From: a virus | Lineage: Duplodnaviria > Heunggongvirae > Uroviricota > Caudoviricetes | Virus record (IMG/VR): IMGVR_UViG_2939177367_000003 | Span: 1-41,062 of that record | Length of the DNA stretch: 41,062 bases | Direction: 5' to 3' (one strand) | Part shown: positions 1-41,062 of the stretch, one piece after another | Layout of the letters: every line of letters starts with the position of its first letter | How positions within the stretch are numbered: position 1 is the stretch's first letter | Notes under the pieces: generated by a model | What the model was told of the DNA's origin: nothing | Databases searched by the model: none | The model's input: only the letters and a program-made list of their open reading frames with translations | Position numbers and translations under genes: made by a program

Positions 1-1158
1 ATGCTCACCGTTAAGCAGATTGAAGCAGCAAAGCCGAAAGAAAAACCATACCGCCTTCTCGATGGTAATGGCCTGTACCTTTATGTCCCTGTGTCAGGGA
101 AAAAGGTATGGCAGCTTCGCTACAAGATTGACGGTAAGGAGAAAATCCTGACCGTCGGAAAATATCCGCTTATGACTTTGCAGGAGGCAAGGGATAAAGC
201 ATGGACCGCGAGGAAAGACATCTCGGTTGGCATCGATCCGGTAAAAGCGAAAAAGGCTTCGTCTAACAACAATTCCTTTAGCGCCATTTACAAGGAATGG
301 TACGAGCACAAGAAGCAAGTCTGGTCAGTAGGCTATGCAAATGAACTTGCAAAAATGTTTGATGACGACATTTTACCCATCATCGGCGGCCTTGAAATTC
401 AGGATATTGAGCCGATGCAACTTCTTGAAGTAATCCGCAGATTTGAAGATCGCGGTGCAATGGAGCGAGCCAACAAAGCCCGCAGAAGATGCGGCGAGGT
501 TTTCCGTTACGCTATTGTCACTGGTAGGGCTAAATATAACCCGGCACCTGACCTTGCTGACGCCATGAAGGGATACCGCAAGAAAAACTTCCCGTTTCTT
601 CCTGCAGACCAGATCCCGGCATTTAACAAAGCACTGGCAACATTTTCAGGAAGCATCGTATCGCTCATTGCGACCAAAGTTTTACGCTACACAGCCCTCA
701 GAACAAAAGAGCTTCGTTCCATGCTATGGAAGAACGTCGATTTTGAAAACAGGATTATCACCATCGACGCCAATGTGATGAAGGGACGCAAAATTCATGT
801 GGTTCCTATGTCAGACCAGGTAGTTGAACTTCTCACTACGCTAAGCTCAATCACCAAACCAGTATCAGAGTTTGTTTTTGCCGGGCGCAACGATAAGAAG
901 AAGCCAATTTGCGAGAACGCTGTACTGCTTGTGATCAAACAAATCGGCTATGAAGGTCTGGAAAGCGGTCACGGATTCAGGCATGAATTCAGCACGATTA
1001 TGAACGAGCACGAATGGCCTGCTGATGCTATTGAAGTGCAACTGGCACATGCCAACGGCGGATCTGTGCGCGGGATTTACAACCATGCTCAGTATCTCGA
1101 TAAGCGCAGAGAAATGATGCAGTGGTGGGCGGACTGGCTTGATGGGAAGGTGGGCTAA
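1..1158 (+). CDS. intS: P4-type tyrosine integrase (IntS-like), 385 aa
   Basis: N-terminal AKPKEKPYRLLDGNGLYL and C-terminal HANGGSVRGIYNHAQYLDKRREMMQWWADWLDG motifs typical of P4-family integrases; recalled as matching E. coli IntS. ORF starts at window base 1, so attL lies outside the window. Confidence 0.85.
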   Translation: MLTVKQIEAAKPKEKPYRLLDGNGLYLYVPVSGKKVWQLRYKIDGKEKILTVGKYPLMTLQEARDKAWTARKDISVGIDPVKAKKASSNNNSFSAIYKEWYEHKKQVWSVGYANELAKMFDDDILPIIGGLEIQDIEPMQLLEVIRRFEDRGAMERANKARRRCGEVFRYAIVTGRAKYNPAPDLADAMKGYRKKNFPFLPADQIPAFNKALATFSGSIVSLIATKVLRYTALRTKELRSMLWKNVDFENRIITIDANVMKGRKIHVVPMSDQVVELLTTLSSITKPVSEFVFAGRNDKKKPICENAVLLVIKQIGYEGLESGHGFRHEFSTIMNEHEWPADAIEVQLAHANGGSVRGIYNHAQYLDKRREMMQWWADWLDGKVG

Positions 1159-1300
1159 TCAACTTTGCTATATCTCGGATAGCACAAATCCTTGCAATCC
1201 AGCGCAAAGCTTTGTTTGTCTCATCAACCACAGCAAGTTATCGATCGATTAAGACTTGGATGATAGACTTCATGCCTTTGATTATTAGCTGATAGAAGAA

Positions 1301-1446
1301 ATGTTAAAGCTATTTGCAAAGTACACCTCGATTGGTGTGCTAAACACACTTATACACTGGGTGGTTTTTGGTATTTGTATCTATGCCGCGCATGCAAATC
1401 AGGCTCTGGCAAACTTCGCAGGTTTCGTTGTGGCTGTGAGCTTTAG
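1301..1446 (+). pseudogene. gtrA: gtrA (bactoprenol-linked glucose flippase) 5' fragment, interrupted by IS5 after ~48 codons
   Basis: Translation MLKLFAKYTSIGVLNTLIHWVVFGICIYAAHANQALANFAGFVVAVSF matches the GtrA N-terminus, then runs into the IS5 terminal repeat; the rest of gtrA is absent downstream of the IS. Confidence 0.75.
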
Positions 1447-2642
<1,196 letters not shown>

Positions 2643-2985
2643 CTAGTAGTCATTGAACCAAATAAAAAGCATGAATATGGCACTTAGAGTATTAATCAAT
2701 CGATTACTATACAATCACTAACTCGTTTAACCAGAATTTATTACACTGCGTTATTATTTGTTTCTGAAATTTTTATTATGAGTCCCCCCATCAATTCTCT
2801 GTAAGAGAGTATGTGTATCAAGTAGTAGAATGAATTAACAATCAGCAGGCAGATCACTAGCTAAAATTTATGCAATCAAGCGTCAAAATGTATTATATAT
2901 TTACCAGCCATCTGGTATTCTTACCAAGATCCCCTTAGAATAATCAATAAATTTAATTTTTATTTAAAATATGTAGGCACTACTT

Positions 2986-4020
2986 ATGAGAAATGAAAAA
3001 ATTGATTTTTTAAGATTTCTTGGACTATCACTTATTGTGCTGGCTCATGTTAATCCGCCGTTAATAATTTCACAACTTAGAAATTTTGATGTACCATTAA
3101 TGTTTTTAGTTATGGGAATGTCTTTTTTCATAACTGAGTCAAGGCATACATCAACCTTTAACTACATAGCATCTAGGTTTAAACGGCTTGTAATTCCAAC
3201 ATGGTTTTTTTTCTCGTGTTTTTACATTGTTAGCGAGCTAATCTGGATGTATCAGGGACATTCAGAGTTTAAATACAGTGCAGGAACAATTGCTGCAACT
3301 TTTGCTTTATCTACCGGCATAGGTTATGTATGGGTAATAAGAATTTTTTTTAGTGTATCTATTTTAGCCATACTAACACCCAAATCAATATTAAACGCTT
3401 CCATTTATAAAATAACGTTCCTATCATTCGGCTTTATTATATTAAATACGTATTTCCTATCTTCTTTTTACGAATCTTTAGATGTAAATATAAGAGCTCT
3501 TGAAATAGGAACATTTATATCAAGCACCGCGGTTTATTTATGCGTATTTCTTATTGGATATAAGATATTACAGGAAGACAGAAATTCTATAATATTTATC
3601 TTATTTATAAGCGGTGTTATTTTTACAGTTGTGATGTCGTATTTGATGACACGAGAGGGTCACTTCATTCCTACTCAAGAAGATAAATATCCACCTGGAA
3701 TTTACTATATTTCATTTGCAATATTTATGTCTTTAGCATTTTTTGTGACTTCAGAAAAACTCATAAAAGCATTAAGCTACTCAAAATTATGGGGAATAGT
3801 GATGTTCATTTCATCAAATTCAATCTGGATTTATTTATGGCATATTGCTTTCATCGTTAACATAATAAATTTAAATATTAATTTCATGTTTAAATATATA
3901 CTTGTTTACTCATTTTCTATTGCTATTGTATTTATACAGGTTAAGCTAATTAAAAGCATAACCTCCACAATCAAAGATGATAGAAAGTCAAAGATTTTGA
4001 ATCAAATTTTTACAGGTTAA
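2986..4020 (+). CDS. Integral-membrane acyltransferase (acyltransferase-3 family), putative O-antigen/LPS acetyltransferase
   Basis: N-terminal KIDFLRFLGLSLIVLAHV motif (IDxLRxxxxxxxxxH), about 10 predicted transmembrane segments, very AT-rich gene with AT-rich upstream region; position next to int/gtrA is typical for serotype-conversion genes. Confidence 0.5.
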   Translation: MRNEKIDFLRFLGLSLIVLAHVNPPLIISQLRNFDVPLMFLVMGMSFFITESRHTSTFNYIASRFKRLVIPTWFFFSCFYIVSELIWMYQGHSEFKYSAGTIAATFALSTGIGYVWVIRIFFSVSILAILTPKSILNASIYKITFLSFGFIILNTYFLSSFYESLDVNIRALEIGTFISSTAVYLCVFLIGYKILQEDRNSIIFILFISGVIFTVVMSYLMTREGHFIPTQEDKYPPGIYYISFAIFMSLAFFVTSEKLIKALSYSKLWGIVMFISSNSIWIYLWHIAFIVNIINLNINFMFKYILVYSFSIAIVFIQVKLIKSITSTIKDDRKSKILNQIFTG

Positions 4021-4027
4021 CTAATTA

Positions 4028-4058
4028 GTGATTCGGCGTGATAATTACGCCGAATCAC
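4028..4058 (+). terminator. Stem-loop immediately after the acyltransferase stop
   Basis: Perfect 12-bp inverted repeat GTGATTCGGCGT / ACGCCGAATCAC with 7-nt loop; T-tract weak. Confidence 0.45.
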
Positions 4059-4449
4059 TTCTTAAGAAATATTTGTAAGAATATATTCTCTCCACAGGAA
4101 TATTTGAATAATATGCTATCAATTAATTAAATAACTTACTTTTAGCATGAATAACCCAAGTAAAGAACATCTCCTGAGGAAGTAGCTTTTCAGAATCCCC
4201 CCTACAAGGTTGAGGAATTCCAAGAAAACAAGACAGGCATAGAGTTTTGTGATCTACTGATTGCGCTAACTAATTCAATGAGATCACCTCTATGGCTGCC
4301 CGTAAAGTATGCCAGACTTTTTTCCATAATGATTTAGCTTCCACTCATCAGTATCGACAAAATGCCATTATTGATTCCGCTGCTGCTTAAGTCGGGGCGC
4401 ATATCTTTCTCTTAGCAGCATTGGTCGGCATTTACCCGGCCCTGCTCGA

Positions 4450-4845
4450 GTGAAAGATAAAATAAAACGCGTTGACCGTCTGCTGGGTAATACGCGACTT
4501 CATAATGATATCCCTCTGATATTCAAAAATATTACCTCCATGATGATAAATAAACTGTCGTGGTGTGTTATCGCTGTTGGCGGGAGCTGTTACCCTTTTC
4601 AGGAATACCATTTCCTTCGGGCCAGCCTCCTCTGCGACGGTCGCGCTATCCCCCTGATGAGTCAGGTATTCCAGTCAAAAAATAAAATAACGAGGCGGCT
4701 GAAATCGCTTTTCTGGATGCGCTTTCCGCGACCATTTCTCCCCGGACTCGTGTTGTTATTGTTACTGTTGCCGGTTTTCAAAGTGCATGGTTCCGTAATA
4801 TCAAATAACTGGGGTGGGATTTTATTGGCCGTATCAGGGGGGTAA
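4450..4845 (+). pseudogene. IS4-family (IS10-like) transposase fragment
   Basis: Translation KIKRVDRLLGNTRLH...LRASLLCDGR parallels IS10 transposase residues ~55-180 (NIKRIDRLLGNRHLH...LRASVALHGR); N- and C-terminal parts missing or frameshifted. Confidence 0.5.
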
Positions 4846-4966
4846 TGAAGTTGAGGCTGGATAGTGACAAAGATTAATGCTGGACATAAATATGTGTAGG
4901 GGGTGTTCAGAGGCAAAATACCTGGGGATCAGAACCCTGTGTAACTTCGCATTTTTTCTGGGTTAA

Positions 4967-5100
4967 TTGGCGCGCAATTCTGGGCGGGGAGAGCGCAACC
5001 AAAAAGCCAAGAATTGGCCGCTAACTTATTAGTCTCATGCTGATGATTTGCCCTCAAAAAATCAGCTCATATCCTGCACAGTTCAACGTATTGCGTTGTA
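4967..5100 (+). pseudogene. Possible degenerate 3' remnant of a Din-family serine invertase (gin/pin-like)
   Basis: Frame-broken translation G*LARNSGRGER ... LPSKNQLISCTVQRIAL resembles invertase C-terminus GLAAARNKGRIGGR ... IPRKQVALIYDVALSTL; this is where gin/pin sits in Mu and e14. Weak, by eye only. Confidence 0.25.
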
Positions 5101-5175
5101 AATCGGTGTTCTGGTCATTTGTTGATACACGTACATAGCCAATAAGCATGGTAGATCTCCCTGACAAAAGCAGGA

Positions 5176-5697
5176 ATGATGTCATTTGCTCGTTATTTCT
5201 GCACTTTCATAAACGTTGGTTTGGGAGAAGGTTCGGCATTACCCGTTGGTGTGCCTGTTCCGTGGCCTTCCGCCACTCCGCCAACAGGCTGGCTGAAATG
5301 CAACGGTGCGGCATTTTCTGCTGAAGAATACCCGGAACTGGCAAAGGCTTACCCGACAAATAAATTGCCTGATTTACGCGGTGAGTTTATTCGTGGCTGG
5401 GATGACGGGAGAGGCATTGACCCAGGAAGGATTCTATTGGCTTCACAGGAGCATGCAATGCAAAACGTCACTGGTTCAATAGGGAAAATTCAGCTTTTTA
5501 GAGATTTAGTTATCAGTGGTCCATTTCGTCATAACGGTAATAACTATCTGACTACTGGATTAACAGCGGTTACAGGCCAAAATAGTGGAGGGAGTGGTGT
5601 CACAACATTTGATTTCGATATGTCAAGGGTGGCAAATACCGCCAATGAAACTCGCCCGGTGAACGTTGCATTTAACTACATTGTGAGGGCTGCATAA
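5176..5697 (+). CDS. Alternative tail-fibre C-terminal (receptor-binding) cassette with tail-collar motif; lacks its own N-terminal constant part
   Basis: Tail-collar-like motif WLKCNGAAFSAEEYPELAKAY...LPDLRGEFIRGWDDGRGIDPGR; reading frame passes through the left crossover site at codons GLGE; no tail-fibre N-terminus upstream. Confidence 0.6.
   Translation: MMSFARYFCTFINVGLGEGSALPVGVPVPWPSATPPTGWLKCNGAAFSAEEYPELAKAYPTNKLPDLRGEFIRGWDDGRGIDPGRILLASQEHAMQNVTGSIGKIQLFRDLVISGPFRHNGNNYLTTGLTAVTGQNSGGSGVTTFDFDMSRVANTANETRPVNVAFNYIVRAA
5204..5229. repeat. hix/gix-like recombination site, left boundary of invertible tail-fibre segment
   Basis: Reverse complement TTCTCCCAAACCAACGTTTATGAAAG shares a 15-nt core (CTTCTCCCAAACCAA) with the site at 7094-7119, in inverted orientation; resembles hixL TTCTTGAAAACCAAGGTTTTTGATAA. 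Confidence 0.6.
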
Positions 5698-6299
5698 TGG
5701 ATAACGCTGTATTAAATAGCGAGTTTATTGCTACGAAGGCAGGGGATATTACTGTTTATAACTATGATGGTGAAACTCGGGAATATATTTCCTCTTCAAA
5801 TGAATATCTTGCCATTGGTGTCGGTATCCCTGCGCATTCCTGTTTAGACGCCCCTGGTGCATATAAGGATGGTTATACAATTTGCCGCTCTGTGGATTTA
5901 AAATCATGGGAATATGTGCCAGACCATCGAGGAGAAACTGTTTACAGCACTGAAACAGGAGAATCGGAAGGAATCACAGCTCTGGGTGATTACCCTGAAA
6001 ATACAACCACTATCTCCCCGTTAACGCCATATGATAAATGGGATGGTGAGAAATGGGTGACAGATACCGAGGCACAGCATAGCGCCGCAGTAGACGCGGC
6101 AGAAGCACAGCGTCAGTCACTGATTGATGCTGCAATGGTTTCCATTAGTCTGATTCAGTTGAAATTGCAGGCCGGGCGGAAGCTGACGCAGGCAGAAACC
6201 ACCCGGCTTAACGCTGTGCTGGATTATATTGACGCGTTGACGGCAACAGATACCAGCACCGCGCCGGATGTCATCTGGCCTGAACTGCCGGAGGCGTAG
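5697..6299 (+). CDS. Tail fibre assembly protein (Tfa), partner of the + strand cassette
   Basis: Tfa-like translation (MDNAVLNSEFIATKAGDITVYNYDGETREY...); convergent with second tfa; C-terminal ...DALTATDTSTAPDVIWPELPEA. Confidence 0.75.
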   Translation: MDNAVLNSEFIATKAGDITVYNYDGETREYISSSNEYLAIGVGIPAHSCLDAPGAYKDGYTICRSVDLKSWEYVPDHRGETVYSTETGESEGITALGDYPENTTTISPLTPYDKWDGEKWVTDTEAQHSAAVDAAEAQRQSLIDAAMVSISLIQLKLQAGRKLTQAETTRLNAVLDYIDALTATDTSTAPDVIWPELPEA

Positions 6300-6669
6300 G
6301 CCATTCAATATCTGGCGTACTGGAAGTAGCGACCAGTTCCAGTGCGTCCAGATAATCCATCCACAAATTATATTGCGCCAGTTCCTCACCTTTCAGACGA
6401 CCAATAGCCGCTTTACCGGGCCACTGTTTACTGTTCATGTATTCGTTAGCCTGGTTAATTAGTAGCTGTCTTTCTGATTCAGTAATTTCAATAAGCTCTT
6501 CATGCGTGGGTGGAGGAATATCAGCCCACGCAGGCAGCGCATCATCTCCGGCAATACGGACTTTTCCTTGTGGCGGTTCAGCCATAAACTCACTGACAAT
6601 ATTTTGATTCACTTCTTTCACATCTGATAAATCCCATCCCTCTGATTTATATTTATCAATCATATCCAC
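6271..6669 (-). CDS. Tail fibre assembly protein (Tfa), partner of the expressed tail fibre
   Basis: Tfa-like C-terminal half (...LWMDYLDALELVATSSTPDIEWPTPP); immediately downstream of tail fibre gene. Confidence 0.75.
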   Translation of the reverse strand: MDMIDKYKSEGWDLSDVKEVNQNIVSEFMAEPPQGKVRIAGDDALPAWADIPPPTHEELIEITESERQLLINQANEYMNSKQWPGKAAIGRLKGEELAQYNLWMDYLDALELVATSSTPDIEWPTPPAVQAR

Positions 6670-6733
6670 AGGGAAAAAGCATTATGTCTGGCACTATAAA
6701 CATATTCGTTCATATAAATCATCCTGAATAAAA

Positions 6734-7396
6734 TTACTCGCCAACAGTCCACCAACAGTAATTCATGGTAACAGTTGGACTTGTCGAGGTTGTTCTAAAG
6801 GCAGAATAAAACCCTGTTAACCCTGGCTCTTCAGTTGTCATCATAAAACCACGACCGCTCCCGGCAGTTGAACCACCATCACCAGAATGTGAAAGCAAGA
6901 CAATATCAGCTTTTTTAGGGAAAGGTATATTAAATTCTACCCGTAGTATCTGACTCGCAAGCGTAGGAGACACACGCCCACGACCATATTGCAGGATTTT
7001 CCCGTTGGGTAATTTCATCCATCCATCACCACTGGCAAAAGAGGCCATGTCCGGTATCTGATTTTCCCCTGTTCCCACATTTCGTTTCGCCGCTTCTCCC
7101 AAACCAAGGTTTTCGAGAGCTGTTTTCACCGTGCCATCCGATTTTATATCGCCAAACGGATTCTTGCGGCTTAACAGCAGCGCACGAAGCGCGGTAAGCA
7201 GCTGGTCATGCCGCCCCTTCTCCAGGCTGGCACCGGATGCCTCCACAACGCTGCAAAGCTCCTCCTGCAACATGTCAAAGTAGTCATCATCCAGATCGGT
7301 GGCAGGCGTGCCAGTCTGGGGGTTACCACGGGTAAAACCGTTCTTACCCGCGCCGAACTTATCCTTCTGCGCGGTTTTCGTGTCTATACGATGCAT
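6734..7396 (-). CDS. Tail fibre protein (constant N-terminus plus currently expressed variable C-terminus)
   Basis: N-terminal [46 protein letters not shown] motif typical of Mu/e14-type side tail fibres; right crossover site lies inside the gene at codons [11 protein letters not shown]. Confidence 0.7.
7094..7119. repeat. hix/gix-like recombination site, right boundary of invertible segment (inside tail fibre gene)
   Basis: TTCTCCCAAACCAAGGTTTTCGAGAG; about 20/26 identity to Hin hixL; inverted partner at 5204-5229. Confidence 0.6.
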
Positions 7397-7399
7397 GGA

Positions 7400-7984
7400 T
7401 TACTCCGGATATTTAAAAATTACGTAGGTATGCGACGGGCAGAGTTTGTTAAGCACACATTCGACAACGGTGTCGCCCCAGATACGCAGTGCGGAATCAC
7501 AGGGATCGCCACATGTCATCCAGGTGGTGTTGGTGGCGGCTGGCATGTTGACCTGCCAGTAATACCGCCATTCAGGCGCGTTCACCGCGTCAGTACAGGT
7601 CGATGAGCAGGTGAACGTGCTTTTGTCGTATCGCGTGATGGTGGCATCCGGTCTGCCCAGGGCAGCAAGCTGTGCAAGATAAAAATCCTCGTTGATGCCG
7701 CCCGCCAGGTTAACCTTCGCATCCAGCCGTTGCTGACGCTGGCGAAGGGTCTGTGTCCCTGCGGGAATACATTCATCCGGCAGACCGCACAGACGCTCCC
7801 AGCGGTTTATCAGTTCATTGGTGGTGCGCGGATCCAGCTCCCGCATCAGGGCATCCGCACGCTGATGAACGCGGGTTAATGACGGTGCCGCACCGGCAAT
7901 CGCCGGATCGCTGGCTGACCACGCCGGACCGGGGGGCAACAGTGCCGACAACAGACGGATGTAATCATCGTTTGTCACGTCCAT
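7400..7984 (-). CDS. Phage tail protein (Mu gp48 / e14 YmfQ-like)
   Basis: 194 aa; directly upstream of tail fibre in Mu-like gene order. Confidence 0.55.
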
Positions 7985-9033
7985 GAAATCGTCCCCAGTA
8001 CCGCCAGTTCATTTTTTGCAATGGAGATATTGTCTGCCGGTGCAAGCAACTGATGGCTGTATTCCCCGTTCGCACCGGAAATCGCCTCACTGATACGCGA
8101 TACCTTCAGTTCTCCCTGCGGATAACCATCACGCAGCAGGAACGAACGCAACTCCGCGGTAATGGCAGCCCGTATTTCCGGTGTGTCCGGCGTCACACGG
8201 ATATGAAAATCCACCGTATGTGCCACCGGCCTGAACACATACAAATCAGAGCCTGCCACCGGGGCCAGTGGCCCGATATGTTGTCTTGCCGCCGTTTCCG
8301 TTGATTCTTCCGGAATGGGATTAATCAGGTCACTGCCGGCAATCATCACACCGACAGTCCCCGTTCCCATCCAGTGTCGGTATGTCCATGCGCGGGTAAT
8401 GCCGGGCACTTCTTTAGCCCAGACAACATAGTCCCCGTCAGCCCCGCCCTGAGGCGTCCAGTAATATCGCTCAATGACGCGGGCGCGCCACGTTTCCAGA
8501 TCTTCAGTATCGAATCCGCCAGTCAGGGTATCTGCCACACCGGAAGACGGCAGACCATTCACCGGCGTGACCAGGATTAATGACGTACCGTCGTCAGCGT
8601 TACCGACCGCACCTGCACTTGAGCAGGCGATCGGCACGCGCAGGACACCACCGGAGCTGGTTGCATCGGCAGTTGCCGTGTACTGAACCAGGTCATCGCG
8701 CTGAATAACACTCCCGGCGGTCACCTTCAGCCCATCGCTGACACCTTCCCAGCGCATATACCCGCTGGCAGCAGTGGCCCCCTTGCGCGGACACCGTTTC
8801 ATCGCAGCATGTCGCGCCAGCCAGGACTCATCGCACAGGTCAGGCAGCATGTTCATTGCCAGATAATCGATGTAACCGTAAACCGTATGTAGCGCCGCCG
8901 CATACACCTTTGCCCGCACGTCTTCATCCATGCGCCGGAGCGTGTCGCTGACGTCCAGCCTGGCGAATAAATCGTTACGGAGCATACTGATATTTTCTGC
9001 CAGCGTCGGGCGCTGAAATTCACTGTCCGCCAT
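7975..9033 (-). CDS. Baseplate J-like protein (Mu gp47-like)
   Basis: 352 aa; position and size in Mu-like baseplate cluster. Confidence 0.6.
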
Positions 9034-9448
9034 GCGTTATCGCACTCCACAGATCATCAAAAGAAATCATTACCGGTCCGTCACGACGCCAGAGAGTGAT
9101 ACTGTTACCCAGTTCATTAATCCCGGTGCGGCGGATATCCAGATCAATACGGGACACCACGCCGTCATCAGTCATCCATTGCAGGCATTCGCGGATATAT
9201 CCCCTTACCGTCTGCACCAGCTGATTGGTCAGTTTGCTGCGCTGAAGCAGCCACAGCCGGGAGCCGTAACGGTCATTCTGTACCGCAGGCCAGGTATCCC
9301 CCCACCATCCCATCGGGACGTCGGCGTTGTCATCAGGCTCCGCCCGCCGCCAGGTAAACAGGGAAATCACCACGGCGCGGGTCAGCGGATCCAGCGGTGC
9401 GCTGGCGCAGGTGCGTTTACCGTTCACCGTCAGCCACAGTTCCATCAT
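9020..9448 (-). CDS. Baseplate protein (Mu gp46 / GPW-like)
   Basis: 142 aa; synteny within Mu-like baseplate cluster. Confidence 0.5.
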   Translation of the reverse strand: MMELWLTVNGKRTCASAPLDPLTRAVVISLFTWRRAEPDDNADVPMGWWGDTWPAVQNDRYGSRLWLLQRSKLTNQLVQTVRGYIRECLQWMTDDGVVSRIDLDIRRTGINELGNSITLWRRDGPVMISFDDLWSAITHGGQ

Positions 9449-9993
9449 GCCTCCATCGCTTTATCAGGTTTGTCGGTGTTACTGCCCTGACCGTTCTCTC
9501 TGTGACGATGCCCGTTATAGGCAAGCCGCATCGCTGACATGGTGGTGCCGCCGGAGTCGCACAGGTCTTTCACCTGTCCGGTCACTTCCAGGTCCATTTC
9601 AAAACGTGCTCTGGGTGCATTGCGAAACGTGATCGTTTTACCTGCACCGTCCACCACGATCCCCTCCCGGGTCAGCGTCACGGACTGCCCCTGATCGTCA
9701 TAGACAGCCACCTCACCCGTCTGCAGCCCTTTCAGGCGGTAGCGCCGGTCCGACACCGTAACAACCACCGCATGAGAACGGTCGCCATCCGGAAACAACA
9801 CCACCGCTTCCGCACCGCTGTTTGCCCTTGCGGTAAAACCGTAGGGTTCAAGATGTTCAACCCCTGCTTTGGGTTCACCGGCAATCAGGGACACATCCAC
9901 GGTCTGACATTTCGTGGCGGCACTGATGCTTTTCACCACGGCCCGCCCAATCAGGCCGAGGAGTTGTCGCTGCATGGCTTCAATCGTCCTCAT
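9445..9993 (-). CDS. Baseplate assembly protein V / spike (Mu gp45-like)
   Basis: 182 aa; synteny. Confidence 0.55.
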   Translation of the reverse strand: MRTIEAMQRQLLGLIGRAVVKSISAATKCQTVDVSLIAGEPKAGVEHLEPYGFTARANSGAEAVVLFPDGDRSHAVVVTVSDRRYRLKGLQTGEVAVYDDQGQSVTLTREGIVVDGAGKTITFRNAPRARFEMDLEVTGQVKDLCDSGGTTMSAMRLAYNGHRHRENGQGSNTDKPDKAMEA

Positions 9994-11072
9994 CAGAACG
10001 GGTCCTCCTGTACTCTGGCTTTTTTCTTTTTCCGCGCGCCGGGGGCTTCGGGTTCAGGCAGATAAGCATCAGGTGGGCCGACACGGATTTCCGTCAGGGT
10101 GCCGTTCTGGTCCTGAGTAAACGTGACTTCCGAAACAAGCAGTTCGGTATTGTCGAAACCACAGACCGGATCGAAGACAATCACCCGCTGGTTGGGCTGC
10201 CACAACGTGCCGTTACCCTGTCGCCAGCCCTGCACCACATAGGTGGTTTCATCCGTCCGCGCCGCCCGTTGTCGGGCTTCAAAGTCCGCACGGGCAATAC
10301 AGCCTGCCCCCGTGGCCTGCCCTGTCTGCCTGATATACATCGGACGGTAACGGGCAATAAATGCGTCCTCTGTGCGGGCTCGCAGCGCGGTGGTGGTGGC
10401 CTCACCGAAATCATCGTCGTTTCCGGCACGCTGCCCCGCCACCTGGTAAACTGAAAACCGCTCCCGGATACTCTTCTCCGTATCGCAGGAAAGGATGTTT
10501 TCCCCAAGTACCAGCGCGGTATGTGCCCGCGTTGAGCCAATACCGCCAATCACCAGCCTGCCGTGCGGGTCGTCGTAAGCCAGTGCCTGCTGCTGACCGA
10601 GTATTTTGTTGATCACCTCAATCACCGTTTCGCCGTGATCAGGCTGGACGTCAGGAATAACACCCGACGGCGCACCGTTGTTCACCACCTCAATGCCGAA
10701 AGGCGCAGCAAGCACCTGCGCAATCTGTACCAGCGATCGCCCGTTAAACTGTGTCGGTTCGGCTGCACAGTCAATCAGGTCAGCGGTCAGACTGCGTCCG
10801 GCAATACCGGTGCTGACCGAACGGGCATCGTAACGAACGGGCGTCGCCTCCACCCAGCCGGTGATCACCAGCTCATCACCAATCAGCACCTCCACTTTTG
10901 AACCGTTTTTAATGCGCGGCTGAAGCGTGGTAATACCCTCATCTCCCGGCCACTGGCGGGTGATCTCCACACTGAAATCCCGCGCCAGCCGTTCAATACC
11001 GGCACCGATGCGCACCGATGTCCAGCCATTCCACTCCCGGCCATTTACCCGTAGCGTGACATTGTCGTTCAT
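9993..11072 (-). CDS. Baseplate hub / tail protein (Mu gp44, P2 gpD-like)
   Basis: 359 aa; synteny between gp43-like and gp45-like genes. Confidence 0.55.
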   Translation of the reverse strand: MNDNVTLRVNGREWNGWTSVRIGAGIERLARDFSVEITRQWPGDEGITTLQPRIKNGSKVEVLIGDELVITGWVEATPVRYDARSVSTGIAGRSLTADLIDCAAEPTQFNGRSLVQIAQVLAAPFGIEVVNNGAPSGVIPDVQPDHGETVIEVINKILGQQQALAYDDPHGRLVIGGIGSTRAHTALVLGENILSCDTEKSIRERFSVYQVAGQRAGNDDDFGEATTTALRARTEDAFIARYRPMYIRQTGQATGAGCIARADFEARQRAARTDETTYVVQGWRQGNGTLWQPNQRVIVFDPVCGFDNTELLVSEVTFTQDQNGTLTEIRVGPPDAYLPEPEAPGARKKKKARVQEDPF

Positions 11073-12439
11073 TGCACTGGCACCTTCAGAGGGATCACCG
11101 GCACAAAGCCGGGATGCGTAATGGCATTACGCCGGATAATGTCCCCGTCACGCGCCGCGTTATCAAACCAGGTCGCCGCCAGCACCAGCGCGGGTAAAAC
11201 CTCATCCGGCGTGCGCTGAATGATCCGTGCAGACTGTTCAAGGCGCGTGTTGATATCCGCATTCAGATCTGCTTTCACCCGGCGCAGCGCCAGAAACAGC
11301 GCATCACTGGTTGTACGGGACAACTCCTTATCAATTGCCGTATTCAGTGTGTCGCGAATGTCAGTCAGTTCTTCCCACGTTGGCAGGTCAACCGTGCTTT
11401 TCACCGCCGGTGCATTGTTCAGTGCCGGATGCGTGACGGAAGGCCAGCCAGTGCTCTGCGCGGGTGTTGTTGCCTGCCCCACTGCGGCATTCTTCATCAC
11501 CGCGGAAGTTGTTGGCGCAGGCAATCGGGTGACGGCATACGCCGCTTCGCTGATTGCGGTCGTACGAAGGATGCTGGCAACCACGTTACGCTGCTGTGTC
11601 GCCGTGGCGGTGGTTTTACTGTCCGTTTTCCAGACGCCGCGCGGTTGCAGATCGCTGCCAAGGCTGACACCGGAAAGCGTTTTGATCATGGTGACCAGGT
11701 CGCTGGCGTTACCATAAAGGCGTTTCCCGGTACGCCACATTTTCTGCACCTGCTCAACGAAATTTTTGCCTGACGATGGCGGCGGCAGAAGTACCGAGAT
11801 ATCCCCCTGCAACAGCCTGGCGGCATCCGATACGGCAGAATCCACCACTTTCATCGCATCAGAAACATACCCCAGCATTGTGCTGGCATTACCGACGACG
11901 TCGTTCTGCACAAAATCCGCCACGCCATCGATACTGAAACCTCTGAAACTGTCACTGATGCAGTCATCCAGTGCAGAACAGGATGACATCAGCGTCTGCG
12001 CCGTCGCCGCACCTGATGTGGGGTAAGAGAGCTCTCCTGCTTCGACAAACTTCAGGTCAAAGCGGACAATACGTCCTTCACTTTTCGATGTGCTGACCCG
12101 AACTTCCCCGTCAACACAGACTTTCAACTCACCGTATGTCGGATGGACAAGCGTGCCGGGACCGGGTTTATTCAGCGCGTCAATCAGGCGATCGCGCTGG
12201 TCAAAGCAGTCATCTCCCACCACATAAGCCGTGATGGACGGGCGGAAAGTGATTTTCCCCAGGTCTTCGGTATAGGGTTTGTCGCGGTTCGGGTATTCGT
12301 GCGTTTCCACACGACGGCCAGTTCCCGCACTTTCTTCTTCAACCTTAAACGGCACACCGCGAAATGACGCGTCCTGAAGTCTGTCTTTCCACGTCATATA
12401 AACTCCGTACATAAAAAATCCCACCGGAGTGGGACTCAT
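11069..12439 (-). CDS. DNA circularisation protein N-like (Mu gp43-like)
   Basis: 456 aa; directly downstream of tape measure gene. Confidence 0.5.
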   Translation of the reverse strand: MSPTPVGFFMYGVYMTWKDRLQDASFRGVPFKVEEESAGTGRRVETHEYPNRDKPYTEDLGKITFRPSITAYVVGDDCFDQRDRLIDALNKPGPGTLVHPTYGELKVCVDGEVRVSTSKSEGRIVRFDLKFVEAGELSYPTSGAATAQTLMSSCSALDDCISDSFRGFSIDGVADFVQNDVVGNASTMLGYVSDAMKVVDSAVSDAARLLQGDISVLLPPPSSGKNFVEQVQKMWRTGKRLYGNASDLVTMIKTLSGVSLGSDLQPRGVWKTDSKTTATATQQRNVVASILRTTAISEAAYAVTRLPAPTTSAVMKNAAVGQATTPAQSTGWPSVTHPALNNAPAVKSTVDLPTWEELTDIRDTLNTAIDKELSRTTSDALFLALRRVKADLNADINTRLEQSARIIQRTPDEVLPALVLAATWFDNAARDGDIIRRNAITHPGFVPVIPLKVPVQ

Positions 12440-12457
12440 TAACAGATTAATTTTTCA

Positions 12458-14293
12458 TTACCTGCCAAAGCGCGTATAGCCAACATCATGGCTGACATCA
12501 AAACCGCTGGATCGCGTTTCCATAACCCGCATACCCGGAGGCGAATTCACAAAAGAGACCTTGATCTCACCATCAACTTTTGGCGCAGAAGCTTTGTTAA
12601 TCATGAAGGGATTCGGGCCTGTGGCATCGGAGGCGTTGTTTGACTGAGCCAGATCTACCGCCGGATAAGGTGTGTATCCCCGCGCCGGTATTCCCGTCCC
12701 ATAAGCATCATAAGCACCCGCGCCCCACTGCGCAGAGTTAATGGCATCGACCGTGTCACCGGAACTGTCGGTAAACCACTCAATAATTGGCTTCAGCTTG
12801 TCCCACATATCCTGAAACCACTTAACAACCGGCCCCCAGTTATTGATCACCATCCCCAGCGGCGACCAGGCAAAAACTTTCTTAAGGAGTTCCCAGCCAG
12901 CCTCAAAATAAGGACCAATGGTTTCCCAGAGTTTCTTAAAATAAGGTCCGACAACATCCCAGTTAGTGATAATTAATCCCGCAGCCAGGGCTATCGCCGT
13001 CGCAATCATGCCAATCGGCGTCATCGACATGATCCTGCTGACAATACTGATGGCACCGCCAACGCCCATCAATCCCAGTTTCAGAATCGCAAGACCGGCA
13101 GCAAGCCCGACGACGCCGCGAATAACCCGGGGATTTTCATCCGCAAACTTCGTGAATTTCTCCCCCAACTCCCCCAGCCATTGCGTGATATTTTTAGCGT
13201 CACCAGAAAATGCACCGCCAATAGCCGCAAGGCCGTTAGTTGCGGTCCCTGTCATTGCCTCCCACAGGTTGGACAGCGTACCAAGCTGTGCCTGAACACG
13301 TTTATTCAGGCTGGCCTGTTTATTCATCTTCTGCTGGATCTGATCGTAACCATCCTTTCCTTTATCAATCAGAGCATTGACCACCTGAAGGGTTTCAGCA
13401 TCATCACCAAATATTGCCTTAAGTACACCAGTTCGTTTAACGTCGGTCAGTTTTCGCAGCTTTGCCAGTTGCCTGAACATGTTATCAAGACCGCCAAAAC
13501 TCCCTTTGCCGTCAGTAAAATCGAGCTGTACCCCGAGTTTCTGGCGGGCCATGACTTTATTGACGTCCCTGATTTTCTTAACGCTTAATCCGGACTGGAT
13601 AACTTTTCGCAGGGCGTTACCTGCCGACTCCCCGTTCATCCCCATCTGATCCATCATGACGCTGATGGGGGCAAGGCTCTGTGCAGCCTGAAGACCGTCC
13701 TTGTTCACCATCTTCAGAACAGAACTGGTTTTAGTGAAGAAGGACAACATGTTGGTATCGTCAACGCCCAGATAAAACGCCTTCTGGATAGTATCGAACA
13801 GCCCCATCATGTCTTCTGACGCCGTTCCGGTAGCATCCTGCATCTTTGCAGCAAACTCAGCAGCCGCTTCCGGTGTTTTTTTCAGTTGTACCGCAAGATA
13901 AGCTGTCGCTTTACCCACACCACCCAGAATGTTTTCTGCCGGGATCCCCTGACGCACCAGCATCTGCATCATGTTCTGGAAATCAGCCGTTGTACCGGGT
14001 AGCTGGTTACCCAGGCCAATAGCCAGTTTATTGATGTCCTGAAAGCTCTTTCCAACCTCGCCGTTCGCATCCATCATGGCGACTTTCAGCCCGGTGGCGG
14101 CGTTTTCCTGATCGGCATAAGATTTCAGGGAAAGCGTCAGACCCGCTGCCAGTCCGCCACCAAGCGCCAGCCCACCCTGTGACGCTTCTTCCGCCTGGCG
14201 TTTAAATCCCCGGATTTTCTTTTGCATTTTCGACAGCGCGGGAGAAAGCCTGTCGACACCGGTGATCAACGCCTTAAGCTCAAATTCAGCCAT
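12458..14293 (-). CDS. Tail tape measure protein
   Basis: 611 aa, Ala/Gly-rich with hydrophobic C-terminal region; located after tube and chaperone genes. Confidence 0.75.
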   Translation of the reverse strand: MAEFELKALITGVDRLSPALSKMQKKIRGFKRQAEEASQGGLALGGGLAAGLTLSLKSYADQENAATGLKVAMMDANGEVGKSFQDINKLAIGLGNQLPGTTADFQNMMQMLVRQGIPAENILGGVGKATAYLAVQLKKTPEAAAEFAAKMQDATGTASEDMMGLFDTIQKAFYLGVDDTNMLSFFTKTSSVLKMVNKDGLQAAQSLAPISVMMDQMGMNGESAGNALRKVIQSGLSVKKIRDVNKVMARQKLGVQLDFTDGKGSFGGLDNMFRQLAKLRKLTDVKRTGVLKAIFGDDAETLQVVNALIDKGKDGYDQIQQKMNKQASLNKRVQAQLGTLSNLWEAMTGTATNGLAAIGGAFSGDAKNITQWLGELGEKFTKFADENPRVIRGVVGLAAGLAILKLGLMGVGGAISIVSRIMSMTPIGMIATAIALAAGLIITNWDVVGPYFKKLWETIGPYFEAGWELLKKVFAWSPLGMVINNWGPVVKWFQDMWDKLKPIIEWFTDSSGDTVDAINSAQWGAGAYDAYGTGIPARGYTPYPAVDLAQSNNASDATGPNPFMINKASAPKVDGEIKVSFVNSPPGMRVMETRSSGFDVSHDVGYTRFGR

Positions 14294-14468
14294 GTGTGCG
14301 TTTCTCCTGCTCTATCCTGTTTGCCTGACTGACCAGTAAGGGAATTTCACTGATCGGCATATTCAGCAATTCGAAAGGATTAATGCGCCAGTAGCTGGCG
14401 CAGTCAAAGAAGCGATCAGTGAGGTATTCAGCCGTCAGGCCTGGAGGAAAAAACCAGCCACAAGCCAC
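14286..14468 (-). CDS. Tail assembly chaperone -1 frameshift extension (P2 E'-like)
   Basis: Overlaps the 3' end of the chaperone ORF in the -1 frame; slippery T_TTT_TTC at 14447-14453 (minus strand); translation DRFFDCASYWRINPFELLNMPISEIPLLVSQANRIEQE. Confidence 0.55.
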   Translation of the reverse strand: MACGWFFPPGLTAEYLTDRFFDCASYWRINPFELLNMPISEIPLLVSQANRIEQEKRTHG

Positions 14469-14704
14469 GCCGCTGCATTCAGGTCTGCCGGAGACATCTG
14501 GTCGACAGAGCTTTGCGGCACTTTCGCCAGCCGCACAATGTATTTCGACACCACATGCGCCAGAAGTCTGACGGACTCATCCTGATTCATCTGGTAGGGA
14601 TACCCAAGCTCGCGGACATCCTTCCCGGTGGGTTCATCAAACTCCAGTACGGAGAGTGTCTCGCCATGAGCGATAATCGGTTTCTTTAACTCAAGCTCTT
14701 TCAT
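14435..14704 (-). CDS. Tail assembly chaperone (Mu gp41 / P2 gpE-like)
   Basis: 89 aa between tube and tape measure genes; ends ...AGFFLQA across the slippery run. Confidence 0.6.
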   Translation of the reverse strand: MKELELKKPIIAHGETLSVLEFDEPTGKDVRELGYPYQMNQDESVRLLAHVVSKYIVRLAKVPQSSVDQMSPADLNAAAWLVAGFFLQA

Positions 14705-15060
14705 TACTGGTAATCCCCTTCTTCACCGTGGAACTCAAGATCAACCGTGCCTTCTTCGGCATTATGGTTCGCTTCGCCGTGCAGCCAGGCAGACGACAGT
14801 ACATAGACCTGACCGTTCGCCAGCTCGGCAGTGATGGTCATCTCATCAGACGAGGTGATTTTGCTCACCGGAAAATTCTTCGGCACCTTGAAGGTCCCTT
14901 TGACATAAGGCGCACGGTGAGTTTCCTTGCGGTCCACTGAACCGTCCAGGCCGATGATGTCATCATTGACCGTCCTGTTCATGGGCACCTCAATGCCGCC
15001 GGTCAGCGATAGCTGCTGACCGTCAATTTTGAAATAACAGGTTCCCCCGATACGGGCCAT
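14704..15060 (-). CDS. Tail tube protein (Mu gp40-like)
   Basis: 118 aa immediately downstream of sheath gene. Confidence 0.6.
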   Translation of the reverse strand: MARIGGTCYFKIDGQQLSLTGGIEVPMNRTVNDDIIGLDGSVDRKETHRAPYVKGTFKVPKNFPVSKITSSDEMTITAELANGQVYVLSSAWLHGEANHNAEEGTVDLEFHGEEGDYQ

Positions 15061-16556
15061 TATGCAGACTCCTCTGAATACTGAAGACGGAACTGGTTAA
15101 CCACGGCAAAAACACGCAACTGGTTAACATAGTCAGGCGGGAACAGCGTGTTCAGGCGGTTCGGATCGCTGGCATCACGCTCAACAACCAGGTACTGCTT
15201 AAACAGTTCGTAGTTTTCCACGATCCCCGCACGCTCAAGCTGACGGTAGGTTGCCAGCAGTTCCCCTTTGATTACCGCCGGGGTGACAATCGCCTGACCG
15301 GGACCAAAGCGGGTACCGTCGCTGGCAAGCTTGTGACGCCCGTACTTACTGGTAATGACGGATTTCAGTTTGCGCAGTACATACGCACTGGTATGCAGCG
15401 TCTCGCTGTCGAGGTAGCTGTTATCCGCAACCCCGTAAGCATTTTTCCTGTACGTGGTGACATCACGCTGAATGCGCAGCCCCCCGCTTTCGACATACGC
15501 CGTTGCCACGCCATGAGACAGCAGGGTCTGCTGCTCGGTCATCGTGAACCGTTTCCCCTTCGGCGCAGGCAGCATACCCACCAGCTCACCGGTCTGCGTG
15601 GGACGTGCCGGATCGTTGCGGATAAACACCGCTGCGCGGGCGGTACGGCTTGCCGCCAGCTCGTCGGCAGGCGTCTGGGTCTCTTTTTCGTACCCCGCCA
15701 GGGTGATGTGCTGCTGGTTAAACTGGTCACCTGCGTTCACCAGTTCTGACAGTGTGCCGGTCTTTGCCGTATACACATGACCATACAGCTGACGCGCATA
15801 GCTCCAGCGACCGCTGGTATCGTTCATCTCGGTCACCAGCGTGTTAACGGAGGCCGTGTCGTTGAACGGCAGGCCGATATAATCAAACGGCTCATCCGCC
15901 ATTGCAGCCACCGCGCCGGTGAGAACAGGAGAGCCCGTTCCGGCGGTCCCCGTCGCCACGGCAATCTGTACGCCCGCAGGCAGCACTTCGCCCCCACCAA
16001 AGCCGTAGTAATTGAGGCTGACAGGAATTTCATTCCCGCAAAGCCCCTTATGACGCGCGGTCAGTGTGACCACGCCTGCCGAAGATGAAGCCGTAAACGG
16101 CAGGGCCGGAACGGCATTGATGGCATCTTTGATACTGCTGGCAATCGTCGTGACGTTATCGCCGTTGGTCACCGGAGCCTGCACGCGGGTACGTCCCACA
16201 TAGACATTCACCGTGCCGGTTTCGGTTGCCTCCCCGGTCACCGTCAGCGTAACCGTTGCCGCCGCGCCTGTGGATTCAGGAACGGCAATCACATACAGCT
16301 CGCCAAACGGGTCGGTCTGGCGATAAGCCTCGACCATACGCGCCAGCTGACTTCCCGCACCACAAATCTGGCGTGCATAGTCTGCCGACGGCATCAGTAC
16401 CAGACTGTTGGCAACAATCTCTGCACCGTTATTGGCATGACCAATCAGCAGCGATGCTCCGCTGTCCTGTGCAGTATTCGCCGCCTGGTTATCCATTTCC
16501 GCATAAAACAGCGGAACCAGCGTATTCGACGGAATGGTGTTAAAGCTTATCGTCAT
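15060..16556 (-). CDS. Contractile tail sheath protein (Mu gp39-like)
   Basis: 498 aa; position upstream of tube gene. Confidence 0.7.
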   Translation of the reverse strand: MTISFNTIPSNTLVPLFYAEMDNQAANTAQDSGASLLIGHANNGAEIVANSLVLMPSADYARQICGAGSQLARMVEAYRQTDPFGELYVIAVPESTGAAATVTLTVTGEATETGTVNVYVGRTRVQAPVTNGDNVTTIASSIKDAINAVPALPFTASSSAGVVTLTARHKGLCGNEIPVSLNYYGFGGGEVLPAGVQIAVATGTAGTGSPVLTGAVAAMADEPFDYIGLPFNDTASVNTLVTEMNDTSGRWSYARQLYGHVYTAKTGTLSELVNAGDQFNQQHITLAGYEKETQTPADELAASRTARAAVFIRNDPARPTQTGELVGMLPAPKGKRFTMTEQQTLLSHGVATAYVESGGLRIQRDVTTYRKNAYGVADNSYLDSETLHTSAYVLRKLKSVITSKYGRHKLASDGTRFGPGQAIVTPAVIKGELLATYRQLERAGIVENYELFKQYLVVERDASDPNRLNTLFPPDYVNQLRVFAVVNQFRLQYSEESA

Positions 16557-16710
16557 CGGTGTTCACCTTTTTATTCACGCGCCGGATATCACCCGCTGCT
16601 TCACGGCGCAGCCAGTAGTTGTTCTCGTCAACATTTCGCCCTTCGGCGGGCAAAAGGTCGCCGCGGGCAGGGTCAGGAACTGACCGCCCTTTAACAGGTT
16701 TGACAAACAT
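16540..16710 (-). CDS. Small protein preceding sheath gene (Mu gp38-like), 56 aa
   Basis: Short ORF MFVKPVKGRSVPDPARGDLLPAEGRNVDENNYW... overlapping the sheath start; not in the supplied ORF track (below length cutoff). Confidence 0.3.
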   Translation of the reverse strand: MFVKPVKGRSVPDPARGDLLPAEGRNVDENNYWLRREAAGDIRRVNKKVNTDDDKL

Positions 16711-16718
16711 GAAGATTC

Positions 16719-17279
16719 TCAGGTAGGAAGGGTTATTTCGGTGTGATGTTCGATATCGCCGTCAGGCCCGTTACCGGGATCGAGATAATCAACATCAATC
16801 GCCAGCGTTCGCAGTTCATCCAGACTGTTCAGGTCATCCTGCTGGCGGGTATCGTCTTCGGTCAGCTCGCTGATGACCGAAAAATCGAACTGATAAATCA
16901 GCTCATGACGATTCAGATCCAGCAGCGTGCCGCCGTCATAGGTAATCGGGTTACCGCACGCCTCCGGGTTCCAGCCCAGCAGAGCCTTAAAGAGCATCTG
17001 CCGGACATCGTCCACCACATCATACGAGGCAAACTGACCGCGCTCATCACGCCCGTTACTCAGTATGACAACCACGGAGAAACCCTCTTTCAGCTCCTGC
17101 CAGTAGTCGGTCTGGCTTTTGTTTTCTCCCGGAGAATCATCACCCGGTACCACATACGCCGCCGGGAGTCTCAGCTTTCCGACCTCCGGCAGATTTTTGA
17201 ACTGTGCCGCGCCTGCCACCCGGTTTTCAAAATACGGACAGCGGGCACGCAGTGCAGCAATAACGGGCGTCAGTTTCAT
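16719..17279 (-). CDS. Tail completion / neck protein (Mu gp37-like)
   Basis: 186 aa; synteny only. Confidence 0.35.
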   Translation of the reverse strand: MKLTPVIAALRARCPYFENRVAGAAQFKNLPEVGKLRLPAAYVVPGDDSPGENKSQTDYWQELKEGFSVVVILSNGRDERGQFASYDVVDDVRQMLFKALLGWNPEACGNPITYDGGTLLDLNRHELIYQFDFSVISELTEDDTRQQDDLNSLDELRTLAIDVDYLDPGNGPDGDIEHHTEITLPT

Positions 17280-17782
17280 CTGTGTCGTCGCTCCGGCTTC
17301 AGTGATTTACGCAATTCCCGCGCCAGAAAATAGCGTGTCCAGCTGCGGTTCTTTTCAAGAGTTTCCACCATGAAGTTATTACGTGGAGCCAGTCGCCAGC
17401 CGCTGCCACCGGATGCACCACGATGATGGCCGCGACGACGCTTTGCCCCTCGCCTCACGCCATAGAACAAAAAAGCCGGATAAAAATCACCGGTGATACG
17501 GCGGTTTCCCTCTCCATTACGCTGGTTAGGGGCTATACGTGCCATAAAACCAGGGCGATGTTTACTGGCTCTGGGTACCATGTAACCAATTGAACGAGCC
17601 AGGCGTCCGGTCTGATAACCGGGGTTTTCACCCGGTGCCGACCGCGCACGGCGCATCACCAGCCGACGGGCATCACGCATATGACGCTGACCAATCGTGA
17701 CAAACGCCCGCCGGACACGGGCGCGGTTAAAGCGCATCTCCGCGGGCTGCTGAAAATCAACGTGCAAAAAGGAAGTCGTCAT
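17276..17782 (-). CDS. Head-tail joining / virion morphogenesis protein
   Basis: 168 aa, Arg-rich; synteny only. Confidence 0.35.
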   Translation of the reverse strand: MTTSFLHVDFQQPAEMRFNRARVRRAFVTIGQRHMRDARRLVMRRARSAPGENPGYQTGRLARSIGYMVPRASKHRPGFMARIAPNQRNGEGNRRITGDFYPAFLFYGVRRGAKRRRGHHRGASGGSGWRLAPRNNFMVETLEKNRSWTRYFLARELRKSLKPERRHR

Positions 17783-18167
17783 TGTTGCCTCCGTGACTCT
17801 GCCTACATTCGCCCAGCTCCGTACACTCCAGCAGCAGAAAGCGCCGCGCCCCGTTCAGATCGCGCTGACGTTTCACCCGGTACACACTGTCACCGCAGAC
17901 CACCTCATAATCAGCGGTGATCCCCCGGCGGTAACGAATGGTGATGTAATGGGTGATGGCGTCCCCGGTCTGCGCGGTTTCCTGCCAGGTGGTGGCACTG
18001 GTCTGGATAACCTTCGCCCATGTCCGGAACGTAACCGGGTATTGAGGCTCCACGCCAAAGTTATCCGCGGGCATATCCACCCGCTGGCGGATCAGGACGC
18101 GTTTATTCAGTTCACCGGGGTCCGGCAGAATGTAGGTTGCGCTGGTCTGCGCCTGACGAATTTTCAT
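17757..18167 (-). CDS. Head-tail adaptor protein
   Basis: 136 aa; synteny only. Confidence 0.4.
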   Translation of the reverse strand: MKIRQAQTSATYILPDPGELNKRVLIRQRVDMPADNFGVEPQYPVTFRTWAKVIQTSATTWQETAQTGDAITHYITIRYRRGITADYEVVCGDSVYRVKRQRDLNGARRFLLLECTELGECRQSHGGNNDDFLFAR

Positions 18168-18487
18168 TGCGGGAAATACCTGTACGGGCCGACAAGCCAG
18201 TTAAAGCTCATTGGCAACTCCATTTTCTCAACGTCTGTAACCGACGAGCGATTTTCGTAAAAATGGCTGATAAGCATCAGCATCCCCAGACGAATATCAT
18301 CCGGCAGGTGCAGCCCGTCCGGATCGCTGTCCGGAATGGTTTCATCCGGAGCATAGAGCTTCCGGTTCAGATACGTTTCCGTCCGCTTTTGCGCCGCACA
18401 GGCCAGCAGTTGCAGATGGCGGTCATCAGCATCGAAATCCTCATCCAGCCGGAGTTGGGCTTTAATCTCTTCCATTGTCAGAAGCAT
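18164..18487 (-). CDS. Head-tail connector protein (gp6-like)
   Basis: 107 aa acidic protein downstream of major capsid gene. Confidence 0.45.
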   Translation of the reverse strand: MLLTMEEIKAQLRLDEDFDADDRHLQLLACAAQKRTETYLNRKLYAPDETIPDSDPDGLHLPDDIRLGMLMLISHFYENRSSVTDVEKMELPMSFNWLVGPYRYFPQ

Positions 18488-18489
18488 AC

Positions 18490-18690
18490 TCAGCCCTCTT
18501 TACTGGTCGTGGCTTTTTTCTCTTTTGTCGCTTTACTGCTTTTTGCACTGGTTCCGCGCTCTGCTAACCCGGCCTGAAGTGCAATCTCCTGCACCCGGGC
18601 AGGAAGCGCCCCGTCGTCATACTCACCGGCCCGAATGACCTCAACACGCATACCGTCCGGTGACCATTTCAGATCTTGTTTCAGGATCAT
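18490..18690 (-). CDS. Small head-associated protein, unknown function
   Basis: 66 aa ORF between capsid and connector genes; Lys/Ser-rich C-terminus. Confidence 0.3.
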   Translation of the reverse strand: MILKQDLKWSPDGMRVEVIRAGEYDDGALPARVQEIALQAGLAERGTSAKSSKATKEKKATTSKEG

Positions 18691-18739
18691 GATTCTTCAC
18701 CCGTCAGAACAGGGGGCGCGGTTCCGCGCCCCTGAGTGA

Positions 18740-19945
18740 TTACGCCGCTGCAATCTTCAGCAGTTTGATGGCCTGCGAATCGACCAGCATGCCGCCGGTG
18801 CGCTTGGTGGTATAAAAACCGACAAACGGTTTATTGGTGTACGGATCGCGAAGAATGCGGGTACCGATACGGTCAACGATGGTGTAACCCCGTTTGAAGT
18901 TACCAAATGCAATGGCTTTCGCATCCGCGGCAATATCCGGCATCTGCTCGTTTTCAGCGATACCGTAACCCGCCAGAGAGGATGGCTGCCCCAGTTCCAG
19001 CCCAGGACGCCACAGATAGTTACCCTCGGTGTCTTTCAGCAGACGGATGGCAAACAGGCTGTTGTTGTTCATCATGAACTTCGCGCCAGTGCGGTGTGCC
19101 TTACGCAGCGTGTAAATCAGTTTGATAATGGCGTCTGCGGTCACCGCGGTCGCTTCGCCGGATACAATATGCTGAAGTTTGCCGAACGCCCGGACCTTGT
19201 CGGTTTCATCAGTGGATTCATACGCCAGGAACCCTTTCGGCTTCTTGGTGCCATCGCCTGAGGTAAAGGCAATTTCTTCCTGTTCGGCAAATTCGGTTGC
19301 CAGCTCGCTGTTGATCCAAGCCTCCACGTTGAAGAAGGCATCGTCCAGCATTTTCTGGGTAGCCTGCGGGTTGCCGTAAATTTCCCCCATGAGAGGTTCA
19401 ATCAGCTCCAGTCTGGAGGTGGCAGTCTGGGATCGCGTATCCGTTTCCCCCACCCATCCGGAAGCCGTACCGCCCAGATTCACCAGTTTTTTGTAGTCGG
19501 AACCGCCAACGGTGATCACCGTGGCTTCCTGACGCATCACCACTTCATCTTTCAGCAGGTTAAGAATGTTGCGATCCAGTTCTTCCGGCACGGCGTAGCC
19601 ACCGTCTTCATCGGTACCCACCTGCAATGCCTTACGCTCCAGATCGCGCAGACCGTCTTCACGGCCTTTACGCAGGAAGCCCACAAACGCCTCTTTATGC
19701 TCGGTGGCCAGTTTATTTTGCGCACCACCTGCCGGACGTTTCAGCTCAAGCAGCTCTTTTTCAAGGTCGCTTTTGAGATTTTCCAGCTCGCTGAGTTTCC
19801 CGTTCAGGGTTTCCACCTGCCCGGCAAGCTTGCCTTTTTCCTGCTCAATCGCATCCACGCGCTTGTCGTTCTTTGCTTTGAAGTCGTCAAACTTCTGCTG
19901 CAGCTCCTGCGCGACCTGTTCGACATCTTTAATATCAACCGCCAT
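18740..19945 (-). CDS. Major capsid protein (HK97-fold)
   Basis: 401 aa with N-terminal coiled-coil scaffolding-like segment; directly after prohead protease. Confidence 0.75.
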   Translation of the reverse strand: MAVDIKDVEQVAQELQQKFDDFKAKNDKRVDAIEQEKGKLAGQVETLNGKLSELENLKSDLEKELLELKRPAGGAQNKLATEHKEAFVGFLRKGREDGLRDLERKALQVGTDEDGGYAVPEELDRNILNLLKDEVVMRQEATVITVGGSDYKKLVNLGGTASGWVGETDTRSQTATSRLELIEPLMGEIYGNPQATQKMLDDAFFNVEAWINSELATEFAEQEEIAFTSGDGTKKPKGFLAYESTDETDKVRAFGKLQHIVSGEATAVTADAIIKLIYTLRKAHRTGAKFMMNNNSLFAIRLLKDTEGNYLWRPGLELGQPSSLAGYGIAENEQMPDIAADAKAIAFGNFKRGYTIVDRIGTRILRDPYTNKPFVGFYTTKRTGGMLVDSQAIKLLKIAAA

Positions 19946-19959
19946 CGTATTTCTCCTGA

Positions 19960-20646
19960 TTAGAAGTTCAGATTTTTCAGTGCATTCAGTGCAGAGCCCA
20001 CATCCTCAGCGTCGCGCAGGGACAGTGCGCCATAGCCCCCGGCCATGAATGCTTTGGCCTGGGTACGGGAGAGTCCGACATCACGCAGGACTCTTTCGAT
20101 TTTTTTCTGTTCGGGGATTTCCCCGCGGGCCAGTGCGTTCTTGACGTCGCTGATCCGCGCCTCGTCGTTAGACGGGAACGTCACCAGGCTGACTTCCCAG
20201 AGGTCGATTTCTTTCAGCAGAAAGGCTTCTTTGCTCCGGTCGTATTCCCAGTCTTTCAGGACGTACCCAATAGAAAGGCCGGTTAACGAACCGGCCTTCA
20301 TGTGTGCATGTGCGCGTTTTGCGAGGGGATCATCATCAATAAGCAACCGTCCCCTGACGTAAAGCCCGACATCGTCTTCCTTCATTTCGGTGTAAACACC
20401 GATGGGTTCATCCATGCGGTGCTGCCAGAGCAGCGCAGGTAACGCTTTTCTGTCACTCCACGCCCGCAGGGAAGCAGCAAATGCCCCGGACATCACCACA
20501 TCATCGTGGCTGTCCTTTACACCAAAGACGGAGCCATACCCTTCAAACTCACCGGAGTCACTGACAGATTTCAGACTCAGCGGTACATCAAGACGTTGTT
20601 TCGTCTGCATTGGCGTTATCCTTCTGCTTACCGGCTTTACTGCCAT
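19960..20646 (-). CDS. Prohead maturation protease (HK97 family)
   Basis: 228 aa; GYGSVFGVKDSHDDVV...VSLVTFPSNDEARI pattern; between portal and capsid. Confidence 0.75.
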   Translation of the reverse strand: MAVKPVSRRITPMQTKQRLDVPLSLKSVSDSGEFEGYGSVFGVKDSHDDVVMSGAFAASLRAWSDRKALPALLWQHRMDEPIGVYTEMKEDDVGLYVRGRLLIDDDPLAKRAHAHMKAGSLTGLSIGYVLKDWEYDRSKEAFLLKEIDLWEVSLVTFPSNDEARISDVKNALARGEIPEQKKIERVLRDVGLSRTQAKAFMAGGYGALSLRDAEDVGSALNALKNLNF

Positions 20647-21829
20647 CGGAGGGTTTCGTGGTCATGTTCATCGGTGTGAGATAGACATCACCACCGGGTC
20701 GTGGATTCATATCTTCCAGGTCGCGGCAGTCATTGGGAGAGTAAATTCCCCAGTTGATCCCGGTGGCGTAGGCTTCAAAACGGGACTTCATATCCCCGCG
20801 CAGTAACGCCCCGGCGTTAAATTTGGCGTAATAAACGCCCTGCTTACTTTTTCGTACCAGTCCGGTGTTGATCCGCTGTTCGATGCGGGTCAGATACGGC
20901 ACCAGTGAATAGTTGATAAATCCCAGCCCCAGCTCTTCGATATTGTTGAAGGTGGCGCGATCGGTGTTCTGCACCATGTGCAACGGCACCCGGAACAGAC
21001 GACAGATTTCTTCAAGCTGAAACTTGCGGGTTTCCAGGAACTGGCTGTCCTCGGCGTTCAGCGCCATCGACTTCCAGTCCAGCCCCATCTCAAGGATCAT
21101 CGGGCGGTGAGCATTGCCAAGCCCGGTGTGACGCTCCTCAAAATCTTTCTTCAGGCGCTCATAAGCCTGATCTGACAGCGTCTGCTCTGTACGCAACACA
21201 CCCGACGTCACCGCGCCATTGCTGAACAGTCTGGCCCCGTGCTCTTCGGTCGCTGCCGCCAGCGATATTGCCTCGCGGGCATAGGCGATGGGATTCAGCC
21301 CCACCAGTCCGTCCAGCGTCAGCGTGCGCACATGCCAGATATCCTCCTGGCTCAGTACATCCGCGGAGCCATCCGGGAATGTGACCTGATAGATCGGCTC
21401 CCAGCTACTGTTAAGCTTCGGTACCACACAGCCGGGATCGACGGGCAGCAGTTCAGCCACTTCGCCAAATGCTTTCACTTTGTAGGCGTAAAAGTTTCCC
21501 CGCAGGCACAGACAGGTGACCACCAGCTCCCAGAACTCCTGCGGCGTCATATAGCCATTGGGATGCGTGGAGATCAGTTTATGCAGACGTTCGCCGGTGG
21601 CTCTCTGCTTCAGGCTGCCGTTCAGGTGATACAGATTGCAGGGCAACATCCCGACCGACTCTGCCAGCACTCTGACGCAGGAAAAAACCGCCGTCAGTCG
21701 CATGGCCCGCTGACTGCTGATCTGCTTTCCGGTATAGGTGTCGTAGGACAACCCGATGGCATCCGCCAGCTCTGCTGGCGTGGTCACCGGTGCGTCACTT
21801 TTTCGTTGAAATAATCCCGAAAAGAACAC
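20588..21829 (-). CDS. Portal protein (HK97 family)
   Basis: 413 aa; downstream of terminase large subunit. Confidence 0.75.
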   Translation of the reverse strand: MFFSGLFQRKSDAPVTTPAELADAIGLSYDTYTGKQISSQRAMRLTAVFSCVRVLAESVGMLPCNLYHLNGSLKQRATGERLHKLISTHPNGYMTPQEFWELVVTCLCLRGNFYAYKVKAFGEVAELLPVDPGCVVPKLNSSWEPIYQVTFPDGSADVLSQEDIWHVRTLTLDGLVGLNPIAYAREAISLAAATEEHGARLFSNGAVTSGVLRTEQTLSDQAYERLKKDFEERHTGLGNAHRPMILEMGLDWKSMALNAEDSQFLETRKFQLEEICRLFRVPLHMVQNTDRATFNNIEELGLGFINYSLVPYLTRIEQRINTGLVRKSKQGVYYAKFNAGALLRGDMKSRFEAYATGINWGIYSPNDCRDLEDMNPRPGGDVYLTPMNMTTKPSDGSKAGKQKDNANADETTS

Positions 21830-22011
21830 TATTTACCTCCACCAACAGACAGCTGTGTACGGTCGAGATATCGCGCTACCAGCCACGACCAGAACAGGCA
21901 CAACGCCCCGGCAACAACAAACCCCGCCGGGGGATAAATCAGCCAGGCACCATACGCCAGCAAAAGCGCCCCCAGCACGCCCACCAGAGGCGCGAGAATC
22001 AGCATGATCAT
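21829..22011 (-). CDS. Small hydrophobic membrane protein, unknown function
   Basis: 60 aa with two predicted TM helices, tightly packed between terminase large subunit and portal. Confidence 0.3.
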
Positions 22012-22022
22012 AATTACCTCAG

Positions 22023-23756
22023 TTAAAGCGAGCGGATCCCATAGGACTCAATGTGGTCAGACAGCGTGTCTTCTTTCTCGTACAGCATGGCTCTGCCAAC
22101 CGCCATAATCAGCGCAACTGCACCGTCAATTTTGTTTTCCGCCTGCTCTTTGACGGGTTTCACCACATCATCGTTACCCGGAATGGTTTTGCCGACCACA
22201 TTGCCGATACACCAGGTCATGATGGGATTGCCATCATGATGAAAGCGCCCCGATTCAATTGCCGCTTCCAGCTCTTTCATCGGGTCGGACATGTTGGTGT
22301 AGTTCTGAATGATAGTGACGGGATTCAGGTCTTCATCAGCAAGGTCATGTGACAACCCGGTCGCCCCGAAGGGGTCGATGGGTGACTCACTGACCGGGCT
22401 GATTTTGTTCGCCGCTTTGGCCTCCTCGAGGATGTAGCGATAATCCACCTCCGCACCATCGGTAACGGTCAGAACGCCCATTTCCACCCATTTCTGAAAG
22501 CGTTCGGCTGTCCGGCGATCTTCATTTTTCTCGACGCTGTACACCGTGTCATACGGTACCCAGAAGCGCGGAGCCACACTGTAGTAATGCGTTTTACCGT
22601 CAATCTCGCGGGTATAAAGTCGCGCCATGCTGTTCATATCCAGCTTACGCGCCAGGTCAAAGGCCAGAATGCACGGTTGCCCCTCGAACTGCTCAAGGGT
22701 CAGTGATTTATCCTCGCAGCTCTGCCAGCTCACCAGGTTGAAATACGCCGAACGCGCCGACACCCAGATATTGAGGTGTTTTGTTTTAAAGACGTTTGCC
22801 AGACGGGCGTTATTTTTCGCACGCTGCTGCTGACTTAACAAAAATTCGCGATAAACCGACACGCCAATATTCGGGTTAGCTTTTTCCAGCACCTGCGGGT
22901 CGGTCCAGTCATCACCTTCATCAACGGTATAGATGATCCCGAACAGTTCATCGTTGGGCACCGAGCCGTTGAGCATCTCGATGACTTCCCGCCGCTTGTC
23001 GTAGCACGGCCCCTCAATGTTGTACCCGGCAGTAGTAATGGCCCACATCAGTGGCTGACGTCGCGCCCCCATCCCGGTAAGCATCGTGGTGTAAAGCGCA
23101 TCGGTGGCGTGCTCGTGATATTCATCCACCACCGCACAGTGGGGTGATGATCCATCACCGGGGTTACCGATCAGCGGTTCAAACCGCGCGCCATCCTCCG
23201 GACGGTTCATGTTTGAGGCGTTAACCTCAATCCCGAACGCTTCCGTCAGCATGGGTGTGCGTTTACACATCAGTCGCGCCGGGCGAAAGACTTCCCACGC
23301 CTGTTTCTCTGTCGTGGCACCGGAATACACTTCCGCGCCAAACTCGTTATCACAGGCAAAACAATACAGGGCGACACCGGCAGAGATTGCCGATTTGCCG
23401 TTCTTACGGGGGATTTCGGTATACACCTCACGGAAGCGGCGCAGCCGGGAGCCTTTATTGACCCAGCCAAACGCGCAGCAGATCACAAAGAGCTGCCACG
23501 GCTCCAGCGTGATGGGCATCCTCTTAAATGCCCACTCACCCTTGGTGTGCGGCAACAGCTGAATAAATTTGGCGGCCCGTTCAGCCAGGTCCTTGTCGAA
23601 GCGGTAACGAAACGACTTACTTTTTTCCGCCATCAGGTCATCAAGATGGCGCTGGCAGGCCTGAATCACAAACTGGCAGGCCACAATCTTTCCGCGCACG
23701 ACATCACGGGCATACTGATTGGCAGCATTTACGTTGGGGTAAGATTTCCGGCTCAT
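22023..23756 (-). CDS. Terminase large subunit
   Basis: 577 aa; ATPase and nuclease region patterns; position ahead of portal. Confidence 0.85.
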
Positions 23757-24256
23757 GACTCGATGATTTTCAGAAACGGGTTAGTTGCTTTTTTCTGCCC
23801 CGCCAGGCCAATCAGACGCTGGCGGCTGCTGGGGTCGAGTCCGAGCATTGCCCCCGTGCTGCTCATTTCGGACTCCTGTTCTTTTTTGGCGGTCAGCTCC
23901 GGATTTTTGACCATGCCGCCCATTGCACCGGTGATGGTGTTGCCATGTCTGGCAATATTTTTCACGGCACGTCGCCAGAACTCATAGGCCACGCACCACC
24001 GCTCAAGTACCGCCAGGTCAGTCACGCACAGCAGGCCCTGACCGCAGAGTTCTTTGGTTGTCAGTTGCCACATGATCGTGGCGAGAGGGAGATCTTCTTC
24101 TGCGAACCACTCCGGTGGCTCAACACCTTTGATGGGCGTAAAAACAGGTTCATCTTTGTTCAGGGCTCGCTTGCCGGGGTTTCCGGCCAGCGCCTTGCGC
24201 GCCGTTGGCTTGGGGCGACGCCCGGAACGCCCCGCCGTTCCAGCCATATGCGGCAC
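23753..24256 (-). CDS. Terminase small subunit (P27-family-like)
   Basis: 167 aa; overlaps terminase large start; C-terminal [14 protein letters not shown] motif. Confidence 0.65.
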
Positions 24257-24372
24257 TCCTGGTTAAATTTCATTTTTCGCGGGTATAAAAAAACGATGGG
24301 GCGGGCAGTCCGGAAGACGTCAGGTCACAGGGATTTGACCCGCCCCTCCCCTCTGGCAGTGGGAACTAGTTC

Positions 24373-24723
24373 TTACTTCAACCGTTCACGGGCCGTCTTC
24401 GCCTTATGACACGGCCAGCACAGACTCTGCAAATTACTGTCGGCATCAGTGCCGCCATGTGCTTTAGGGATGATGTGGTCAACGGTTTTCGCCTCGCGCA
24501 CCACACCGGCACGCAAACACAACTGACACAGGCCTTTGTCACGCTTCAGCACACGCGCGCGGATAACGTCCCACTTCGAACCATAACCGCGCTGGTGACG
24601 GGACTGACCTGGCTTGTATTGCCTCCAGCCTTCGCTTTTGTGGCTTTCACAATAGCCTGACGGATCTGTGGTGGTATGGCGGCAACCGCGAACACGGCAG
24701 GCTTTTGGGATTCGTGGCGGCAT
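24373..24723 (-). CDS. HNH endonuclease (terminase-associated)
   Basis: Cys/His motif ...HIIPKAHGGTDADSNLQSLCWPCHKAKT; just upstream of the terminase genes. Confidence 0.8.
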   Translation of the reverse strand: MPPRIPKACRVRGCRHTTTDPSGYCESHKSEGWRQYKPGQSRHQRGYGSKWDVIRARVLKRDKGLCQLCLRAGVVREAKTVDHIIPKAHGGTDADSNLQSLCWPCHKAKTARERLK

Positions 24724-24949
24724 ATGTACTAATCTCCGATTTATCCAAATTTCACTGCCATAATGCCGACATTCTCTGCCATTATTGGCTCCGTTTATCC
24801 GTTAAAAGGGATATCAGTTAAGTTATCCCGTGCAGGGTATAAGCCATTGTCGAGACCACTCATTGAATGGCCTCTGCAATAACCGATGTCTTTCCATCAG
24901 TCCGCCACCACAAAGAATCTTTTTTGCCATCAGGCAGGAGGTTCATCTT

Positions 24950-25213
24950 TCAGTGGCTGCCAGTGTTATTTCCCCACTTTCTGGCTTGGGTTGTTTCGAA
25001 GTACTGCCGTAATGCAAAAAAACTGGCTTGGGCGCCGCGCTCAGTAAAAACCACAGATTCGTGGTTTTTCTCCAGCTCGGCTAAGAACTCTTTGGTCTGC
25101 TCATCGATATAATAAGCCGACGCAAAATTGCGTTGGCTAAACTCACGCGAGCAATCATCCTTAACCTGCTCGATTTTTCTGAGAACATCACCGTTGGGCT
25201 TTGGAATGGTCAC
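24950..25213 (-). CDS. Hypothetical protein
   Basis: 87 aa ORF translationally coupled to the Rha-family gene; no recognisable motif. Confidence 0.3.
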   Translation of the reverse strand: MTIPKPNGDVLRKIEQVKDDCSREFSQRNFASAYYIDEQTKEFLAELEKNHESVVFTERGAQASFFALRQYFETTQARKWGNNTGSH

Positions 25214-25728
25214 TTTGGCAGTCCGGGGATCGATATTTGCGCCTGCTGCTCAAGCCTTTCGATTCTTGCTATGAGTTGCGGTTTTTTGATCCTGCCCCAG
25301 CGGTTCAGCAAGCGTCCTGACATACTGGCAACATCCTTTTCCTTCATGAACTCCAGCATTAACTCGTTGTGCTCTCTTTGGTATGAGTGAGCCATCTCCA
25401 TCAGCCTGTCACGCATCCAATTAAATGCTTTGATAAACGCCTCTTTGATGGCGGCAGCTTTTTTGCCGGTAAACGACATGATGATGTACATCGCACCGTC
25501 TTTGGAAATTTCATATTCAACATACTGATTACCCTTGTGTTCATAGGTAACCCGCGAAAAGTTGCTGGTTAGAAATTCATCCGAACAGTCTAGCTTTTCG
25601 ATTTTCTGAATGATGTGGTGATGCTGCTTGTCGAAGTAAGCTGCTACCTTGCGGGAGGTTGTGATCACGCGATCACCAGAAACAACCACCATGTCCCGGA
25701 AATCGAGATTAGCCAATTGATGATTCAT
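25210..25728 (-). CDS. Rha-family phage regulatory protein
   Basis: N-terminal MNHQLANLDFRDMVVVSGDRVITTSRKVAAYFDKQHHHIIQKIEKL is the Rha signature; start set at the internal Met. Confidence 0.6.
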   Translation of the reverse strand: MNHQLANLDFRDMVVVSGDRVITTSRKVAAYFDKQHHHIIQKIEKLDCSDEFLTSNFSRVTYEHKGNQYVEYEISKDGAMYIIMSFTGKKAAAIKEAFIKAFNWMRDRLMEMAHSYQREHNELMLEFMKEKDVASMSGRLLNRWGRIKKPQLIARIERLEQQAQISIPGLPK

Positions 25729-25875
25729 TGCGTCTTTACCTTTTAGAAAGTGAGCCTGTCTCACAGAAAAGCCGCCCCGAGATGGTCGCCACCATATACG
25801 GCAGTTCTCAGGCTCAACTTTCTGAAAGGCTCGGGTGATGTAATATGCGCGTGAGATGCGCTGTGAAATTCAGAT

Positions 25876-25901
25876 GTAAAAAAGCCCCGCATCGCGAGGC
25901 T
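25876..25901 (-). terminator. Rho-independent terminator after the lysis cassette
   Basis: GC-rich hairpin (AGCCCCGC / GCGAGGCT, 3-nt loop) followed on the minus strand by a run of six U. Confidence 0.5.
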
Positions 25902-25932
25902 CATTAAATTGACTTTGTGATTTGCAAAAAAA

Positions 25933-26370
25933 TTATTTCAGGCATTGCGTCCTGATGTACTCCTGCAGGTAGTTAACCTGCGCGGTTATCTTGTCGATTC
26001 CACTTCGGAGACGGTAATAATTGAGTTCAGCATCTGCTGTAAGTCTTGGGCTTTCTCCATCGCCCATGCTGCTGGCTCCGGTCGTTGACTTTGCACAGGT
26101 GGCGGCGACTTGCAGGCGCTTACGACCAGCAGAAACATCAGCACGGAGACTTTCGATAGTCGCGTTAGCATCAGCAAGCTCCTTTGTGTATCTGGCGTCG
26201 AGTTCTGCTACATCACGTTGACGCTTCTGCATATCAGCGATGATGGATGCGGCTTTATCGCGCTGCTCTTTGTAGGCGATGGCATTATCACGGTAATGAT
26301 TAACAGCCCATGACAGGCAGACGATGATGCAGATAACCAGAGCGGAAATAATCGCGGTGACTCTGCTCAT
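25933..26370 (-). CDS. Rz-like i-spanin
   Basis: N-terminal TM helix, then coiled-coil periplasmic domain; follows endolysin. Confidence 0.75.
25986..26177 (-). CDS. Rz1-like o-spanin lipoprotein, embedded in Rz in the +1 frame
   Basis: Signal peptide with lipobox VSAC and Pro-rich mature region ([16 protein letters not shown]). Confidence 0.55.
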
Positions 26371-26843
26371 ACCTCAATCTCTCTGACCGTTCCGCCCGCT
26401 TCTTTAAATTTTGTAATCAGGCTGTCAGCCTTATGCTCGAACTGACCATAACCAGCGCCCGGCAGTGAAGCCCAGATATTGCTGCAACGGTCGATTGCCT
26501 GACGGATATCACCGCGATCGATCATGGGTAAAGCGCCACGCTCTTTAATCTGCTGCAGTGCAACAGCGTCCTGGCTTTTCGGAGAGAAGTCTTTCAGGCC
26601 AAGCTGCTTGCGGTAGGCATCCCACCAACGGGAAAGAAGCTGGTAACGTCCGGCGGCTGTTGATTTGAGTTTTGGGTTTAGCGTGACAAGTTTGCGAGGG
26701 TGATCTGAGTAATCAGTGAATAGCTCTCCGCCAACAATGACGTCATAACCATGATTTCTGGTTTTCTGTCGTCCGTTATCAGTCCCCTCTGACCACGCCA
26801 GCATATCGAGGAACGCCTTACGTTGATTATTGATTTCCACCAT
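26367..26843 (-). CDS. R: Endolysin, lambda R-type lytic transglycosylase
   Basis: Translation [51 protein letters not shown]... essentially identical to lambda R as recalled. Confidence 0.9.
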
Positions 26844-27150
26844 CTTCTACTCCGGCTTTTTTAGCAGCGAAGCGTTTGATAAGCGAACCAATCGAGTCAG
26901 TACCGATGTAGCCGATGAACACGCTCATTATATAAGCGAGATTGCTACTTAGTCCGGCGAAGTCGAGAAGGTCACGAATGAACCAGGCGATAATGGCGCA
27001 CATCGTTGCGTCGATTACTGTTTTTGTAAACGCACCGCCATTATATCTGCCGCGAAGGTACGCCATTGCAAACGCAAGGATTGCCCCGATGCCTTGTTCC
27101 TTTGCCGCGAGAATGGCGGCTAACAGGTCATGTTTTTCTGGCATCTTCAT
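26827..27150 (-). CDS. S: Holin, lambda S-type (dual start MKMPEK)
   Basis: Translation [62 protein letters not shown]... matches lambda S. Confidence 0.9.
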
Positions 27151-27439
27151 GTCTTACCCCCAATAAGGGGATTTGCTCTATTTAATTAGGAATAAGGTCG
27201 ATTACTGATAGAACAAATCCAGGCTACTGTGTTTAGTAATCAGATTTGTTCGTGACCGATATGCACGGGCAAAACGGCAGGAGGTTGTTAGCGCAGCCTC
27301 TTGCCACCCGCCTTCACGAAGCCAGCCATTGCGCTGGTTTTCTTTTATGCAAAGCACACCGCACCGTAGCCACAGCGGATAAGGTGATTATTTTTGTCTG
27401 TCTGGTATTTGGTTTGATGTGCTTTCAGAAAGGCCGTGC

Positions 27440-27477
27440 TTAAAACGCAAAAAGCCCCGAGCTATTAACTCAGGGCT
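27440..27477 (-). terminator. tR'-like terminator of the short pR' leader transcript
   Basis: Hairpin AGCCCCGAG / CTCAGGGCT followed on the minus strand by UUUUUGCGUUUU. Confidence 0.5.
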
Positions 27478-27512
27478 TTATTTAACGAGTGCATTTATCC
27501 ATCGTTAGGTCA

Positions 27513-27541
27513 AATTTACCCAACTTTATTCAAAAAGTCAA
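27513..27541 (-). promoter_or_regulatory. Late promoter pR' (-35 TTGACT, 17-bp spacer, -10 TAAATT)
   Basis: Minus-strand sequence ATATTGACTTTTTGAATAAAGTTGGGTAAATTTGAC matches the lambda pR' region as recalled; lies between Q and S. Confidence 0.6.
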
Positions 27542-27583
27542 TATTATGCCGTTAATATGTTGCCATCCGTGGCAATCATGCTG

Positions 27584-28207
27584 CTAACGTGTGACCGCGT
27601 TCAAAATGTTGTCTGCAATTGACTCTTCCTTGTGGCATTGCACCACCAGAGCGTCATACAGCGGCTTAACAGTGCGTGACCAGGTGGGTTGAGTAAGGTT
27701 TGGGATTAGCATCGTTACAGCGCGATATGCGGCGCTTGCTGGCATTCTTGAATAGCCGACACCTTTGCATCTTCCGCACTCTTTCTCGACAACTCTCCCC
27801 CACTGCTCTGTTTTGGCAATATCAACCGCCCGACCTGTACCGTGGCAATCCCTGCATCTTGCGCCCGGCGTCGCGGCACTACGGCAATAATCCGCATAAG
27901 CGAATGTTGCGAGCACTTGCAGTACCTTTGCCTTAGTATTTCCTTCAAGCTTTGCCACACCACGGTATTTCCCCGATACCTTGTGTGCAAATTGCATCAG
28001 ATAGTTGATAGCCTTTTGTTTGTCGTTCTGGCTGAGTTCATGCTTACCGCAGAATGCAGCCATCCCGAATCCGGCCTGTGATTGTGCCATCCCCATAGCA
28101 GCCATCACATCAGTACCGGAAAGAGAGTCAGAAGCCGTAGCCCGTGGTGAGTCGCTCATCATCGGGCTTTTTGGCGAATGAAATTTAGCTACGCTTTCGA
28201 GTCTCAT
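27584..28207 (-). CDS. Q: Late-gene antiterminator Q (lambda Q-type)
   Basis: Translation MRLESVAKFHSPKSPMMSDSPRATASDSLSGTDVMAAMGMAQSQAGFGMAAFCGKHE... matches lambda Q, including zinc-binding Cys cluster. Confidence 0.9.
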   Translation of the reverse strand: MRLESVAKFHSPKSPMMSDSPRATASDSLSGTDVMAAMGMAQSQAGFGMAAFCGKHELSQNDKQKAINYLMQFAHKVSGKYRGVAKLEGNTKAKVLQVLATFAYADYCRSAATPGARCRDCHGTGRAVDIAKTEQWGRVVEKECGRCKGVGYSRMPASAAYRAVTMLIPNLTQPTWSRTVKPLYDALVVQCHKEESIADNILNAVTR

Positions 28208-28392
28208 GGCCTTCCCCTTTTGCCCTGTTTGACCATCAGGACGCCGTTAACTATTACGTGACGCTCGCCTTTGCTGTCTCGGTTGTACTTGAGCACTGTT
28301 CCTCTTGCGCAGGAAAGCATCCTCGCCACTTCGGTCTGATTGCCTCGTGTCTGGATAAGAAGCTCTGGTATCGTTTGAATTGTGGCGTTCAT
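28204..28392 (-). CDS. ninH: NinH-like small DNA-binding protein
   Basis: Motif GNQTEVARMLSCARGTVLKYNRD resembles lambda NinH (GNQTEVARRLKCSRGTVRKY). Confidence 0.55.
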   Translation of the reverse strand: MNATIQTIPELLIQTRGNQTEVARMLSCARGTVLKYNRDSKGERHVIVNGVLMVKQGKRGRP

Positions 28393-28751
28393 GCGTTCTC
28401 CAGTTCGGTGATTTTTATTCCAAGCCTTCCGCCTGGTACTTTCACACCACGAATTACGCGAATGTCATCGAATTGCTCGTCGTCTTCCGCAAATCCGGCG
28501 TGGATAAGGGAGTCGAGTAAACCCTTCAGGATGTTATCGAGGTCGCGGCGGCGGGAGTCTGGAACGTCTGCGATGACTTTGATGCGGAGTCTTGATTTGG
28601 TGAAAATGTCTAACTTGAGTTGGCGGATGATTTGCTGAACGTCTTTTCGGTATTTCTGGCCTTTATCGCTGATGTAGTATTGGCTTCCCCGTCTTCGCCA
28701 GTAGGTGTTCACAGACGGCGGGTACGGAAGCACAAACTGATATTCGTTCAT
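28389..28751 (-). CDS. rusA: Holliday-junction resolvase RusA
   Basis: PDSRRRDLDNILKGLLDSL...DDIRVIRGVK motifs match RusA. Confidence 0.8.
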   Translation of the reverse strand: MNEYQFVLPYPPSVNTYWRRRGSQYYISDKGQKYRKDVQQIIRQLKLDIFTKSRLRIKVIADVPDSRRRDLDNILKGLLDSLIHAGFAEDDEQFDDIRVIRGVKVPGGRLGIKITELENA

Positions 28752-29038
28752 GGTTTAATCTTCCCCTCCTTCAGCAGTATCGCCTGCGTCCTGATCACGC
28801 CTTCGAGGTGGTAAAGTCTGGCGTCTTTGTTGTCGAGGTTATGGGTGCGTCGGTCGATCTCCGCGTGGCAGTCGCTACAAGCCCATGCGCCGATCAGGTC
28901 GTCAGGCTTCATCCCCGTTCCGCAAATTCCAGCCATCCGGTAATGTGCCAGAACTGTAGTTTCAGGATTGCCATTGCATACGCCGTAAATACGTACCTGG
29001 CATTCTCTGCCGCGCGCTTCTTTGCGTAGGTTAGCCAT
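28748..29038 (-). CDS. DUF1364 / YbcO-like nin-region protein
   Basis: 96 aa Cys/His-rich protein in the expected nin position. Confidence 0.5.
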   Translation of the reverse strand: MANLRKEARGRECQVRIYGVCNGNPETTVLAHYRMAGICGTGMKPDDLIGAWACSDCHAEIDRRTHNLDNKDARLYHLEGVIRTQAILLKEGKIKP

Positions 29039-29760
29039 TAAGCAGCCTCCCCTGTTACTTTCAGCATTCCGTTATCGAGCAGCTTTCTGGTCAGCCACTG
29101 TTGACCACGCCCGGTGATTTTTGTGGTGAACGATATCTGTATTCCGTGATTTGTATTGACCGCTGTTTCTTTCACTGTGAAATAGCCGCGATCCATATAT
29201 TCCTGCATTGGCACATTGCGCCGGGAACCTGAAGCAATAAGGATTTTGTGATCGCGCATCCACGCAAACAGTTTGTTTGGACCAATACCAACAACCTTTG
29301 CAAAGTTTCCAATCAAAATTCCGCTGGCCTCGCCAACGCGATCGGCAAACTCAACTTTAGGTGCGGCAATTGCGAGCTGGTTTTCCAGTTGCATTTTCTG
29401 CTCAGCAAGATCAGCAGCAAGGCGCAACGCTTCCGGTAACGTTTTTGGGATATTAACCGCAGTTTCTTCAAGCTCTCGCCAACGGTCAACAAGACGAGCG
29501 GTGAACTCTGGCGACAACTGGGCAACAACGACAATACTGTCTCGCTTACCTTGTTCGCCCTCGAAGACGTAATGCTCGTACTGAACACTGAACCCTAAGT
29601 TATTGATTCTTTCGGAAACCTCAATTTGAGGAAGCCGGATAACACCATTTTTAGCCAGCGTTTCGATGGTACGTTTCACATTGTCATGACGCTTACCCAC
29701 CAACTCAGCGATTTCAATGCTTGTCATTTTGATGGCATTGCCATTTATTAACTCATTCAT
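29038..29760 (-). CDS. Antirepressor (N-terminal Rha-like plus C-terminal KilAC/ANT domain)
   Basis: N-terminal MTSIEIAELVGKRHDNVKRTIETL; C-terminal FADRVGEASGILIGNFAKVVGIGPNKLFAWMRDHKIL typical of ANT domain. Confidence 0.65.
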   Translation of the reverse strand: MNELINGNAIKMTSIEIAELVGKRHDNVKRTIETLAKNGVIRLPQIEVSERINNLGFSVQYEHYVFEGEQGKRDSIVVVAQLSPEFTARLVDRWRELEETAVNIPKTLPEALRLAADLAEQKMQLENQLAIAAPKVEFADRVGEASGILIGNFAKVVGIGPNKLFAWMRDHKILIASGSRRNVPMQEYMDRGYFTVKETAVNTNHGIQISFTTKITGRGQQWLTRKLLDNGMLKVTGEAA

Positions 29761-29965
29761 CGTCTTCTTCCTCGTACATTGAGCTATTCGGATCGCTCAT
29801 CAGTTCTGCGCAGCAGTGCTCACACACGTGAACTTCCAGCACATGCAGCTTCTGACCGCAGTTAGCGCACGTTAAAGCCCGATCGACGCTTTCTTGTTCG
29901 TAACTTCGATTTGGGTCAATCACCTTGTATTCCTCGCACGATTTCTTAGCCACCGGATATCCCAC
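29753..29965 (-). CDS. Small Cys-rich (zinc-ribbon-like) protein, possibly NinF-like
   Basis: CANCGQ...CEHCC motif; acidic C-terminus. Confidence 0.3.
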
Positions 29966-30102
29966 AGGTGAGCCGTGTAGTTGAAGGTTTTTACGTCAGA
30001 TTCTTTTGGGATTGACTTGCGTTTATTTCTGGAGCGTTTCGTTGGAAGGTATTTGCAGTTTTCACAGATTATGTCGGTGATACTTCGTCGCTGTCTCGCC
30101 AC
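29920..30102 (-). CDS. ninE: NinE-like protein (probable GTG start)
   Basis: [51 protein letters not shown] matches lambda NinE as recalled; GGAGG RBS before GTG. Confidence 0.55.
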
Positions 30103-30242
30103 ACGTCCTCCTTTTCCTGCGGTAGTGGCAACACCCATGTTGGTGTTCTTTCACACCGGAGACACCATCGATTCCAGTAAGGTTGATTTGGTCGGAAGCG
30201 GTTATCTTCTTTGCATTCACCGCACCGATAACATCGCATCAT
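30069..30242 (-). CDS. NinD-like zinc-ribbon protein
   Basis: [36 protein letters not shown]; start taken at the internal Met pair. Confidence 0.4.
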
Positions 30243-30679
30243 GCTGCCCGATCTCCCCATCGCGCTTTCCATTCGAGAGCCAGTCGCGCTTCGTCTGACC
30301 ACTTAACGCCACGCTCTGTACCGAATGCCTGTATAAGCTCTAATAGCTCCGCAAATTCGCCTACACGCATCCTGCTGGTTGACTGGCCTATTACCACAAA
30401 GCCATTCCCGGCAAGGTTAGGAACAACATCCTGCTGCTTTAATGCTGCGGTAAACACACACTTCCAGCTTTCTGCATCCAGCCAGCGACCATGCCATTCA
30501 ACCTGACGAGAGACGTCACCTAAGCAGGCCCATAGCTTCCTGTTTTGGTCTAAGCTGCGGTTGCGTTCCTGAATGGTTACTACGATTGGTTTGGTTGGGT
30601 CTGGAAGAATTTGCTGTACTGCGTGAATAGCGTTTTGCTGATGTGCTGGAGATCGAATTTCAAAGGTTAGTTTTTTCAT
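30239..30679 (-). CDS. ninB: NinB (Orf-family recombination mediator)
   Basis: [59 protein letters not shown]... matches lambda NinB. Confidence 0.85.
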
Positions 30680-30688
30680 GACTTCCCT

Positions 30689-30722
30689 CTCCCCCAAATA
30701 AAAAGGCCTGCGATTACCAGCA
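30689..30722 (-). terminator. tR2-like rho-independent terminator between replication and nin genes
   Basis: Minus-strand hairpin CAGGCCTGC-TGGTAATC-GCAGGCCT followed by UUUUUAUUU. Confidence 0.6.
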
Positions 30723-30756
30723 GGCCTGTTATTAGCTCAGTGATGTAGATGGTCAT

Positions 30757-32637
30757 TTAATACTCCGTCACGTTTTCCTGTCGCCACGCCTCGTCATATT
30801 CCGATTTCGGCATATTGGCGATGTAGCTATATGGCGATCCTGATTCAAGTTGCAGGAACTGGTGCGATTGCTCGTCAAGGAACAACGGGACACCACCCTC
30901 CCAACCTTCGCCGTTACGTTGTTTTTCAAGCATCAAAACAGATGCCGGAGATGCCAGTAGCTGTTCGTCCTTCTCTGACATCTTTTCACCACTCTGAACT
31001 CTCTGTAACGCTCTCTCGCGAGCCTTGTTACGCCAGATGATGAAAAGGTTGTCTGTCAGGTCTGTTATCGCTCCAGAGCCTTTTACGTCCATTTTCCCGG
31101 TTGGTTTTTCTTCGCTGTCTCCTTTTCTGGAGTGAGTAACGAGAATGACGTGGGAGTTTGTTTTGTTTTTGAAGTCACAAATCGAGTCAACAAATGCTTT
31201 CTGCCCGTTATAGTCATCGTCACCTATGCCGCATTTCATCAGGCTGTCGATGATGAATAACTGGATGCCGTATCGGCGGCGAGCGTAGTCGAATATTTCG
31301 ATCAGCCTGTCGGCTTTCGCCGTTCCGGTCAGGCCAAACACCCAAAGTCTTTCGTCATAAAATTTAAATGCAGAGTCAATTTCCAGCACTGGCGGCATCT
31401 TGCAGCACGTCGCCTGACGGGTAAGGCGCTTAAGGAGAATACCAGGCTTCAGCTCAAGTGACGCGATGCACGTCTTCACACCCTGACGCATTGCCTCAAG
31501 AGCCATATGCCCGACAACCTCCGTTTTTCCGTGACCGTTCACACCATTGACCAGCGTCAACTCGGCCTCACGGAACTGGAATTTATCTGCCAGAGATTCC
31601 CACGGTGGATTAAACAGATACTGCTGCTTGCCGTAGAAAGCGTTGATAGTGTCCTGGTAAAACTCTCGCGCGCTGTAGAGTTCTTCAGGATCGAAGTAGG
31701 ATGCCGTGCCGATGTACTGCCAGATTTCATCCTCGGTAACACCGTTCATCAGGCATTCGTTGATGTCTTTGTACGGCAGAGTAACAAGACGGCAACGATG
31801 TTCACCGAGTCGGCTTGCGATTTCCCTTGCGGCTTCACGACCAACATCATCAACGTCCATCGAGATGAATATTTCCTCAAACCTGTCGAGGTTGTGATAC
31901 TCAAACTCAATCCACTGCTGTTTAGCGCCTTTCCCGCCACCAAACGGCACGGATAACGCCGAGATGCCATATTGCGCATAGCTCATACAATCAATTTCGC
32001 CTTCGCAAAGTACAACCGCCCTCACGCCAGCGTCCAGAGCCTGCCATCCGAACAGACAAGGTTCGCAATCACCTTCTGCCATAATGACTTTCTTCCCGTC
32101 CGGGCGCTCAGTGCTGATTCGCTTGACCTGCAACAACTCACCATCGCGTTTGTACGGAATCACCAGAGCATCCAGTTCCAGCTCTCCATTCCACACCTTG
32201 CCGCTGACAACCTCGTAGCGCTTTACGATTTCTGGCGATATGCCACGCGATTGCAGGTACTCAAGATGGGATTCTGTTCTGGTAACGTAGCGGGCGATTT
32301 TCTTGCGATCAGGTCTGGAGAATTTCTTCTCACGTTTGGCATCGAAATGGTGATCGTCATCCTTGATACCGAGAAAGGCTTTCGCTTCCTGCATAGCCTG
32401 ATGCAGGTTAATTCCACGACATGCCATCCACAAATCAAGCATGTCACCGCCGTCTCCCTCAGCGAAATCAGCCCATTTTTTCTTGCCGCTAAGGTTGACC
32501 TTAAGGCTGTTTCCCTTGTCACCGTTGACGTTACCGGCAACCCACTCATGCCCCTCTTTCTTGCCGTTTGGCAACAGGTGCGGAGCCACCCTGTCAACCT
32601 GCGCCCAAAGCAGGTCGCTAAGTTCACTTGGTGTCAT
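30757..32637 (-). CDS. Bifunctional DNA primase / DnaB-like helicase
   Basis: 626 aa; N-terminal primase-like region and C-terminal P-loop RecA/DnaB-like segment (NGVNGHGKTEVVGHMALEAMRQG). Confidence 0.7.
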   Translation of the reverse strand: MTPSELSDLLWAQVDRVAPHLLPNGKKEGHEWVAGNVNGDKGNSLKVNLSGKKKWADFAEGDGGDMLDLWMACRGINLHQAMQEAKAFLGIKDDDHHFDAKREKKFSRPDRKKIARYVTRTESHLEYLQSRGISPEIVKRYEVVSGKVWNGELELDALVIPYKRDGELLQVKRISTERPDGKKVIMAEGDCEPCLFGWQALDAGVRAVVLCEGEIDCMSYAQYGISALSVPFGGGKGAKQQWIEFEYHNLDRFEEIFISMDVDDVGREAAREIASRLGEHRCRLVTLPYKDINECLMNGVTEDEIWQYIGTASYFDPEELYSAREFYQDTINAFYGKQQYLFNPPWESLADKFQFREAELTLVNGVNGHGKTEVVGHMALEAMRQGVKTCIASLELKPGILLKRLTRQATCCKMPPVLEIDSAFKFYDERLWVFGLTGTAKADRLIEIFDYARRRYGIQLFIIDSLMKCGIGDDDYNGQKAFVDSICDFKNKTNSHVILVTHSRKGDSEEKPTGKMDVKGSGAITDLTDNLFIIWRNKARERALQRVQSGEKMSEKDEQLLASPASVLMLEKQRNGEGWEGGVPLFLDEQSHQFLQLESGSPYSYIANMPKSEYDEAWRQENVTEY

Positions 32638-32744
32638 GATTCCCTCAGATTGAGATTTTTAAACCAGAAATCGACAAACGAAATACTTAACCAGCCGTGG
32701 TTATAACCAGCGACCAGTAGCGATTTGATTTTTGATTTCATGGT

Positions 32745-33605
32745 TCACCTGTCGAAAAACACGTAGCCAGTTTTCGATACGGTGATTGCGGATGATGGTT
32801 TGGATTGTGGTTGAATAGTTTCTGGCTTCTCGTCGTTCCAGCGTTGACCGTTCAGGTAGCTCGATGGTAACAACCTGTCGAATCCGAACTGCTTACCATT
32901 CCTGCATGCGATGTCTTCTGCCAGCATCGTGGCAAACTCGCTTGCCGTACCCCTGGTAGTTTTACGCCATTCCCTGAACTGTGTTCTGAATGCTGAAGCT
33001 GCGTTTTTCTTCCCGGCTTTCCGCATGCCTGCACACCAGAATATTTCCTCGAATGCCTTGTCGGTTTCTTCGTGACGGTCAGATGATTTTTCACACTCCG
33101 TCCGAACACTTTCGGACATAGTGTTTTTATTATTTCTTTTTTCTTTTGTAATAGTTTCTTTTGTGTGTCCCTGTTTTGGTGACAGCGCTGTCACCGTTTT
33201 GGTGACACTTTTTGTCACCAATGTAGTGACATTATCACCAGAGTAGTGACACCCTTCGATTTGCCATTCCTCGATGTTCTTGTTAGGCCCGATTTGCTGG
33301 CCTTCGCGAAGGATAACCTTCATCGCGATAAGCTCATTCTTGGCCTTGTTTACCTTCTGTCTTGGCAGCCTGGTAATTTGAGCTAACTGACTATCAGAGA
33401 TGCGATCCATCTTTTTACCGTAGCCGTATGTTTTACGGCATATGGCGTGGGCAACCTTGCTCTGATTTTTCGTTAAATCTGCGCCGATAAGCTCTTCATA
33501 CAGGGCATTTGCAAGACGGGTATAACCATCTTCAACTTCTGCCACACGACGCTCCACAGGCCGTTGTGAAGGCCTTAAATGTGTTACGGTTGCAAGATTA
33601 CTCAT
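32745..33605 (-). CDS. Replication initiator protein, lambda O-like N-terminal domain
   Basis: [49 protein letters not shown] matches the replication protein O N-terminal family; iterons inside the gene. Confidence 0.7.
33116..33255. repeat. Candidate origin of replication: AT-rich tract plus iterons inside the O-like gene
   Basis: AT-rich 33116-33170; perfect 18-bp palindrome GGTGACAGCGCTGTCACC (33178-33195); four or more further GTGACA/TGTCAC repeats at ~10-13 bp spacing. Confidence 0.5.
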
Positions 33606-33744
33606 GACCTTTCTCCTTCTGCATCAGCTTCACCTTTTCCAACTCAGCCCGGAATCGACCAGGCTGCTTGAAGCTGGACAGGAAGCGATCACGTAGTATG
33701 TGTTTGTGAATTTTGTCCTGGTAAGGACTGAGTTGTTTTGTCAT
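33598..33744 (-). CDS. Small ORF (48 aa) between cII and the O-like gene
   Basis: ATG preceded by AGGAG RBS; stop overlaps the O-like start; not in the supplied ORF track (below length cutoff). Confidence 0.3.
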
Positions 33745-33776
33745 AATTACTCCTGTGGATTGATCCAGTAATTCCC

Positions 33777-34073
33777 TCAGAATTGCATATCAATTTGCTT
33801 AAAATCCTCGGTGGCGGCCGGGGATTTTTTCTTTGTGATTTCATCAAGCGCATACTTAAAAGCCCTGCTAATCGGACTGATGTCTGATGCCATTCCGAAA
33901 GCACACAAGACCGAAGCAATAAATCTCCAGTCCGTTCTGCTTATCTTCGATTCATGACAGCCAATCATCTTTGCCAGACCGCGCTGGGTAAGCGTTGACA
34001 GGTTGATGAGTAAATCAGTTTCAGCGCGATCAATTTCTCGCTGTGTTGGCTTGCTGTAGCTTGCTTGTGCCAT
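33777..34073 (-). CDS. cII: CII-like transcriptional activator
   Basis: C-terminus [19 protein letters not shown] parallels lambda CII TNKKRPAATERSEQIQMEF; central SKISRTDW vs SQISRWKRDW. Confidence 0.7.
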
Positions 34074-34141
34074 TTGTTAATTTTCCTATATTGATATTGA
34101 GTTATAGCGGCACACCCAATGGATTTGCCGCTGATGTTTGC

Positions 34142-34182
34142 TCACCCGGTTAGAGGTGAAAGGCCAGAACTGTTAAAGAGCA
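34142..34182 (-). promoter_or_regulatory. nutR-like site (boxA plus boxB hairpin) downstream of cro
   Basis: Minus-strand boxA TGCTCTTTAACAG (34170-34182), then hairpin UCACC-UCUAACCG-GGUGA (34142-34159). Confidence 0.5.
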
Positions 34183-34188
34183 ATTTGC

Positions 34189-34374
34189 TTATGCCGCTTG
34201 GCGGTAAGCACTTTCTTGATACTTCAGGGCGCCAGCTGTAACGATTTCCAATCGATAGGCGTCTTTCTCTGGGATAACTTCTTTCCACTGAGAGACTGCT
34301 GCATCGCTAATGCCTAGTGCTTTAGCAACAGCACGCTGGGTTCCGAAGTGGTCAATAACATCTTTTTTGTACAT
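34189..34374 (-). CDS. cro: Cro repressor (HTH)
   Basis: 61 aa; HTH QRAVAKALGISDAAVSQW; divergent from the repressor gene. Confidence 0.75.
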   Translation of the reverse strand: MYKKDVIDHFGTQRAVAKALGISDAAVSQWKEVIPEKDAYRLEIVTAGALKYQESAYRQAA

Positions 34375-34388
34375 AGACTCGCTCCGAA

Positions 34389-34454
34389 ATTAAAGAACAC
34401 TTAAATTATCCACCAAAGGAATCTTAAGTCAAGTTTATTTAAGATGTCTTAACT
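34389..34454. promoter_or_regulatory. OR operator region with PR promoter (P22-type 18-bp operators)
   Basis: Sites ATTAAAGAACACTTAAAT (34389-34406) and ATTTAAGATGTCTTAACT (34437-34454) fit ANTNAAG-N4-CTTNANT; PR on minus strand: -35 TTGACT (34427-34432), 16-bp spacer, -10 GATAAT (34405-34410). Confidence 0.6.
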
Positions 34455-35105
34455 ATGAATACACAACTGATGGGTGAGCGTATTCGCGCTCGCAGAAAAG
34501 AACTCAAGATTAGGCAGGCTGCCCTTGGCAAGATGGTTGGCGTGTCTAATGTTGCTATTTCCCAATGGGAGCGATCTGAAACTGAGCCCAATGGCGAAAA
34601 CCTATTGGCCTTAGCCAAGGCTTTGCAGTGCTCCCCTGATTACCTGTTGAAAGGAGAGGATAGTCTTTCAAACATTGCCTATCACAGCAGGCATGATCCA
34701 AGAGGTTCGTATCCTCTAATTAGTTGGGTAAGCGCAGGATGTTGGATGGAAGCTGTAGAGCCATATCATAGGCGTGCAATAGATAACTGGTACGACACAA
34801 CGGTAGATTGTTCTGAAGACTCTTTTTGGCTCGACGTTAAAGGCGATTCAATGACTGCCCCGGCAGGACTGAGTATTCCTGAGGGGATGATTATTCTCGT
34901 CGACCCAGAAGTCGAACCACGTAATGGAAAGCTGGTAGTCGCCAAACTTGAAGGGGAAAACGAGGCGACATTCAAAAAGTTAGTTATTGATGCCGGTAGA
35001 AAATTCCTGAAACCACTCAATCCACAATACCCAATGATTGAAATCAATGGGAACTGTAAAATCATTGGCGTTGTCGTTGATGCCAAGCTAGCAAACCTTC
35101 CTTAA
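34455..35105 (+). CDS. c2: Prophage repressor, P22 C2-type (HTH plus LexA-like S24 autopeptidase domain)
   Basis: Translation MNTQLMGERIRARRKELKIRQAALGKMVGVSNVAISQWERSETEPNGENLLALAKALQCSPDYLL... matches P22 C2 as recalled. Confidence 0.9.
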   Translation: MNTQLMGERIRARRKELKIRQAALGKMVGVSNVAISQWERSETEPNGENLLALAKALQCSPDYLLKGEDSLSNIAYHSRHDPRGSYPLISWVSAGCWMEAVEPYHRRAIDNWYDTTVDCSEDSFWLDVKGDSMTAPAGLSIPEGMIILVDPEVEPRNGKLVVAKLEGENEATFKKLVIDAGRKFLKPLNPQYPMIEINGNCKIIGVVVDAKLANLP

Positions 35106-35129
35106 GGGGCTTTCGCCCCTTTTTTATTT
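35104..35129 (+). terminator. Rho-independent terminator after repressor gene
   Basis: AGGGGC-TTTC-GCCCCT hairpin followed by TTTTTTATTT, starting at the stop codon. Confidence 0.65.
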
Positions 35130-35168
35130 CCCGTTAAAAATCAAAGACAAACTAAATTCACGCCCATA

Positions 35169-35224
35169 AAATTAAGTTTTCTTCAAAAATGCACTTGACC
35201 AATAAATTAAGAAGTCTTAAATTT
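35169..35224 (+). promoter_or_regulatory. OL operators with PL promoter
   Basis: Operator-consensus sites AATTAAGTTTTCTTCAAA (35169-35186) and AATTAAGAAGTCTTAAAT (35205-35222); -35 TTGACC (35195-35200), 17-bp spacer, -10 TAAATT. Confidence 0.5.
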
Positions 35225-35268
35225 AAGCCATCAGCAGGACGCTGGAAGCCAAACGGAACAGATTGGCA

Positions 35269-35309
35269 GGCTCTTTAACATCGACGGACTCTCAACCTAA
35301 CCGTTGAGA
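35269..35309 (+). promoter_or_regulatory. nutL-like site (boxA plus boxB hairpin)
   Basis: boxA GCTCTTTAACA (35270-35280) close to rrn/lambda boxA; 9 nt later hairpin UCUCAAC-CUAACC-GUUGAGA (35290-35309); loop motif CUAACC shared with nutR. Confidence 0.5.
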
Positions 35310-35419
35310 CCAGAACTTGAGTGGTTTTGGGGATGGCGCGAATTGCAGCTGCAAGACAGCGATCGAGAGGATAAGCACCTTGACGCGTCATGCGCCAAAG
35401 CCACTTAAAGGAGACCATC

Positions 35420-35725
35420 ATGGTAACCATTGTCTGGAAAGAATCCAAAGGTACGGCAAAAAGCCGCTACAAAGCTCGCAGAGCAGAACTTATTGCCGAG
35501 CGACGCAGTAATGAAGCACTGGCGCGAAAAATTGCGCTAAAGCTCTCTGGTTGCGTCAAAGCAGACAAAGCAGCATCACTAGGAATCCTTTGCTGCAAGA
35601 AGAAAGAAGAAGTCGTTCGAAAAAATAGAAGTATTTATTACAAAGATTCAACCCCATTAGGAAACAAAATACATGCAGTCCAAAAAATAAAATTGTACAG
35701 TAAACTACCGTACGGTGCTTATTGA
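35420..35725 (+). CDS. N-like transcription antiterminator (arginine-rich motif)
   Basis: N-terminal ARM KSRYKARRAELIAERR resembles lambda N (RRRERRAEKQAQW) and P22 gp24 (KTRRHERRRKLAIER); AGGAG RBS; first gene after PL/nutL. Confidence 0.6.
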   Translation: MVTIVWKESKGTAKSRYKARRAELIAERRSNEALARKIALKLSGCVKADKAASLGILCCKKKEEVVRKNRSIYYKDSTPLGNKIHAVQKIKLYSKLPYGAY

Positions 35726-36066
35726 GTATGCTTATGGTGAAAAAGACTATTTATGTTAATCCTGACCGCGGACAAAACAGAAAAGTATCTGATAGAGGTC
35801 TTACATCTCGAGACAGGAGGAGAATAGCGAGATGGGAAAAGAGGATAGCATATGCATTAAAAAACGGTGTAACACCTGGATTTAATGCTATAGATGACGG
35901 TCCTGAATATAAGATTAATGAAGACCCAATGGATAAAGTTGACAAAGCATTAGCAACACCATTTCCTCGCGATGCCGAAAAAATTGAAGATGAAAAATAT
36001 GAGGATGTAATGCACAGAGTTGTTAATCACGCTCACCAACGAAATCCAAATAAAAAATGGTCATAG
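35722..36066 (+). CDS. Hypothetical protein (basic N-terminus, acidic C-terminus)
   Basis: 114 aa ORF translationally coupled to the N-like gene; no recognisable motif. Confidence 0.3.
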   Translation: MSMLMVKKTIYVNPDRGQNRKVSDRGLTSRDRRRIARWEKRIAYALKNGVTPGFNAIDDGPEYKINEDPMDKVDKALATPFPRDAEKIEDEKYEDVMHRVVNHAHQRNPNKKWS

Positions 36067-36089
36067 CCCACTTCGGTGGGTTTTTTATT
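36066..36089 (+). terminator. Rho-independent terminator
   Basis: CCCAC-TTCG-GTGGG hairpin followed by TTTTTTATT. Confidence 0.6.
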
Positions 36090-36200
36090 GTCTGAACAAA
36101 CCTAATTTACTACCGCAAGCCACGCAGTGAAATGGGTGTGACTTGTGTTGGTCGCCAGAAAATGAAATTAGGCAGCAAACCACTGTATGAGGGGTGATCT

Positions 36201-36452
36201 ATGGAATTTCATGAAAGTGCGATTTATGATTTCCGCGCTAACGCAAATTCAGTAAAACCACAGCCAATTGCAGTTCTTTTTAAAACAATGGGAGCGTGGG
36301 CTGTTTTATGCTTCGCCGCTGATGACACTGACGCAAGAATGGCAATAGGCCAAGAGATGGAGATGGACCCGACAAACGATGAATTCATAATTTATGGCGC
36401 TCCATCTAATTACTTACTTGATACCTGCAACATTTACAACAAGGCTTCCTGA
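36201..36452 (+). CDS. Hypothetical small protein (83 aa)
   Basis: ORF with GAGGGG RBS; no recognisable motif. Confidence 0.35.
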   Translation: MEFHESAIYDFRANANSVKPQPIAVLFKTMGAWAVLCFAADDTDARMAIGQEMEMDPTNDEFIIYGAPSNYLLDTCNIYNKAS

Positions 36453-36491
36453 CGGTGGCCTTTATTTTTGGCATAAACAACAGAGGCTAAC

Positions 36492-36788
36492 ATGGAATTT
36501 AAAGGTACTGAAGGTAAGTGGAAAATAATGATGGATGGCGATGAGATTAAAATCATCCAGGCAGACTCACTTGAAAATGGCGCAGGCTGGCGTTCGTATA
36601 TTGCAATCTGTGAGGAAGTTCAATGCATTGAAGATGCCAATCTAATAGCGGCAGCACCTGACCTTCTCGAAGCACTTCAGTTATTACTTAAGCAAACCAA
36701 AAATAGAACAACGACAACATATCCAGAATGGTATGGAGCTGTTAATAAAGGTCTTGCAGCAATCAGAAAAGCTCTTGGGGAAGAATGA
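36492..36788 (+). CDS. Hypothetical small acidic protein (98 aa)
   Basis: ORF with AGAGG RBS; no recognisable motif. Confidence 0.35.
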   Translation: MEFKGTEGKWKIMMDGDEIKIIQADSLENGAGWRSYIAICEEVQCIEDANLIAAAPDLLEALQLLLKQTKNRTTTTYPEWYGAVNKGLAAIRKALGEE

Positions 36789-36947
36789 TGAATAAGAAAT
36801 ACATTGTTGAAGTTATAGAGCGAGGAACAAAAGAAGTAATTAAACATTTCGAATTTGATAATTATAGAAAAGCTGACCGCGTAGAAGAAGGATTGTTGCG
36901 ACAAAGTAATCTCGAAAAATTTGATGTTGTCATGCGATGCGAATAAG
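36786..36947 (+). CDS. Hypothetical small protein (~52 aa)
   Basis: ATGA-overlapped with preceding ORF; not in the supplied ORF track. Confidence 0.25.
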
Positions 36948-37039
36948 CGCCTATAGCAGATTTACGAGTCTGCTATGTGAGCAATGTCGCTCGTAACTAA
37001 ACAGGAGCCGACTTGTTCTGATTATTGGAAATCTTCTTT

Positions 37040-37064
37040 GCCCTCCAATGTGAGGGCCTTTTTA
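37040..37064 (+). terminator. Rho-independent terminator
   Basis: GCCCTC-CAATGT-GAGGGC hairpin followed by CTTTTTA. Confidence 0.5.
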
Positions 37065-37128
37065 TATGCATACCAATAACGCTTCACTCGAGGCGTTTTC
37101 GTTATGCAATCAAACAGAAGGAGCATCC

Positions 37129-37300
37129 TATGCAACAGTTCGCTATTGCAGGGGCGGCATCGGTTCGCCCTTTCAACCCGATTTTATCGGTACAGCATTC
37201 ACGAAAAAACATTTTAACCGGAGCAGACTTTAAACAACCAAGAATGAAAAGTTTGCTCGAAAAGCTTTGGGATATTTTGAAACAACAAGGCCGTCCATGA
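37129..37300 (+). CDS. cIII: CIII-like FtsH inhibitor
   Basis: MQQFAIAGAASVRPFNP...LLEKLWDILKQQGRP parallels lambda CIII (MQYAIAGWPVAGCPSES...LLERITRKLRDGWKRLIDILNQPG); AGGAG RBS at correct spacing. Confidence 0.6.
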
Positions 37301-37467
37301 GCTTTACAGATAACTGGTCAGACGAAGAATTCATTCGTCAGATGAAAGATTTAATCGGTAACGAAGGAGATATGCATGTCACTTGCAACCACAGTGAAGG
37401 AGAGCAAGTTACAGAGACGCATGTACACGCAGCAGGCGTTAATGTATCGCCAGAAGGGAGATCGTGA
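37297..37467 (+). CDS. Small ORF overlapping cIII stop (Kil-like by position only)
   Basis: ATGA overlap with cIII; 56 aa; overlaps the next ORF in another frame. Confidence 0.25.
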   Translation: MSFTDNWSDEEFIRQMKDLIGNEGDMHVTCNHSEGEQVTETHVHAAGVNVSPEGRS

Positions 37468-37546
37468 AGGTGTTCGCGTATTTTTAAATGCGGCAAAGAC
37501 TGAAGTATTAAATCAGCGTTATTTCCTTGGGCCGTGTCCATTCTGA
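37376..37546 (+). CDS. Small ORF immediately upstream of erf (Arf-like by position only)
   Basis: Strong AGGAG RBS 7 nt upstream; 56 aa MSLATTVKESKLQRRMYTQQALMYRQKGDREGVRVFLNAAK... Confidence 0.35.
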   Translation: MSLATTVKESKLQRRMYTQQALMYRQKGDREGVRVFLNAAKTEVLNQRYFLGPCPF

Positions 37547-37556
37547 GATCAAACAT

Positions 37557-38162
37557 ATGAGCAAAGAATTTTATGCAAGGCTGGCAGCCATTCAGGAGAA
37601 TCTGAACGCGCCAAAGAATCAGTACAACTCATTCGGTAAATATAAATACAGAAGCTGCGAAGACATTCTTGAAGGCGTTAAGCCGTTACTGAATGGCCTG
37701 TTTTTATCAATCAGCGATGAAGTTGTGTTGATTGGTGATCGGTATTACGTGAAAGCAACGGCAACTATTACTGATGGCGAAAACAGTCATACAGCAACCG
37801 CTCTTGCACGAGAGGAAGAAAGCAAGAAAGGAATGGATTCTGCACAAGTTACGGGAGCTACAAGCTCTTATGCACGCAAGTATTGCCTCAATGGTTTGTT
37901 CGGCATTGATGATGCGAAAGATGCAGATACCGACGAGCATAAACATCAGCAGAACGCAGCAGCAAAGCAATCAAAACCATCACCTACACCTGAACAGGTT
38001 CTAAAAGCATTCACTGACGCAGCATTGCAGAAAAACACCGTGGAAGAGCTTAAACAGGCGTTCGCCAAAGCGTGGAAGATGCTCGAAGGCACACCGGAGC
38101 AGCACAAAGCGCAGGACGTTTACAACATCAGACGAGACGAATTAGAAGGAGCGGCTGCTTAA
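37557..38162 (+). CDS. erf: Erf-family single-strand annealing recombinase
   Basis: MSKEFYARLAAIQENLNAPKNQYNSFGKYKYRSCEDILEGVKPLL... matches P22 Erf as recalled; start set at internal Met. Confidence 0.8.
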   Translation: MSKEFYARLAAIQENLNAPKNQYNSFGKYKYRSCEDILEGVKPLLNGLFLSISDEVVLIGDRYYVKATATITDGENSHTATALAREEESKKGMDSAQVTGATSSYARKYCLNGLFGIDDAKDADTDEHKHQQNAAAKQSKPSPTPEQVLKAFTDAALQKNTVEELKQAFAKAWKMLEGTPEQHKAQDVYNIRRDELEGAAA

Positions 38163-38545
38163 TGGCACATTCGATTACTGTAAGACTAAACAAACCCGCA
38201 AGAGAGTTTCAGGCCGGGGAAAATATCGGATTCAACATCCGTGCTGGCGTTCAGTATTACGATCGCCAGACAAAAAAGAAAGAATGGACAAACTACAGCG
38301 CCGTTGTATTTGCCAAGCCGGGAGCGCAAGCGGATTACTACCGTAGTGTTCTTGTTGAAGGTGGCATTGTGGAAATTACCGGAGAAAACATCAGGGTTGA
38401 TGTTTATCAGGGGCAAAATGGTCAATCAATCACTCTTGAATTACTGAATGCAAAGATTGGATTTGCAGCTTCAGGAAATGGCCCGCAGCAGCAAAGTAGT
38501 AACCAGCAGAACACTCCTGTATACGACGATTCCATCCCATTCTGA
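38162..38545 (+). CDS. ssb: Single-stranded DNA-binding protein (short phage SSB)
   Basis: OB-fold-like core and SSB hallmark C-terminal acidic tail ...YDDSIPF; AGGAG RBS; TAATG overlap with erf. Confidence 0.7.
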   Translation: MAHSITVRLNKPAREFQAGENIGFNIRAGVQYYDRQTKKKEWTNYSAVVFAKPGAQADYYRSVLVEGGIVEITGENIRVDVYQGQNGQSITLELLNAKIGFAASGNGPQQQSSNQQNTPVYDDSIPF

Positions 38546-38568
38546 TTTAGAAAAATAAGGATTTAATT

Positions 38569-38862
38569 ATGCCAGCGCCTCTGTATGGTGCGGACGACGC
38601 GCGCCGCTGTTCCGGCAATTCCGTATCGGAGGTGCTGGATAAATTCAGAAAAAACTACGATCGAATAATGTCTCTACCGCAGGAAACGAAAGAGGAAAAG
38701 GAATTTCGCCACTGTATATGGCTTGCAGAGAAAGAAGAACGCGAGCGAATTTACCAGACATCAATCCGACCATTCCGCAAAGCTACATATACCCACTTCC
38801 ATGAAATTGACCCGCGCCTGCGTAATTACCGCTCACGCTATGGCGCTATCAGTAATGACTGA
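38569..38862 (+). CDS. Hypothetical protein (97 aa)
   Basis: ORF with TAAGGA RBS; no recognisable motif. Confidence 0.3.
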
Positions 38863-38872
38863 GGAATTTACC

Positions 38873-39037
38873 ATGAGAGGTCTTGCATACAATCCCGGCA
38901 TTCTTCCGGCAGAAATGATTATTCGCCAACGCGTAAAGCCAATGCCATCGAGAGAGGAATTGCTTAAGAGAAATTCTTTTCCGTCAGTAAATCAAAACAA
39001 ATATCTGAATGCGATGTGGCGGAGTGGGAAGAAATGA
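38873..39037 (+). CDS. Hypothetical small protein (54 aa)
   Basis: Start set at first Met after the upstream gene's stop; ATGA overlap with the next gene. Confidence 0.25.
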
Positions 39038-39540
39038 AACAAATGTCACTAATTGAGATGGATGGATTTCTGAAAGGTAAATGCATCCCACGAGATTTAA
39101 AGGTTAACGAAACAAACGCTGAATATCTGGTGCGTAAATTTGCTGAGTTTGAATCAAAACTGGAAACGGCGTTGCGGGAGTGTCGTTCCGCTGGAATCAC
39201 GATTGATAACCTTGAAGCCAAGTGTGCGGCGCTGGCAGCAGAGAATGCGGGGATGAAGAAGTTCTGCAAAGACGCTGCATTCGATGCCGATTACGAAGCA
39301 GAGCTAGGTATGGAGCGTGGTGGATTCAGTGATGCGCTTAACGAAATCAAAACCCCAGCCACCGATGCTTTCCTGGCTGAAGTACGGGCGCGGGGGGTAG
39401 AGATGTACGCAGATAACCTCGACAACGGAGCAGACGACGCAGAACGAGGTGGTTTTGATTATGCCGTTAAGTTTCTACGCAGTGAAGCGTCTAGTGTACG
39501 TTTGTTCGCCGACCTACTTCGCAAAGTAGGCAAGCAGTGA
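39034..39540 (+). CDS. Hypothetical acidic protein (~168 aa)
   Basis: ORF with GGAG RBS; coiled-coil-like central region; no recognisable catalytic motif. Confidence 0.3.
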
Positions 39541-39737
39541 ACAAGATTGACTATCAGGCACTGCGTGAGATAGCAAAGCACCAGAGACTTACAGAAGAAT
39601 CAGCGAGCTACGCAAGGACTAACGCCTCACACTCGATGAGGCATTTTCATTTATCAAGATATCTAGACCTACCATCGCCGCATCAATGCGGTTTTTTATT
39701 GCCTGATTTGCAGGTTCGATTCCCTATTCGGAGATAG
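39537..39737 (+). CDS. Hypothetical small protein (66 aa, GTG start)
   Basis: GTGA-coupled to upstream ORF; its 3' end overlaps the tRNA-derived fragment at 39706-39723. Confidence 0.2.
   Translation: MNKIDYQALREIAKHQRLTEESASYARTNASHSMRHFHLSRYLDLPSPHQCGFLLPDLQVRFPIRR
39706..39723 (+). repeat. tRNA-derived fragment (T-arm-like ATTTGCAGGTTCGATTCC)
   Basis: GCAGG-TTCGATT-CC has the form of a tRNA T-stem/T-loop; it is the 5' neighbour expected for the attR core at 40017-40031. Confidence 0.4.
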
Positions 39738-39742
39738 CACTC

Positions 39743-39943
39743 ATGCAACACGAACTACAACCTGATTCACTGGTTGATTTGAAATTCATCATGGCCGATA
39801 CTGGCTTCGGTAAAACCTTCATTTATGACCGGATTAAGTCCGGCGACCTGCCTAAAGCCAAAGTTATCCACGGGCGAGCAAGATGGTTATATCGTGACCA
39901 TTGTGAATTCAAAAATAAGCTCTTAAGCCGCGCCAATGGGTAA
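39743..39943 (+). CDS. torI: TorI-type excisionase / recombination directionality factor
   Basis: 66-aa translation MQHELQPDSLVDLKFIMADTGFGKTFIYDRIKSGDLPKAKVIHGRARWLYRDHCEFKNKLLSRANG matches E. coli TorI as recalled. Confidence 0.85.
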   Translation: MQHELQPDSLVDLKFIMADTGFGKTFIYDRIKSGDLPKAKVIHGRARWLYRDHCEFKNKLLSRANG

Positions 39944-40016
39944 AATAGCGGGTAAAATATTTCTCACATCTAAAAAACACCATTCCAATCAATCCCCTGC
40001 CGCTTCAAGTAGATGT

Positions 40017-40031
40017 CTGCAGGGGACACCA
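40017..40031 (+). repeat. attR core: 3' end of a tRNA-Arg-like gene (CTGCAGGGGACACCA)
   Basis: Reads as T-stem 3' strand, acceptor 3' strand, discriminator and CCA; lies between torI and dsdC; embedded in dyad CCCCTGC...GCAGGGG. Confidence 0.6.
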
Positions 40032-40126
40032 TCCTTGTGTTTATCCCTAAAACCACATAAAAACCGTAAATTAAATTCGAACTAGCAGGCCGAATAAGGC
40101 ACACCAGGAACTCGTGGTTTTATTCA

Positions 40127-41062
40127 TTATGAAGTGGTTTTTACCTGTTCTCTTAGCCAGGTAATAAACGCTTCAATTTTTGGCCACTGCCTGCCCGGTA
40201 ATGTGGTGATGTAATAATGCTGATGGCATTTCACCGTCATATCGCCAAACGGCGCGACGAGCTCACCACTGGCAAGCCTTTTTTGTACCAGGCGTTTTCT
40301 TCCCATCGCCACCCCAATATGATTCATCGCGGCAATAACAGCTAAATCAGAACGATCAAAGCCAATTCCAGAAGATGTCGGCAAATTAACCGCATAATGT
40401 TGCGCCCAACTATGCCATTCATCCGTACCGGAGTCGTTGCTCCATGCCTGTCTGTCATGGAGCAACGTACAGTGACACAGGTTAATTACCGTGTTGGTTA
40501 AAGCATGTCTTTGAGCGTATTCCGGGCTACATACTGGCAGGATTTCTTCATCCATCAGAAAGTGATGAGTGAGTTGCGCTGACGGCGCATCATCAAAGTA
40601 GATCGCCAAATCGATTCCGGCACGTTGCAGATTGACGTTGTCATTACCAGTGAGCACGGTGAGCGAAATAGACGGATACCGGCGTGTAAAGTCACCTAAT
40701 GCGGGCACCAACCAGCATTGGGCGATAGAGGGCCGGGAATACAGAGTTAACGTTCCCGATAACTCCTGATTTTTGATATCAAGAATTTCCTGGTTCAGGG
40801 TATCCAGCGACGATTTTAGCGCCCAATAAACACGTTTCCCCTCGTGCGTTAATTCCACTTTGCGATGGGAACGAACAAACAACTGAATGCCCAATTCTTC
40901 TTCCAGCTGATTGATACGGTGACTTACCGCACTGGGGCTCAGCGACAATTCCTCTGCCGCCAGGGCGAAGGACTGATGCCTGGCAGCCACTTCAAAAGTA
41001 TGCATTTTTGATAATTGCCAGCCGTTAAGCAGCCGATTTCTTATTTCACGAAGGGGTTCCAT
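40127..41062 (-). CDS. dsdC: LysR-family transcriptional regulator DsdC (D-serine deaminase activator); chromosomal flank
   Basis: Full 311-aa translation MEPLREIRNRLLNGWQLSKMHTFEVAARHQSFALAAEELSLSPSAVSHRINQLEEELGIQLF... recognised as DsdC; start codon is the last three bases of the window. Confidence 0.85.
   Translation of the reverse strand: MEPLREIRNRLLNGWQLSKMHTFEVAARHQSFALAAEELSLSPSAVSHRINQLEEELGIQLFVRSHRKVELTHEGKRVYWALKSSLDTLNQEILDIKNQELSGTLTLYSRPSIAQCWLVPALGDFTRRYPSISLTVLTGNDNVNLQRAGIDLAIYFDDAPSAQLTHHFLMDEEILPVCSPEYAQRHALTNTVINLCHCTLLHDRQAWSNDSGTDEWHSWAQHYAVNLPTSSGIGFDRSDLAVIAAMNHIGVAMGRKRLVQKRLASGELVAPFGDMTVKCHQHYYITTLPGRQWPKIEAFITWLREQVKTTS

Follow-up and report, generated by a model that had tools for sequence, protein, structure and literature searches.

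The locus analysed here raises the question of whether a tail-fibre inversion switch that borders the remains of an insertion sequence and of a DNA invertase gene has been silenced, and which event brought these remains together. According to the original prediction, the invertase gene and its internal enhancer had been destroyed when an IS10-like element landed in the gene and the sequence decayed afterwards; the invertible segment would then be frozen. From the analyses described below a different picture emerged. The region is a composite scar, consisting of half an IS, an orphan attachment site (attR) of Mu type and the stub of an invertase gene, and it borders a tail-fibre inversion switch. 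The attractive reading that an IS killed the switch has therefore to be corrected.

The prophage and its accessory region

The window, i.e. the whole stretch of 41,062 nucleotides that was analysed, is a prophage with an IntS-type integrase gene at one end (1-1158) and dsdC at the other (40127-41062). The dsdC gene and its flanks are 98.2% identical to E. coli K-12, in which the locus is arranged intS...dsdC. The integration site is argW, beside dsdC, and the host is of the E. coli type. In K-12, the argW site is occupied by the cryptic prophage CPS-53.

Genes for CI, CII, O, a DnaB-type helicase, and Q, all lambdoid, are present in the window, together with an HK97-type set of terminase, portal, and capsid genes and a sheathed contractile tail of Mu type. 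Positions 7400-24360 show 98.4% nucleotide identity to Shigella phage SfII, and the same structural region is 97-98% identical to SfI, SfIV, and SfV. The window is a lambdoid serotype-converting prophage of the SfII/SfI/SfIV/SfV type and displays the features by which this type is defined. The possibility that the window itself is a Mu-like prophage was also considered, but is ruled out by the lambdoid replication and regulation module, the HK97-type head, and the lack of MuA and MuB.

The scar is located in an accessory region, with genes for O-antigen modification on one side and the tail-fibre genes on the other. The gtr cluster has been cut down to a gtrA fragment by IS5. The acyltransferase gene of the window is unrelated at the nucleotide level to the acyltransferase gene of SfII, and a megablast search with the acyltransferase region against complete E. 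coli genomes yielded no match. For neither the acyltransferase nor the Collar-type ORF described below did an exact look-up of the protein return a recorded entry.

A truncated ISSfl9-type element

Positions 4207-4939 (plus strand) represent the left 733 bp, or 56%, of an ISSfl9-type element, an IS10-like member of the IS4 family. Nucleotide identity to ISSfl9-type copies is 92-93%, and the left terminal inverted repeat is present at 4207-4228. The truncated IS10-like element of the original prediction is thereby confirmed. An intact ISSfl9 is found in the same region of SfII; it is 1306 bp long and bounded by 22-bp inverted repeats, AGGATGAGGAATCCCCAGAAAA and AGGCTGAGGGATCCCCAGAAAA. The terminal repeats of ISSfl9, AGGMTGAGGRATCCCCAGAAAA, presumably resemble the ends of IS10.

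In the window the element breaks off abruptly at an internal position, at about nucleotide 733 of 1306, and its second half was found nowhere in the 41 kb. An IS4/IS10-like element should have two inverted repeats and a length of about 1.3 kb; here, the left repeat alone is present.

The transposase pseudogene begins with an ATG at 4292 and specifies amino acids 1-216 of 396, lacking the C-terminal 45%. A frame map obtained by tblastn revealed four frame pieces, at least three frameshifts, and in-frame stop codons. ORF 4450-4845, which had been described as a truncated IS4-family transposase, is one of the frame pieces of this decayed gene. Its residues 2-79 match positions 17-95 of the IS4-family transposase model NF033591 with an E value of 1.7e-16; the family assignment holds, and the IS fragment to which the ORF belongs is larger (4207-4939). 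The aspartates in the motifs AVDWSG and VTDAGF of the SfII copy, presumed to be DDE residues, are replaced in the window by glycine and valine, respectively. What is left of the element is therefore a relic that does not qualify as a functional IS4-family IS.

The 5' stub of an invertase gene

An invertase remnant had been placed near 4967-5100 on the strength of a plus-strand reading, ARNSGRGER...LPSKNQLISCTVQRIAL, that was considered reminiscent of the C-terminal HTH region of Gin/Pin/Hin. Positions 4850-5200 were translated in all six frames and searched by tblastn with the recombinase of the E. coli C11 prophage, PinE, Gin, and the SKA5 invertase. One significant match was obtained, on the minus strand. 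A match to the C-terminal part of any of these four proteins was detected on neither strand.

By tblastn and by alignment with intact genes, positions 5039-5149 (minus strand) were identified as the beginning of a serine DNA invertase gene resembling pinE, of which only a 5' stub is left. The E values were 2e-16 for the C11 prophage recombinase, 8e-15 for pinE of e14, and 5e-12 for gin of Mu. The stub reads from an ATG at 5149 to 5057, and the 31 codons, MLIGYVRVSTNDQNTDLQRNTLNCAGYELIF, correspond to invertase residues 1-31. Codon 31 is followed by a +1 T frameshift and a stop codon at 5056-5054, and nucleotide homology to the intact genes fades at 5039, at about codon 36. The Pfam Resolvase domain is recognized at positions 2-27 only, with 21.2 bits and thus below the gathering cut-off of 23.3, and HTH_7 is absent from both strands.

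A genuine remnant therefore overlaps the predicted one, but it is N-terminal and runs on the minus strand from 5149 to 5039. The plus-strand string exists in the sequence as given, but the C-terminal HTH proposed for it could not be upheld: it matched no Pfam family at E<=10 and gave no tblastn match, with PinE, included as a control in the Pfam test, yielding both Resolvase and HTH_7. An adjacent serine invertase combining a Resolvase domain with a C-terminal HTH_7 is missing at this locus, and another invertase gene was not detected in the 41-kb window. In annotation pipelines, the stub is labelled 'hypothetical protein'.

The terminus of a Mu-like phage between IS fragment and stub

The IS fragment and the stub are separated by 99 bp, 4940-5038 (plus strand), starting with TGTAACTTCGC. 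In the original prediction, part of this stretch had been included in the invertase remnant. Judged by a terminus shared among independent insertion sites, it forms the right end (attR) of Mu-like transposable phages that belong to one family.

About 99 bp of this sequence recur in complete E. coli genomes with 87-93% identity, and in 46 E. coli genomes at least 80% of a 110-bp terminus probe is present. The matches begin within 1-3 nt of the same base at differing interrupted genes, the neighbours being eutC, hyfB, mhpT, a molybdopterin oxidoreductase gene, the region upstream of melA, and others. When these sites were compared base by base, the flanks were unrelated right up to the first bases of TGTAACTTCGC in every case. 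The element interrupting eutC in E. coli E2348/69 is about 35.7 kb long and contains at its far end a repressor gene, a ner-like gene, and genes coding for a Mu transposase of 680 aa as well as an ATPase of the MuB type. A repressor gene, a ner-like gene, and a Mu transposase gene are likewise situated at the far end of the element in hyfB of strain 2824. Target repeats of 4 bp bracket the two prophages; the repeat is AGTG in the case of eutC and GATG in that of hyfB. A 5-bp target duplication of the Mu type was considered as well and rejected, since both prophages have 4-bp repeats and the 5-bp reading fits only one of them.

At both of their ends, the two prophages begin with TGT, and the TTCTGGGC motifs found there are spaced from one terminus as they are from the other. 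Counted from the right terminus, TTCTGGG(C) lies at 17 and 39 nt; on the left it occurs at 18 nt and again deeper inside the element. In the window, two TTCTGGG motifs spaced by 22 bp are found in attR (4956 and 4978), and only five other copies of TTCTGGG(C) are present in the 41 kb. These motifs are putative transposase-binding repeats common to both ends. The attL end of the Mu-like lineage contains ...CTACCCCACA.

Comparison of the Mu-like prophages among each other revealed two arrangements. In the sister prophages Ecol_AZ146 and STEC308, which are devoid of a G segment, the same end of about 95 bp directly follows a fixed tail-fibre/assembly gene. In the sub-lineage of E2348/69, the terminus is always joined to the same stub, and none of these prophages, located in eutC, in hyfB, near melA, and elsewhere, has an adjacent IS. 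The stub with identical breakpoint and +1 T is shared by the window, E2348/69, strain 2824, strain 47-1826, and tcmA_3. Since the same stub and the same terminus occur in Mu-like prophages without an IS nearby, the truncation predates this locus, and ISSfl9 was not its cause. As far as these alignments can tell, the invertase gene had already been cut to a stub of about 111 nt in the Mu-like donor lineage. MuA, MuB, a Mu-type repressor, and attL were not found in the 41-kb window; the attR is therefore an orphan relic.

These results bear directly on the proposed insertion of the IS10-like element into the invertase gene. The proximity of the two remnants, which lie within 100 bp of each other, speaks for such an event. 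However, a Mu-type terminus of 99 bp separates them, the junction is at an internal position of the IS and not at an IS end, and identical stubs are present in many prophages without an IS in the vicinity. Moreover, the enhancer region is retained, and the segment inverts in relatives and by experiment, as outlined below. This scenario can practically be dismissed. With the phage terminus between IS fragment and stub, it is the IS that was interrupted.

The 99 bp and the stub could alternatively be an old component of the SfV/SfII tail module, left behind when lambdoid and Mu phages hybridised, and the IS could have been brought next to them by an unrelated deletion. Phages of the SfII type do bear Mu-type tails, and SKA5 possesses an invertible segment with an invertase gene next to int. 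Yet the 99 bp and the stub are missing from SfII, SfIV, and SKA5, and no record of the phage collection, SfI and SfV included, contains the 99-bp terminus. The invertase gene of SKA5 and its upstream region are unrelated at the nucleotide level to the stub region, which in the window is 93% identical to present-day Mu-like prophages, and a deletion would have had to hit the exact terminal base by chance. An ancestral origin within the SfV/SfII lineage is thus quite improbable, and an origin from a Mu-like phage is favoured. As the phage collection contains no record with this terminus, the donor cannot be traced to an isolated phage.

The junction and a proposed order of events

At 4939/4940, an internal position of the IS is joined to the exact phage terminus, which is the mark expected of a phage that transposed into the IS. 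Such a junction might also result from illegitimate recombination, or from an IS-mediated deletion ending at the phage terminus, and the target duplication is not checkable here, the other junction being missing. IS-mediated deletions, however, end at IS termini, whereas this IS is broken at about nucleotide 733 of 1306, and the phage side equals, to the base, the terminus at several independent insertion sites. Either mechanism is regarded as very improbable, and transposition is preferred. The exact junction gave no match in a collection containing one genome per species.

For the order of events and the mechanism of the deletion, we infer the following course. A Mu-like phage from the lineage of the E2348/69 eutC prophage would have transposed into a copy of ISSfl9 located at or close to the end of an SfII-like prophage that carries the O-antigen-modification genes. 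This step would have created the junction 4939/4940 between IS-internal sequence and exact phage terminus. A later recombination between the tail-fibre region of the Mu-like phage and that of the resident prophage, in direct orientation, would have eliminated all other parts of the Mu-like genome, the second IS half, and the distal fibre genes of the resident prophage. Attached to attR, only the stub of the invertase gene and the left portion of the invertible segment would have survived. With the cis-acting enhancer kept in the stub and the crossover sites intact, invertases of the Pin/Gin family from other prophages would be able to invert the segment, by which the tail fibre would alternate between 220 and 256 aa. 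Insertion of the Mu-like phage into ISSfl9, later deletion, an inherited stub, and inversion in trans, taken together, are considered a probable explanation of the locus.

The history of insertion followed by deletion is a reconstruction, since searches of the window revealed neither attL nor a second half of the IS. In a variant of this history, the insertion may have taken place in another ISSfl9 copy that was imported later by homologous recombination. Nucleotide similarity between Mu-like and SfII-like prophages was detected only around the right crossover site (7093-7207 of the window), and from 7039 rightwards the sequence of the window is SfII-like. Inside, the G segment is a mosaic; its closest relative, with 93% identity, is a prophage of E. 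coli C11, which carries an intact invertase gene and, having tail sheath and tube genes, is probably P2-like. Due to this mosaic interior, the recombination joint cannot be placed exactly.

Crossover sites and tail-fibre cassettes

The best inverted repeat of the region is formed by 5204-5230 and 7093-7119. It contains two 26-bp crossover sites, the left at 5204-5229 (reverse complement TTCTCCCAAACC-AA-CGTTTATGAAAG) and the right at 7094-7119 (TTCTCCCAAACC-AA-GGTTTTCGAGAG), the latter inside the tail-fibre gene. The sites are 85% complementary over 27 nt and match the experimentally determined inverted repeats of e14 and of the Mu prophage of E2348/69. The locus therefore has two inverted sites of about 26 bp with an identical central dinucleotide, AA.

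The invertible segment between them, 5230-7093, measures 1890 bp from centre to centre and occurs in both orientations in relatives. It contains two tail-fibre cassettes, each accompanied by an assembly gene in which Pfam Caudo_TAP was recognized. A silent C-terminal cassette of the Collar type (Pfam Collar) lies within ORF 5176-5697 on the plus strand and is followed by its assembly gene at 5697-6299, also on the plus strand. The Gp53-like cassette (Pfam Gp53-like_C), located at 6734-7093 on the minus strand, is in the orientation for expression, and its assembly gene is found at 6271-6669 on the same strand. In the present orientation, the tail-fibre gene extends over 6734-7396 (minus strand) and specifies 220 aa, of which the constant N-terminal part (7396-7120) resembles that of SfII. 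Inversion in silico produced an intact fibre of 256 aa, and both fusions are in frame.

Inversion of segments adjoining a stub

If a segment next to an invertase stub were still movable, both orientations should be found in otherwise nearly identical sequences. The prophages of E2348/69 and tcmA_3, inserted at different chromosomal sites, are 99.4-99.7% identical throughout, and a segment of 1921 bp is inverted exactly between the crossover sites. In the lineage of the window, positions 2643-5230, which comprise the acyltransferase gene, the IS fragment, attR, the stub, and the left site, are 99.8% identical in at least five other assemblies. Two contigs of this lineage, L017 and L014, show 99.81% identity in their flanks over 15.3 kb and carry the segment in opposite orientations, with one mismatch in 1791 bp. 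Among ten listed contigs with the identical 31-aa stub, the orientation is that of the window in two and flipped in eight. The breakpoints of inversion in the relatives map to the crossover sites. Thus, the segment inverts between the sites in relatives of the window and in the homologous locus of E2348/69.

The invertases Gin, Cin, Pin, and Hin are interchangeable on one another's sites. From these observations it appears that the segment, having no invertase of its own, is served in trans by the invertases of other prophages, and that the switch is functional.

Inversion has also been described in clonal cultures. Using paired-end sequencing and PCR, Goldberg et al. (2014, PMC4272514) found both orientations side by side in clonal cultures of E2348/69, 60+/-8% being forward. 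The locus concerned, NC_011601.1 2749478-2751398, which is labelled 'Mu' in that study, is exactly the segment beside the stub (7275-9195 of our E2348/69 contig, L005). E2348/69 further contains two P2-like prophages that have invertible loci themselves (PMC4272514) and are plausible sources of the enzyme. In the host of the window, an invertase of the Pin/Gin family would presumably play this part.

It may be argued that the structure is interpreted correctly, and that the segment is nevertheless frozen here, the two orientations reflecting an old polymorphism, exchange of segments, or choices made during assembly. In line with this view, the crossover sites are just 85% complementary over 27 nt, and four assemblies of E2348/69 all show one orientation, an observation that is in itself uninformative. 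On the other hand, a single mismatch in 1791 bp between opposite orientations, at loci otherwise 99.8% identical, breakpoints exactly within the crossover sites, the common central AA, and the ratio of 60:40 in clonal cultures at a homologous locus with nothing but a stub are difficult to reconcile with a frozen segment. A frozen state in the window is accordingly regarded as unlikely, and a switch operated in trans remains the preferred interpretation.

A candidate enhancer region in the stub

Alignment with gin and pinE suggests a candidate recombinational enhancer at 5065-5128 (minus strand). Two putative Fis-type 15-mers were recognized, GTATCAACAAATGAC (5128-5114) and GTGCAGGATATGAGC (5079-5065), of which the former is identical in Mu gin and pinE. 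Their centres are 48-49 bp apart, depending on the register. The proximal site is situated about 96 bp from the centre of the left crossover site, and the truncation is found 26 nt past the distal site. The first 93 nt or so of the stub can be aligned without gaps to gin of Mu and pinE of e14. For hin, a 65-bp enhancer with two Fis sites 47 bp apart has been published, its distance from hixL being about 99-100 bp; the site that stimulates inversion in Mu is internal to gin. The spacing of 48-49 bp in the window is thus slightly different from the 47 bp published for hin.

By homology, the stub appears to retain the region corresponding to the gin/hin/pin enhancer, and binding of Fis and enhancer function would be expected from it. 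The proposal that the internal enhancer had been destroyed is not supported, given the retention of the first 111 nt or so of the gene and the inversion of the segment in relatives.

Selection for the enhancer should be indicated by better conservation of this part of the stub. Between the window and E2348/69, however, the stub and attR each differ by about 7-8%, a comparison resting on the few sequences in hand, and extra conservation of the enhancer part was discarded as a sign of selection because its divergence equals that of attR. By this measure the stub fares no better than attR, so that retention of the enhancer need not reflect selection and could be fortuitous. Random breakpoints in a gene of about 580 nt would keep the enhancer in about 85% of cases, and only about 5% would fall within 30 nt of its end. 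It is conceivable, though somewhat doubtful, that the 111-nt stub is a selected stand-alone enhancer, that transposable phages shed the invertase and exploit enzymes of co-resident prophages (a 'satellite inverton'), and that this module was passed on, together with the terminus, to an unrelated lambdoid type of phage.

Implications

A switch in host range can apparently stay active with cis elements alone, by using the enzymes of other prophages. For the prediction of phase variation from genome sequences this means that a locus without an adjacent invertase gene is not necessarily frozen. The scar also represents a clean fossil of Mu-like transposition into an IS inside another prophage and points to one way in which the transposable and the lambdoid phages that infect E. 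coli and Shigella may come to share tail-fibre modules.

Comparison with known systems

Among the serotype-converting phages, SfII, SfI, SfIV, and SfV share 97-98% of the nucleotides in the structural genes with the window and have an int-gtrABC end of the same type. SfII resembles the window further in that ISSfl9 and an acyltransferase gene are present in the accessory region. In contrast to the window, ISSfl9 is intact in SfII, the tail fibre is fixed, and neither stub nor attR is present. SfIV differs by a partial segment that is cut by another IS, and the window deviates from the SfII type by the deletion of gtr genes by IS5. With CPS-53 of K-12, the window prophage shares an identical chromosomal site.

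The switch itself is similar to those of Gin in the G segment of Mu, Pin in the P segment of e14, Cin in the C segment of P1, and Hin in the H segment of Salmonella. Two inverted 26-bp sites lie inside a fibre gene, alternative C-terminal fibre cassettes are each associated with an assembly gene, and about 55 bp separate one site from the start of the invertase gene, whose first 100 nt or so contain the enhancer, in the window a candidate one. The crossover site sequence is almost identical to the inverted repeat of e14. The decisive difference concerns the recombinase gene, which in the window is reduced to 31-36 codons, so that cis elements alone are left and foreign enzymes are needed. In Mu, com/mom lie between gin and attR, whereas in the window the stub abuts attR directly.

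The eutC prophage of E2348/69 (PMC4272514) has the same attR, the same breakpoint of the stub, the same frameshift, and the same crossover sites, and is 93.5% identical at the nucleotide level to positions 4938-5229 of the window. It differs in that the whole transposable prophage is preserved, including repressor, ner, MuA, and MuB. Of such an element the window has only about 290 bp of the right end, and perhaps some of the segment, joined to a lambdoid prophage of the SfII type. The terms 'in trans' and 'enhancer' do not occur in the text of Goldberg et al. (2014, PMC4272514), and the missing invertase was apparently not discussed.

Action of an enzyme on the sites of another element, as the window would need it, is familiar from trans-complementation within the Din family, i.e. 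Gin, Cin, Pin, and Hin, and also PinQ and PinR, which are reported to act on cryptic-prophage DNA (PMC12529663). In these cases, a cognate invertase exists at each segment. In the lineage of the window, in contrast, dependence on a foreign enzyme is obligatory and was kept through transposition to many sites. An invertible segment without an invertase of its own can be viewed as a variant of the Gin/Pin system.

Loss of the gtr genes and the adjoining acyltransferase gene

A complete IS5 occupies positions 1447-2642 of the window, bounded by 16-bp inverted repeats (GGAAGGTGCGAAYAAG) and flanked by the stretches 1301-1446 and 2643-2985. In its place, relatives carry 3.3 kb (9447-12748 in L014, a contig of the same prophage lineage) comprising gtrB and a gtrC-type gene (546 aa) along with the remaining, 3' part of gtrA. 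Since these genes have been replaced by IS5, the serotype-converting function is lost in this copy of the prophage. The bases bordering the element differ, TTAG at one end and CTAG at the other, which, together with the missing 3.3 kb, suggests that the DNA lying between two IS5 insertions was deleted, or that IS5 mediated an adjacent deletion. The next gene, at 2986-4020, encodes an Acyl_transf_3 protein, a candidate O-antigen acetylase, and has a terminator hairpin at 4022-4064. It is unrelated at the nucleotide level to the acyltransferase gene of SfII, and megablast searches of 5,426 complete E. coli genomes gave no match to it. Among draft and metagenome contigs containing the window's prophage it is 99.8% conserved.

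DNA outside the left repeat of the IS fragment

The 49 bp directly outside the left inverted repeat of the ISSfl9-type fragment (4158-4206) are also found beside the ISSfl9-like element of plasmid p0A3_5 from E. coli (L002, 1501-1550), and comparison with the SfII copy of ISSfl9 showed that this flank is absent there. Within the 49 bp lies a degenerate motif resembling an inverted repeat, TTTTCAGAATCCCCCC, which gives the impression that another IS end adjoins the first.

Diversity of the invertible segment and the invertase stub

Over 2643-7061, L017, which is the window's closest relative, shows 72 differences from the window; 68 of them fall into two patches, 5304-5594 and 5793-6032, located in the silent Collar cassette and the assembly gene that belongs to it. 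These look like gene-conversion patches derived from another prophage. Window positions 5039-6537 are 93% identical to a prophage in E. coli C11 that carries genes for tail sheath and tube.

The Mu-like prophage of E. coli 47-1826 (L004), which has the stub only, contains three copies of the crossover site (at about 4270, about 4712 and 6579-6598), two in direct and one in inverted orientation, together with an additional fibre cassette. The locus here is a shufflon-like variant of the multi-inversion kind. Three relatives of the window's prophage (L027, L028 and L029) are defective derivatives with a large internal deletion that places a small-terminase/TerL fragment directly beside a gene for tail-fibre assembly from the invertible segment, while the stub and the gtr-acyltransferase end are kept.

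In E. coli RefSeq entries, PGAP labels the stub "hypothetical protein, incomplete, missing C-terminus" (L004 4119-4211; L005 7121-7213; L006 7121-7213; L013 5122-5214) and fibre fragments at crossover sites "integrase". Therefore, both the identity of the stub and the inverton are masked by genome annotation.

The Mu-like prophages of E2348/69 (L005/L010) and strain 2824 (L006/L025) are bordered by 4-bp target repeats, AGTG and GATG, respectively, whereas 5 bp are typical of Mu. A 5-bp repeat is compatible with only one of the two.

Follow-up and report, generated by a model that had tools for sequence, protein, structure and literature searches.

A pix-type tail-fibre switch in an Escherichia coli prophage, probably orphaned through IS-linked decay and still invertible in trans

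The DNA analysed here (the window, a stretch of 41,062 nucleotides) contains a region that is almost certainly a pix-type invertible switch with a truncated invertase gene. It is a switch of a known kind, orphaned through IS-linked decay, and it can probably still be flipped in trans. We put the whole of this statement, that is a pix-type switch that has lost the end of its invertase but remains flippable in trans, at somewhat better than even chances. The source of the window is the chromosome of E. coli strain 210221272 (NZ_CP016404.1), where the prophage that carries the switch is integrated at argW; the assembly is GCF_001735705.1. This prophage is otherwise complete and is SfIV/e14-like, its early genes being lambdoid and its baseplate Mu-like.

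The segment is bounded by two crossover sites of the pix type. The invertase-proximal site is at 5204–5229 on the minus strand, which reads TTCTCCCAAACCAACGTTTATGAAAG, with the central dinucleotide AA at 5216/5217. The site within the fibre gene is at 7094–7119 on the plus strand and reads TTCTCCCAAACCAAGGTTTTCGAGAG, with its central AA at 7106/7107. Both sites read TTCTCCCAAACC-AA-... in the same relative orientation, and their central dinucleotides match. The invertible segment, from crossover centre to crossover centre, is 1,890 bp long (5217–7106). A first-pass annotation, made from the sequence alone, had described two 26-bp inverted sites with a 15-nt common core. This description is confirmed: the two arms (5204–5230 and 7093–7119, 27 nt each, 85% complementary, with a spacing of 1,862 nt) are the top inverted repeat of the region, and the exact 15-nt run common to both is CTTCTCCCAAACCAA. 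In the 41-kb window the core TTCTCCCAAACCAASGTTT has exactly two occurrences, a count that holds when three mismatches are allowed, whereas 100 shuffles give an expectation of 0.00.

The same annotation had noted a likeness to Din-family crossover sites, and alignment bears this out. The right site (7094–7119) is identical at 26/26 bases to the K-12 e14 P-segment site inside stfP, and at 26/26 to the corresponding site in strain NWU_1. The left site (5204–5229) matches the K-12 e14 site adjoining pinE at 25/26 bases, and matches the site adjoining the invertase of a P2-like prophage (TTCTCCCAAACCAACGTTTATGAAAA), discussed below, at 25/26. Both sites agree with Mu gix at 18/26 positions, the gix positions coinciding with the annotated boundaries of the G segment. 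The agreement with hixL is 19–20/26 (20/26 for the right site), which is a lead only. Both sites fall on the codons for GLGE in the fibre reading frame, as had been proposed, the surrounding residues being NLGLGEAAK for the expressed fibre and NVGLGEGSA for the plus-strand ORF.

The genes inside the segment have been further analysed using Pfam, and are as first described: a gp53-like fibre end and a tfa on the minus strand, and a tail-collar cassette with its own tfa on the plus strand. The currently expressed tail fibre (6734–7396, minus strand, 220 aa) is named by PGAP as a 'gp53-like domain-containing protein', and matches Pfam Gp53-like_C with E = 3e-8. It consists of a constant N-terminal part (7107–7396), with residues 1–109 being 95% identical to K-12 StfP, and a variable gp53-like C-terminal part (6734–7106). 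The tfa paired with this fibre (6271–6713, minus strand; Caudo_TAP, E = 3e-28) has an apparent 1-nt deletion, with five A at 6674–6678 where a DNA alignment of three relatives has six. Three-frame translation against the 147-aa tfa of NWU_1 shows that the frame is shifted near codon 14, leaving an ORF of 130–132 aa that starts at 6663/6669. This hints at a general decay of the module.

The silent alternative fibre C-terminus is the tail-collar cassette, a 173-aa ORF (5176–5697, plus strand) with a 14-residue leader and 156 residues past GLGE. Its Collar domain was detected in the fused (inverted) protein, with E = 4.5e-15, and residues 14–173 are 98.75% identical to the C-terminus of the H fibre that the P2-like prophage expresses. 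The tfa paired with it (5697–6299, plus strand, 200 aa; Caudo_TAP, E = 1e-32) shares 87.5% identity with K-12 TfaE and 99.5% with the tfa of the P2-like prophage. The silent cassette and its tfa are both intact ORFs, 98.8–99.5% identical to expressed copies.

It could be argued that ORF 5176–5697 and its tfa are independent expressed genes, and that the inverted repeat is mere shared fibre coding sequence. In the PGAP annotation 5179–5697 is indeed a 'phage tail protein' that is complete and has an ATG of its own, and K-12 StfE and the P2-like prophage also have a conserved leader ORF of this kind. Moreover StfE2, a chimeric product that starts from the stfE leader, is functional in K-12 (PMC12529663). 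However, the plus-strand ORF has only 14 residues ahead of GLGE, compared to 349 in the P2-like H protein and approximately 100 in the fused fibre, and therefore lacks a baseplate-attachment domain. Both a complete N-terminus and a promoter-like match upstream of the plus-strand cassette were looked for, and neither was found, in keeping with the original proposal that the cassette is silent. In addition, the repeats are exactly the e14 sites that have been inverted experimentally in K-12 (PMC12529663, PMC4272514), and relatives are found in both orientations. Independent expression is thus very improbable.

Inversion of the segment in silico keeps the reading frame, as had been predicted for a swap of the receptor-binding domain, and generates a 256-aa fibre with a Collar domain. 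From end to end, this product shares 96.5% identity with an annotated protein of strain WEM25 (WP_190811870.1). Inversion would also yield a 137-aa protein composed of the leader and the gp53-like end, analogous to StfE2. Among related E. coli genomes, 61 carry the segment as it is in the window and 69 carry it inverted. The orientation at the same locus differs even within strain series, CH458 differing from CH423 and CH425, and NWU_1 from NWU_3 and NWU_4. Both orientations occur among pin+ relatives; for e14 of K-12, see PMC4272514 and PMC12529663.

The first-pass annotation had suggested a comparison with the e14 region and the Mu G segment, and the layout proves to be collinear with the former and to follow the same logic as the latter. 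In the e14 P segment of K-12 the gene order ymfQ-stfP-tfaP-tfaE-stfE-pinE is collinear with the window, the invertase ATG is 67 bp from the site centre in both, and the constant fibre N-terminus (95% over 109 residues) and TfaE (87.5%) are closely related. The two differ in that pinE is intact in e14 whereas pin is truncated after codon 31 here, and in that e14 is a remnant at icd whereas the prophage here is complete and at argW. The gp53-like end has no relation to StfP past residue 109, and identity between StfE and the collar cassette is 60%. The 26-bp inverted sites are shared with the Mu G segment (Gin), the P1 C segment (Cin) and the Salmonella H segment (Hin), and Gin, Cin, Pin and Hin are able to replace one another. 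The resemblance to Mu goes further: the fibre C-terminus is swapped in frame together with its chaperone, the invertase gene is directly outside one site and has the enhancer, here a predicted one, in its 5′ end, Gin is 78% identical to PinE, and the Fis-consensus pair is at the same positions. Unlike the present segment, that of Mu is 3 kb rather than 1.9 kb in length and has sites that match at 18/26, and there is no functional cis invertase here. A fixed fibre of the Shigella SfIV type was also considered as a model and was rejected, having neither the collar cassette nor the sites.

What is left of the invertase gene is a stub of codons 1–31 (5057–5149, minus strand; MLIGYVRVSTNDQNTDLQRNTLNCAGYELIF), followed by a stop codon at 5054–5056. 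The stub is identical to PinE at 28/31 residues, is in frame, and ends where the homology stops, the DNA homology to intact relatives beginning at 5057. PGAP calls it a pseudogene without its C-terminus, and its score against Pfam Resolvase is 21.2 bits, below the cut-off of 23.3. A tblastn search of the window using PinE of NWU_1 found no pin sequence past codon 31 and no second invertase, and no functional serine invertase (Resolvase plus HTH_7) adjoins a site in the window. An apparent extension of pin to residue 49 crosses two stops and was discarded as noise.

Next to the stub is a 117-bp stretch of unmatched DNA (4940–5056), which joins it to an IS fragment and represents a deletion or rearrangement scar. 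This stretch has no match in the other 5,425 complete E. coli genomes, searched with blastn in distant mode. The IS fragment (approximately 4207–4939, plus strand) is ISSfl9-like, of the IS4 family. It comprises the first ~730 bp of the element, is internally truncated, carries a frameshift and an internal stop, and is annotated by PGAP as a pseudogene. Over query positions 58–790 it is 92–93% identical to ISSfl9-family copies in other genomes, while the IS/pin junction is present in this one genome only. The neighbourhood as a whole contains IS5/ISKpn26 and ISSfl9-like insertions and a cut gtrA. Our annotation here differs slightly from the earlier one, which described IS debris and a frame-broken invertase remnant. 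The IS debris and the destroyed adjacent invertase are both present, but the remnant is not frame-broken: it is an in-frame truncation after codon 31. In the related strain C11 the recombinase is likewise truncated, and decay of the pin gene is therefore recurrent.

The retained part of pin contains a predicted recombinational enhancer of 63 bp (5065–5127, minus strand), made up of two 15-bp matches to the Fis consensus with centres 48 bp apart. The proximal Fis-like core is at 5113–5127 and the distal core at 5065–5079. In the window, in both pinE genes and in Mu gin, KNNYRNNWNNYRNNM is matched exactly at distances of 96.5 and 144.5 bp from the crossover centre. The invertase region of the P2-like prophage, with 1 extra bp ahead of the ATG, has these matches at 97.5 and 145.5 bp. 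The pair therefore recurs in 5/5 aligned invertase regions, with the P2-like one shifted by 1 bp, although KNNYRNNWNNYRNNM is degenerate and gives many matches. The geometry agrees with that of the Hin enhancer, which is 65 bp long, has a Fis site at each end, and lies in the part of the gene that codes for the N-terminus, at a distance from hixL of about 100 bp (PMC3798978, PMC2724282). The distal core differs from pinE at 2 bases, and its end is a mere 8 bp away from the truncation point. From its sequence, a cis-acting enhancer appears to have been kept within the 93 nt of pin that remain.

A Din-family invertase was then sought elsewhere in the genome, as the first-pass annotation had recommended, and an intact one was found. 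The search covered the source chromosome. Loci were counted using chimeric queries, in which a strain-unique anchor was joined to the C-terminal part of pinE, with or without pinQ, with the anchor alone as control. The chromosome was then walked by synteny offsets against K-12 to locate invertases. There are exactly two pinE-like loci elsewhere in the source chromosome, and no pinQ-like loci. One is a 168-bp pinH-like remnant in the ssrA region. The other (BBP24_RS08015) encodes an intact protein of 188 aa with Resolvase and HTH_7 domains, 86.7% identical to PinE, and belongs to a complete P2-like prophage at 1,592,927–1,627,704, between rcdA and ybjL. The e14, Rac and Qin prophages and a pinQ/R-like gene are all absent from NZ_CP016404.1. 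In the same chromosome, no invertase was found at the e14 site (icd), dacD/sbcB, the Rac site, the Qin site or zwf, nor at the asn-tRNA islands, the leuZ island, the lambdoid prophage at thrW, argU or att-lambda. The segment is therefore an orphan for which an intact invertase of the same family, with compatible cognate sites, exists elsewhere on the chromosome. The earlier suggestion that the switch is either locked or driven in trans is thereby sharpened, the intact Pin-family enzyme and its near-identical cognate sites being on the same chromosome.

The P2-like prophage has an invertible segment of its own, of the pro483 type. Its collar cassette and tfa are those of the window (98.8% and 99.5% identical at the amino acid level), as are its GLGE junction and its invertase-proximal site, and its alternative cassette is gp53-like. 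It differs in that the constant part is the 349-residue N-terminus of P2 H, the collar cassette is the one expressed, and the invertase is intact. At the DNA level, 5207–6577 of the window matches this prophage over 1,371 bp at 95.5% with no gaps. Such a match, together with protein identities of 98.8–99.5%, could be taken to mean that the cassette is exchanged with that of the P2-like prophage by RecA-dependent homologous recombination, and not by site-specific inversion. However, an exchange of this type would give megabase rearrangements or gene conversion, not an in-frame swap at 26-bp sites. It also leaves unexplained the conserved pair of sites and the polymorphic orientation in relatives, and we consider it extremely improbable.

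The analysis shows how the region is built, what its sites are, that the swap keeps the frame, that pin is truncated and that an intact trans enzyme exists. We propose the following mechanism. A crossover between the two pix sites of 26 bp would turn 1.89 kb of DNA around. The fibre would thereby exchange its gp53-like receptor-binding end, with the associated tfa, for the tail-collar end with a tfa of its own, the frame being kept at GLGE. The cognate pin has been destroyed by an IS-associated rearrangement that removed everything past codon 31, and the element is therefore unable to flip itself. The parts that act in cis appear to have survived, namely both sites with their matching central AA and the predicted Fis enhancer in the retained part of pin. 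The intact Pin-family enzyme of the P2-like prophage, whose own sites are nearly identical, may then act on them in trans. We infer that the predicted enhancer may be functional, that the P2-like invertase may be expressed in the lysogen, and that flipping probably occurs in strain 210221272. Judging from the sequence comparisons, it is rather probable that the segment still flips in trans, and a segment that the P2-like enzyme can invert at a low rate is probably the likeliest state.

The main alternative is a locked switch: after the destruction of its pin, the segment would be decaying, frozen with the gp53-like end in the expressed position. This would be consistent with the reduction of pin to a stub of 31 codons, with the IS5/ISKpn26 and ISSfl9-like insertions and the cut gtrA close by, with the frameshift in the tfa of the expressed fibre, and with the truncated recombinase of strain C11. 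It is also worth adding that in K-12 deletion of pinE locks the P segment, despite the presence of pinQ and pinR in the cell (PMC12529663), and therefore that inversion in trans at native expression can fail. In that strain the invertase was removed by engineering, whereas here it was lost by natural decay, and the K-12 deletion may have taken the enhancer along. Several features do not fit a frozen segment. Both sites are unmutated by comparison with the active e14 sites, both predicted Fis cores are kept, the silent cassette and its tfa are still intact ORFs at 98.8–99.5% identity to expressed copies, and an intact invertase, 87% identical and with a 25/26 cognate site, is present in the same cell. 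If the segment were frozen, the sites would be intact only because the truncation is recent. We regard this as possible, but unlikely.

Inversion in trans, the reading that we prefer, has parallels in other systems. Kutsukake reportedly found in 2006 that Fin of the P2-like prophage Fels-2 inverts the Salmonella H segment. In that case, as in the inversion of the e14 P segment by PinQ of the Qin prophage, the invertase of one prophage acts on another element of the same chromosome, and the candidate enzyme here is also from a P2-like prophage. The PinQ case is the published precedent for inversion in trans (PMC12529663, from 2025). PinQ and PinE are 38% identical, whereas the candidate enzyme here, which may act in trans, is 87% identical to the one that was lost.

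A stronger proposal would be that the orphan segment is maintained as a working switch, either with the P2-like invertase setting receptor specificity, or as an anti-phage device of the host in the style of PinQ and StfE2. This we consider distinctly unlikely. If it were true, the truncation would have taken the enzyme and spared exactly both sites and the 63-bp predicted enhancer. Which receptor one prophage recognises would then depend on the invertase of an unrelated P2-like prophage that resides in the same cell and carries the same cassette.

For basic biology these results carry little weight. Invertible tail-fibre segments, their 26-bp sites, the Fis enhancer and Din cross-complementation have been known since the 1980s, and the inversion of the e14 P segment in trans was published in 2025. 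They do serve as a reminder for annotation, that 'phage tail protein' ORFs adjoining such sites are silent cassettes, and that the orientation in an assembly is a snapshot. The region is a clean natural case of the decay of a switch, in which the enzyme goes first and the cis sites and silent cassette are still intact. It also illustrates that two unrelated prophages in one cell can have one receptor-binding cassette in common, and may have one invertase in common as well.

The best inverted repeat of the region has 27-nt arms (5204-5230 and 7093-7119) that are 85% complementary, and contains the two sites that the first-pass annotation had likened to Hin/Gin crossover sites. In matching relative orientation, the left site (5204-5229) is TTCTCCCAAACCAACGTTTATGAAAG and the right site (7094-7119) is TTCTCCCAAACCAAGGTTTTCGAGAG; they have the left half-site and the central AA in common. 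The pair is real: with up to 3 mismatches allowed, the 19-nt site core occurs twice in 41 kb, and not at all in 100 shuffles. The right site was used as a query against the e14 region of K-12 and the G region of Mu. The 26-mer recurs inside K-12 stfP (26/26), the K-12 site adjacent to pinE differs from the left site by one base, and the best matches in Mu (18/26) fall exactly at the annotated boundaries of the G segment. As judged by these alignments, the sites go beyond mere resemblance and are pix sites of the Din family. The e14 gene order, ymfQ-stfP-tfaP-tfaE-stfE-pinE, is also that of the window.

The contents of the invertible segment (5217-7106) and its flanks are as first described. 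The minus strand encodes a 220-aa fibre with a Gp53-like_C domain and its assembly gene tfa (6271-6713, Caudo_TAP), and the plus strand a 173-aa collar-cassette ORF (5176-5697) and a 200-aa assembly protein, also Caudo_TAP. Both sites coincide with GLGE codons of the fibre reading frame, and the proposal that inversion swaps the receptor-binding end in frame is borne out. When the segment was cut in silico at the central dinucleotides and reversed, the inverted form encoded a 256-aa ORF, consisting of the constant 101 residues followed by GSALPVGVPVPWP... and a Collar domain. An annotated protein of strain WEM25, in which the collar end directly follows the same constant region, is exactly 256 aa long and 96.5% identical to this ORF with no gaps. 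The plus-strand ORF might instead be an independent gene, with its own promoter and complete N-terminus, but this is very improbable, as only a 14-residue leader precedes GLGE and no promoter-like match lies upstream.

Inversion would also yield a reciprocal product, read from 5176 onward, in which the 14-residue leader is joined to the gp53-like end (137 aa in all). It would be built analogously to K-12 StfE2, a protein reported to prevent adsorption of phage T2 (PMC12529663). In the tfa gene of the expressed fibre, the homopolymer at 6674-6678 is A5, one base short of the six present in three relatives. The resulting frameshift falls at about codon 14, and PGAP annotates a shorter 130-aa protein in place of the full-length one; the deletion may be true decay or a sequencing error.

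Both orientations are found among related E. coli genomes. An inverted-form junction of 500 bp, built in silico, matches contiguously in 514 genomes. Over the whole 2.4-kb region, 69 genomes are collinear with the inverted form at ≥80% coverage and 61 with the window's orientation, and these counts separate the two states because a genome of opposite orientation stays below 80% coverage on any single strand. At one locus, strain CH458 has the window's orientation while CH423 and CH425 are inverted, and likewise NWU_1 differs from NWU_3 and NWU_4. All of these strains carry an intact pinE, and the switch family is therefore active where the invertase is present. Activity of the e14 P segment has already been demonstrated (PMC4272514, PMC12529663).

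The window itself has no intact invertase in the usual position, as noted in the first-pass annotation. However, the remnant described there as frame-broken is truncated: NWU_1 PinE aligns over residues 1-31 only (5149-5057), and DNA homology to intact relatives starts at 5057. A tblastn extension past residue 31 runs through stop codons and is not homology. The 117 bp upstream of the break (4940-5056) are unmatched among all other complete E. coli genomes. Beyond them, an ISSfl9-like element is represented by its first ~730 bp, a stretch that is broken in turn, which confirms the reported IS debris. The event that destroyed pin is IS-associated, and was more than a simple insertion. Strain C11 (NZ_CP010133.1; positions 2814-3080 of the stretch L006) carries a closely related prophage, integrated elsewhere, in which the recombinase beside its invertible segment is truncated too; invertase loss seems to recur in the family.

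The 2.6 kb around the switch match the chromosome of E. coli strain 210221272 (NZ_CP016404.1; swine cecum) at 100% identity. The window, whose position 1 is the start of intS, is one whole prophage at the argW tRNA, between yfdC and dsdC. After intS come gtrA, cut by the IS5-like ISKpn26, an acyltransferase gene, an IS4-family pseudogene, a 93-bp "hypothetical" pseudogene and the fibre region, followed by a Mu-like baseplate (YmfQ/gp48, gp47, gp46, V), tape measure, sheath and tube, an HK97-type head, lambdoid lysis, replication and immunity genes, and torI. The prophage looks complete except for the int-proximal accessory region. There, gtrA is interrupted after ~53 codons (1301-2650; transposase 1594-2574, minus strand). 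With no gtrB or gtrC annotated beyond the element, the serotype-conversion module appears to have lost its glucosylation part and kept the acyltransferase. The latter (2986-4020; Acyl_transf_3, GC 0.29), in the O-antigen-modification slot, is found in only 1 of 5,426 complete E. coli genomes, the source strain; the next best matches are 72-75% identical over ≤150 bp. Directly 3' of its stop codon is a near-perfect 21-nt hairpin with a 1-nt loop (4022-4064), probably a terminator or the end of a repeat element.

Din invertases require a Fis-bound enhancer in cis. That of Hin is 65 bp long, with a Fis site at each end, and lies in the N-terminal coding region, its proximal Fis site being ~100 bp away from hixL (PMC3798978, PMC2724282). 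The stretch from site to gene was aligned for the window, two pinE genes, the P2-like invertase discussed below and Mu gin; the crossover centre is 67 bp from the ATG in four of the five and 68 bp in the P2-like region. The degenerate Fis consensus is reportedly KNNYRNNWNNYRNNM (Huebner and Arber, 1989). Loose as it is, this consensus has exact matches in all five regions, always 48 bp apart. They are 97.5 and 145.5 bp from the crossover centre in the P2-like region, and 1 bp closer (96.5 and 144.5 bp) in the other four. In the window they lie at 5113-5127 and 5065-5079, with the pin break at 5056/5057, and the whole predicted enhancer would thus survive in the pin stub with 8 bp to spare. The distal Fis-like core differs from pinE by two bases, and foreign DNA now adjoins it on the outer side.

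An invertase elsewhere in the genome had been suggested, and an intact one was found. Loci were counted using a chimeric query of a strain-unique anchor (the acyltransferase gene) and pinE codons 32-184, which hit three places in the source chromosome, against one for the anchor alone; adding pinQ did not raise the count. By this count there are two pinE-like loci and none like pinQ/R. They were placed by walking the chromosome by K-12 synteny, which also showed that e14 (icd is directly followed by iraM), Rac and Qin are absent. One is an internal 168-bp remnant near ypjA (28871-29041 of the stretch L010; NZ_CP016404.1 3,528,870-3,529,037), 68% identical over residues 38-94, which seems to correspond to the K-12 pinH pseudogene. 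The other is in a complete P2-like prophage (1,592,927-1,627,704) between rcdA and ybjL, with its own invertible fibre segment. Its recombinase is intact (188 aa, full Resolvase and HTH_7 domains), and is 86.7% identical to PinE and 74.6% to Gin. The adjacent site, TTCTCCCAAACCAACGTTTATGAAAA, matches the window's left site at 25/26 positions; the second shares the left half and central AA.

The collar cassette and its tfa, silent in the window, are expressed in the P2-like prophage (98.75% and 99.5% aa identity), the shared collar-cassette region being 95.5% identical over 1,371 bp of DNA. We give almost no credence to homologous, rather than site-specific, exchange with this copy. In the P2-like fibre region (24365-27916 of that prophage's stretch, L024) a different gp53-like cassette occupies the silent position. 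The chromosome has four pix-type sites, the pairs of the two prophages being ~1.6 Mb apart.

Members of the Din invertase family have classically been able to replace one another, and the Salmonella H segment is inverted by Fin, the invertase of Fels-2, itself a P2-like prophage. Given that the cis elements look intact and that a close enzyme with near-identical sites is in the same cell, we consider it reasonably likely that the window's segment could be flipped in trans by the P2-like prophage's invertase. There is a precedent in PinQ, which inverts the e14 P segment, although a K-12 pinE deletion strain is reported to be locked despite pinQ and pinR (PMC12529663). That observation, together with the frameshifted tfa, would suit a locked fossil that no longer flips, which the retained cis elements and near-cognate enzyme make the less probable reading.

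The view of this region as an orphaned, P-segment-type invertible switch is thus supported. It is a Pin/P-segment type of Din-family switch, a system long known, here decayed and orphaned. The P2-like prophage's invertase, if expressed in the lysogen, is a plausible trans partner for it.

Follow-up and report, generated by a model that had tools for sequence, protein, structure and literature searches.

The gene that lies between the tail tube and tape measure genes of an SfV-like prophage ends a few codons after a run of six T, and a second reading frame stays open past its stop codon. The question that this locus raises is whether the gene encodes one tail assembly chaperone or, through a change of reading frame, two. 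The window, by which we mean the whole stretch of 41,062 nucleotides that we analyzed, is an SfV-like prophage with 99% identity to Shigella phage SfV, and also to SfI, SfII and several E. coli phages. The matching stretch is present in 1098 of 5426 complete E. coli genomes, which is about one fifth of them. Taking the locus together with its relatives, we consider it highly probable that the gene undergoes a programmed -1 ribosomal frameshift of the P2 E/E+E' type, which would yield chaperones of 89 and 139 aa. The ribosomal nature of the shift, its efficiency and the binding partners of both chaperone domains are what we infer from the sequence and from better known phages.

Two reading frames in the tail assembly chaperone gene

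The features on which the analysis relies are the following, with positions counted from the first letter of the window:

15060..16556, minus strand: tail sheath gene, 498 aa (PF04984, PF17482, PF17481; SfV annotation 'similar to phage Mu GpL')
14704..15060, minus strand: tail tube gene, 118 aa (PF10618 Tail_tube, 2.4e-33; phrog_185; tail tube in SfV RefSeq)
14435..14704, minus strand: short (0-frame) tail assembly chaperone ORF, 89 aa (stop TGA at 14437..14435; PF10109)
14447..14453, minus strand: slippery heptamer T_TTT_TTC (third base of the Gly84 codon, Phe85 and Phe86 codons)
14286..14447, minus strand: -1 frame extension, 53 codons and TGA (codons 14447..14289, stop 14288..14286)
complement(join(14447..14704, 14286..14447)), minus strand: predicted frameshift fusion CDS, 139 aa (86 + 53 residues)
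14384..14402, minus strand: perfect 8-bp hairpin within the extension, 44 nt 3' of the heptamer
12458..14293, minus strand: tape measure protein gene, 611 aa (ATG at 14293..14291; PF10145, 9.9e-27; phrog_28 and phrog_17727, tape measure)

The order of the genes on the minus strand is sheath, tube, chaperone and tape measure. The sheath gene puts the chaperone locus within a contractile-tail module, and the chaperone gene sits between the tube and the tape measure genes. In the 89-aa product, Pfam recognizes PF10109 (Phage_TAC_7) with an E-value of 2.4e-15 and a score of 56.7 bits against a cut-off of 25, the match covering residues 4-86 and positions 2-78 of the 79 of the profile. This family, described in Pfam as 'Phage tail assembly chaperone proteins, E, or 41 or 14', is that of P2 gpE and Mu gp41. 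The same product matches phrog_166 ('tail protein') at 4e-23 and is named 'phage tail assembly protein' by PGAP. NCBIfam searches with the short product, the fusion and the extension returned no match for any of the three.

The chaperone ORF ends with GTG GCT GGT TTT TTC CTC CAG GCC TGA, which translates into ...VAGFFLQA*. The heptamer TTTTTTC is found at 14453..14447 on the minus strand, in codons 84-86 (GGT TTT TTC), three codons before the stop. Since it begins on the last base of the Gly84 codon, the heptamer is correctly phased as X_XXY_YYZ. The first-pass annotation, which had described an 89-aa ORF ending in ...AGFFLQA with T_TTT_TTC at 14447-14453 on the minus strand, is thus correct in both sequence and coordinates. 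Upon a -1 shift the base C14447 is read twice. No stop interrupts the -1 frame between a point well before the heptamer and the TGA at 14288..14286.

As a control within the window, we considered every in-phase X_XXY_YYZ heptamer in a crude set of its 52 putative genes (ORFs). Among the 38 such sites, the one in the chaperone gene keeps the -1 frame open by far the furthest beyond the 0-frame stop, for 149 nt. The runner-up reaches 47 nt and belongs to an ORF that is probably spurious.

From C14447 onwards, the -1 extension encodes the 53 residues PPGLTAEYLTDRFFDCASYWRINPFELLNMPISEIPLLVSQANRIEQEKRTHG. Its stop and the ATG of the tape measure gene overlap by 8 nt (ATGGCTGA), so that the frame does run into the tape measure start, as had been proposed. 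The proposed length of the extension, 60 aa, has to be revised: the -1 extension is real, and it adds 53 aa to the chaperone, 60 aa being the count from an upstream GTG at 14468. The predicted fusion is therefore composed of 86 + 53 = 139 aa, with the junction peptide ...WLVAGFFPPGLTAEYLTDR.

The junctions between the other genes of the module are similarly tight. The stop of the tube gene overlaps the ATG of the chaperone gene (TAATG; 14702-14706, minus strand), and the stop and start codons of the sheath and tube genes overlap too (15058-15060). Together with the 8-nt overlap at the tape measure gene, these sheath-tube-chaperone overlaps suggest that translation may be coupled along the entire tail operon. 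No internal promoter-like or terminator-like site was found in the chaperone-extension region.

The extension matches phrog_32181, a family of 'unknown function', at 4e-40. The record of the Escherichia phage vB_EcoM-689R6 (ON470584.1, 9199-9381) lists the -1 ORF as a gene of its own, coding for a 'hypothetical protein' of 60 aa. The family phrog_32181 appears to be made up of frameshift extensions that were miscalled as genes.

The AlphaFold2 model of the fusion, predicted from the single sequence, was unusable (mean pLDDT of 46, pTM of 0.30), and a PDB profile search with the fusion alignment returned only matches at chance level, the best of which (E = 0.028) is an unrelated HNH nuclease. 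A few singleton proteins of 107-139 aa in the protein database (P0001-P0006) join chaperone and extension in one frame. We did not take them as evidence for a natural in-frame fusion: their indels occur at various positions and not in the T-run alone, and they were treated as assembly or sequencing errors, which is what they most likely are.

Purifying selection on the heptamer and on the -1 frame protein

A scan with one genome per species identified 21 loci, whose chaperones are 38-100% identical to that of the window. A tblastn search of the fusion against phage genomes added ST64B, phiP27, SfIV, Pantoea AH07, Burkholderia BgVeeders33 and others. After removal of duplicates and of one pseudogene, 23 non-redundant loci were retained, including the window (22 relatives, with 34-99% chaperone identity).

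Each of the 23 non-redundant loci has a run of six or seven T that begins on the third base of a codon, and the hosts of the conserved loci range from Shigella to Burkholderia and Derxia. Most relatives have six T, while seven are found in the ST64B/phiP27/SfIV group and in one locus from an uncultured proteobacterium (L018). The codon that precedes the run is mostly GGT, and AAT or CGT in the ST64B group. Conservation of the extension in related phages, which the first-pass annotation had left to be looked for, is found throughout: all relatives examined keep both the site and the extension. We also counted exactly six T in 80 out of 80 IMG/VR copies, all of which are 100% identical in the chaperone and hence provide a population check of the run only.

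To separate selection on the nucleotides from selection on the protein, we relied on synonymous sites. The test was done on 17 gap-free sequences and comprised the 25 codons with an invariant degenerate amino acid. Among the 13 four-fold codons, Gly84 alone is fixed (GGT in 17 out of 17 sequences), and the other 12 use three or four different third bases. Likewise, Phe85 (TTT) and Phe86 (TTC) are the only ones fixed among the 12 two-fold codons. The three codons GGT TTT TTC are therefore uniquely frozen at synonymous sites, which indicates selection on the nucleotides themselves and not on Gly-Phe-Phe.

The two frames past the heptamer can also be compared. The 0-frame tail varies among relatives, with lengths of 3, 8-10, 14 or 21 codons and unrelated sequences. 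The -1 peptide is conserved around the core FDCAxYWRINPxELL...QANRI, which is recognizable down to Derxia, where the chaperone is 38% identical. Substitutions at the first, second and third codon positions amount to 0.19/0.115/0.387 in the extension, read in the -1 frame, and to 0.174/0.104/0.513 in the chaperone body, read in the 0 frame. The -1 stop lies at most 14 nt from the tape measure start in 18 out of 18 loci checked, and in 13 of the 18 it overlaps that start through [A/G]TGGCT[G/A]A. These data show purifying selection on the nucleotides of the heptamer and on the protein encoded in the -1 frame.

Could the -1 ORF instead be an untranslated gap that stays open by chance, next to a T-run that merely codes for Phe-Phe? 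The chance of a 53-codon open frame is roughly estimated at 8% at this composition, and the stretch is an unannotated gap in the SfV RefSeq record, in SfI and SfII, and in PGAP E. coli genomes. However, the extension is conserved as a protein, with -1 codon periodicity, among relatives whose chaperones are 38-60% identical. The heptamer is moreover frozen at the nucleotide level and the frame always closes at the tape measure start, and we give almost no weight to a coincidence.

We regard it as extremely unlikely, too, that the extension belongs to a small gene of its own, with translation initiated at GTG 14468. A 60-aa ORF with this GTG start does exist (14468..14286); it is called as a gene in the vB_EcoM-689R6 record, and phrog_32181 was built from such calls. 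Yet the GTG is not conserved. The search for an independent downstream start, which the first-pass annotation had also suggested, returned no conserved start: in 11 of the 18 loci checked the GTG is replaced by CTG or has no start equivalent, and the -1 frame, from its last stop before the heptamer up to the heptamer itself, contains no ATG, GTG or TTG. The loci that do have a -1 'start' all have it at the same spot, as an NTG composed of the wobble base before Trp80 and of the TG of its TGG codon, so that its presence is accidental and depends on a synonymous site. The -1 frame of several relatives opens only 13-28 nt ahead of the heptamer. Furthermore, no Shine-Dalgarno-like sequence precedes GTG 14468, the internal Met codons of the extension are not conserved, and a separate gene leaves the freezing of GGT TTT TTC at synonymous sites unexplained.

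The arrangement of lambda G/GT and P2 E/E' that had been recognized in the first annotation is thus borne out by the position of the gene, the PF10109 match, the phased heptamer and its conservation, and an extension that lacks a conserved start.

Two groups of relatives deserve a separate description. Salmonella phage F1055, phiP27 and SfIV (L026, L027 and L028) carry T_TTT_TTT after AAT or CGT, with the T-run at 846-858. In the ST64B/phiP27/SfIV subgroup the 0-frame tail has 21 codons and the short product 107-109 aa, and the fusion still measures 138-140 aa. In Serratia symbiotica (L021, ~2501-2575), the chaperone homologue is ended by a premature stop after ...EPTGKDVR, a truncation that is consistent with a decaying prophage in the genome of a symbiont.

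Proposed mechanism of the shift and candidate stimulators

In the mechanism that we propose, most ribosomes would read the chaperone gene to its TGA and produce the 89-aa protein. On the sequence G GUU UUU UC, a minority of them, with tRNA-Phe in the P site (UUU) and in the A site (UUC), would slip back by one base, and both tRNAs would re-pair with UUU UUU in the -1 frame. The shifted ribosomes would go on with CCU CCA GGC..., adding 53 residues and ending at the TGA that overlaps the tape measure ATG. The outcome would be a fixed, low ratio of the 139-aa to the 89-aa product from a single start codon.

The possible functions of the two products can be derived from phage lambda, where binding to the tape measure protein is common to gpG and the G portion of gpGT, contact with the tube subunit is made by the T portion, and mature virions contain neither protein (PMC5009743). 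The short product here is the counterpart of P2 gpE and lambda gpG, and the extension that of P2 E' and the T domain of lambda. By analogy, the N-terminal domain present in both products would form a coat on the tape measure protein, and the C-terminal domain that is produced only by frameshifting would recruit the tail tube protein, with the tube polymerizing around the tape measure. As in lambda, neither chaperone product would be expected to remain in the virion. Given the absence of lambda gpG and gpGT from mature virions, mass spectrometry of virions is unlikely to detect a fusion of the SfV type.

In E. coli reporters, heptamers of the form H_HHU_UUY rank with those that promote -1 shifts most efficiently (PMC4066793). 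In the same system, UUUUUUC shifts at 0.12% alone and at 7.6% with the IS3 pseudoknot, as compared with 0.33% and 10.2% for UUUUUUU and 0.118% and 0.77% for UUUUUUG, which is the P2 motif (PMC4066793 supplement). These efficiencies indicate that both variants found in the family, T_TTT_TTC and T_TTT_TTT, are prone to shift. Since bare UUUUUUC shifts at around 0.12%, a useful level of fusion would need effects of the context, and the same holds true for UUUUUUG in P2.

The 139-aa protein could also arise without any change of frame by the ribosome, if RNA polymerase added one U within the U6 run and the resulting mRNA underwent standard translation. The site is indeed a homopolymer, mostly of six T and of seven in the ST64B/phiP27/SfIV group and L018. 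The product (G-F-F-P-P...) is identical in the two cases, and hence the sequence analysis cannot tell the two mechanisms apart. In addition, U7 runs are avoided in E. coli genes, possibly owing to transcriptional slippage (PMC4066793). In the present case, however, the run is short and is held at exactly six in all 80 copies. The documented bacterial cases of productive transcriptional slippage involve longer runs, of around 8-9 or more A/T. The run also occurs always in the X_XXY_YYZ phase, which is needed by the ribosomal mechanism but not by slippage of the polymerase, and the annotation of the nearly identical P2 site, as well as the literature that cites it, treats the shift there as translational (PMC3091744, PMC5009743). 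Overall, we consider transcriptional slippage very unlikely and favor the ribosomal frameshift.

A search for elements that may stimulate the ribosomal frameshift gave mostly negative results. The canonical stimulator, a hairpin or pseudoknot 5-9 nt downstream, is absent in the window, and no Shine-Dalgarno-like element at 6-17 nt upstream of the heptamer is conserved among the relatives. Consensus folding of the 110 nt past the heptamer in 17 relatives returned only a conserved stem of 4 bp, with no meaningful covariation. Rfam contained nothing relevant, the only match being a sub-threshold one to a CRISPR repeat on the opposite strand.

Stable hairpins that start 2-8 nt after the T-run were observed in three GC-rich relatives, namely the uncultured proteobacterium (L018, 2743-2770; z = -2.6), Derxia (L024, 2743-2790; z = -1.3) and Burkholderia phage BgVeeders33 (L029, 849-912; z = -1.9). 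These hairpins may be lineage-specific stimulators with no counterpart in the enterobacterial versions of the site.

Further downstream, the extension hosts the stem-loop UGCGCCAG-CUA-CUGGCGCA, a hairpin with a perfect 8-bp stem that spans codons C102-R107 (minus strand, 14402..14384). The four synonymous positions of the stem (in TGC, GCC, TAC and CGC) are invariant in 12 out of 12 close relatives. In the same close relatives there is variation at the wobble base of the loop (Ser104) and in all other invariant codons of the extension that are at least three-fold degenerate and lie outside the overlaps. Across the wider set no covariation was found for this hairpin, which is absent in several relatives. 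At the homologous coding position of P2, about 51 nt after the heptamer, there is a 10-bp stem with a 6-bp stem inside (z = -3.07).

The distal hairpin looks selected. We consider it rather unlikely that such a hairpin, 44-51 nt downstream, takes the place of the canonical adjacent stimulator in tuning the shift of the SfV-like clade, and maybe that of P2 too. If it did, it would be an unusual stimulator, dependent on long-range contacts or on the spacing between ribosomes, and would explain how useful amounts of fusion are made from weak bare heptamers (around 0.12%).

Comparison with P2, lambda and Mu, and implications for annotation

The first-pass annotation had proposed P2 and Mu for comparison. 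The choice proved right for P2, where E/E+E' is almost superimposable on the locus of the window, and less so for Mu gp41, which is not a like-for-like case as its extension is in the +1 frame and is reached through a -2 shift.

P2 E shares the PF10109 domain, and P2 E and the chaperone of the window give weak reciprocal PHROG cross-hits. E/E+E' is likewise preceded by the tube gene and followed by the tape measure gene, in the operon FI-FII-E-T-U-D. The slippery sites have the core GGT TTT TT in common, at codons 84-86 in the window and 83-85 in P2 (GTC GGT TTT TTG, codons 82-85). The sizes of the products, 89 and 139 aa in the window as compared with 91 and 142 aa in P2, are close to each other. 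Moreover, the end of P2 E' overlaps the start of T by 8 nt (ATGAGTAA), as do the extension and the tape measure gene here. P2 resembles the window also in having no obvious stimulatory structure adjacent to the heptamer (PMC3091744).

There are differences as well. The last base of the heptamer is C in the window, with UUC (Phe) in the A site, and G in P2, with UUG (Leu). Past the slip site, the 0-frame tail has three codons in the window and six in P2. The P2 chaperone domain is only remotely similar to that of the window, and in HMM searches the extensions match different PHROGs, phrog_32181 here and phrog_1756/6416 for P2. An hhalign comparison of the 14-member fusion alignment with P2 E+E' was collinear along the whole fusion, over 118 columns, and weak (E = 0.0024, probability of 12%). 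In this comparison the extensions are aligned as …IFHWPPSELYPMSLTEL… (window) and …SYWRINPFELLNMPISEI… (P2), with no statistical support.

The gpG/gpGT pair of lambda (slippery site G_GGA_AAG) follows the same logic, with two products made at a fixed ratio from one start, between the major tail gene and the tape measure gene. The T part of gpGT is much longer than the 53-aa extension. The heptamer and the tRNAs of lambda also differ, being Gly/Lys instead of Phe/Phe, and its tail is non-contractile, whereas the chaperone of the window belongs to a contractile-tail module. The lambda-type chaperone family has no Pfam match here, where PF10109 is the sole match.

According to the description of PF10109, Mu gp41 is in the same Pfam family as the chaperone of the window. 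Its flanking genes are also the same (sheath L, tube M, gp41 and tape measure gp42), and the Mu extension ends just before the tape measure start. However, the Mu extension is in the +1 frame and is reached via a -2 shift at a G-run (PMC5009743, PMC2628397), as opposed to the -1 shift at a T-run here, and Mu gp41 is 144 aa long as compared with 89 aa. When the profiles are aligned, the Mu fusion runs collinear with that of the window, at an E-value that is not significant (0.049). A -2 or +1 shift like that of Mu was ruled out in the window, since the +1 frame there is already closed 7 nt beyond the stop of the 0 frame.

In the Mu sequence itself (L031, 3553-4131), the long open frame after gp41 is the +1 frame, and GGGGG occurs near the end of gp41, which fits the published -2 shift. 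By eye, the Mu extension (…ILKSGPEWALSLPLSRFF…QQA…) is similar to those of SfV and P2, a resemblance for which the profile alignment is not significant. According to the annotation of sheath and baseplate, the remaining tail module of SfV is Mu-like and not P2-like. SfV therefore follows P2 instead of Mu at the slip site, despite its Mu-like sheath and baseplate genes.

We looked for the 139-aa fusion in existing records. It is encoded in none of those examined, which comprise the RefSeq and GenBank records of SfV, SfI, SfII, SfIV, phiP27, Pantoea AH07, Salmonella F1055, Burkholderia BgVeeders33 and PGAP E. coli genomes. These records have either a gap of around 140 nt before the tape measure gene or the -1 ORF as a separate 'hypothetical protein'. 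A literature search on SfV and frameshifting, with the SfV genome paper and Xu et al. 2004 outside its coverage, returned no description of the site.

Programmed -1 frameshifting at the site of the window is genuine, is of a type already known in detail, occurs in a phage family that is itself well known, and involves no new principle. The main use of the finding is the correction of the annotation across many records, including phrog_32181, for which 'frameshift extension of the tail assembly chaperone' would be a suitable new name. The finding also provides one more confirmation that the frameshift of the G/GT type is conserved in contractile-tailed phages, and indicates that a phage with a Mu-like tail module can use a -1 site of the P2 type instead of the -2 site of Mu.

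Follow-up and report, generated by a model that had tools for sequence, protein, structure and literature searches.

The gene found after the lysis cassette and ahead of the packaging genes in the lambdoid prophage analysed here (41,062 nucleotides of IMG/VR record IMGVR_UViG_2939177367_000003, the whole of which is called the window below) is, with high confidence, one real and intact gene of the Rha family, the 87-codon frame that overlaps its end (ORF87) is a recombination scar, and the two do not make up a two-gene module. Judged by sequence, ORF87 is a patchwork and not a gene. A preliminary description of the locus had presented it as a Rha-like regulator with a translationally coupled 87-aa partner protein of unknown function, perhaps a regulatory or interference module; the regulator stands, and the partner dissolves into recognizable pieces of two other genes plus non-coding DNA. 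Genes of this kind are already known: a Rha-family cassette occupies the lysis-to-packaging slot, with a pseudogene patchwork behind it. Any novelty near Rha would lie in the structured leader, not in ORF87.

The Rha gene and its late-operon setting

The late region of the window is that of a lambdoid prophage, encoded on the minus strand in the order Q, S, R, Rz/Rz1, terminator, Rha, ORF87, HNH, TerS and TerL (Table 1). The position first proposed for the gene is thereby borne out, with the lysis genes upstream, the HNH, TerS and TerL genes downstream and a hairpin with T6 after Rz. E. coli PE15 carries a locus 98.6% identical across positions 24300-26000 of the window.

Table 1. Features of the late region of the window in minus-strand order; the last column gives the analysis by which a feature was placed.
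Feature	Position	Strand	Details	Basis
Antiterminator Q	28207-27584	-		
Holin	27150-26827	-		
Lysozyme	26843-26367	-		
Rz	26370-25933	-	Embedded Rz1-like lipoprotein ORF inside	
Intrinsic terminator after Rz	25902-25876	-	Hairpin 25902-25882 (9 pairs, loop 3), T6 25881-25876	Scan
Rha-G segment	25901-25195	-	707 nt, as in Gally and E. coli 2A (97%)	blastn
Conserved untranslated leader	25875-25729	-	About 150 nt, common to all slot genes	
Leader P0 hairpin	25861-25847	-		
Leader segment a	25835-25830	-	CCCGAG	
Leader long hairpin P1	25830-25818/25750-25738	-		
Leader P2	25815-25809/25758-25752	-		
Leader P3	25808-25799/25774-25765	-		
Leader inner hairpin	25793-25784	-		
Leader segment e	25781-25776	-	CUCGGG, complementary to a	
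Rha gene	25728-25210	-	172 aa, intact; ATG at 25728, TGA 25212-25210	Pfam, PHROG
ORF87	25213-24950	-	87 codons, GTG-initiated; chimeric open frame, read as lying over a recombination scar	
End of Rha in ORF87	25213-25195	-	Last Rha codons, stop, 3' flank (19 nt in ORF87); holds the GTG 'start'	
Join J1	25195 to 25194	-	CCAAAGCCCA joined to ACGGTGATG	Junction alignment
Fragment A	25194-25097	-	98 nt, 97% to codons ~50-82 of HK639/phiv205-1-type Rha (Rha-H), native frame	
Join J2	25101-25097	-	5-nt microhomology AGCAG	Junction alignment
Fragment B	25101-25035	-	67 nt, 100% to codons 43-65 of HK620 hkbK (KilA-N/ORF11CD3-type), native frame	
Join J3	25035 to 25034	-	Into T-run-bearing filler	Junction alignment
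Filler	25034-25011	-	24 nt, CGCCCAAGCCAGTTTTTTTGCATT; T7 run at 25022-25016	
ORF87 tail	from 25010	-	61 nt of the linker; last 20 codons and stop	
Conserved non-coding linker	25010-24773	-	238 nt, follows the slot in P22-like phages	blastn
Mosaic boundary	24773 to 24772	-	To HK97-type HNH-terminase module	
HNH endonuclease	24723-24373	-	First gene of packaging module	
Small terminase	24256-23753	-	P27 family	
Large terminase	23756-22023	-		

The Rha-family identity of the gene is confirmed by both of its domains. Pfam Phage_pRha (PF09669) matches residues 23-106 with 84.1 bits (cut-off 29.9; profile positions 1-90 of 91), ORF11CD3 (PF10549) matches residues 115-168 with 83.9 bits (cut-off 25; profile positions 1-54 of 54), and PHROG 518, 'Rha-like transcriptional regulator', matches at 5.5e-80. 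The protein is 100% identical to the Rha protein of phage Gally and to WP_001016386.1, an allele that we denote Rha-G, and it is present at 99% identity or more in 194 of 5426 complete E. coli genomes. Its relatives fill at least 334 protein clusters with the same two-domain architecture of about 170-185 residues and 44-99% identity, in Enterobacterales, Shewanella and Gilliamella. Conservation in the family alignment is far higher in the C-terminal ORF11CD3 half than in the N-terminal DNA-binding half, and dN/dS against diverged alleles is 0.015-0.083. A remnant, which the preliminary description had considered, is ruled out: the gene is full length, its homologues are equally long and it is under purifying selection.

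An AlphaFold (AF2) model of Rha built from a 36-sequence alignment is confident (pLDDT 85.5). The N-terminal domain has the order beta-beta-helix-helix-helix-beta-beta and is followed by two long helices (residues 89-134 and 138-163). A sequence search across all PDB chains had no match below E 0.78, and Foldseek of the model against the PDB gave no significant match (best E 0.039, with weak winged-helix matches to TcpK, PadR and DdrC); the wHTH reading of Rha therefore comes from Pfam and the topology of the model. Most likely, Rha serves the phage as a DNA-binding accessory regulator or an antirepressor, one whose level has to be kept low.

The terminator ahead of Rha is annotated as such in HK639, HK106 and epsilon34, and its stem co-varies among relatives (GCCTCGC/GCGGGGC, GCCTGAC/GGTCGGGC and GCCTTGC/GCAGGGC). 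A consensus scan of the coding strand from this terminator to the Rha ATG found no sigma-70-like promoter, a scan that an atypical promoter may escape, and in several relatives (HK639 and others) the leader adjoins the terminator directly. Because no promoter is predicted and the leader follows the terminator directly in these relatives, Rha is most simply taken as a late gene reached by Q-modified polymerase reading through the terminator, and its expression would be late. The preliminary description had instead likened the gene to a moron. In that reading Rha, with or without ORF87, would be expressed in the prophage from a promoter of its own and would benefit the lysogen or protect it; the reading can draw on the hypervariability of the slot, on its position after a terminator, as is often the case with morons, and on a weak TTCACA-16-TATTAC match seen by eye at about 25866-25839. 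The stretch holding this match is, however, absent or different in many relatives; Rha points the same way as the late operon; the hairpin that follows it in the parental arrangement has no T-run, and no T-run terminator lies downstream; and P22 rha is described as a late-operon gene in PMC4936722. Together with the empty promoter scan, these points leave the moron label unsupported and make such a role for the gene improbable.

Composition and conservation of ORF87

The limits of the ORF87 segments come from blastn searches of fetched loci with the minus strand, from tblastn and from alignment of the junctions. The frame begins inside the Rha-G segment, where its GTG overlaps the Rha TGA as GTGA and where the left arm of a hairpin (AAGCCCA...) is found; this hairpin follows Rha and is complete in the parental arrangement, and J1 cuts its left arm. 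Beyond J1 lies fragment A, an internal piece of Rha-H that has neither end of the Rha domain, the N-terminal helix and the C-terminal wing both missing. It runs through the J2 microhomology into fragment B, a piece of a KilA-N gene, and after J3 come the filler and the linker-derived tail. The filler had no match in any fetched locus; it contains CCCAAGCCAG (25032-25023), of which a second copy lies at 24990-24981. By tblastn, residues 5-41 of ORF87 are 84-87% identical to an internal part of Rha from HK639, 2B8 and phiv205-1. Residues 34-67 share about 70% identity with the interior of KilA-N proteins (Stx phages, HK620 hkbK), and the counterpart of residues 69-87 is a stretch of Sf101 DNA without annotation. 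A likeness of residues 5-42 to the middle of the Rha domain shows in PHROG and Pfam profiles, below threshold (Phage_pRha, 15.9 bits under the cut-off of 29.9, profile positions 14-52 of 91 only), and the KilA-N profile (PF04383) gave no match at E ≤ 0.1, only 22 codons of hkbK (43-65) being present. An AF2 run on ORF87 alone, as a single sequence, gave a pLDDT of 53, which is uninformative and counts neither for nor against a protein. The length of 87 codons is unremarkable, since each fragment, read in its native frame, is necessarily open: on a rough reckoning about one join in 3 would be in frame, and the chance of some 28 further stop-free codons is about 0.26.

The joins also occur separately. 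J1 is limited to the window, PE15, EC-07, PM7 and the two Logan contigs L131 and L132; the parental sequence CCAAAGCCCATCTACGGGTG is present in 23 fetched loci, 21 of them from the IMG/VR scan. J1 alone, followed by the complete rest of Rha-H (a 143-aa ORF, MTIPKP...), is found in P0007 and in L131 and L132. J1 with J2 precedes the complete rest of a KilA-N gene and then an hkbL-like gene in E. coli PM7, and J3 alone stands behind an intact KilA-N 5' end (a 92-aa ORF) in P0006/L133. The distance from the ATG to the linker is usually 657 nt and is 732 nt in the window. These arrangements are consistent with J1, J2 and J3 having been stacked 3' of Rha, leaving behind 98 nt from an earlier Rha-H occupant and 67 nt from an earlier KilA-N occupant; both leftovers would happen to be in frame and to open into the non-coding linker, giving the 87-codon ORF. 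The order of the three joins is inferred, and prophage recombination could have assembled them in several ways.

ORF87 is not conserved, which is the outcome that the preliminary description had named as refuting its proposal. Its full 264 nt are found in two of the 5426 complete E. coli genomes (PE15 and EC-07), tblastn against 50,697 phage records gave no match at 80% coverage or more, and the three junction k-mers are absent from all 120 IMG/VR loci with this leader. A search of 5.8 billion protein clusters gave just a few near-identical matches, with tails in all three frames, and no diverged, full-length homologue with a conserved frame was found in related genomes. The PE15 and EC-07 versions have a T8 run where the window and L133 have T7, so the last 20 or so residues of their ORFs (82 and 78 aa) are read in another frame; the tail of P0003 is read in the third. 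In both genomes PGAP (NCBI) marks 84 nt as an 'incomplete' pseudogene of a 'Rha family transcriptional regulator'. The few carriers agree in all of the first 66 residues and are too close for selection to be told from recency.

Translational coupling to Rha had been proposed for this frame. No Shine-Dalgarno sequence precedes the GTG of ORF87, and in the parental arrangement (E. coli 2A, Gally) the same GTG opens 11 codons only (MTIPKPIYGWA*); on these sequences the GTGA overlap is no evidence of coupling. The chimeric ORF could still be translated by way of the overlap, and would yield no functional partner protein.

The linker that supplies the tail is 97% identical to HK620, phiv205-1, Sf101 and 2A, where it is unannotated and followed by hkbM/DUF2560, and its first 150 nt or so are at least 90% conserved in 44 distinct sequences. 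It ends 10 nt into the DUF2560/hkbM start (ATG 24782-24780), which is now a 13-codon stub. This strong nucleotide conservation among many phages, and the occurrence of a 68-nt linker piece on its own in other lambdoid prophages, would suit a reading in which the fragments 3' of Rha are kept for a function in DNA or RNA (a 3' UTR element or a recombination substrate) rather than for the ORF. Such retention is very unlikely, however, as the conserved portion is the linker and not the gene fragments, and fragments and joins are rare and are missing from the common Rha-G arrangement. It is harder still to credit that ORF87 is a genuine small protein coupled to Rha and acting with or against it, for instance as a dominant-negative peptide with part of the Rha recognition region: the stop/start overlap, the 87 open codons, the similarity of residues 5-42 to the middle of the Rha domain and the identity of the first 66 residues in PE15, EC-07 and a few metagenomic contigs are outweighed by its make-up from internal pieces of two unrelated genes and non-coding DNA, by a Rha piece that is truncated at both ends and below the Pfam threshold, by the frame-shifted tail in the nearest relatives, by a start that has no Shine-Dalgarno sequence and is an 11-codon ORF in the parent, and by its presence in two genomes against 194 for Rha, most Rha-G loci having the 657-nt parental spacing and no ORF87. 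For annotation, ORF87 should be labelled neither a gene nor a Rha partner; it is best treated as a pseudogene patchwork.

The cassette slot and its structured leader

The slot that Rha occupies was surveyed by scanning IMG/VR for a 16-mer taken from the ribosome-binding region of Rha. The same leader and ribosome-binding site precede at least 12 different genes, the leader being seen across the Enterobacterales; the slot is hypervariable. Rha-G occupies 37 loci and two Rha-H-like types occupy 24 and 17; other Rha types, four KilA-N types, T5orf172/GIY-YIG-like proteins and others make up the further occupants. The ending ...ITIPGLPG is common to the Rha variants and to KilA-N genes like hkbK of HK620. 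The slot is bounded upstream by the terminator and the nearly invariant leader, with sequence conservation running exactly to the ATG, and downstream by the conserved linker. A variable slot behind a leader conserved to the ATG fits the 'Bro network' of domain-swapping phage proteins, of which Rha is, by its sequence, an intact and selected member. Incoming cassettes would cross over homologously within the shared leader on their left and be joined illegitimately on their right, and every new occupant would leave a stub of its predecessor.

Across 72 distinct sequences, the roughly 130 nt that lead up to the ATG hardly vary. The leader is found in 151 phage records (73 Stx2a phages, as well as Klebsiella and Hafnia phages), where it is almost never annotated, and in 33 species-representative genomes from many genera of the Enterobacterales (a further match is spurious). 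In the RNAalifold prediction, CCUUU (25829-25825) pairs with the Shine-Dalgarno sequence AAAGG (25743-25739) as part of a long hairpin. In 66 distinct leaders, tested on the sequences from which the structure was derived, 92.9% of cells are paired as against 37-52% with the partners slid; 10 pairs are changed on both sides, compared with 1-5 when slid and 3.2 ± 1.0 when shuffled (none of 500 shufflings reaches 10). Six of 10 such pairs lie in helix P3; the pairs between the anti-Shine-Dalgarno and Shine-Dalgarno sequences are nearly invariant, so have no covariation support of their own. Segments a and e are exactly complementary in 64 of the 66 leaders, against a background of 2.7% for other 6-mers, and occur in three versions (CGAGAG/CUCUCG, CCCGAG/CUCGGG and AGAGAG/CUCUCU). 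As part of one fold the a-e pairing was rejected: RNAalifold omits it, and it is incompatible with the long hairpin. Since a abuts the base of the stem of about 27 bp and e sits in its loop, the geometry of the model suggests that the a-e pairing and the long hairpin are mutually exclusive. An Rfam search of positions 24200-26100 on both strands at E ≤ 1 returned only a chance snoRNA match (21.9 bits against a gathering score of 50).

From the predicted pairing of CCUUU with the Shine-Dalgarno sequence, the leader probably throttles translation of Rha. That it is an undescribed RNA switch, gating translation of potentially harmful Bro-network cassette genes in a late-operon slot, is a possible reading that we put forward tentatively; alongside this, the leader may also serve as a homologous 'entry' sequence for cassette exchange. 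If it does control translation of the Rha, KilA-N and related cassettes, this would explain how phages tolerate late genes that are harmful when over-expressed, and would give Stx and other prophages a further, widespread cis-regulatory RNA.

Relation to known phage systems

Rha is known from P22 (orf201) and phi80 (Mozola and Friedman, 1985; Henthorn and Friedman, 1995; both via PMC4936722). As described in PMC4936722, the Rha of these phages harms the phage if it is misregulated in IHF mutants, with growth inhibition in IHF-deficient hosts, a phenotype known only from phi80 and P22 genetics. The P22 and phi80 proteins belong to the same Pfam family (Phage_pRha) and have the same late-operon place between lysis and packaging genes, and P22-like Salmonella phages have a full-length Rha homologue with about 45% identity to the window Rha. 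The window Rha is a different allele (Rha-G). As no record named P22 was among the matches listed in the leader search, regulation in P22 may differ.

The Bro network comprises domain-swapping proteins with Bro-N, KilA-N, ANT, Phage_pRha and ORF11CD3 (Iyer et al., 2002, via PMC10111431), and frameshifts and fragments are described as known nuisances in this group (PMC10111431). Its proteins are modular like the window Rha, and Rha variants and hkbK use the same slot; for this comparison Pfam was run on the window Rha only, and PhiR49_1 is annotated 'KilA-N-ORF11CD3'. There is no categorical difference from the network; what the locus adds is that it keeps the intermediates of three consecutive swaps.

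Leaders that hide a ribosome-binding site in one of two RNA structures are familiar from the lambda cIII mRNA (Rfam Lambda_thermo) and from riboswitch expression platforms. The window leader is predicted to work with similar elements, a hairpin between CCUUU and the Shine-Dalgarno sequence and an exclusive, co-varying a-e pairing, and no Rfam family matches it by sequence or by model.

Mosaic junctions in lambdoid phages are attributed to illegitimate recombination followed by selection (the Hendrix/Hatfull model). The joins of the window are of this kind, lying inside genes with 0-5 nt of microhomology and flanked by conserved sequence that allows homologous exchange. Usually only the cleaned-up products are seen, whereas here each intermediate is present in a public genome, and the locus is a clean example of how a lambdoid mosaic is made, with all intermediates recoverable.

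The leader and its upstream boundary

The leader that precedes the intact Rha gene is common to a set of alternative cassette genes, at least 12 in number, and is spread over many Enterobacterales genera as well as Stx2a phages. No Rfam family matches it. It is predicted to form a long hairpin, backed by covariation, in which CCUUU is paired with the Shine-Dalgarno sequence; pairing of the mutually complementary segments a and e is also predicted and would give an alternative fold exclusive with the long hairpin. The short AT-rich stretch that separates Rz from the terminator is also found in E. coli PM7 and several IMG/VR loci. Gally, Sf101, 2A and phiv205-1 have a different segment in its place, with an annotated ORF of 144-153 nt overlapping the end of Rz; the region from Rz to the terminator is a further mosaic boundary.

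Features of the cassette slot and its flanks
Feature	Location	Strand	Description
AT-rich short stretch	window 25939-25902	(-)	Rz stop to terminator
Leader	window 25875-25729	(-)	post-Rz terminator to Rha ATG; sequence almost invariant
Direct repeat CCCAAGCCAG, 10 nt	window 25032-25023 and 24990-24981	(-)	two copies
Conserved non-coding linker	window 25010-24773	(-)	3' of cassette slot in P22-like phages
28-codon ORF, MNLLPDGKKDSLWWRTDGKTSVIAEAIQ*	window 24944-24858	(-)	within most conserved part of linker
Linker piece, 68 nt	window 24861-24794; L010 3001-3068		inverted repeat GGGATA-N10-TATCCC, then TTTT
DUF2560/hkbM stub	ATG, window 24782-24780	(-)	13 codons, RBS present
160-codon open frame	L008 2001-2483 (E. 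coli PM7)		extension of scar seen in window
HNH_3 homing-endonuclease gene	L131 419-970 (Logan SRR7871403_185)		leader region, directly upstream of Rha-G

The linker and the scar

In the window the last 10 nt of the linker are the beginning of the DUF2560/hkbM gene, and the junction with the HK97-type HNH-terminase module lies directly past the start codon of that gene. The 68-nt piece is found alone in other E. coli prophages, unannotated, with the lysis genes on one side and a lambda-type terminase on the other. Translation of the 28-codon ORF is doubtful because its ATG is merely 1-2 nt from GAAAG. One copy of CCCAAGCCAG is located in the filler at J3, a join of the scar (the 87-codon chimeric ORF that follows Rha), and the other 42 nt downstream in the linker; the repeat may be a trace of J3 formation. 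The remaining filler has no source among the loci compared. In PM7 the longer frame has the Rha-H fragment fused with residues 43-165 of KilA-N, C-terminal domain included; PGAP labels it a KilA-N domain protein and gives it a non-standard start. It is probably another chimera without function.

Endonuclease genes at the slot

Where the HNH_3 gene is located beside the Rha-G allele, the leader sequence is changed. In other phages (HK106, epsilon34 and 11 IMG/VR loci) the slot is occupied by GIY-YIG/T5orf172-like genes. Together, these neighbours and occupants suggest that the cassettes are moved by homing-type mobility.

Follow-up and report, generated by a model that had tools for sequence, protein, structure and literature searches.

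The open reading frame at positions 29038 to 29760 of this viral DNA raises the question of what an apparent antirepressor gene is doing in the nin region, with no repressor genes beside it. The original prediction was that a Rha/KilAC-type antirepressor gene had been inserted between nin genes, that it would be expressed only after induction, and that its product could either inactivate the repressor of a co-resident prophage or act as a transcriptional regulator. We examined this locus in the context of the window, by which we mean the whole 41,062-nucleotide stretch that was analyzed.

Identity and place of the roi gene

The window is a complete prophage, and its late genes are 97-98% identical to those of the myoviruses SfII, SfI and vB_EcoM-689R6, the element being an SfII/SfI-like myovirus prophage of E. 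coli or Shigella. An integrase gene occupies positions 1-1158, an IS transposase gene positions 1594-2574 and a low-GC acyltransferase gene positions 2986-4020; the right end of the window holds a host gene of the LysR family. The cI repressor gene (34455-35105, plus strand) encodes HTH_3 and Peptidase_S24 domains in Pfam, and a P22-type cro gene (34189-34374) lies on the minus strand. On the minus strand, the early right operon comprises, in order, PR, cro, cII, an O-like gene, a fused primase-helicase gene, a tR2-like terminator, the nin genes with the open reading frame under study, and Q.

This open reading frame (29038-29760, minus strand) has an ATG start and encodes 240 amino acids. Over those 240 residues its product is 99% identical to the Roi protein of phage HK620 and 88% identical to that of HK022. 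Sequence identity and synteny both place it in the Roi family; it is roi, an already-known gene of lambdoid phages, in its canonical place in the nin region.

The domain search confirmed the Rha/KilAC-type architecture that had been proposed. The C-terminal KilAC/ANT domain (PF03374; residues 126-228, positions 29077-29385, minus strand) was matched at E 7.7e-33, with 113.5 bits against a gathering threshold of 25.3. The N-terminal domain is a Rha-type winged-helix DNA-binding domain (PF09669, Phage_pRha; residues 12-99, positions 29464-29727, minus strand), matched at E 8.6e-9 with a modest margin, 36.3 bits against a cut-off of 29.9, and some roi allele types carry no Rha domain in precomputed Pfam assignments. 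Among close homologues, variation is found in the N-terminal half, and the KilAC half hardly changes. In PHROGs, Roi falls in phrog_63, "anti-repressor Ant" (E 1.1e-98), with a weak match to phrog_518, "Rha-like transcriptional regulator" (E 3.4e-4). AF2 modeling on the basis of 16 close homologues gave low confidence (mean pLDDT 42.8, pTM 0.29); the model places a helix-helix-beta-hairpin at residues 14-65. A PDB sequence search with Roi returned no relative at E <= 1.

Neither P22_AR_N nor P22_AR_C gave a Pfam match in Roi at E <= 0.01. There was likewise no Pfam match to AntA/AntB (PF08346), the N-terminus being of the Rha type. The term "antirepressor" on Roi is thus a label derived from the KilAC domain alone. 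The picture of an antirepressor that has lost its partners is not supported, because Roi is not an antirepressor of the P22 Ant family and has no need of mnt/arc partners.

The neighbors proposed for the gene were borne out by Pfam, which agrees with a position between NinE/NinF-like genes and ybcO/rusA in the PR operon. Upstream on the minus strand lie ninB (30239-30697; PF05772, E 2.3e-54), ninE (29920-30138, with a probable start at 30102; PF05322, E 9.5e-42) and, directly adjoining roi, ninF (29753-29923; PF05810), whose start we set from the HK620 annotation and the sequence. Directly downstream on the same strand is ybcO/hkbD (28748-29038; PF07102, E 1.4e-43), which encodes a DUF1364 putative nuclease, followed by the Holliday-junction resolvase gene rusA (28389-28751; PF05866), ninH (28204-28392; PF06322) and the Q antiterminator gene (27584-28207; PF03589, E 1.3e-57), the final gene of the delayed-early transcript that contains roi. 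The genes follow one another without gaps: the ninF stop codon and the roi start share bases in ATGAATGA (29753-29760), as do the stop of roi and the start of ybcO in TAATG (29036-29040). These overlaps on both sides leave no intergenic space for a repressor gene or an operator. Antisense and alternative-frame open reading frames over 28808-30298, which would include an unrecognized repressor gene directly upstream, gave no Pfam match, and the statement that no mnt/arc-type repressors accompany the gene is therefore correct.

What did not stand was the view of the gene as a noteworthy insertion, since roi is found in the same place in HK022, HK620, mEpX and many Stx phages. A megablast of positions 28700-30200 against phage genomes matched 429 records; the best full-length matches, annotated as roi or "DNA-binding protein Roi", were in HK620, HK633, HK140, HK75, HK022, HK97, mEpX1/2, CUS-3 and many Stx phages. 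In the annotated regions, the order ninB-ninE-ninF-roi-hkbD(ybcO)-rus-ninH-Q is common to the window, HK022 and HK620, and the gene order of HK97 agrees with that of the window from ninE to rusA. The HK022, HK97 and HK620 Roi proteins have the same length and the same two domains as the window protein, and their genes likewise lie between ninF and hkbD/ybcO, ahead of rusA-ninH-Q; those phages are siphoviruses or podoviruses, whereas the window prophage is an SfII-like myovirus. We also examined 80 related viral contigs, all of which carry the same roi allele at 98-100% identity and are thus informative on context and not on allele diversity: ninF was directly upstream of roi with the same overlap in 80 of 80, and ybcO directly downstream in 73. 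About 20% of complete E. coli genomes, or roughly 1 in 5, contain roi. More than 7,000 database proteins match Roi, and a single cluster at 99% identity holds 2355 sequences. We conclude that roi is a widespread accessory nin-region gene of HK022/HK97/HK620-type lambdoid phages and not an unusual insertion.

Transcription of roi

We searched for an internal promoter or operator upstream of position 29760 and found no promoter above chance and no LexA box. There was no sigma-70-like promoter directly upstream of roi, the nearest 9/12 match lying inside ninE (30097-30068), and promoter-like sites across 27000-35500 numbered 9 against 9.4 expected, which is the chance level. No LexA box (CTGT-N8-ACAG, with at most one mismatch) was found upstream of roi; the nearest LexA-like match lies downstream, in rusA (28699-28714), and the total count was at chance level. 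The gene therefore lacks the LexA box of the LexA-controlled antirepressors of the Gifsy and 186 Tum types.

Between cI and cro we identified a PR-like promoter, TTGACT-16-GATAAT (34405-34432, minus strand), which at 10/12 is the best match in the region, and it is most likely from here that roi is transcribed. Between the replication genes and the nin region lies a tR2-like intrinsic terminator (30704-30727, minus strand) with an 8-bp stem containing 6 GC pairs and a T-run, at a position equal to that of the annotated tR2 of HK620. A PR'-like promoter follows Q (27541-27513), with a terminator beyond it (27479-27451). With the PR-like promoter, the tR2-like terminator and Q so arranged, the proposal that roi would be expressed only after PR derepression is sound; Roi is most likely a delayed-early product, dependent on derepression of PR and on antitermination.

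The combination of HTH_3 and Peptidase_S24 domains in the cI of this prophage is that of RecA-stimulated self-cleaving repressors such as lambda cI. The presence of such a self-cleaving repressor suggests that the prophage needs no antirepressor for SOS induction of its own.

A dyad and an IHF consensus in the variable part of roi

The roi gene is a mosaic. A hypervariable block at about nucleotides 63-195 of the gene (positions 29566-29698, minus strand) encodes residues ~22-65, which include the putative recognition helix and wing. DNA identity between phages falls to 50-70% in this block, compared with 90-100% in much of the remaining gene. The first 62 nucleotides are near-identical between phages, as is the sequence beyond about nucleotide 420 (beyond about nucleotide 195 in the HK022 allele), and two Stx alleles are 56-83% identical over about nucleotides 270-420. 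Among 120 close Roi homologues we distinguished at least 8 allele types of the block. The window gene carries a different allele from HK022 in the N-terminal block (residues ~22-65), where the two are 53-70% identical in DNA. The comparisons that follow used the DNA of all 8 allele types.

A motif scan placed an IHF consensus, AATCAATAACTTA (WATCAANNNNTTR), within this block at gene nucleotides 153-165 (positions 29596-29608, minus strand). There are five matches to WATCAANNNNTTR in the window, four of them in its AT-rich left end, and the roi site is the only one in positions 7,000-41,062. It is present at the same gene position in 6 of the 8 allele types, including that of HK022, and is conserved between flanks of only 50-70% identity.

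Ten bases upstream of the IHF consensus lies a 13-bp dyad, CCTCAAATTGAGG (positions 29619-29631, gene nucleotides 130-142), which we regard as a candidate Roi operator. Of the 8 allele types, 7 keep its symmetry, and the sequence takes three forms: CCTCAAATTGAGG in the window allele, CCTGCATTGCAGG in allele E and CCCCCAATGGGGG in allele G. HK022, with CTGCATTGCAG where the window gene has CCTCAAATTGAGG, retains 5 of the 6 pairs of the CCTGCATTGCAGG version, and alleles C and F retain 5 of 6 of the CCCCCAATGGGGG version. The residues encoded at the dyad differ between alleles (PQIE, PALQ and PPMG), and one covarying pair links the synonymous third base of the proline codon with the second base of a codon three positions downstream. 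The involvement of a synonymous base points to selection at the level of the nucleic acid. Across alleles, 87.5% of dyad cells were paired, compared with 27-44% when the partners were slid, and 0 of 500 shuffles matched this value, for sequences that are related and a structure that was derived from the same data. Three of the six pairs show compensatory changes. When 3500 dyads were scanned in roi, the one at 29619-29631 (in two registers) was the sole dyad that remained symmetric while varying in sequence.

The type of dyad tracks the type of putative recognition helix across the A/A', C/G and B/E alleles. In the recombinant alleles A' and G the breakpoint is just downstream of the dyad. Dyad and helix types lie about 60 nucleotides apart in the gene, and linkage alone could cause their association. 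Both motifs, dyad and IHF consensus, are missing from the 933W-like allele D, so a scheme built on them is not universal. As to further copies of the dyad in the prophage, we found weak matches within roi (29349-29361) and between the O-like gene and the helicase gene (32643-32655). The 11-mer core occurred 4 times against 1.16 expected, and the 13-mer with 3 mismatches occurred at chance level. We set these copies aside as Roi targets elsewhere in the prophage, the matches being weak and the counts unconvincing.

The same symmetry might instead serve in the mRNA, as a hairpin affecting translation or stability, or it might be a by-product of codon usage and recombination history; we consider either unlikely. 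The minimum-energy fold of most alleles does contain a small hairpin with a 5-bp stem, flanking pairs extend it in the window, C and G alleles, and in allele G it reaches an 11-bp stem with z = -3.6. Moreover, 3 of 66 allele-A genes carry an A-to-G change at gene nucleotide 135, which breaks the innermost pair of the DNA dyad and falls at a loop position in the RNA. Against this, the window, HK022, C and E alleles fold no more stably than shuffled sequences do (z from +0.4 to -1.2), and a perfect 6+1+6 dyad is typical of the site of a dimeric helix-turn-helix protein. The IHF consensus 10 bp from the dyad in 6 of the 8 alleles also agrees with the linkage of Roi and IHF sites that is reported for HK022. 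On these comparisons of alleles, the dyad at 29619-29631 is better read as a putative Roi operator, which would form a nucleoprotein complex with the adjacent IHF site. The pairing of dyad and IHF site is a modest addition, and may restate footprinting from 1996.

Possible roles of Roi

In 1996, Clerget and Boccard reportedly found that the binding site of HK022 Roi lies within roi itself and is closely linked to a site for IHF. IHF is said to stabilize this binding, and mutants able to grow without IHF reportedly map in roi. HK022 Roi is cited as a DNA-binding protein in PMC3430580 and PMC4587872, which mention no antirepressor activity for it, and it is also cited as blocking lytic growth in IHF mutants. 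Our literature searches turned up no more recent functional studies of Roi. A parallel is provided by Rha of phi80 and of P22 (orf201), which has the Phage_pRha N-terminal domain in common with the window Roi and is detrimental to lytic growth without IHF (PMC4936722). The overall similarity is weak, and P22 rha lies in the late operon (PMC4936722), whereas the window roi is in the nin region.

We consider it fairly probable that Roi, a delayed-early protein dependent on PR and N, is a regulator that binds DNA and acts on its own gene together with IHF. Once the S24-type cI has been inactivated, the PR transcript would be made, and N-type antitermination would carry it through the tR2-like terminator so that roi is read. 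Having no promoter of its own, roi would be expressed only after induction or infection. Roi would then bind DNA as a dimer, using the Rha-type winged helix at its N-terminus. Homology with HK022 Roi points to a target within roi beside an IHF site; here the candidate is the dyad at 29619-29631, where an adjacent IHF-induced bend would help binding and IHF would stabilize the complex. Since transcription from PR has to pass the predicted site before it reaches Q, the complex would probably limit read-through across roi. Such a limit would make the dose of Roi autoregulated and tune the timing of late genes. The C-terminal KilAC domain may be an effector or oligomerization part that is harmful in excess, and phage growth would fail without IHF if control were lost and excess Roi did harm through KilAC. 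It is by analogy with other proteins that we ascribe to Roi a roadblock or autoregulatory effect and a toxic KilAC domain.

Of the two activities first proposed, then, transcriptional regulation is closer to what is known of HK022 Roi, and the antirepressor half is a label taken from a domain. That Roi might nevertheless be a true antirepressor, binding and inactivating a cI-type repressor, strikes us as very doubtful. Being made only once PR has fired, such a protein would either remove leftover cI and so lock in the lytic decision of its own phage, or act in trans to induce co-resident prophages. Such a role could be argued from the KilAC domain, which Roi has in common with the P1 antirepressors Ant1/Ant2 and with P1 KilA (PMC9043618; bioRxiv 10.1101/2024.01.05.574328). 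The N-termini of those proteins are AntA/AntB or KilA-N, while that of Roi is Rha, so that Roi has the KilAC half of the P1 Ant1/Ant2 type and not its AntA/AntB half. The immI region of P1 is under antisense-RNA control. A precedent for a nin-region antirepressor with a lock-in role comes from Stx phages, whose roi is immediately preceded in its operon by a gene for a P22-Ant-like protein, without arc or mnt; in Phi24B this nin-region gene is ant (PMC3430580). An ant knock-out of Phi24B was studied with a pR'-lux induction reporter, and the authors proposed that ant helps the prophage to be induced efficiently (PMC3064807). The Ant proteins of P22 and Phi24B have the label "antirepressor" in common with Roi but belong to a different family (ORF6N/P22_AR_N with P22_AR_C). 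P22 ant also has its own promoter and two dedicated repressors (immI mnt/arc), which the window roi does not, and every element of the P22-type ant, arc and mnt module, namely the domains, the promoter and the small repressors, is absent from the roi locus.

The domain content of Roi, with neither P22_AR_N/C nor AntA/B, thus argues against antirepressor activity, as does the absence of any mention of it in PMC3430580 and PMC4587872, which cite HK022 Roi as binding DNA. The variable part of Roi is the putative DNA-recognition region and not KilAC, which fits specificity for DNA better than an adaptation to different repressors. The S24 self-cleavage domain in the cI of the prophage weighs in the same direction. 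We also found a Roi homologue encoded in 1631 phage records, including ICP1, Salmonella phages such as skrot, and KIL4. Such phages are virulent and carry no repressor that would have to be counteracted, and the presence of Rha/KilAC homologues in them counts against an antirepressor function. Cross-induction of other prophages by Roi is unsupported.

The KilAC half might be directed at the host, with Roi mainly damping the SOS response through RecA, in the manner of Listeria AriS, or blocking cell division, in the manner of the KilAC-only toxin CreP, and with the N-terminal domain only regulating phage genes or the dose of Roi. We think this unlikely as the main job of the protein; it is compatible with the regulatory model favored above. 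An architectural parallel is AriS of the Listeria phage phi10403S, which combines a variable N-terminal regulatory domain with a conserved C-terminal KilAC domain, as Roi does. Its KilAC domain alone inhibits SOS, and the AriS-like architectures, which join KilAC to an N-terminal AntA/B, Bro-N or pRha domain, include the pRha-KilAC arrangement of Roi (PMC9043618). AriS differs in having an AntA/AntB N-terminus, compared with pRha in the window Roi, and in coming from a Firmicute phage. CreP, which consists of KilAC alone, is bacteriostatic, blocks cell division and makes cells filamentous; distant phage KilAC antirepressors also inhibit cell division, and phi11 gp07 and P1 KilA are named as KilAC fusions (bioRxiv 10.1101/2024.01.05.574328). 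A near-invariant KilAC half is what would be expected with a conserved host target. However, the functional data all come from distant homologues in Firmicutes or Acinetobacter, the sequence match of Roi to AriS and CreP is limited to the Pfam domain, and in the literature that we searched no such activity of Roi was found.

The regulatory model could be taken one step further. At least five types of hypervariable block with an embedded dyad might act as self-targeting cassettes that form a second, immunity-like specificity system, in which PR-to-Q read-through is throttled with IHF in an allele-matched manner. We hold this to be improbable. If it were true, any co-resident or superinfecting phage with the same allele would have its roi gene bound by Roi, and the prophages of polylysogens such as STEC would show cross-talk or interference according to allele.

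The roi gene, its place in the nin region and the absence of dedicated repressors were already documented with the genomes of HK022, HK97 and HK620. For annotation, the lesson is that "antirepressor" on a Rha/KilAC protein is not evidence for prophage cross-induction. For the phages themselves, the dyad beside a conserved IHF site offers a testable handle on how Roi affects when late genes, and with them Shiga toxin, are expressed.

Secondary matches to the roi dyad and the replication module

We searched for the 11-mer core of the 13-bp roi dyad, the proposed Roi operator at 29619-29631, allowing one mismatch. Four matches were seen versus 1.16 expected, and 2 of 100 shuffles reached that number. 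Besides the dyad itself, one weak match to the core, CCTAAAGTTGAGT, lay within roi at 29349-29361, in its conserved half, and another, CCTCAGATTGAGA, at 32643-32655, in the gap between the O-like initiator and helicase genes; both may be secondary sites for Roi or chance occurrences.

The second of these matches falls in the replication module, where the O-like initiator gene (32745-33605) is followed by a gene (30757-32637) encoding a 626-aa protein in which Toprim primase-like and DnaB-like helicase domains are fused. The lambdoid phages HK022 and HK620 differ here in having a P/DnaB-type loader or helicase in place of the Toprim-DnaB-like fusion.

Gene neighborhood and length of roi in relatives

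The genes flanking roi differed between relatives. In a Stx-type E. coli prophage (contig L088, 1746-3223), a gene with ORF6N and P22_AR_C domains, similar to P22 Ant, took the place of ninF directly upstream of roi. In a second contig (L091, 1300-3819), the upstream neighbor was a P63C-domain gene, while NinG replaced YbcO/RusA downstream. A few database entries matching Roi (P0001, P0002, P0006, and P0007) were longer, at 294-304 aa, and some of them included NinB and ANT domains. Their extra length probably stems from wrongly called starts or from frameshifts that join them to upstream nin genes, and not from genuine protein fusion.

Ends of the prophage

The left end of the prophage carries the integrase (1-1158) and an Acyl_transf_3 gene (2986-4020), and an insertion sequence with a DDE transposase (1594-2574, opposite strand) sits between the two. 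The GC content of the Acyl_transf_3 region was just 29.5%, and the gene has the appearance of an O-antigen acetylation moron such as serotype-converting Shigella phages carry. The early-left region has at its far end a 66-aa ORF (39743-39943) with a weak HTH_17 match. This ORF appears to be akin to TorI, which serves as excisionase in the KplE1/CPS-53 prophage of K-12, and it adjoins a LysR-family host gene (40127-41062) that presumably resembles dsdC. If both likenesses are right, the prophage would be integrated at the argW-dsdC site.

Copies of roi in E. coli genomes

Among complete E. coli genomes, matches to roi fell on plasmids rather than chromosomes in 7 of 1425 cases, and these plasmid-borne copies are possibly carried by phage-plasmids. 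Some of the complete genomes harbored up to four copies of roi, and allele-specific cross-talk among co-resident prophages is therefore physically possible in such multi-roi E. coli.

Follow-up and report, generated by a model that had tools for sequence, protein, structure and literature searches.

The origin of replication of phage lambda (ori-lambda) comprises four iterons and a 38-bp AT-rich sequence, which all lie within the O gene (PMC3349717). The iterons, ITN1-4, are footprinted by the O protein (PMC7466680). The lambda initiator belongs to the Pfam family Phage_rep_O, its gene is located downstream of pR, cro and cII and carries the origin between the parts that encode its N- and C-terminal domains, and its partner P is a loader of the host DnaB helicase. 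Phage P22 likewise encodes an O-family initiator in gene 18, which holds four repeats of approximately 20 bp that differ from the lambda ones (PMC8022706), and its partner is a DnaB-type helicase, the product of gene 12. In the Salmonella phages ES18 and epsilon34 the N-terminal regions of the initiator are 94% identical to lambda gpO (PMC2629481), and the GenBank record of ES18 (AY736146) describes the neighbouring gp61 as a primase/helicase similar to T7 gene 4. A rep_origin is annotated by similarity in the records of both ES18, where it is called 'similar to lambda ori', and P22 (BK000583).

Here a locus of this kind is described, with all calls on the origin made by computation from the sequence of a 41,062-nt stretch of viral DNA that is referred to, at its full length, as the window. 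Over its left half the window has 98% identity with the structural and gtr region of the Shigella phages SfII and SfI, so that the whole is a temperate phage or prophage of mosaic build from the E. coli/Shigella group. The segment from 29 to 36 kb constitutes a lambdoid immunity and replication region with its rightward operon on the minus strand (Table 1) and, as in lambda, the putative origin is situated within the initiator gene, flanked by the parts coding for the two domains. It is very probable (roughly 85%) that this region is a theta, i.e. bidirectional, replication origin built like ori-lambda, including the proposed mechanism of O binding, melting and helicase recruitment. The features computed here that carry this reading are the anatomy of the locus, the positional homology to ITN1-4, the covariation of iterons and recognition helix, conservation at the DNA level, an AT tract of low duplex stability and the type of the partner protein. 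Judging from the gene order, a transcript from the pR-like promoter crosses cro, cII and O and hence the origin, and by analogy with lambda transcription from this promoter may help to activate the origin. GC skew was set aside for mapping the origin, as over the 41 kb it tracks the direction of transcription.

Table 1. Features of the immunity and replication region, with positions counted from the first nucleotide of the window
Feature	Position	Strand	Detail
cI-type repressor	34455-35105	+	HTH_3 and Peptidase_S24
pR-like promoter	34405-34432	-	10/12 consensus matches
cro	34189-34374	-	P22_Cro
cII	33777-34073	-	Phage_CII
48-aa ORF	33598-33744	-	named DUF2740 family protein in RefSeq E. coli genomes
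O-family replication initiator, 286 aa	32745-33605	-	Phage_rep_O at aa 20-114, E 1.1e-37; PHROG 277 'replication initiation O-like'
N-terminal winged-helix DNA-binding domain, aa 1-118 (predicted)	33252-33605	-	AF2 model, covariation
Recognition helix, aa 82-94 (predicted)	33324-33362	-	helix 3 of the modelled winged helix
Iteron 1, ITN1 equivalent	33233-33251	-	TGTCACTACTCTGGTGATA in O orientation; offset -85 from the anchor, as lambda ITN1
Iteron 2	33213-33231	-	TGTCACTACATTGGTGACA in O orientation; offset -65
Iteron 3, perfect 7+7 dyad	33189-33207	-	TGTCACCAAAACGGTGACA in O orientation; offset -41
Iteron 4	33166-33184	-	TGTCACCAAAACAGGGACA in O orientation; offset -18
18-bp perfect palindrome GGTGACAGCGCTGTCACC	33178-33195		right half of iteron 4 and left half of iteron 3 in plus-strand order, GCGC junction
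46-bp core common to every mosaic type	33133-33178		bounded by the end of the ES18-type matches (33178) and the start of the PhiR12-type ones (33133)
Conserved anchor ACACAAAAGA	33157-33166		opens the AT tract
AT-rich tract, predicted DNA unwinding element	33120-33165	-	80% A+T, 46 bp
Imperfect palindrome, core GTCCGAA-N4-TTCGGAC	33093-33124		distal edge of the AT tract
C-terminal domain, aa 165-286 (family match aa 157-286)	32745-33113	-	PHROG 33384
35-aa ORF between initiator and primase-helicase, ES18 gp60 equivalent	32634-32741	-	phrog_21848, 4e-26
Toprim and DnaB-like helicase, T7 gp4/Twinkle family, 626 aa	30757-32637	-	Toprim_2, AAA_25, DnaB_C
NinB	30239-30697	-	NinB

The original prediction placed a candidate origin inside the O-like initiator gene, as in lambda, on account of an AT-rich tract, an 18-bp palindrome and several GTGACA/TGTCAC repeats at roughly helical spacing. 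Repeat finding bears out the last of these: six such hexamers, of the 28 in the 41-kb window, occur in 33179-33251, with gaps of 11-12 bp between half-sites and one exception of 8, so that the spacing was fairly described. The hexamers parse as four 19-bp dyad-symmetric repeats, TGTCAC(C/T)-N5-(G/A)GTGACA, that occupy 33166-33251 with start-to-start distances of 23, 24 and 20, have dyad symmetry scores from 5/7 to 7/7 and show at most one mismatch to TGTCAC-N7-GTGACA. When up to two mismatches are allowed this motif has five matches in the window against 1.66 expected, four of which fall inside 86 bp where, by arithmetic from the window-wide expectation, about 0.0035 would be expected; a scan of the window for other clusters of three or more closely spaced repeats saw none. 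In the 286-aa initiator the iterons correspond to aa 119-147, between the Phage_rep_O match and the C-domain family match. Iteron 4 has a degenerate distal half-site, like lambda ITN4, and lies partly within the core that is common to all mosaic types. The palindrome of the original prediction is indeed present and perfect, but was rejected as a functional unit, since the register with the lambda iterons puts the dyad centres in the A/T spacers and leaves the palindrome as the junction of iterons 3 and 4. The same GCGC junction is found in Proteus phage V3 and in a Yersinia contig. A reading of iteron 4 as a LexA box was rejected by inspection because it has CTG-N9-CAG, not CTG-N10-CAG.

The comparison took in the O regions of 13 phages and of four contigs, bacterial or metagenomic, with N-domain identities of 38-100%. 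With respect to the conserved anchor, dyads are located at -85, -65, -41 and -18 in the window, lambda, ES18, PhiR12_1, Proteus V3, Omnitron and Midgardsormr38, and the same register is found in phiEt88, P22, mEp213, PhiR26_1, Yersinia phage 21.09 and a Yersinia contig. In Pocitis76 the dyads keep this register with offsets shifted by 1, and the Klebsiella and metagenome contigs retain those at -65, -41 and -18, the Klebsiella contig with extra copies upstream. Thus 14 loci besides the window and lambda have dyads at identical or almost identical offsets. Counted with lambda, 12 lambdoid phages other than the window, and two of the four contigs, have the repeats at these offsets. In lambda the dyads at these offsets are the footprinted iterons ITN1-4 (PMC7466680), and because both the offsets and the spacing (20, 24 and 23 in O orientation) are the same, the repeats of the window are positional homologues of the lambda iterons. 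The repeats are accordingly conserved in homologous initiator genes, as expected of a lambda-like origin, and the rep_origin features of the ES18 and P22 records stand at the homologous position. Short O-like ORFs of 144-157 aa (L096 and L099) were considered as a possible naturally split initiator; L099 is simply frameshifted within the iterons and L096 is masked by N at this place.

The AT-rich tract, also part of the original prediction, adjoins the iterons on their promoter-distal side and is A-rich on the O-coding strand (31 T among 46 nucleotides on the plus strand). It forms a local stability minimum. Of the 40-50-bp stretches of the window it is one of the five to eight with the lowest stability, and those that are less stable still all come from a single foreign AT-rich island (2.9-4.1 kb). 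The tract is kept in 15 of the 16 other loci readable there, and as CACTATAAAGA in Pseudomonas phage PAJU2, and the anchor is common to all enterobacterial loci readable there, the Serratia contig L096 being masked by N. A scan of IMG/VR with the whole O protein yielded 80 loci that are all 98-100% identical, which makes them of no use for covariation, and they served for a count of polymorphism only. Their 67 distinct alleles of the O gene are variable at 95 of 861 sites, against none of the 46 sites in the AT tract where about 5 would be expected, and half-site changes are rare, each occurring in a single locus of the 80. At the distal edge of the tract, and partly beyond the interval of the original prediction, lies an imperfect palindrome whose predicted single-stranded hairpin has a free energy of -11.9 kcal/mol (z -6.7). 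The palindrome also occurs in ES18, and from its place in the sequence this element is taken as the positional counterpart of the palindrome beside the lambda AT tract.

The N-terminal domain of the initiator is predicted to be a winged helix. An AF2 model built from a 30-sequence alignment (pLDDT 73, exceeding 90 over the wHTH core at aa 71-100) replaced a single-sequence AlphaFold model with a pLDDT of 48.6, and has the topology H-b-H-H-b-b (H46-58, b, H71-78, H82-94, b98-101, b104-107). Among the matches listed in a Foldseek search with this model almost all are winged-helix regulators of the CRP, MarR and CodY types, with none at E <= 0.001, and a sequence-profile search of the PDB gave marginal wHTH matches (E 0.03-0.8).

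Comparison of related origin regions, which comprised 17 phylogenetically non-independent loci, revealed that the repeats co-vary with the DNA-binding domain of the initiator and that the covarying segment is helix 3 of the model. The helix RLPRQKVN(K/V/A)(A/V)K accompanies the half-site TGTCAC(C/T) in the window, PhiR12_1, Proteus V3 and the Yersinia, Klebsiella and metagenome contigs, that is in all seven loci where both are readable, and the Serratia contig has the same motif. Within this class N-domain identity falls to 66% and the spacers differ (CAAAAC, CACGGT, TACCGT), with the half-site being kept. RISRSKANIAK is found together with TGTTACC or TGTTCCC (GGGAACA) in Omnitron, Midgardsormr38 and phiEt88, GLSRQNVNKAK with TGTCTCC in Pocitis76, KLPVKRCNEAK with TCCCTC in lambda and ES18, GMAPTKCSTAK and GILPHKCSAAK with TTTACC in P22 and PhiR26_1, and GIHHTHVC(T/A)AK with TTAGCC in Yersinia phage 21.09 and mEp213. 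As read from the alignments and the model, the sequence of the half-site goes with the predicted recognition helix of the N-domain and follows neither the C-domain nor the partner gene. Records matching the N-domain or the O region number 358 for phages and 516 for E. coli.

The C-terminal domain has no Pfam match. It is at least 95% identical in ES18, epsilon34, g341c, Oslo, Min27 and phi24B, and indeed in every phage with this type of helicase, whatever the N-domain. The partner was predicted to be a primase-helicase as opposed to a lambda P-type loader, and this proved right: a search with the 626-aa protein yields T7 gp4 structures at E 2.5e-23 (e.g. 5ikn_D) and 5e-23 (6n7i_A), the latter alignment pairing residues 191-539 with gp4 137-507, and human or other Twinkle (8e2l) at E 7e-14. 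Toprim motifs EGEID and DVDD and a Walker A motif GHGKT are visible in its sequence, and it is 94% identical to ES18 gp61, annotated as 'putative primase/helicase; similar to phage T7 gene 4'. By these matches the partner is a Toprim RNA-polymerase domain fused to a hexameric helicase domain of the RecA/DnaB type, and what stands here is not the P-type loader of host DnaB that defines a lambda O-P module in the strict sense. The match to the PDB leaves gp4 residues 1-136 uncovered, and an N-terminal Cys4 zinc ribbon, the domain needed for primer-site recognition, was sought in the partner and found to be absent: its first 150 residues contain a single Cys, and CxxC pairs are lacking. Since this zinc ribbon of T7 gp4 is missing, the primase activity of the partner is uncertain. 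In the Min27 homologue an insertion of approximately 330 aa begins right after GHGK of the Walker A motif and ends in HN before the T, and by its sequence looks like an intein.

Natural exchanges separate the two halves of the module. The window-type N-domain and iterons are combined with a gp4-type primase-helicase in Sf101, mEp043, SEN22 and 720R6, with lambda P in the PhiR12 phages and with a DnaB-type helicase in Proteus V3. Conversely, the C-domain and primase-helicase of the window are found with a lambda-type N-domain and iterons in ES18, epsilon34 and g341c. The core shared by all these types consists of the distal half of iteron 4 and the AT tract, and from the ends of the matches it is read as the crossover zone between a module of N-domain and iterons and a module of C-domain and partner.

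It is proposed that dimers of the O-family initiator would bind the four iterons (TGTCACC-N5-GGTGACA) via the recognition helix of the winged-helix N-domain, and that the iteron-bound initiator would form a bent nucleoprotein complex, the 'O-some', around which the DNA is wrapped. The O-some would melt the adjoining 46-bp AT tract on supercoiled DNA, aided by rightward transcription from pR, and the ES18-type C-domain of the initiator would then recruit the phage's own T7 gp4-like Toprim-helicase, not the lambda P-DnaB complex. Initiator binding, melting of the tract, recruitment of the helicase and firing of the origin are attributed to this locus by analogy with lambda. Somewhat against the odds, the C-domain may even dock the gp4/Twinkle-type Toprim-helicase straight onto the melted AT tract free of any loader, with the strong, module-specific hairpin at 33093-33124 as a loading or priming site. 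If so, initiation would need neither host DnaB nor DnaC, and possibly not DnaG, and would combine melting of the origin in the lambda style with assembly of the replisome in the T7 style, a hybrid not known to have been reconstituted for any phage. The mechanism would also involve the primase domain lacking a zinc ribbon and the 35-aa ORF. A literature search found no report, in any phage, of an O-type initiator recruiting a gp4-type helicase.

The iterons could bind the initiator and replication nevertheless start elsewhere, the repeats then serving autoregulation or titration/handcuffing or being a relic, and the gp4-type primase-helicase starting at another site, for example one opened by transcription as in T7. 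The partner does belong to the T7 gp4 family, and in T7 it is transcription and no initiator that opens the origin. Lambda iterons carried on a plasmid are able to titrate O and to silence replication (PMC3349717). Mere binding, however, needs no AT tract (PMC7466680, PMC3349717), so that conservation of the tract argues for unwinding, and what is found in register here is the whole ori-lambda architecture with iterons, invariant AT tract and palindrome. The absence of a second repeat cluster from the window and the joint travel of the O C-domain with the primase-helicase, at identities of at least 95% across otherwise different phages, also speak against initiation at another site, which is regarded as unlikely.

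Two further readings deny the repeats a role in binding the initiator. The region does code for a VT-rich linker, and the repeats might be a by-product of a repetitive peptide with no function at the DNA level; yet this gene reads one and the same DNA motif in each of the three frames (TGT CAC as C-H, GTC ACN as V-T and TCA CCA as S-P), and the Klebsiella and metagenome relatives retain the half-sites in the DNA, and their offsets, although they read the motif as CHHGSD. This reading in three frames marks the repeat as a DNA feature and not a peptide repeat, and as the half-sites also follow the recognition helix of the N-domain, a peptide origin is scarcely credible. The palindromes and the T-runs on the plus strand may alternatively be seen as intrinsic terminators of antisense transcription into O, or as structures of the O mRNA, and a consensus scan flags plus-strand sites at 33100-33117, 33177-33196 and 33189-33207. 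The scan has seven sites against 2.1 expected, but this excess is explained by the iterons being dyads that adjoin a T-rich tract, the stems are short, and no promoter-like site was found that would feed plus-strand transcription here. Conservation, furthermore, follows the protein-DNA covariation, in which half-sites change with helix 3, and not stem compensation, and Rfam at gathering thresholds has no match in the whole window; terminators or mRNA structures are thus highly improbable.

The lambda-like origin that remains the preferred reading is, by its sequence features, of the canonical lambdoid type found in textbooks, with an iteron specificity that was previously unannotated, and a full-text literature search for the iteron strings found no paper with these sequences. 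The textbook picture of lambdoid origins is not changed by these results. Nor is it new for an O-type initiator to be paired with a primase-helicase, as ES18 gp59 and gp61 are so annotated in AY736146. What is gained are predicted origin coordinates and an iteron consensus for a module of E. coli and of Shigella/Salmonella serotype-converting or P22-like phages, near-identical copies of which occur in phages deposited as such (Sf101, mEp043, SEN22 and vB_EcoP-720R6) and in at least 169 complete E. coli genomes. The pairs of helix and half-site, amounting to six or seven specificity classes within one fixed geometry, form a natural data set for the recognition code of winged helices and can serve to predict which co-resident prophages would be incompatible in replication or would cross-activate each other. 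The combination of O with a gp4-type helicase also exists in Stx2 phages such as phi24B and Min27, where it is a candidate route to replication independent of the host helicase. The 'Eru' replication regions of Stx phages in the literature are other modules.

With the iteron origins of plasmids the locus shares a predicted winged-helix initiator, repeated sites beside an AT-rich unwinding element and the logic of titration/handcuffing, but plasmid iterons are usually direct, non-palindromic, bound by monomers and located outside the rep gene. In lambda the initiator is of the same Pfam family as here, its four 19-bp dyad iterons stand at the offsets of the window with a spacing of 20, 24 and 23, and they are followed by a near-identical AT tract, ACACAAAAGA.ACTATTACAAAAGAAAAAAGAAA, and then by a palindrome. 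This palindrome, however, has another sequence and is weaker (-6.7 against -11.9 kcal/mol), the half-site is TCCCTC in lambda and TGTCACC in the window, and the N-domains are 53% identical with a different helix 3. The C-domain of lambda O is unrelated in sequence to that of the window, and its P loader of host DnaB contrasts with the gp4-type Toprim-helicase. P22 gene 18 has its four dyad repeats in the register of the window and an AT tract, and differs in its TTTACC half-sites, its DnaB-type helicase partner and a CCCCC..GGGGG palindrome. Sf101, mEp043, SEN22 and vB_EcoP-720R6 are 98-99% identical to the window over the whole O region including the iterons; the Sf101 record (KJ832078) annotates the O gene but no rep_origin, and the Sf101 paper does not discuss an origin. 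ES18 (gp59-gp60-gp61), epsilon34 and g341c encode an O C-domain that is 97-99% identical to that of the window (97.5% in ES18) together with the same 35-aa ORF, and these modules have the same AT tract and palindrome. In contrast to the window, ES18 and epsilon34 have a lambda-type N-domain with TCCCTC iterons, and the point at which the two types switch lies inside iteron 4.

Modules comprising the N-domain and iterons of the O-family initiator appear to be shuffled against modules comprising its C-domain and the helicase, with the origin itself as the putative crossover zone. All mosaic types share a 46-bp core, made up of the distal half of iteron 4 together with the AT tract, and the homology breakpoints coincide with both of its ends. 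The AT tract is bordered at its distal end by a palindrome that differs with the type of partner encoded downstream of the initiator gene, as seen from comparison of the window with lambda (L089), P22 (L090) and the loci L091 and L086-L088. In P22, L091 and L086-L088 it is positioned immediately beyond the AT tract. Since its placement is conserved while its sequence is module-specific, this arrangement suggests a putative role linked to the helicase or its loader.

Features of the window and of comparison loci, with the partner-specific palindromes
Feature	Location	Strand	Details
Core common to all mosaic types	window 33133-33178		46 bp
Palindrome, primase-helicase type	window 33093-33124		GTCCGAA-N4-TTCGGAC; -11.9 kcal/mol, z -6.7
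Palindrome, lambda-P type	lambda (L089) about 1972-1995		ATTCGTCAGAGAATTCTGGCGAAT; -6.7 kcal/mol
Palindrome, DnaB type	directly past the AT tract		CCCCC(T)..(A)GGGGG
gp4-family Toprim-helicase	window 30757-32637	-	
Primase-helicase homologue	Min27 (L004, EU311208) 456-3038	-	annotated 'P', 860 aa
ORF between initiator and primase-helicase	window 32634-32741	-	35 aa
ORF overlapping the O start	window 33598-33744	-	48 aa
Terminator-like hairpin	window 33801-33828	+	12 pairs and T-run
Direct repeats	window 35164-35221		two of 23 nt, 35 bp between
AT-rich island	window 2900-4150		
SfII/SfI-matching stretch	window 1215-24360		

Besides the canonical four dyads, the relative on a Klebsiella contig (L098) has further TGTCAC-type copies upstream of them, one of which starts at offset -103 from the conserved anchor that opens the AT tract, and is in this respect reminiscent of the six-iteron Stx phages. 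In a metagenome contig (L099) the O ORF is frameshifted within the iterons, such that a 157-aa ORF stops in the AT tract and the remainder runs on in another frame, which could reflect an assembly error or a pseudogene.

The initiator gene is flanked by two small ORFs. The 35-aa ORF overlaps the start codon of the helicase gene and corresponds to gp60 of the Salmonella phage ES18, with a match to phrog_21848 at E 4e-26. It appears to be co-inherited with the initiator/primase-helicase module. The 48-aa ORF has counterparts in P22 orf48 and ES18 gp58. Its RefSeq name in E. coli genomes is DUF2740 family protein. In PHROG 1913 and in the phage records of RefSeq it is given as 'tail protein', probably an annotation error because its position between cII and O is fixed.

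The Toprim-helicase displays the acidic Toprim motifs EGEID and DVDD. Its PDB match starts at gp4 residue 137, and the Cys4 zinc ribbon is absent, with a single cysteine in the N-terminal 150 aa. Residues 1-371 of the Min27 homologue show 98% identity, and an intein-like insertion of about 330 aa interrupts the P-loop, following immediately past the Walker A motif GHGK and ending at ...THN|TEVVG.

In the left part of the window, the AT-rich island is the most AT-rich and least stable DNA of the whole window. It falls inside the stretch matching SfII/SfI, whose annotation there includes gtr serotype-conversion genes, and is probably a horizontally acquired moron.

Within the immunity region, a strong terminator-like hairpin lies opposite the 3' end of cII, in antisense orientation. 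Rfam returned zero matches within the window at gathering thresholds. The hairpin occupies the site of the oop antisense RNA terminator in lambda and P22. Downstream of the repressor gene, the two direct repeats are found at the place of the OL operators of ES18 and are probably OL operators themselves.

What the first reader, a model, noticed from the sequence alone, without database searches (positions are those of the whole stretch)
34142..35309. nutR / nutL pair with a shared boxB loop motif, plus an N-like protein
Both leftward (after cro) and rightward (after PL) transcripts contain a boxA-like element (TGCTCTTTAACAG / GCTCTTTAACA) followed 9-10 nt later by a hairpin whose loop contains CUAACC. 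The first PL gene encodes a protein with an arginine-rich motif like lambda N and P22 gp24. This supports N-type antitermination with a boxB specificity different from lambda (GAAAA loop).
Basis: partly seen in the sequence, partly recalled or inferred. Interest (0 to 1): 0.45.

Follow-up and report, generated by a model that had tools for sequence, protein, structure and literature searches.

The report
Phage 21-type N/nut antitermination system
The two hairpin sites and the small arginine-rich protein are real, but they are the long-known N/nut transcription antitermination system of coliphage 21, copied base for base into this mosaic prophage, so the finding is correct and ordinary.

Summary
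The window holds exactly two exact copies of GCTCTTTAACA (boxA). Each is followed 9-10 nt later by a 7-bp hairpin with a CUAACC loop. One lies after cro on the - strand (nutR) and one after PL on the + strand (nutL). They are the only such hairpins in 41 kb (shuffles: mean 0.04). A 71-nt stretch around nutR is 100% identical to Escherichia phage 21, and the 246-nt PL-nutL leader is about 99% identical; that record annotates these elements as boxA-L/R and nutL/nutR. Residues 8-29 of the 101-aa protein match 22/22 the phi21 N peptide solved bound to its CUAACC boxB (PDB 1NYB). Comparative data support a co-inherited module: 63 of 64 viral contigs with this nutL boxB encode the same arginine-rich motif (ARM). 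Phages N7 and CUS-3 keep the same repressor, cro and boxA but swap both boxB sites and the ARM. One twist lies outside the finding. From about codon 65, N follows an HK022-type nun cassette, made of an alternative N tail, the nun gene and a terminator. A leftover phage-21-type N 3' end lies downstream. This arrangement is already deposited in phage mEp235. Novelty: already known; interest low.

The parts
34405..34432 (-). PR-like promoter (TTGACT-16-GATAAT) driving cro, nutR, cII, O and the primase-helicase
   Evidence: its position corresponds to the OR/PR region of the phage 21 record
34189..34374 (-). cro (P22/21 type, 61 aa)
   Evidence: Pfam P22_Cro, E = 5.7e-28
34171..34181 (-). nutR boxA, GCTCTTTAACA
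   Evidence: exact match; identical to phage 21, where the corresponding element is annotated boxA-R
34141..34160 (-). nutR boxB hairpin UUCACCU-CUAACC-GGGUGAG (loop 34153->34148)
   Evidence: corresponds to the annotated nutR stem_loop of phage 21
33777..34073 (-). cII-like activator, the first gene past nutR and the tR1 region
   Evidence: Pfam Phage_CII, E = 2.7e-33
30704..30727 (-). predicted intrinsic terminator after the primase-helicase gene; a likely target of N read-through on the way to the nin-type genes and Q
   Evidence: 8-bp stem with 6 GC pairs, then TTTTTATTT; function inferred
34455..35105 (+). prophage repressor (P22 c2 / phage 21 cI type)
   Evidence: Pfam HTH_3 plus Peptidase_S24
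35195..35223 (+). PL-like promoter (TTGACC-17-TAAATT)
   Evidence: identical sequence in phage 21, where OL1 and the pL start are annotated
35270..35280 (+). nutL boxA, GCTCTTTAACA
35290..35309 (+). nutL boxB hairpin UCUCAAC-CUAACC-GUUGAGA (loop 35297-35302)
   Evidence: corresponds to the annotated nutL stem_loop of phage 21
35420..35725 (+). N antiterminator, 101 aa. Residues 1-46 are identical to phage 21 N (ARM at residues 8-29). Residues from about 65 to 101 are a divergent tail shared with mEp235.
   Evidence: PHROG 271, E = 1e-29
36065..36082 (+). predicted intrinsic terminator after nun; the first terminator a PL transcript meets
   Evidence: AGCCCAC-TTCG-GTGGGTT, then TTTTATTG; function inferred

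Best explanation
This is the N/nut processive antitermination system of coliphage 21 (imm21 region), carried by a mosaic prophage. Transcripts from PL (+ strand) and PR (- strand) each contain a nut site, made of a linear boxA (GCUCUUUAACA) and a boxB hairpin with a CUAACC hexaloop 9-10 nt downstream. N is the first PL gene. Its N-terminal arginine-rich helix (residues 8-29) binds boxB. BoxA recruits NusB/NusE, and with NusA and NusG the complex stays on RNA polymerase. That makes the polymerase resistant to downstream terminators: the Rho-dependent tR1 region before cII, the predicted intrinsic terminator at 30727-30704 before the nin-type genes and Q, and the terminator at 36065-36082 after nun. 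Shown here: the presence, positions and identity of the RNA elements and of the ARM, and their co-inheritance. Taken from published work on phage 21 and lambda: ARM-boxB binding (PDB 1NYB) and the Nus-dependent mechanism. Inferred: that this chimeric N, with its different C-terminal tail, is active, and which terminators it overrides.
For: A 71-nt stretch around nutR is 100% identical to phage 21 OL657228. The 246-nt PL-nutL-leader is about 99% identical (3 mismatches). That record annotates boxA-R, nutR, boxA-L, nutL, the pL start and tR1. N residues 8-29 match PDB 1NYB chain A 22/22. The RNA of 1NYB is the phi21 boxB with a CUAACC hexaloop (PMC12550061; PMC6061696). The two sites are the only boxA-plus-CTAACC-hairpin combinations in the window. 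Stems differ at all 7 pairs between nutL and nutR while the loop is identical. In IMG/VR, 63 of 64 loci with this nutL boxB and enough downstream sequence encode an N with KGTAKSRYKARR. The rest of N varies there through at least four C-terminal types. N7 and CUS-3 have the same c2/cro type and the same boxA. Both of their boxB sites are changed to CCCGCCGAAAUGCGGG and N residues 1-32 to a different ARM, while N residues 33 onward stay phage-21-like. PA28 carries the 21-type boxB and ARM with a different repressor and cro. Gene order is lambdoid: O, cII, nutR, cro, OR, cI, PL, nutL, N, with Q, PR' and tR' downstream. The same N variant (96% identical) is in the isolated phage mEp235.
Against: The last 37 or so residues of N differ from phage 21 N; by analogy with lambda N this is the RNA polymerase-contacting part. 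Pfam N_peptide scores below its gathering cut-off (18.3 against 27.9 bits), and no Rfam family matches. In longer RNA context the boxB folds are not thermodynamically exceptional, and nutL has a slightly more stable competing fold. Terminators are consensus predictions only.
Confidence: 0.95

Rival explanations
1. The nut sites and N are an inactive relic. The nun cassette replaced the polymerase-binding C-terminus of N, so antitermination no longer works and the prophage is cryptic or relies on other means.
For: From about codon 65, N diverges from phage 21 N, and a displaced phage-21-type N 3' end lies downstream of nun. One IMG/VR locus carries a truncated 77-aa N.
Against: The same tail (96% identical N) is present in the isolated phages mEp235, mEpX1 and Kapi1. 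It occurs in 31 of 63 IMG/VR loci with intact ORFs. The tail keeps the motifs RKN..YY.K, G and QKIKL.SK.P that are shared with the lambda and phage 21 N C-termini. P22 and L gp24 proteins with unrelated C-termini are reported as interchangeable (PMC8022706). Both nut sites are free of any mutation relative to phage 21.
Confidence: 0.04
2. The hairpins are not N targets. They would be ordinary transcript structures, such as terminators, RNase III sites or chance inverted repeats, next to a fortuitous boxA-like word.
For: The fold z-scores in 56-61 nt context are not significant, and Rfam has no match.
Against: Neither hairpin is followed by a U-tract, and neither appears in the terminator scan. 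The boxA-plus-hairpin combination occurs only at the two canonical nut positions. The sequences are identical to annotated phage 21 nut sites. The loop matches the RNA solved in complex with the identical peptide. BoxB type and ARM type switch together in N7 and CUS-3.
Confidence: 0.01
3. The system has P22 (gp24) or lambda specificity rather than phage 21 specificity, because the repressor and cro are P22-like.
For: cro hits Pfam P22_Cro, and mEp235 annotates the repressor as similar to P22 C2.
Against: The P22 boxB sequences (GCGCUGACAAAGCGC and CCGCCGACAACGCGG) and the lambda ones (GCCCUGAARAAGGGC) differ from the window's. Only GCTCTT of boxA is shared. gp24 and lambda N are 21% and 23% identical to this N. 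No lambda-type boxB is found in the window at up to 2 mismatches.
Confidence: 0.01

Closest known systems
Coliphage 21 (phi21) N protein with nutL/nutR (imm21 region; OL657228; PDB 1NYB, N peptide-boxB complex)
   Same: BoxA, spacer and boxB of both nut sites are identical base for base, as are PL and the leader (3 mismatches in 246 nt). N residues 1-46 are identical, including the whole ARM. The cI, cro and cII context is the same (97.5% identity over the segment shared with phage 21).
   Different: N residues from about 65 to 101 are replaced by a different tail (78% overall identity). nun follows N instead of ral. Replication genes (O plus a primase-helicase fusion) and late genes (SfII/SfV-like myovirus) are different modules.
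Enterobacteria phage mEp235 (JQ182731) and relatives mEpX1 and Kapi1
   Same: The 2.4-kb cII-cro-cI-nutL-N-nun segment is 99.3% identical. N is 96% identical, with the same nun-linked tail. N and Nun are already annotated there, and boxA is marked as 'putative Nut boxA'.
   Different: The rest of the genome differs, since mEp235 is a Hendrixvirinae siphovirus. The mEp235 record does not annotate boxB.
Lambda N/nut and P22 gp24/nut
   Same: The architecture is the same: promoter, boxA, short spacer, boxB hairpin, an N with an N-terminal ARM (A..R...RR aligned), and sites after PL and after cro. The boxA core is GCTCTT. The mechanism is as reviewed in PMC8632103.
   Different: The boxB loops differ: GAAAA/GAAGA pentaloops in lambda and GACAA-type loops in P22, against the CUAACC hexaloop here. 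ARM sequences differ, and overall identity is 21-23%.
HK022 Nun (neighbouring gene, not part of the finding)
   Same: ORF 35728-36066 is 107/109 identical to PDB 6ALG chain N. Its ARM is 26/26 identical to 1HJI. The upstream region that O276 annotates as the nun promoter is conserved.
   Different: In HK022, nun follows putL and only a fragment of an N 3' end. Here it follows an intact N with phage 21 specificity.

Membership tests
Lambdoid N/nut antitermination, phage 21 specificity class | A linear boxA element (GCUCUUUAACA, the NusB/NusE site) 5' of boxB in both early transcripts | tested here: met
   Exact 11-mer at 35270-35280 (+) and 34181-34171 (-), and nowhere else in the window. Identical to the phage 21 sequence, where the corresponding elements are annotated boxA-L and boxA-R.
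Lambdoid N/nut antitermination, phage 21 specificity class | A boxB hairpin with a CUAACC hexaloop a short spacer downstream of boxA | tested here: met
   7-bp stems with a CUAACC loop, at spacers of 9 and 10 nt. The CUAACC hexaloop is that of the phi21 boxB in PDB 1NYB (PMC12550061).
Lambdoid N/nut antitermination, phage 21 specificity class | An N protein with the phi21 arginine-rich motif at its N-terminus | tested here: met
   Residues 8-29 match 1NYB chain A 22/22. Residues 1-46 are identical to phage 21 N.
Lambdoid N/nut antitermination, phage 21 specificity class | Canonical positions: nutL between PL and N, nutR between cro and cII | tested here: met
   ORF map, Pfam assignments and promoter scan. 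The layout is the same as in the annotated phage 21 record.
Lambdoid N/nut antitermination, phage 21 specificity class | Central and C-terminal N regions that contact NusA and RNA polymerase | tested here: inconclusive
   The central region (residues 33-63) is nearly identical to phage 21 N. The tail from about residue 65 diverges but keeps the RKN..YY.K and QKIKL.SK.P motifs. The same tail occurs in the isolated phage mEp235. Binding cannot be tested here.
Lambdoid N/nut antitermination, phage 21 specificity class | [quoted passage not shown] | tested here: inconclusive
   Consensus intrinsic terminators at 36065-36082 (+) and 30727-30704 (-). A Rho-dependent tR1 cannot be predicted with these tools. 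Read-through was not tested.
Lambdoid N/nut antitermination, phage 21 specificity class | N- and Nus-dependent antitermination activity | not testable with these tools
   This needs reporter assays and nus mutant hosts.
Pfam PF25694 N_peptide | A score at or above the gathering cut-off (27.9 bits) | tested here: not met
   18.3 bits, E = 0.0033, over residues 4-53. PHROG 271 'anti-termination protein N-like' matches at E = 1e-29. The shortfall concerns this Pfam model, not identity with phage 21 N.
Lambda-specificity nut (GNRA-like GAAAA/GAAGA boxB) | A boxB of the form GCCCUGAARAAGGGC | tested here: not met
   No match at up to 2 mismatches. Aligned against lambda nut sites.
P22 gp24/nut specificity | A P22-type boxB (GCGCUGACAAAGCGC or CCGCCGACAACGCGG) and the gp24 ARM | tested here: not met
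   The boxB sequences are different, and gp24 is 21% identical to this N.
HK022 Nun termination factor (adjacent ORF 35728-36066) | The Nun ARM plus the C-terminal polymerase-arresting segment ending in ...HQRNPNKKWS | tested here: met
   107/109 identical to 6ALG chain N, 26/26 identical to the 1HJI peptide, and C-terminal residues identical. PHROG 5632, E = 1.7e-70.

The most novel reading that the evidence does not exclude
N and nun may form one mobile module here. The last 37 or so codons of this N travel with nun and contain what the O276 record annotates as the nun promoter. On this reading, a phage-21-specific antiterminator and a lambda-specific terminator are physically interlocked. 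HK022, which has putL, an N 3' fragment and nun, would then descend from such an N-nun phage after losing nutL and the 5' part of N. A more speculative extension: the nun-linked N tail could be co-adapted with Nun, since both C-termini act on RNA polymerase.
Probability: 0.35. Interest if true: 0.3.

Novelty: already known. Interest (0 to 1): 0.1.

Why it matters
For the finding itself it matters little. It re-identifies from raw sequence a well-characterised regulatory system, with phage 21 N/nut specificity and a solved peptide-RNA structure. The system is widespread: 1114 of 5426 complete E. coli genomes match the PL-nutL-N segment. It has practical value for annotation, because all eight top-listed RefSeq matches label the feature under this segment 'hypothetical protein', and most phage records do not mark boxB. 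The comparative set gathered here gives a clean natural illustration that ARM and boxB are exchanged as a matched pair. In that set, 63 of 64 loci show ARM/boxB co-occurrence, and N7 and CUS-3 show a module swap. The N-nun chimera is a small evolutionary curiosity.

Tried and rejected
- Rfam, gathering thresholds, whole window: no family matched, so there is no curated model for these nut sites.
- Pfam N_peptide: below its cut-off.
- Folding of 56-61 nt contexts: z-scores of -0.23 and +0.08. Thermodynamics alone does not single the sites out; only the isolated hairpins do.
- Covariation across homologues: this was hoped for from the IMG/VR pattern scan, but the nutL stem is invariant. The nutR stem has only one common variant. 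In it, G->A makes a C.A mismatch, and two base changes extend the helix at its base. The structural evidence therefore rests on the nutL-versus-nutR comparison and on the published complex.
- Unrelated pattern hits: many of the hits had 0-3 bp stems. Several share a conserved CCATGAACGACTAACC stretch, probably coding. These were set aside.
- Papers not held in the library: Cilley & Williamson 2003 (PMC1370434), King et al. 2000 (PMC94296) and Cocozaki et al. 2008 (PMC2446750). Their content is cited second-hand or from my own knowledge.
- Literature searches swamped by unrelated words: one with 'Nun' and one with 'nutL'/'nutR'. PMC3177189 contained none of the boxA strings searched for.
- Large protein databases, structure prediction and the metagenome scan: not used, because direct identity to phage 21 and to PDB entries settled the question.

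Full report
**Observation**

The region 33.7-36.1 kb is a lambdoid immunity region, inverted relative to the lambda map.

| Strand | Feature | Coordinates |
|---|---|---|
| - | O-type replication protein | 32745-33605 |
| - | DUF2740 ORF | 33598-33744 |
| - | cII | 33777-34073 |
| - | P22-type cro | 34189-34374 |
| + | LexA-like repressor | 34455-35105 |
| + | 101-aa ORF (N) | 35420-35725 |

The promoter scan places PR at 34432-34405 (-) and PL at 35195-35223 (+).

The exact word GCTCTTTAACA occurs twice in 41 kb, at 34181-34171 (-) and 35270-35280 (+).

- After the - strand copy, 10 nt downstream, lies UUCACCU-CUAACC-GGGUGAG (34160-34141).
- After the + strand copy, 9 nt downstream, lies UCUCAAC-CUAACC-GUUGAGA (35290-35309).

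Folded alone, both form the expected 7-bp hairpin with a hexaloop. Energies are -7.6 and -8.0 kcal/mol, with z = -2.7 and -5.6.

A script found that these are the only CTAACC-loop hairpins with a stem of at least 6 bp on either strand. In 300 dinucleotide shuffles the mean count was 0.037, and one shuffle reached two.

The two stems share no base pair at any of the 7 positions, yet both pair, and the loops are identical. This is the signature of a selected structure with a sequence-specific loop.

One caveat applies. In 56-61 nt contexts the folds are not exceptional (z about 0). At nutL, the spacer UCGACGG can pair with CCGUUGA, giving a fold 0.9 kcal/mol better than the boxB fold. BoxB pair probability is about 0.42 at nutL and 0.83-1.0 for the nutR core.

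**Identity**

Megablast of 33700-36100 against phage records gives two key matches.

- mEp235: 99.3% identity over the full length.
- Phage 21, lambda imm21 and DE3: 97.5% identity over window 33734-35642.

The curated phage 21 record (OL657228) annotates boxA-R, a nutR stem-loop, tR1, OR1-3, OL1-3, the pL start, boxA-L, a nutL stem-loop and the 'antiterminator'. Alignment shows 71/71 identity around nutR and 3 mismatches in 246 nt from PL to the N start codon. None of those mismatches is in boxA, the spacer or boxB.

The annotated phage 21 stem-loops map exactly onto 34142-34159 and 35290-35309.

The protein is identical to phage 21 N over residues 1-46 and 78% identical overall. Residues 8-29 (ESKGTAKSRYKARRAELIAERR) match 22/22 the only chain of PDB 1NYB, 'Probable regulatory protein N'.

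1NYB is the phi21 N peptide-boxB complex of Cilley and Williamson 2003. Its RNA loop is the CUAACC hexaloop (PMC12550061; PMC6061696).

PHROG 271 'anti-termination protein N-like' matches at 1e-29. Pfam N_peptide is below its threshold, and Rfam has no model that matches.

**Comparative support for function**

A pattern scan of IMG/VR (boxA, 14-19 nt, CTAACM) returned 120 stretches of DNA. The genuine nut sites among them fall into a few near-identical variants.

- The nutL stem is invariant; only the spacer varies.
- nutR has a CUAACA loop variant.
- nutR also has a variant with a C.A mismatch plus two base changes that extend the base of the helix.

Of 64 loci with the 21-type nutL boxB and enough downstream sequence, 63 encode an N that carries KGTAKSRYKARR. 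The remainder of N ranges over several unrelated middle and C-terminal types, including a P22 gp24-like tail.

Conversely, phages N7 and CUS-3 have the same c2/cro type and the same boxA. In them, both boxB sites are CCCGCCGAAAUGCGGG and N residues 1-32 are a different ARM, while N residues 33 onward stay phage-21-like.

PA28 carries the 21-type boxB and ARM next to a 933W-type cro and a different repressor.

So boxB and ARM move together, independently of immunity type and of the rest of N.

Alignment with the annotated nut sites and N proteins of lambda and P22 shows only two shared features: GCTCTT of boxA and the A..R...RR skeleton of the ARM.

**Mechanism**

The mechanism rests on established knowledge of lambdoid N systems, reviewed in PMC8632103. 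From my own knowledge I add Franklin 1985 and Lazinski et al. 1989 on the N/nut specificities of lambda, 21 and P22.

- The N ARM binds the nascent boxB.
- BoxA binds NusB/NusE.
- With NusA and NusG, the complex rides on RNA polymerase and suppresses pausing and termination.

Candidate targets in the window are:

- the tR1 region between nutR and cII, which is Rho-dependent and therefore not predictable here;
- an intrinsic terminator at 30727-30704 (-), after the primase-helicase gene and before the Q gene (27584-28207, Pfam Antiterm, 1.3e-57);
- an intrinsic terminator at 36065-36082 (+), after nun.

These assignments are inferences.

**What lies beyond the finding**

From about 35608-35616, the N gene stops following phage 21 and starts following HK022 and O276. 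The next ORF (35728-36066) is HK022 Nun. It is 107/109 identical to PDB 6ALG chain N, and its lambda-boxB-binding ARM is 26/26 identical to 1HJI.

The O276 record annotates a nun promoter (-35 ATGCAG, -10 TACAGT). These correspond to window 35673-35678 and 35696-35701, inside the N coding tail, and the sequence is identical there.

After nun and its terminator, a second, displaced copy of the phage-21-type N 3' end follows (36105 to about 36197). It starts at ATTTACTAC, the same I-Y-Y codons as 35633-35641 in the live gene.

The window has no lambda-type boxB, so Nun should not act on its own phage. Nun's function and its prophage expression are taken from PMC5386594.

The arrangement is not unique. 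mEp235, mEpX1, Kapi1, PA28 and many Stx1a phages have it, as do 31 of 63 IMG/VR loci. mEp235 already annotates both N and Nun.

Whether the nun-linked tail alters N activity is untested. The report that P22 and L gp24 are interchangeable despite unrelated C-termini (PMC8022706), together with the existence of mEp235 as an isolated phage, argues that the tail is functional.

**Context and verdict**

The left 25 kb of the window is an SfII/SfI/SfV-like myovirus structural module with a gtr locus. The right part is a patchwork of mEp043, Sf101 and HK022-like early genes.

The PL-nutL-N segment matches 1114 of 5426 complete E. coli genomes. In 229 of them the match covers at least 80% of the segment.

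The system is the already characterised phage 21 N/nut system, so novelty is nil and interest is low.

Noticed in passing
window 35728-36066 (+): The gene immediately after N is HK022-type nun. It is 107/109 identical to PDB 6ALG chain N, and its lambda-boxB-binding ARM is 26/26 identical to 1HJI. The prophage therefore carries both a phage-21-specific antiterminator and a lambda-specific transcription arrest factor. No lambda-type boxB exists in the window.
   Followed up: yes
window 35608-35725 (+); promoter hexamers 35673-35678 and 35696-35701: Homology to HK022/O276 begins inside N, at about codon 63. HK022 therefore carries a fragment of an N 3' end upstream of nun. The nun promoter annotated in O276 (ATGCAG / TACAGT) lies, with identical sequence, inside this N's coding tail.
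   Followed up: partly
window 36105-36197 (+): A displaced second copy of a phage-21-type N 3' end (YYRKPRSEMGVTCVGRQKMKLGSKPL...) lies after nun and its terminator. It starts at ATTTACTAC, matching ATTTATTAC at 35633-35641 in the live N gene. The N-tail, nun and terminator block looks like a cassette inserted into an ancestral phage-21-type N.
   Followed up: partly
L005 (phage N7) 566-621 and 1696-1750; L006 (CUS-3) equivalent positions: This is a natural specificity swap. The c2/cro type and boxA are the same as in the window. Both boxB hairpins are CCCGCCGAAAUGCGGG, and N residues 1-32 are a different ARM (MTVVITYLADDNARNRRRARRQAQREQ...), while N residues 33 onward stay phage-21-like.
   Followed up: partly
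L007 (phage PA28) about 1049 (-) and 2808-3146 (+): PA28 and the Stx1a phages carry 21-type nut sites with a 933W-type cro. Their nutR loop is CUAACA instead of CUAACC. Their N reads 11 residues further, into the nun start region (...PYGLIEYAYGEKDYLC).
   Followed up: no
IMG/VR loci such as L012, L025, L037 (nutR variants): A common nutR variant, GCUCACCU-CUAACC-GGGUAAGC, has a C.A (or A.A) mismatch in mid-stem. It also has two changes that add C-G and G-C pairs at the base of the helix.
   Followed up: no
window 35281-35307 (+): The nutL spacer UCGACGG can pair with CCGUUGA, which comprises the last two loop bases and the 3' arm of boxB. The resulting fold is 0.9 kcal/mol more stable than the boxB fold in a 61-nt context. 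Spacer variants in relatives would weaken it.
   Followed up: partly
window 1-24700 and 27451-28207: The late region is an SfII/SfI/SfV-like myovirus module with a gtr O-antigen modification locus (about 97-98% identity). The lambdoid late switch is present: Q at 27584-28207 (-), a PR'-like promoter at 27541-27513 and a strong terminator at 27479-27451.
   Followed up: partly
window 33801-33828 (+): A terminator-like hairpin lies antisense to the 3' end of cII. This is the position of the oop RNA terminator in lambda and P22 (the P22 annotation is).
   Followed up: no
window 33170-33265: A cluster of repeated GTGACA / TGTCACC words lies inside the O gene. It looks like origin iterons, by analogy with the gpO-binding iterons annotated inside O in phage 21.
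   Followed up: no
E. coli RefSeq genomes (hits H93-H100): In all eight top-listed genomes the feature under the PL-nutL-N segment is labelled 'hypothetical protein'. The segment matches 1114 of 5426 complete E. coli genomes.
   Followed up: no

Follow-up and report, generated by a model that had tools for sequence, protein, structure and literature searches.

The window (the whole stretch of 41,062 bases that was analysed) contains a lambdoid prophage immunity region, and the interval studied, 34389-35224, extends from the first base of the operator OR1 to two bases past the operator OL1. The layout is the standard lambdoid immunity arrangement in mirror orientation. The right operator (OR) lies between cro on the minus strand and the repressor gene on the plus strand, and its three 18-bp symmetric sites have half-sites whose outer bases are ATTTAAG-like. 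The left operator (OL) lies beyond the repressor gene, overlapping the promoter PL, upstream of N. An AT-rich spacer separates a terminator-like hairpin from N. The following genes belong to the switch.

33777 to 34073, minus strand: cII-type activator gene (Pfam Phage_CII, E 2.7e-33)
34189 to 34374, minus strand: cro, 61 amino acids (Pfam P22_Cro, E 5.7e-28)
34455 to 35105, plus strand: prophage repressor of 216 amino acids, with a helix-turn-helix and an S24 self-cleaving domain (Pfam HTH_3 and Peptidase_S24)
35420 to 35725, plus strand: N antiterminator gene of the phage 21 type (sequence identity to phage 21 and mEp235 N)

The repressor is 100% identical to the repressors of phage 21 and mEp235 and 94% identical to P22 C2. 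Within residues 1-68, it differs from P22 C2 only by K16E, S54A, and D68E. The helix-3 stretch SNVAISQWERSETEPN is unchanged, as are residues 30-46, which include E44 and N46, two residues of the P22 repressor that have been studied by mutagenesis (PMC4267663). The best matches among solved structures are the DNA-binding (N-terminal) domains of P22 C2 (1ADR, 2R1J, and 3JXB). The original prediction of a C2-like repressor was thus borne out. The Ala94-Gly95 cleavage site, Ser132, and Lys174/175 are conserved. Cro shares 100% identity with phage 21 Cro and 98% with P22 Cro, and by its sequence it is a P22-type, all-helical protein.

The N protein is 78% identical to phage 21 N, 96% to mEp235 N, and 34% to P22 gp24. 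Its N-terminal arginine-rich stretch is identical to that of phage 21 N, whereas the C-terminal third diverges. Immediately downstream of N lies nun (35728-36066, plus strand), whose product is 98.2% identical over 112 amino acids to HK022 Nun, a transcription-termination and lambda-exclusion factor. The pairing of a phage 21-type N with Nun is also seen in mEp235. Whatever the repressor immunity, the resident Nun should exclude phages whose nut sites are of the lambda type.

The operator sites were assigned as follows.

34389 to 34406, no strand: OR1, ATTAAAGAACACTTAAAT, exact match to the operator pattern; cro-proximal, covering the edge of the PR -10 element and the likely start region
34412 to 34429, no strand: OR2, ACCAAAGGAATCTTAAGT, one mismatch, a C at the contacted position 3
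34437 to 34454, no strand: OR3, ATTTAAGATGTCTTAACT, exact match; abuts the repressor ATG
35141 to 35158, no strand: candidate OL3, TCAAAGACAAACTAAATT, weak and half-site-like; placed by homology to OL3 of the phage 21 record
35170 to 35187, no strand: OL2, AATTAAGTTTTCTTCAAA, one mismatch; annotated as OL2 in phage 21
35205 to 35222, no strand: OL1, AATTAAGAAGTCTTAAAT, exact match; lies across the PL spacer and -10 element and is annotated as OL1 in phage 21

The operator pattern ANTNAAGNNNNCTTNANT (ANTNAAG-N4-CTTNANT) has three exact matches across the window, and all three (OR1, OR3, and OL1) fall in the two intergenic regions on either side of the repressor gene. The mean over 100 dinucleotide-preserving shuffles was 0.03, and none of the 100 shuffles reached three or more. 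When up to one mismatch was allowed, six matches were found in the whole window against 1.34 expected. The additions were OR2, OL2 (last base A), and a stray match at 38424, which is within chance expectation. The candidate OL3 was not matched by the pattern even at two or fewer mismatches; it aligns with P22 TCAAATAAAAACTTAAGT. The centres of neighbouring sites are 23 and 25 bp apart in OR; in OL the distances are 35 and 29 bp. The original prediction had placed at least two fitting sites at OR and two at OL. This description was correct and was exceeded at OR, with two exact sites and a third carrying one mismatch; its one qualification is at OL, where one site is exact and the second needs the mismatch.

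The P22 repressor discriminates among six highly similar two-fold symmetric 18-bp sites, in which the outer bases are contacted and the central four are not (PMC4267663). We compared the five strong sites among three subtypes, namely P22, 21/mEp235/window, and CUS-3/N7/IME10/Gally. Eight positions vary, and seven of these are unspecified or central positions (binomial P about 0.017). The sole exception is a T-to-C change at position 3 of one OR2 half-site, found in the phage 21 type. When T is changed to C at position 3 in both halves of a site, binding of the P22 repressor falls to non-specific levels (PMC4267663). Together with this mutant, the C at a contacted position suggests that OR2 is probably intrinsically weak, and its filling may depend on cooperativity with OR1, in phage 21 itself as well as here.

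The transcription signals around the operators are listed below.

34051 to 34064, plus strand: PRE region, TTGC-N6-TTGC, inside the cII gene; the CII site and pRE are annotated homologously in phage 21 and mEp235
34142 to 34181, minus strand: nutR, with boxA at 34174-34181 and boxB at 34142-34159, homologous to the phage 21 annotation
34432 to 34405, minus strand: PR, promoter-like TTGACT-16-GATAAT, 10/12 consensus positions; overlapped by OR2 and OR1 and reading into cro
35104 to 35131, plus strand: terminator-like hairpin followed by a run of T, downstream of the repressor gene; the phage 21 record has a terminator at the corresponding position
35195 to 35223, plus strand: PL, promoter-like TTGACC-17-TAAATT, 9/12 consensus positions; OL1 lies over the spacer and -10 element, and the promoter reads into N
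35270 to 35309, plus strand: nutL of the phage 21 type, with boxA GCTCTTTA at 35270-35277 and boxB TCTCAACCTAACCGTTGAGA at 35290-35309

The prediction that the operator sites overlap near-consensus promoters held for both PR and PL. A promoter is annotated in mEp235 at the place homologous to PR, and the annotated pL start of phage 21 lies just downstream of the position homologous to PL. Promoter-like sites in the region numbered four, against 2.2 expected. One of them, AAGACA-17-TAAAAT (35144-35172, plus strand), lies upstream of PL and overlaps the candidate OL3 and OL2; it may be a chance match. No convincing -35 element for PRM is readable, so PRM is proposed by analogy only. nutL is identical to that of phage 21, whose record annotates boxA-L and nutL. 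Its boxB, with a 7-bp stem and a 6-nt loop, is readable directly in the sequence. When nutL was folded by free energy, a helix other than the boxB hairpin was favoured, and the result was not significant in comparison with shuffled sequences; the boxB assignment therefore rests on identity to the nutL annotated in phage 21. For nutR, the predicted hairpin is UCACCU-CUAACC-GGGUGA. A scan of the whole window against Rfam returned no family at gathering score.

The 2.1-kb segment 33700-35800 was used as a megablast query against phage records. The mEp235 record matched at 99.5% identity over 100% of the query. Phage 21, together with lambda imm21, DE3, and HK629, matched at about 97.5% over 89-91% of it (91% for phage 21 itself), and P22 matched at 84.3% over only 56%. 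DNA identity was 83-88% for the CUS-3/N7/IME10/Gally subtype and 98.9% for Kapi1. At every position in OR, OL, the repressor, and Cro where phage 21 and P22 differ, the window has the phage 21 state.

Coliphage 21 (GenBank OL657228) is 100% identical to the window in the repressor, Cro, the whole of OR, and the whole of OL, and its nutL and nutR are identical as well. In its record, the annotations for the three operators of OR, OL1-3, the start of pL, nutL/R, pRE with the CII site, and terminators all stand at exactly homologous positions. Phage 21 differs in having ral downstream of its N, where nun is found here, and in its lambda-type O-P replication genes, which are replaced here by an O-like gene and a toprim/DnaB-type primase-helicase gene. 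The remainder of its genome is unrelated to that of this prophage. In mEp235 (JQ182731), the whole cII-cro-repressor-N-nun block corresponds at 99.5%, with the same order of N then Nun and with identical OR and OL. However, mEp235 is classified in Hendrixvirinae, whereas this prophage has SfII/SfV-like virion genes with a sheathed tail and an IntS/TorI module at argW.

Two features of the phage 21 record were observed in passing. The OR sites at 2160-2225 of OL657228 are labelled 'OR3, OR2, OR2', with 'OR3' adjoining cro, against the usual numbering. In addition, the repressor CDS (2304-2876) begins 78 nt later than the ATG from which the full 216-amino-acid C2-like protein is read, and the late start would remove part of the helix-turn-helix domain. 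Both the labels and the start are probably annotation slips.

P22 immC (c2, cro, OR1-3, and OL1-3) shares the architecture and spacing of the window, without indels within OR or OL3-OL1. OR1 and OL1 are base-for-base identical, and the 18-bp symmetric site type is that in PDB 2R1J. The anticipated alignment of the sites to the P22 operators was therefore obtained, with differences of two, one, and one bases at OR2, OR3, and OL2, respectively. OR2 is ACTAAAGGAATCTTTAGT in P22 and ACCAAAGGAATCTTAAGT here, and one of the two differing bases is contacted. OR3 differs at one uncontacted central base (ATGA in P22, ATGT here) and OL2 at position 2, and OL3 is degraded here. N is unrelated in specificity to its P22 counterpart, and sieB does not adjoin N in the window. 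The CUS-3/N7/IME10/Gally subtype has the same layout, an identical repressor helix 3, and identical OR1 and OR3; OR1 is thus the same in P22, 21, mEp235, N7, CUS-3, IME10, and Gally. This subtype differs in OL1 (ATTAAAGAGATCTTAAAT), in OR2 (ACTAAAGGAATCTTAAGT, with T at position 3), and in further substitutions in the repressor N-terminal domain (N2K, K55N, Q58K, and others).

The full immunity of P22 is bipartite and consists of immC and immI. An incomplete protein-by-protein scan turned up no mnt-arc-ant (immI) module, and the matching phage records list none over the window. The description 'P22-like immunity' therefore fits only the immC part. The original prediction was correct as a statement about the family, within which coliphage 21 is the exact match. 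An ANT domain was found in one protein only, a 240-amino-acid antirepressor-type protein with Rha and ANT/KilAC domains (29038-29760, minus strand), encoded in the nin region upstream of YbcO/RusA/Q. It is not part of a P22-type immI, and it might modulate repression in trans.

The identity of the repressor, Cro, OR, and OL, together with the phage 21-type N and nut sites, identifies the region as imm21. We are highly confident that it is the E. coli member of the P22 immC family, carried by a mosaic E. coli prophage and forming a lambda-style bistable switch.

It is scarcely credible that the operator matches are chance AT-rich palindromes without operator function. Both intergenic regions are AT-rich and the window does hold the one stray match at 38424, but the three exact matches far exceed the shuffled expectation, all flank the repressor gene, and sit on promoter-like sites. 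The sites are also kept in register across phages that differ elsewhere, with variation nearly confined to unspecified or central positions. This explanation was rejected on the shuffle statistics and the location of the matches. A recent acquisition of P22's own immunity from a Salmonella P22-like phage is somewhat less far-fetched, though still very improbable. The C2-like repressor, the P22_Cro family Cro, and the OR1 and OL1 sequences would all agree with such a source. Phage 21 and mEp235, however, cover far more of the query at far higher identity than P22 and share all diagnostic differences with the window; N and nut are of the phage 21 type, and the genes examined yielded no mnt-arc-ant module. 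P22 proper was accordingly rejected as the source.

With imm21 as the preferred assignment, a separate question is whether imm21 and P22 immC are functionally distinct, such that the prophage would be only partly immune, or not immune, to P22 immC phages. We consider this improbable. The contacted base changed in OR2, where the symmetric mutation abolishes specific P22 repressor binding (PMC4267663), points in that direction, as do the good P22 OL3 half-site CTTAAGT, which reads CTAAATT here, and the 13 repressor substitutions, clustered in the linker (residues 68-81). Immunity, however, hinges on the resident repressor binding the incoming operators, and those of P22 are closer to the pattern than phage 21's own. 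Moreover, the DNA-binding domains differ at three positions only, all outside helix 3. Lambda immP22 and lambda imm21 are also reportedly co-immune, with repressors interchangeable in vitro, which we counted against distinct immunities. Work by Botstein and Herskowitz in 1974 and by Poteete, Ptashne, Ballivet and Eisen in 1980 is said to have found that P22 immC and coliphage 21 share immunity specificity and have interchangeable repressors. A literature search for a statement of 21/P22 co-immunity or for an operator list turned up the 1980 paper of Poteete et al. and the 1974 paper of Botstein and Herskowitz only as citations. On the sequence comparison, cross-recognition between imm21 and P22 immC is very likely.

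A milder difference is unlikely as well, namely that the imm21 switch departs quantitatively from that of P22 through two features shared with phage 21, the C at position 3 of OR2 and the degraded OL3. If it were true, OR2 would bind less strongly and lean more on cooperativity, and long-range contacts between OL and OR would be diminished. The induction set-point could then be different, or cross-immunity with P22 immC phages could be asymmetric. Such a difference would belong to the long-known imm21 region and not to this locus.

The imm21 assignment suggests the following working of the switch. In the lysogen, dimers of the 216-amino-acid repressor would occupy the 18-bp two-fold symmetric sites. 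Repressor at OR1 and OR2 would block PR and, with it, cro, cII, the replication genes, and Q, and repressor at OL1 and OL2 would block PL, from which N and the leftward operon are read. When bound at OR2, the repressor probably activates its own promoter, PRM; at high repressor levels, PRM is probably limited by OR3. On SOS induction, RecA-stimulated self-cleavage would remove the repressor. Cro made from PR would then bind the same sites and lock the lytic state. On infection, CII acting at PRE would provide the first burst of repressor, and N acting at the phage 21-type nut sites would extend transcription from PL and PR. We infer the occupancy order, cooperativity, PRM activation, and induction from homology to P22, 21, and lambda. 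The same homology predicts superinfection immunity against imm21 phages and very probably against phages with P22 immC operators, and sequence identity with phage 21 likewise points to repressor binding at the sites and to immunity against both groups. Kapi1, which carries a closely similar region, is mitomycin-inducible in a recA-dependent manner (PMC8787464).

Outside the immunity region, the prophage is a mosaic. The prophage lies at the argW-dsdC site. The window opens with the ATG of the IntS-type integrase gene (1-1158), and its other end is the start codon of host dsdC (LysR family, 40127-41062); attL is outside it. In the stretch 39500-41062, homology to strain LR-64-1 places a TorI-type excisionase gene just inside the right end. 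The split int/xis arrangement is that of argW prophages of the KplE1/CPS-53 type, and it accounts for an int gene beside tail and O-antigen genes and for a LysR gene at the far end.

Next to the integrase gene (window 1301-2650), a gtrA (yfdG)-like ORF is cut after about 48 codons by an IS5-like element of the ISKpn26 family, whose transposase gene occupies 1594-2574 on the minus strand. From the sequence, the glucosyl-type O-antigen conversion module looks disrupted. Between the insertion element and the tail-fibre genes lies a gene for a 344-amino-acid Acyl_transf_3 membrane protein (2986-4020, plus strand), a candidate O-antigen acetyltransferase (seroconversion) moron.

Positions 1215-20500 are 97-98% identical to Shigella phages SfII, SfI, and SfV, and the features annotated in this segment include a major capsid, a tape measure, a tail sheath, and a DNA circulation protein. 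The early and nin regions are pieced together from mEp043, Sf101, HK022, and HK97 segments. The replication module is of the mEp043/Sf101 type and comprises a 626-amino-acid Toprim/DnaB-like primase-helicase (30757-32637) and an O-like initiator (32745-33605), both on the minus strand; it is not the O-P module of lambda or phage 21. Around 33180-33250, the O-like gene contains direct repeats of GTGACA/GGTGAC-type words that look like origin iterons.

The late region had been described as lambda-like, with lambda-type Q, S, and R. These three proteins are indeed 99.5, 98.1, and 98.1% identical to their lambda counterparts (Pfam Antiterm and Phage_holin_3_1), and their DNA block is of the HK97/HK022/HK542 type. 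The wider description does not extend to Rz, which is only 58% identical to lambda Rz, or to the virion genes, whose head and tail genes are SfII/SfI/SfV-like and not of the lambda type. P22 gp23 closely resembles lambda Q, and the two can replace each other, so that P22 Q is lambda-type (PMC8022706). The lambda-type Q is therefore no point of contrast with P22.

Among 5,426 complete E. coli genomes, about 225 contain 80% or more of the 2.1-kb region, and 178 records match it at 99% or higher; several sequenced phages carry it. The switch is thus an already known and well-studied system in a new mosaic, with textbook operators, proteins, and architecture. What the analysis provides is the assignment of this argW prophage to the imm21 immunity group. 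From that assignment follow predictions of the lambdoid phages that would be excluded (imm21 and probably P22 immC types), of SOS-inducibility, and of early transcription of the phage 21 N/nut type. It is also another case of a 2-kb immunity cassette moving between unrelated virion backgrounds, which comprise the siphoviruses 21 and mEp235, the podoviruses Kapi1 and CUS-3-like phages, and, here, an SfII-like phage with a sheathed tail.
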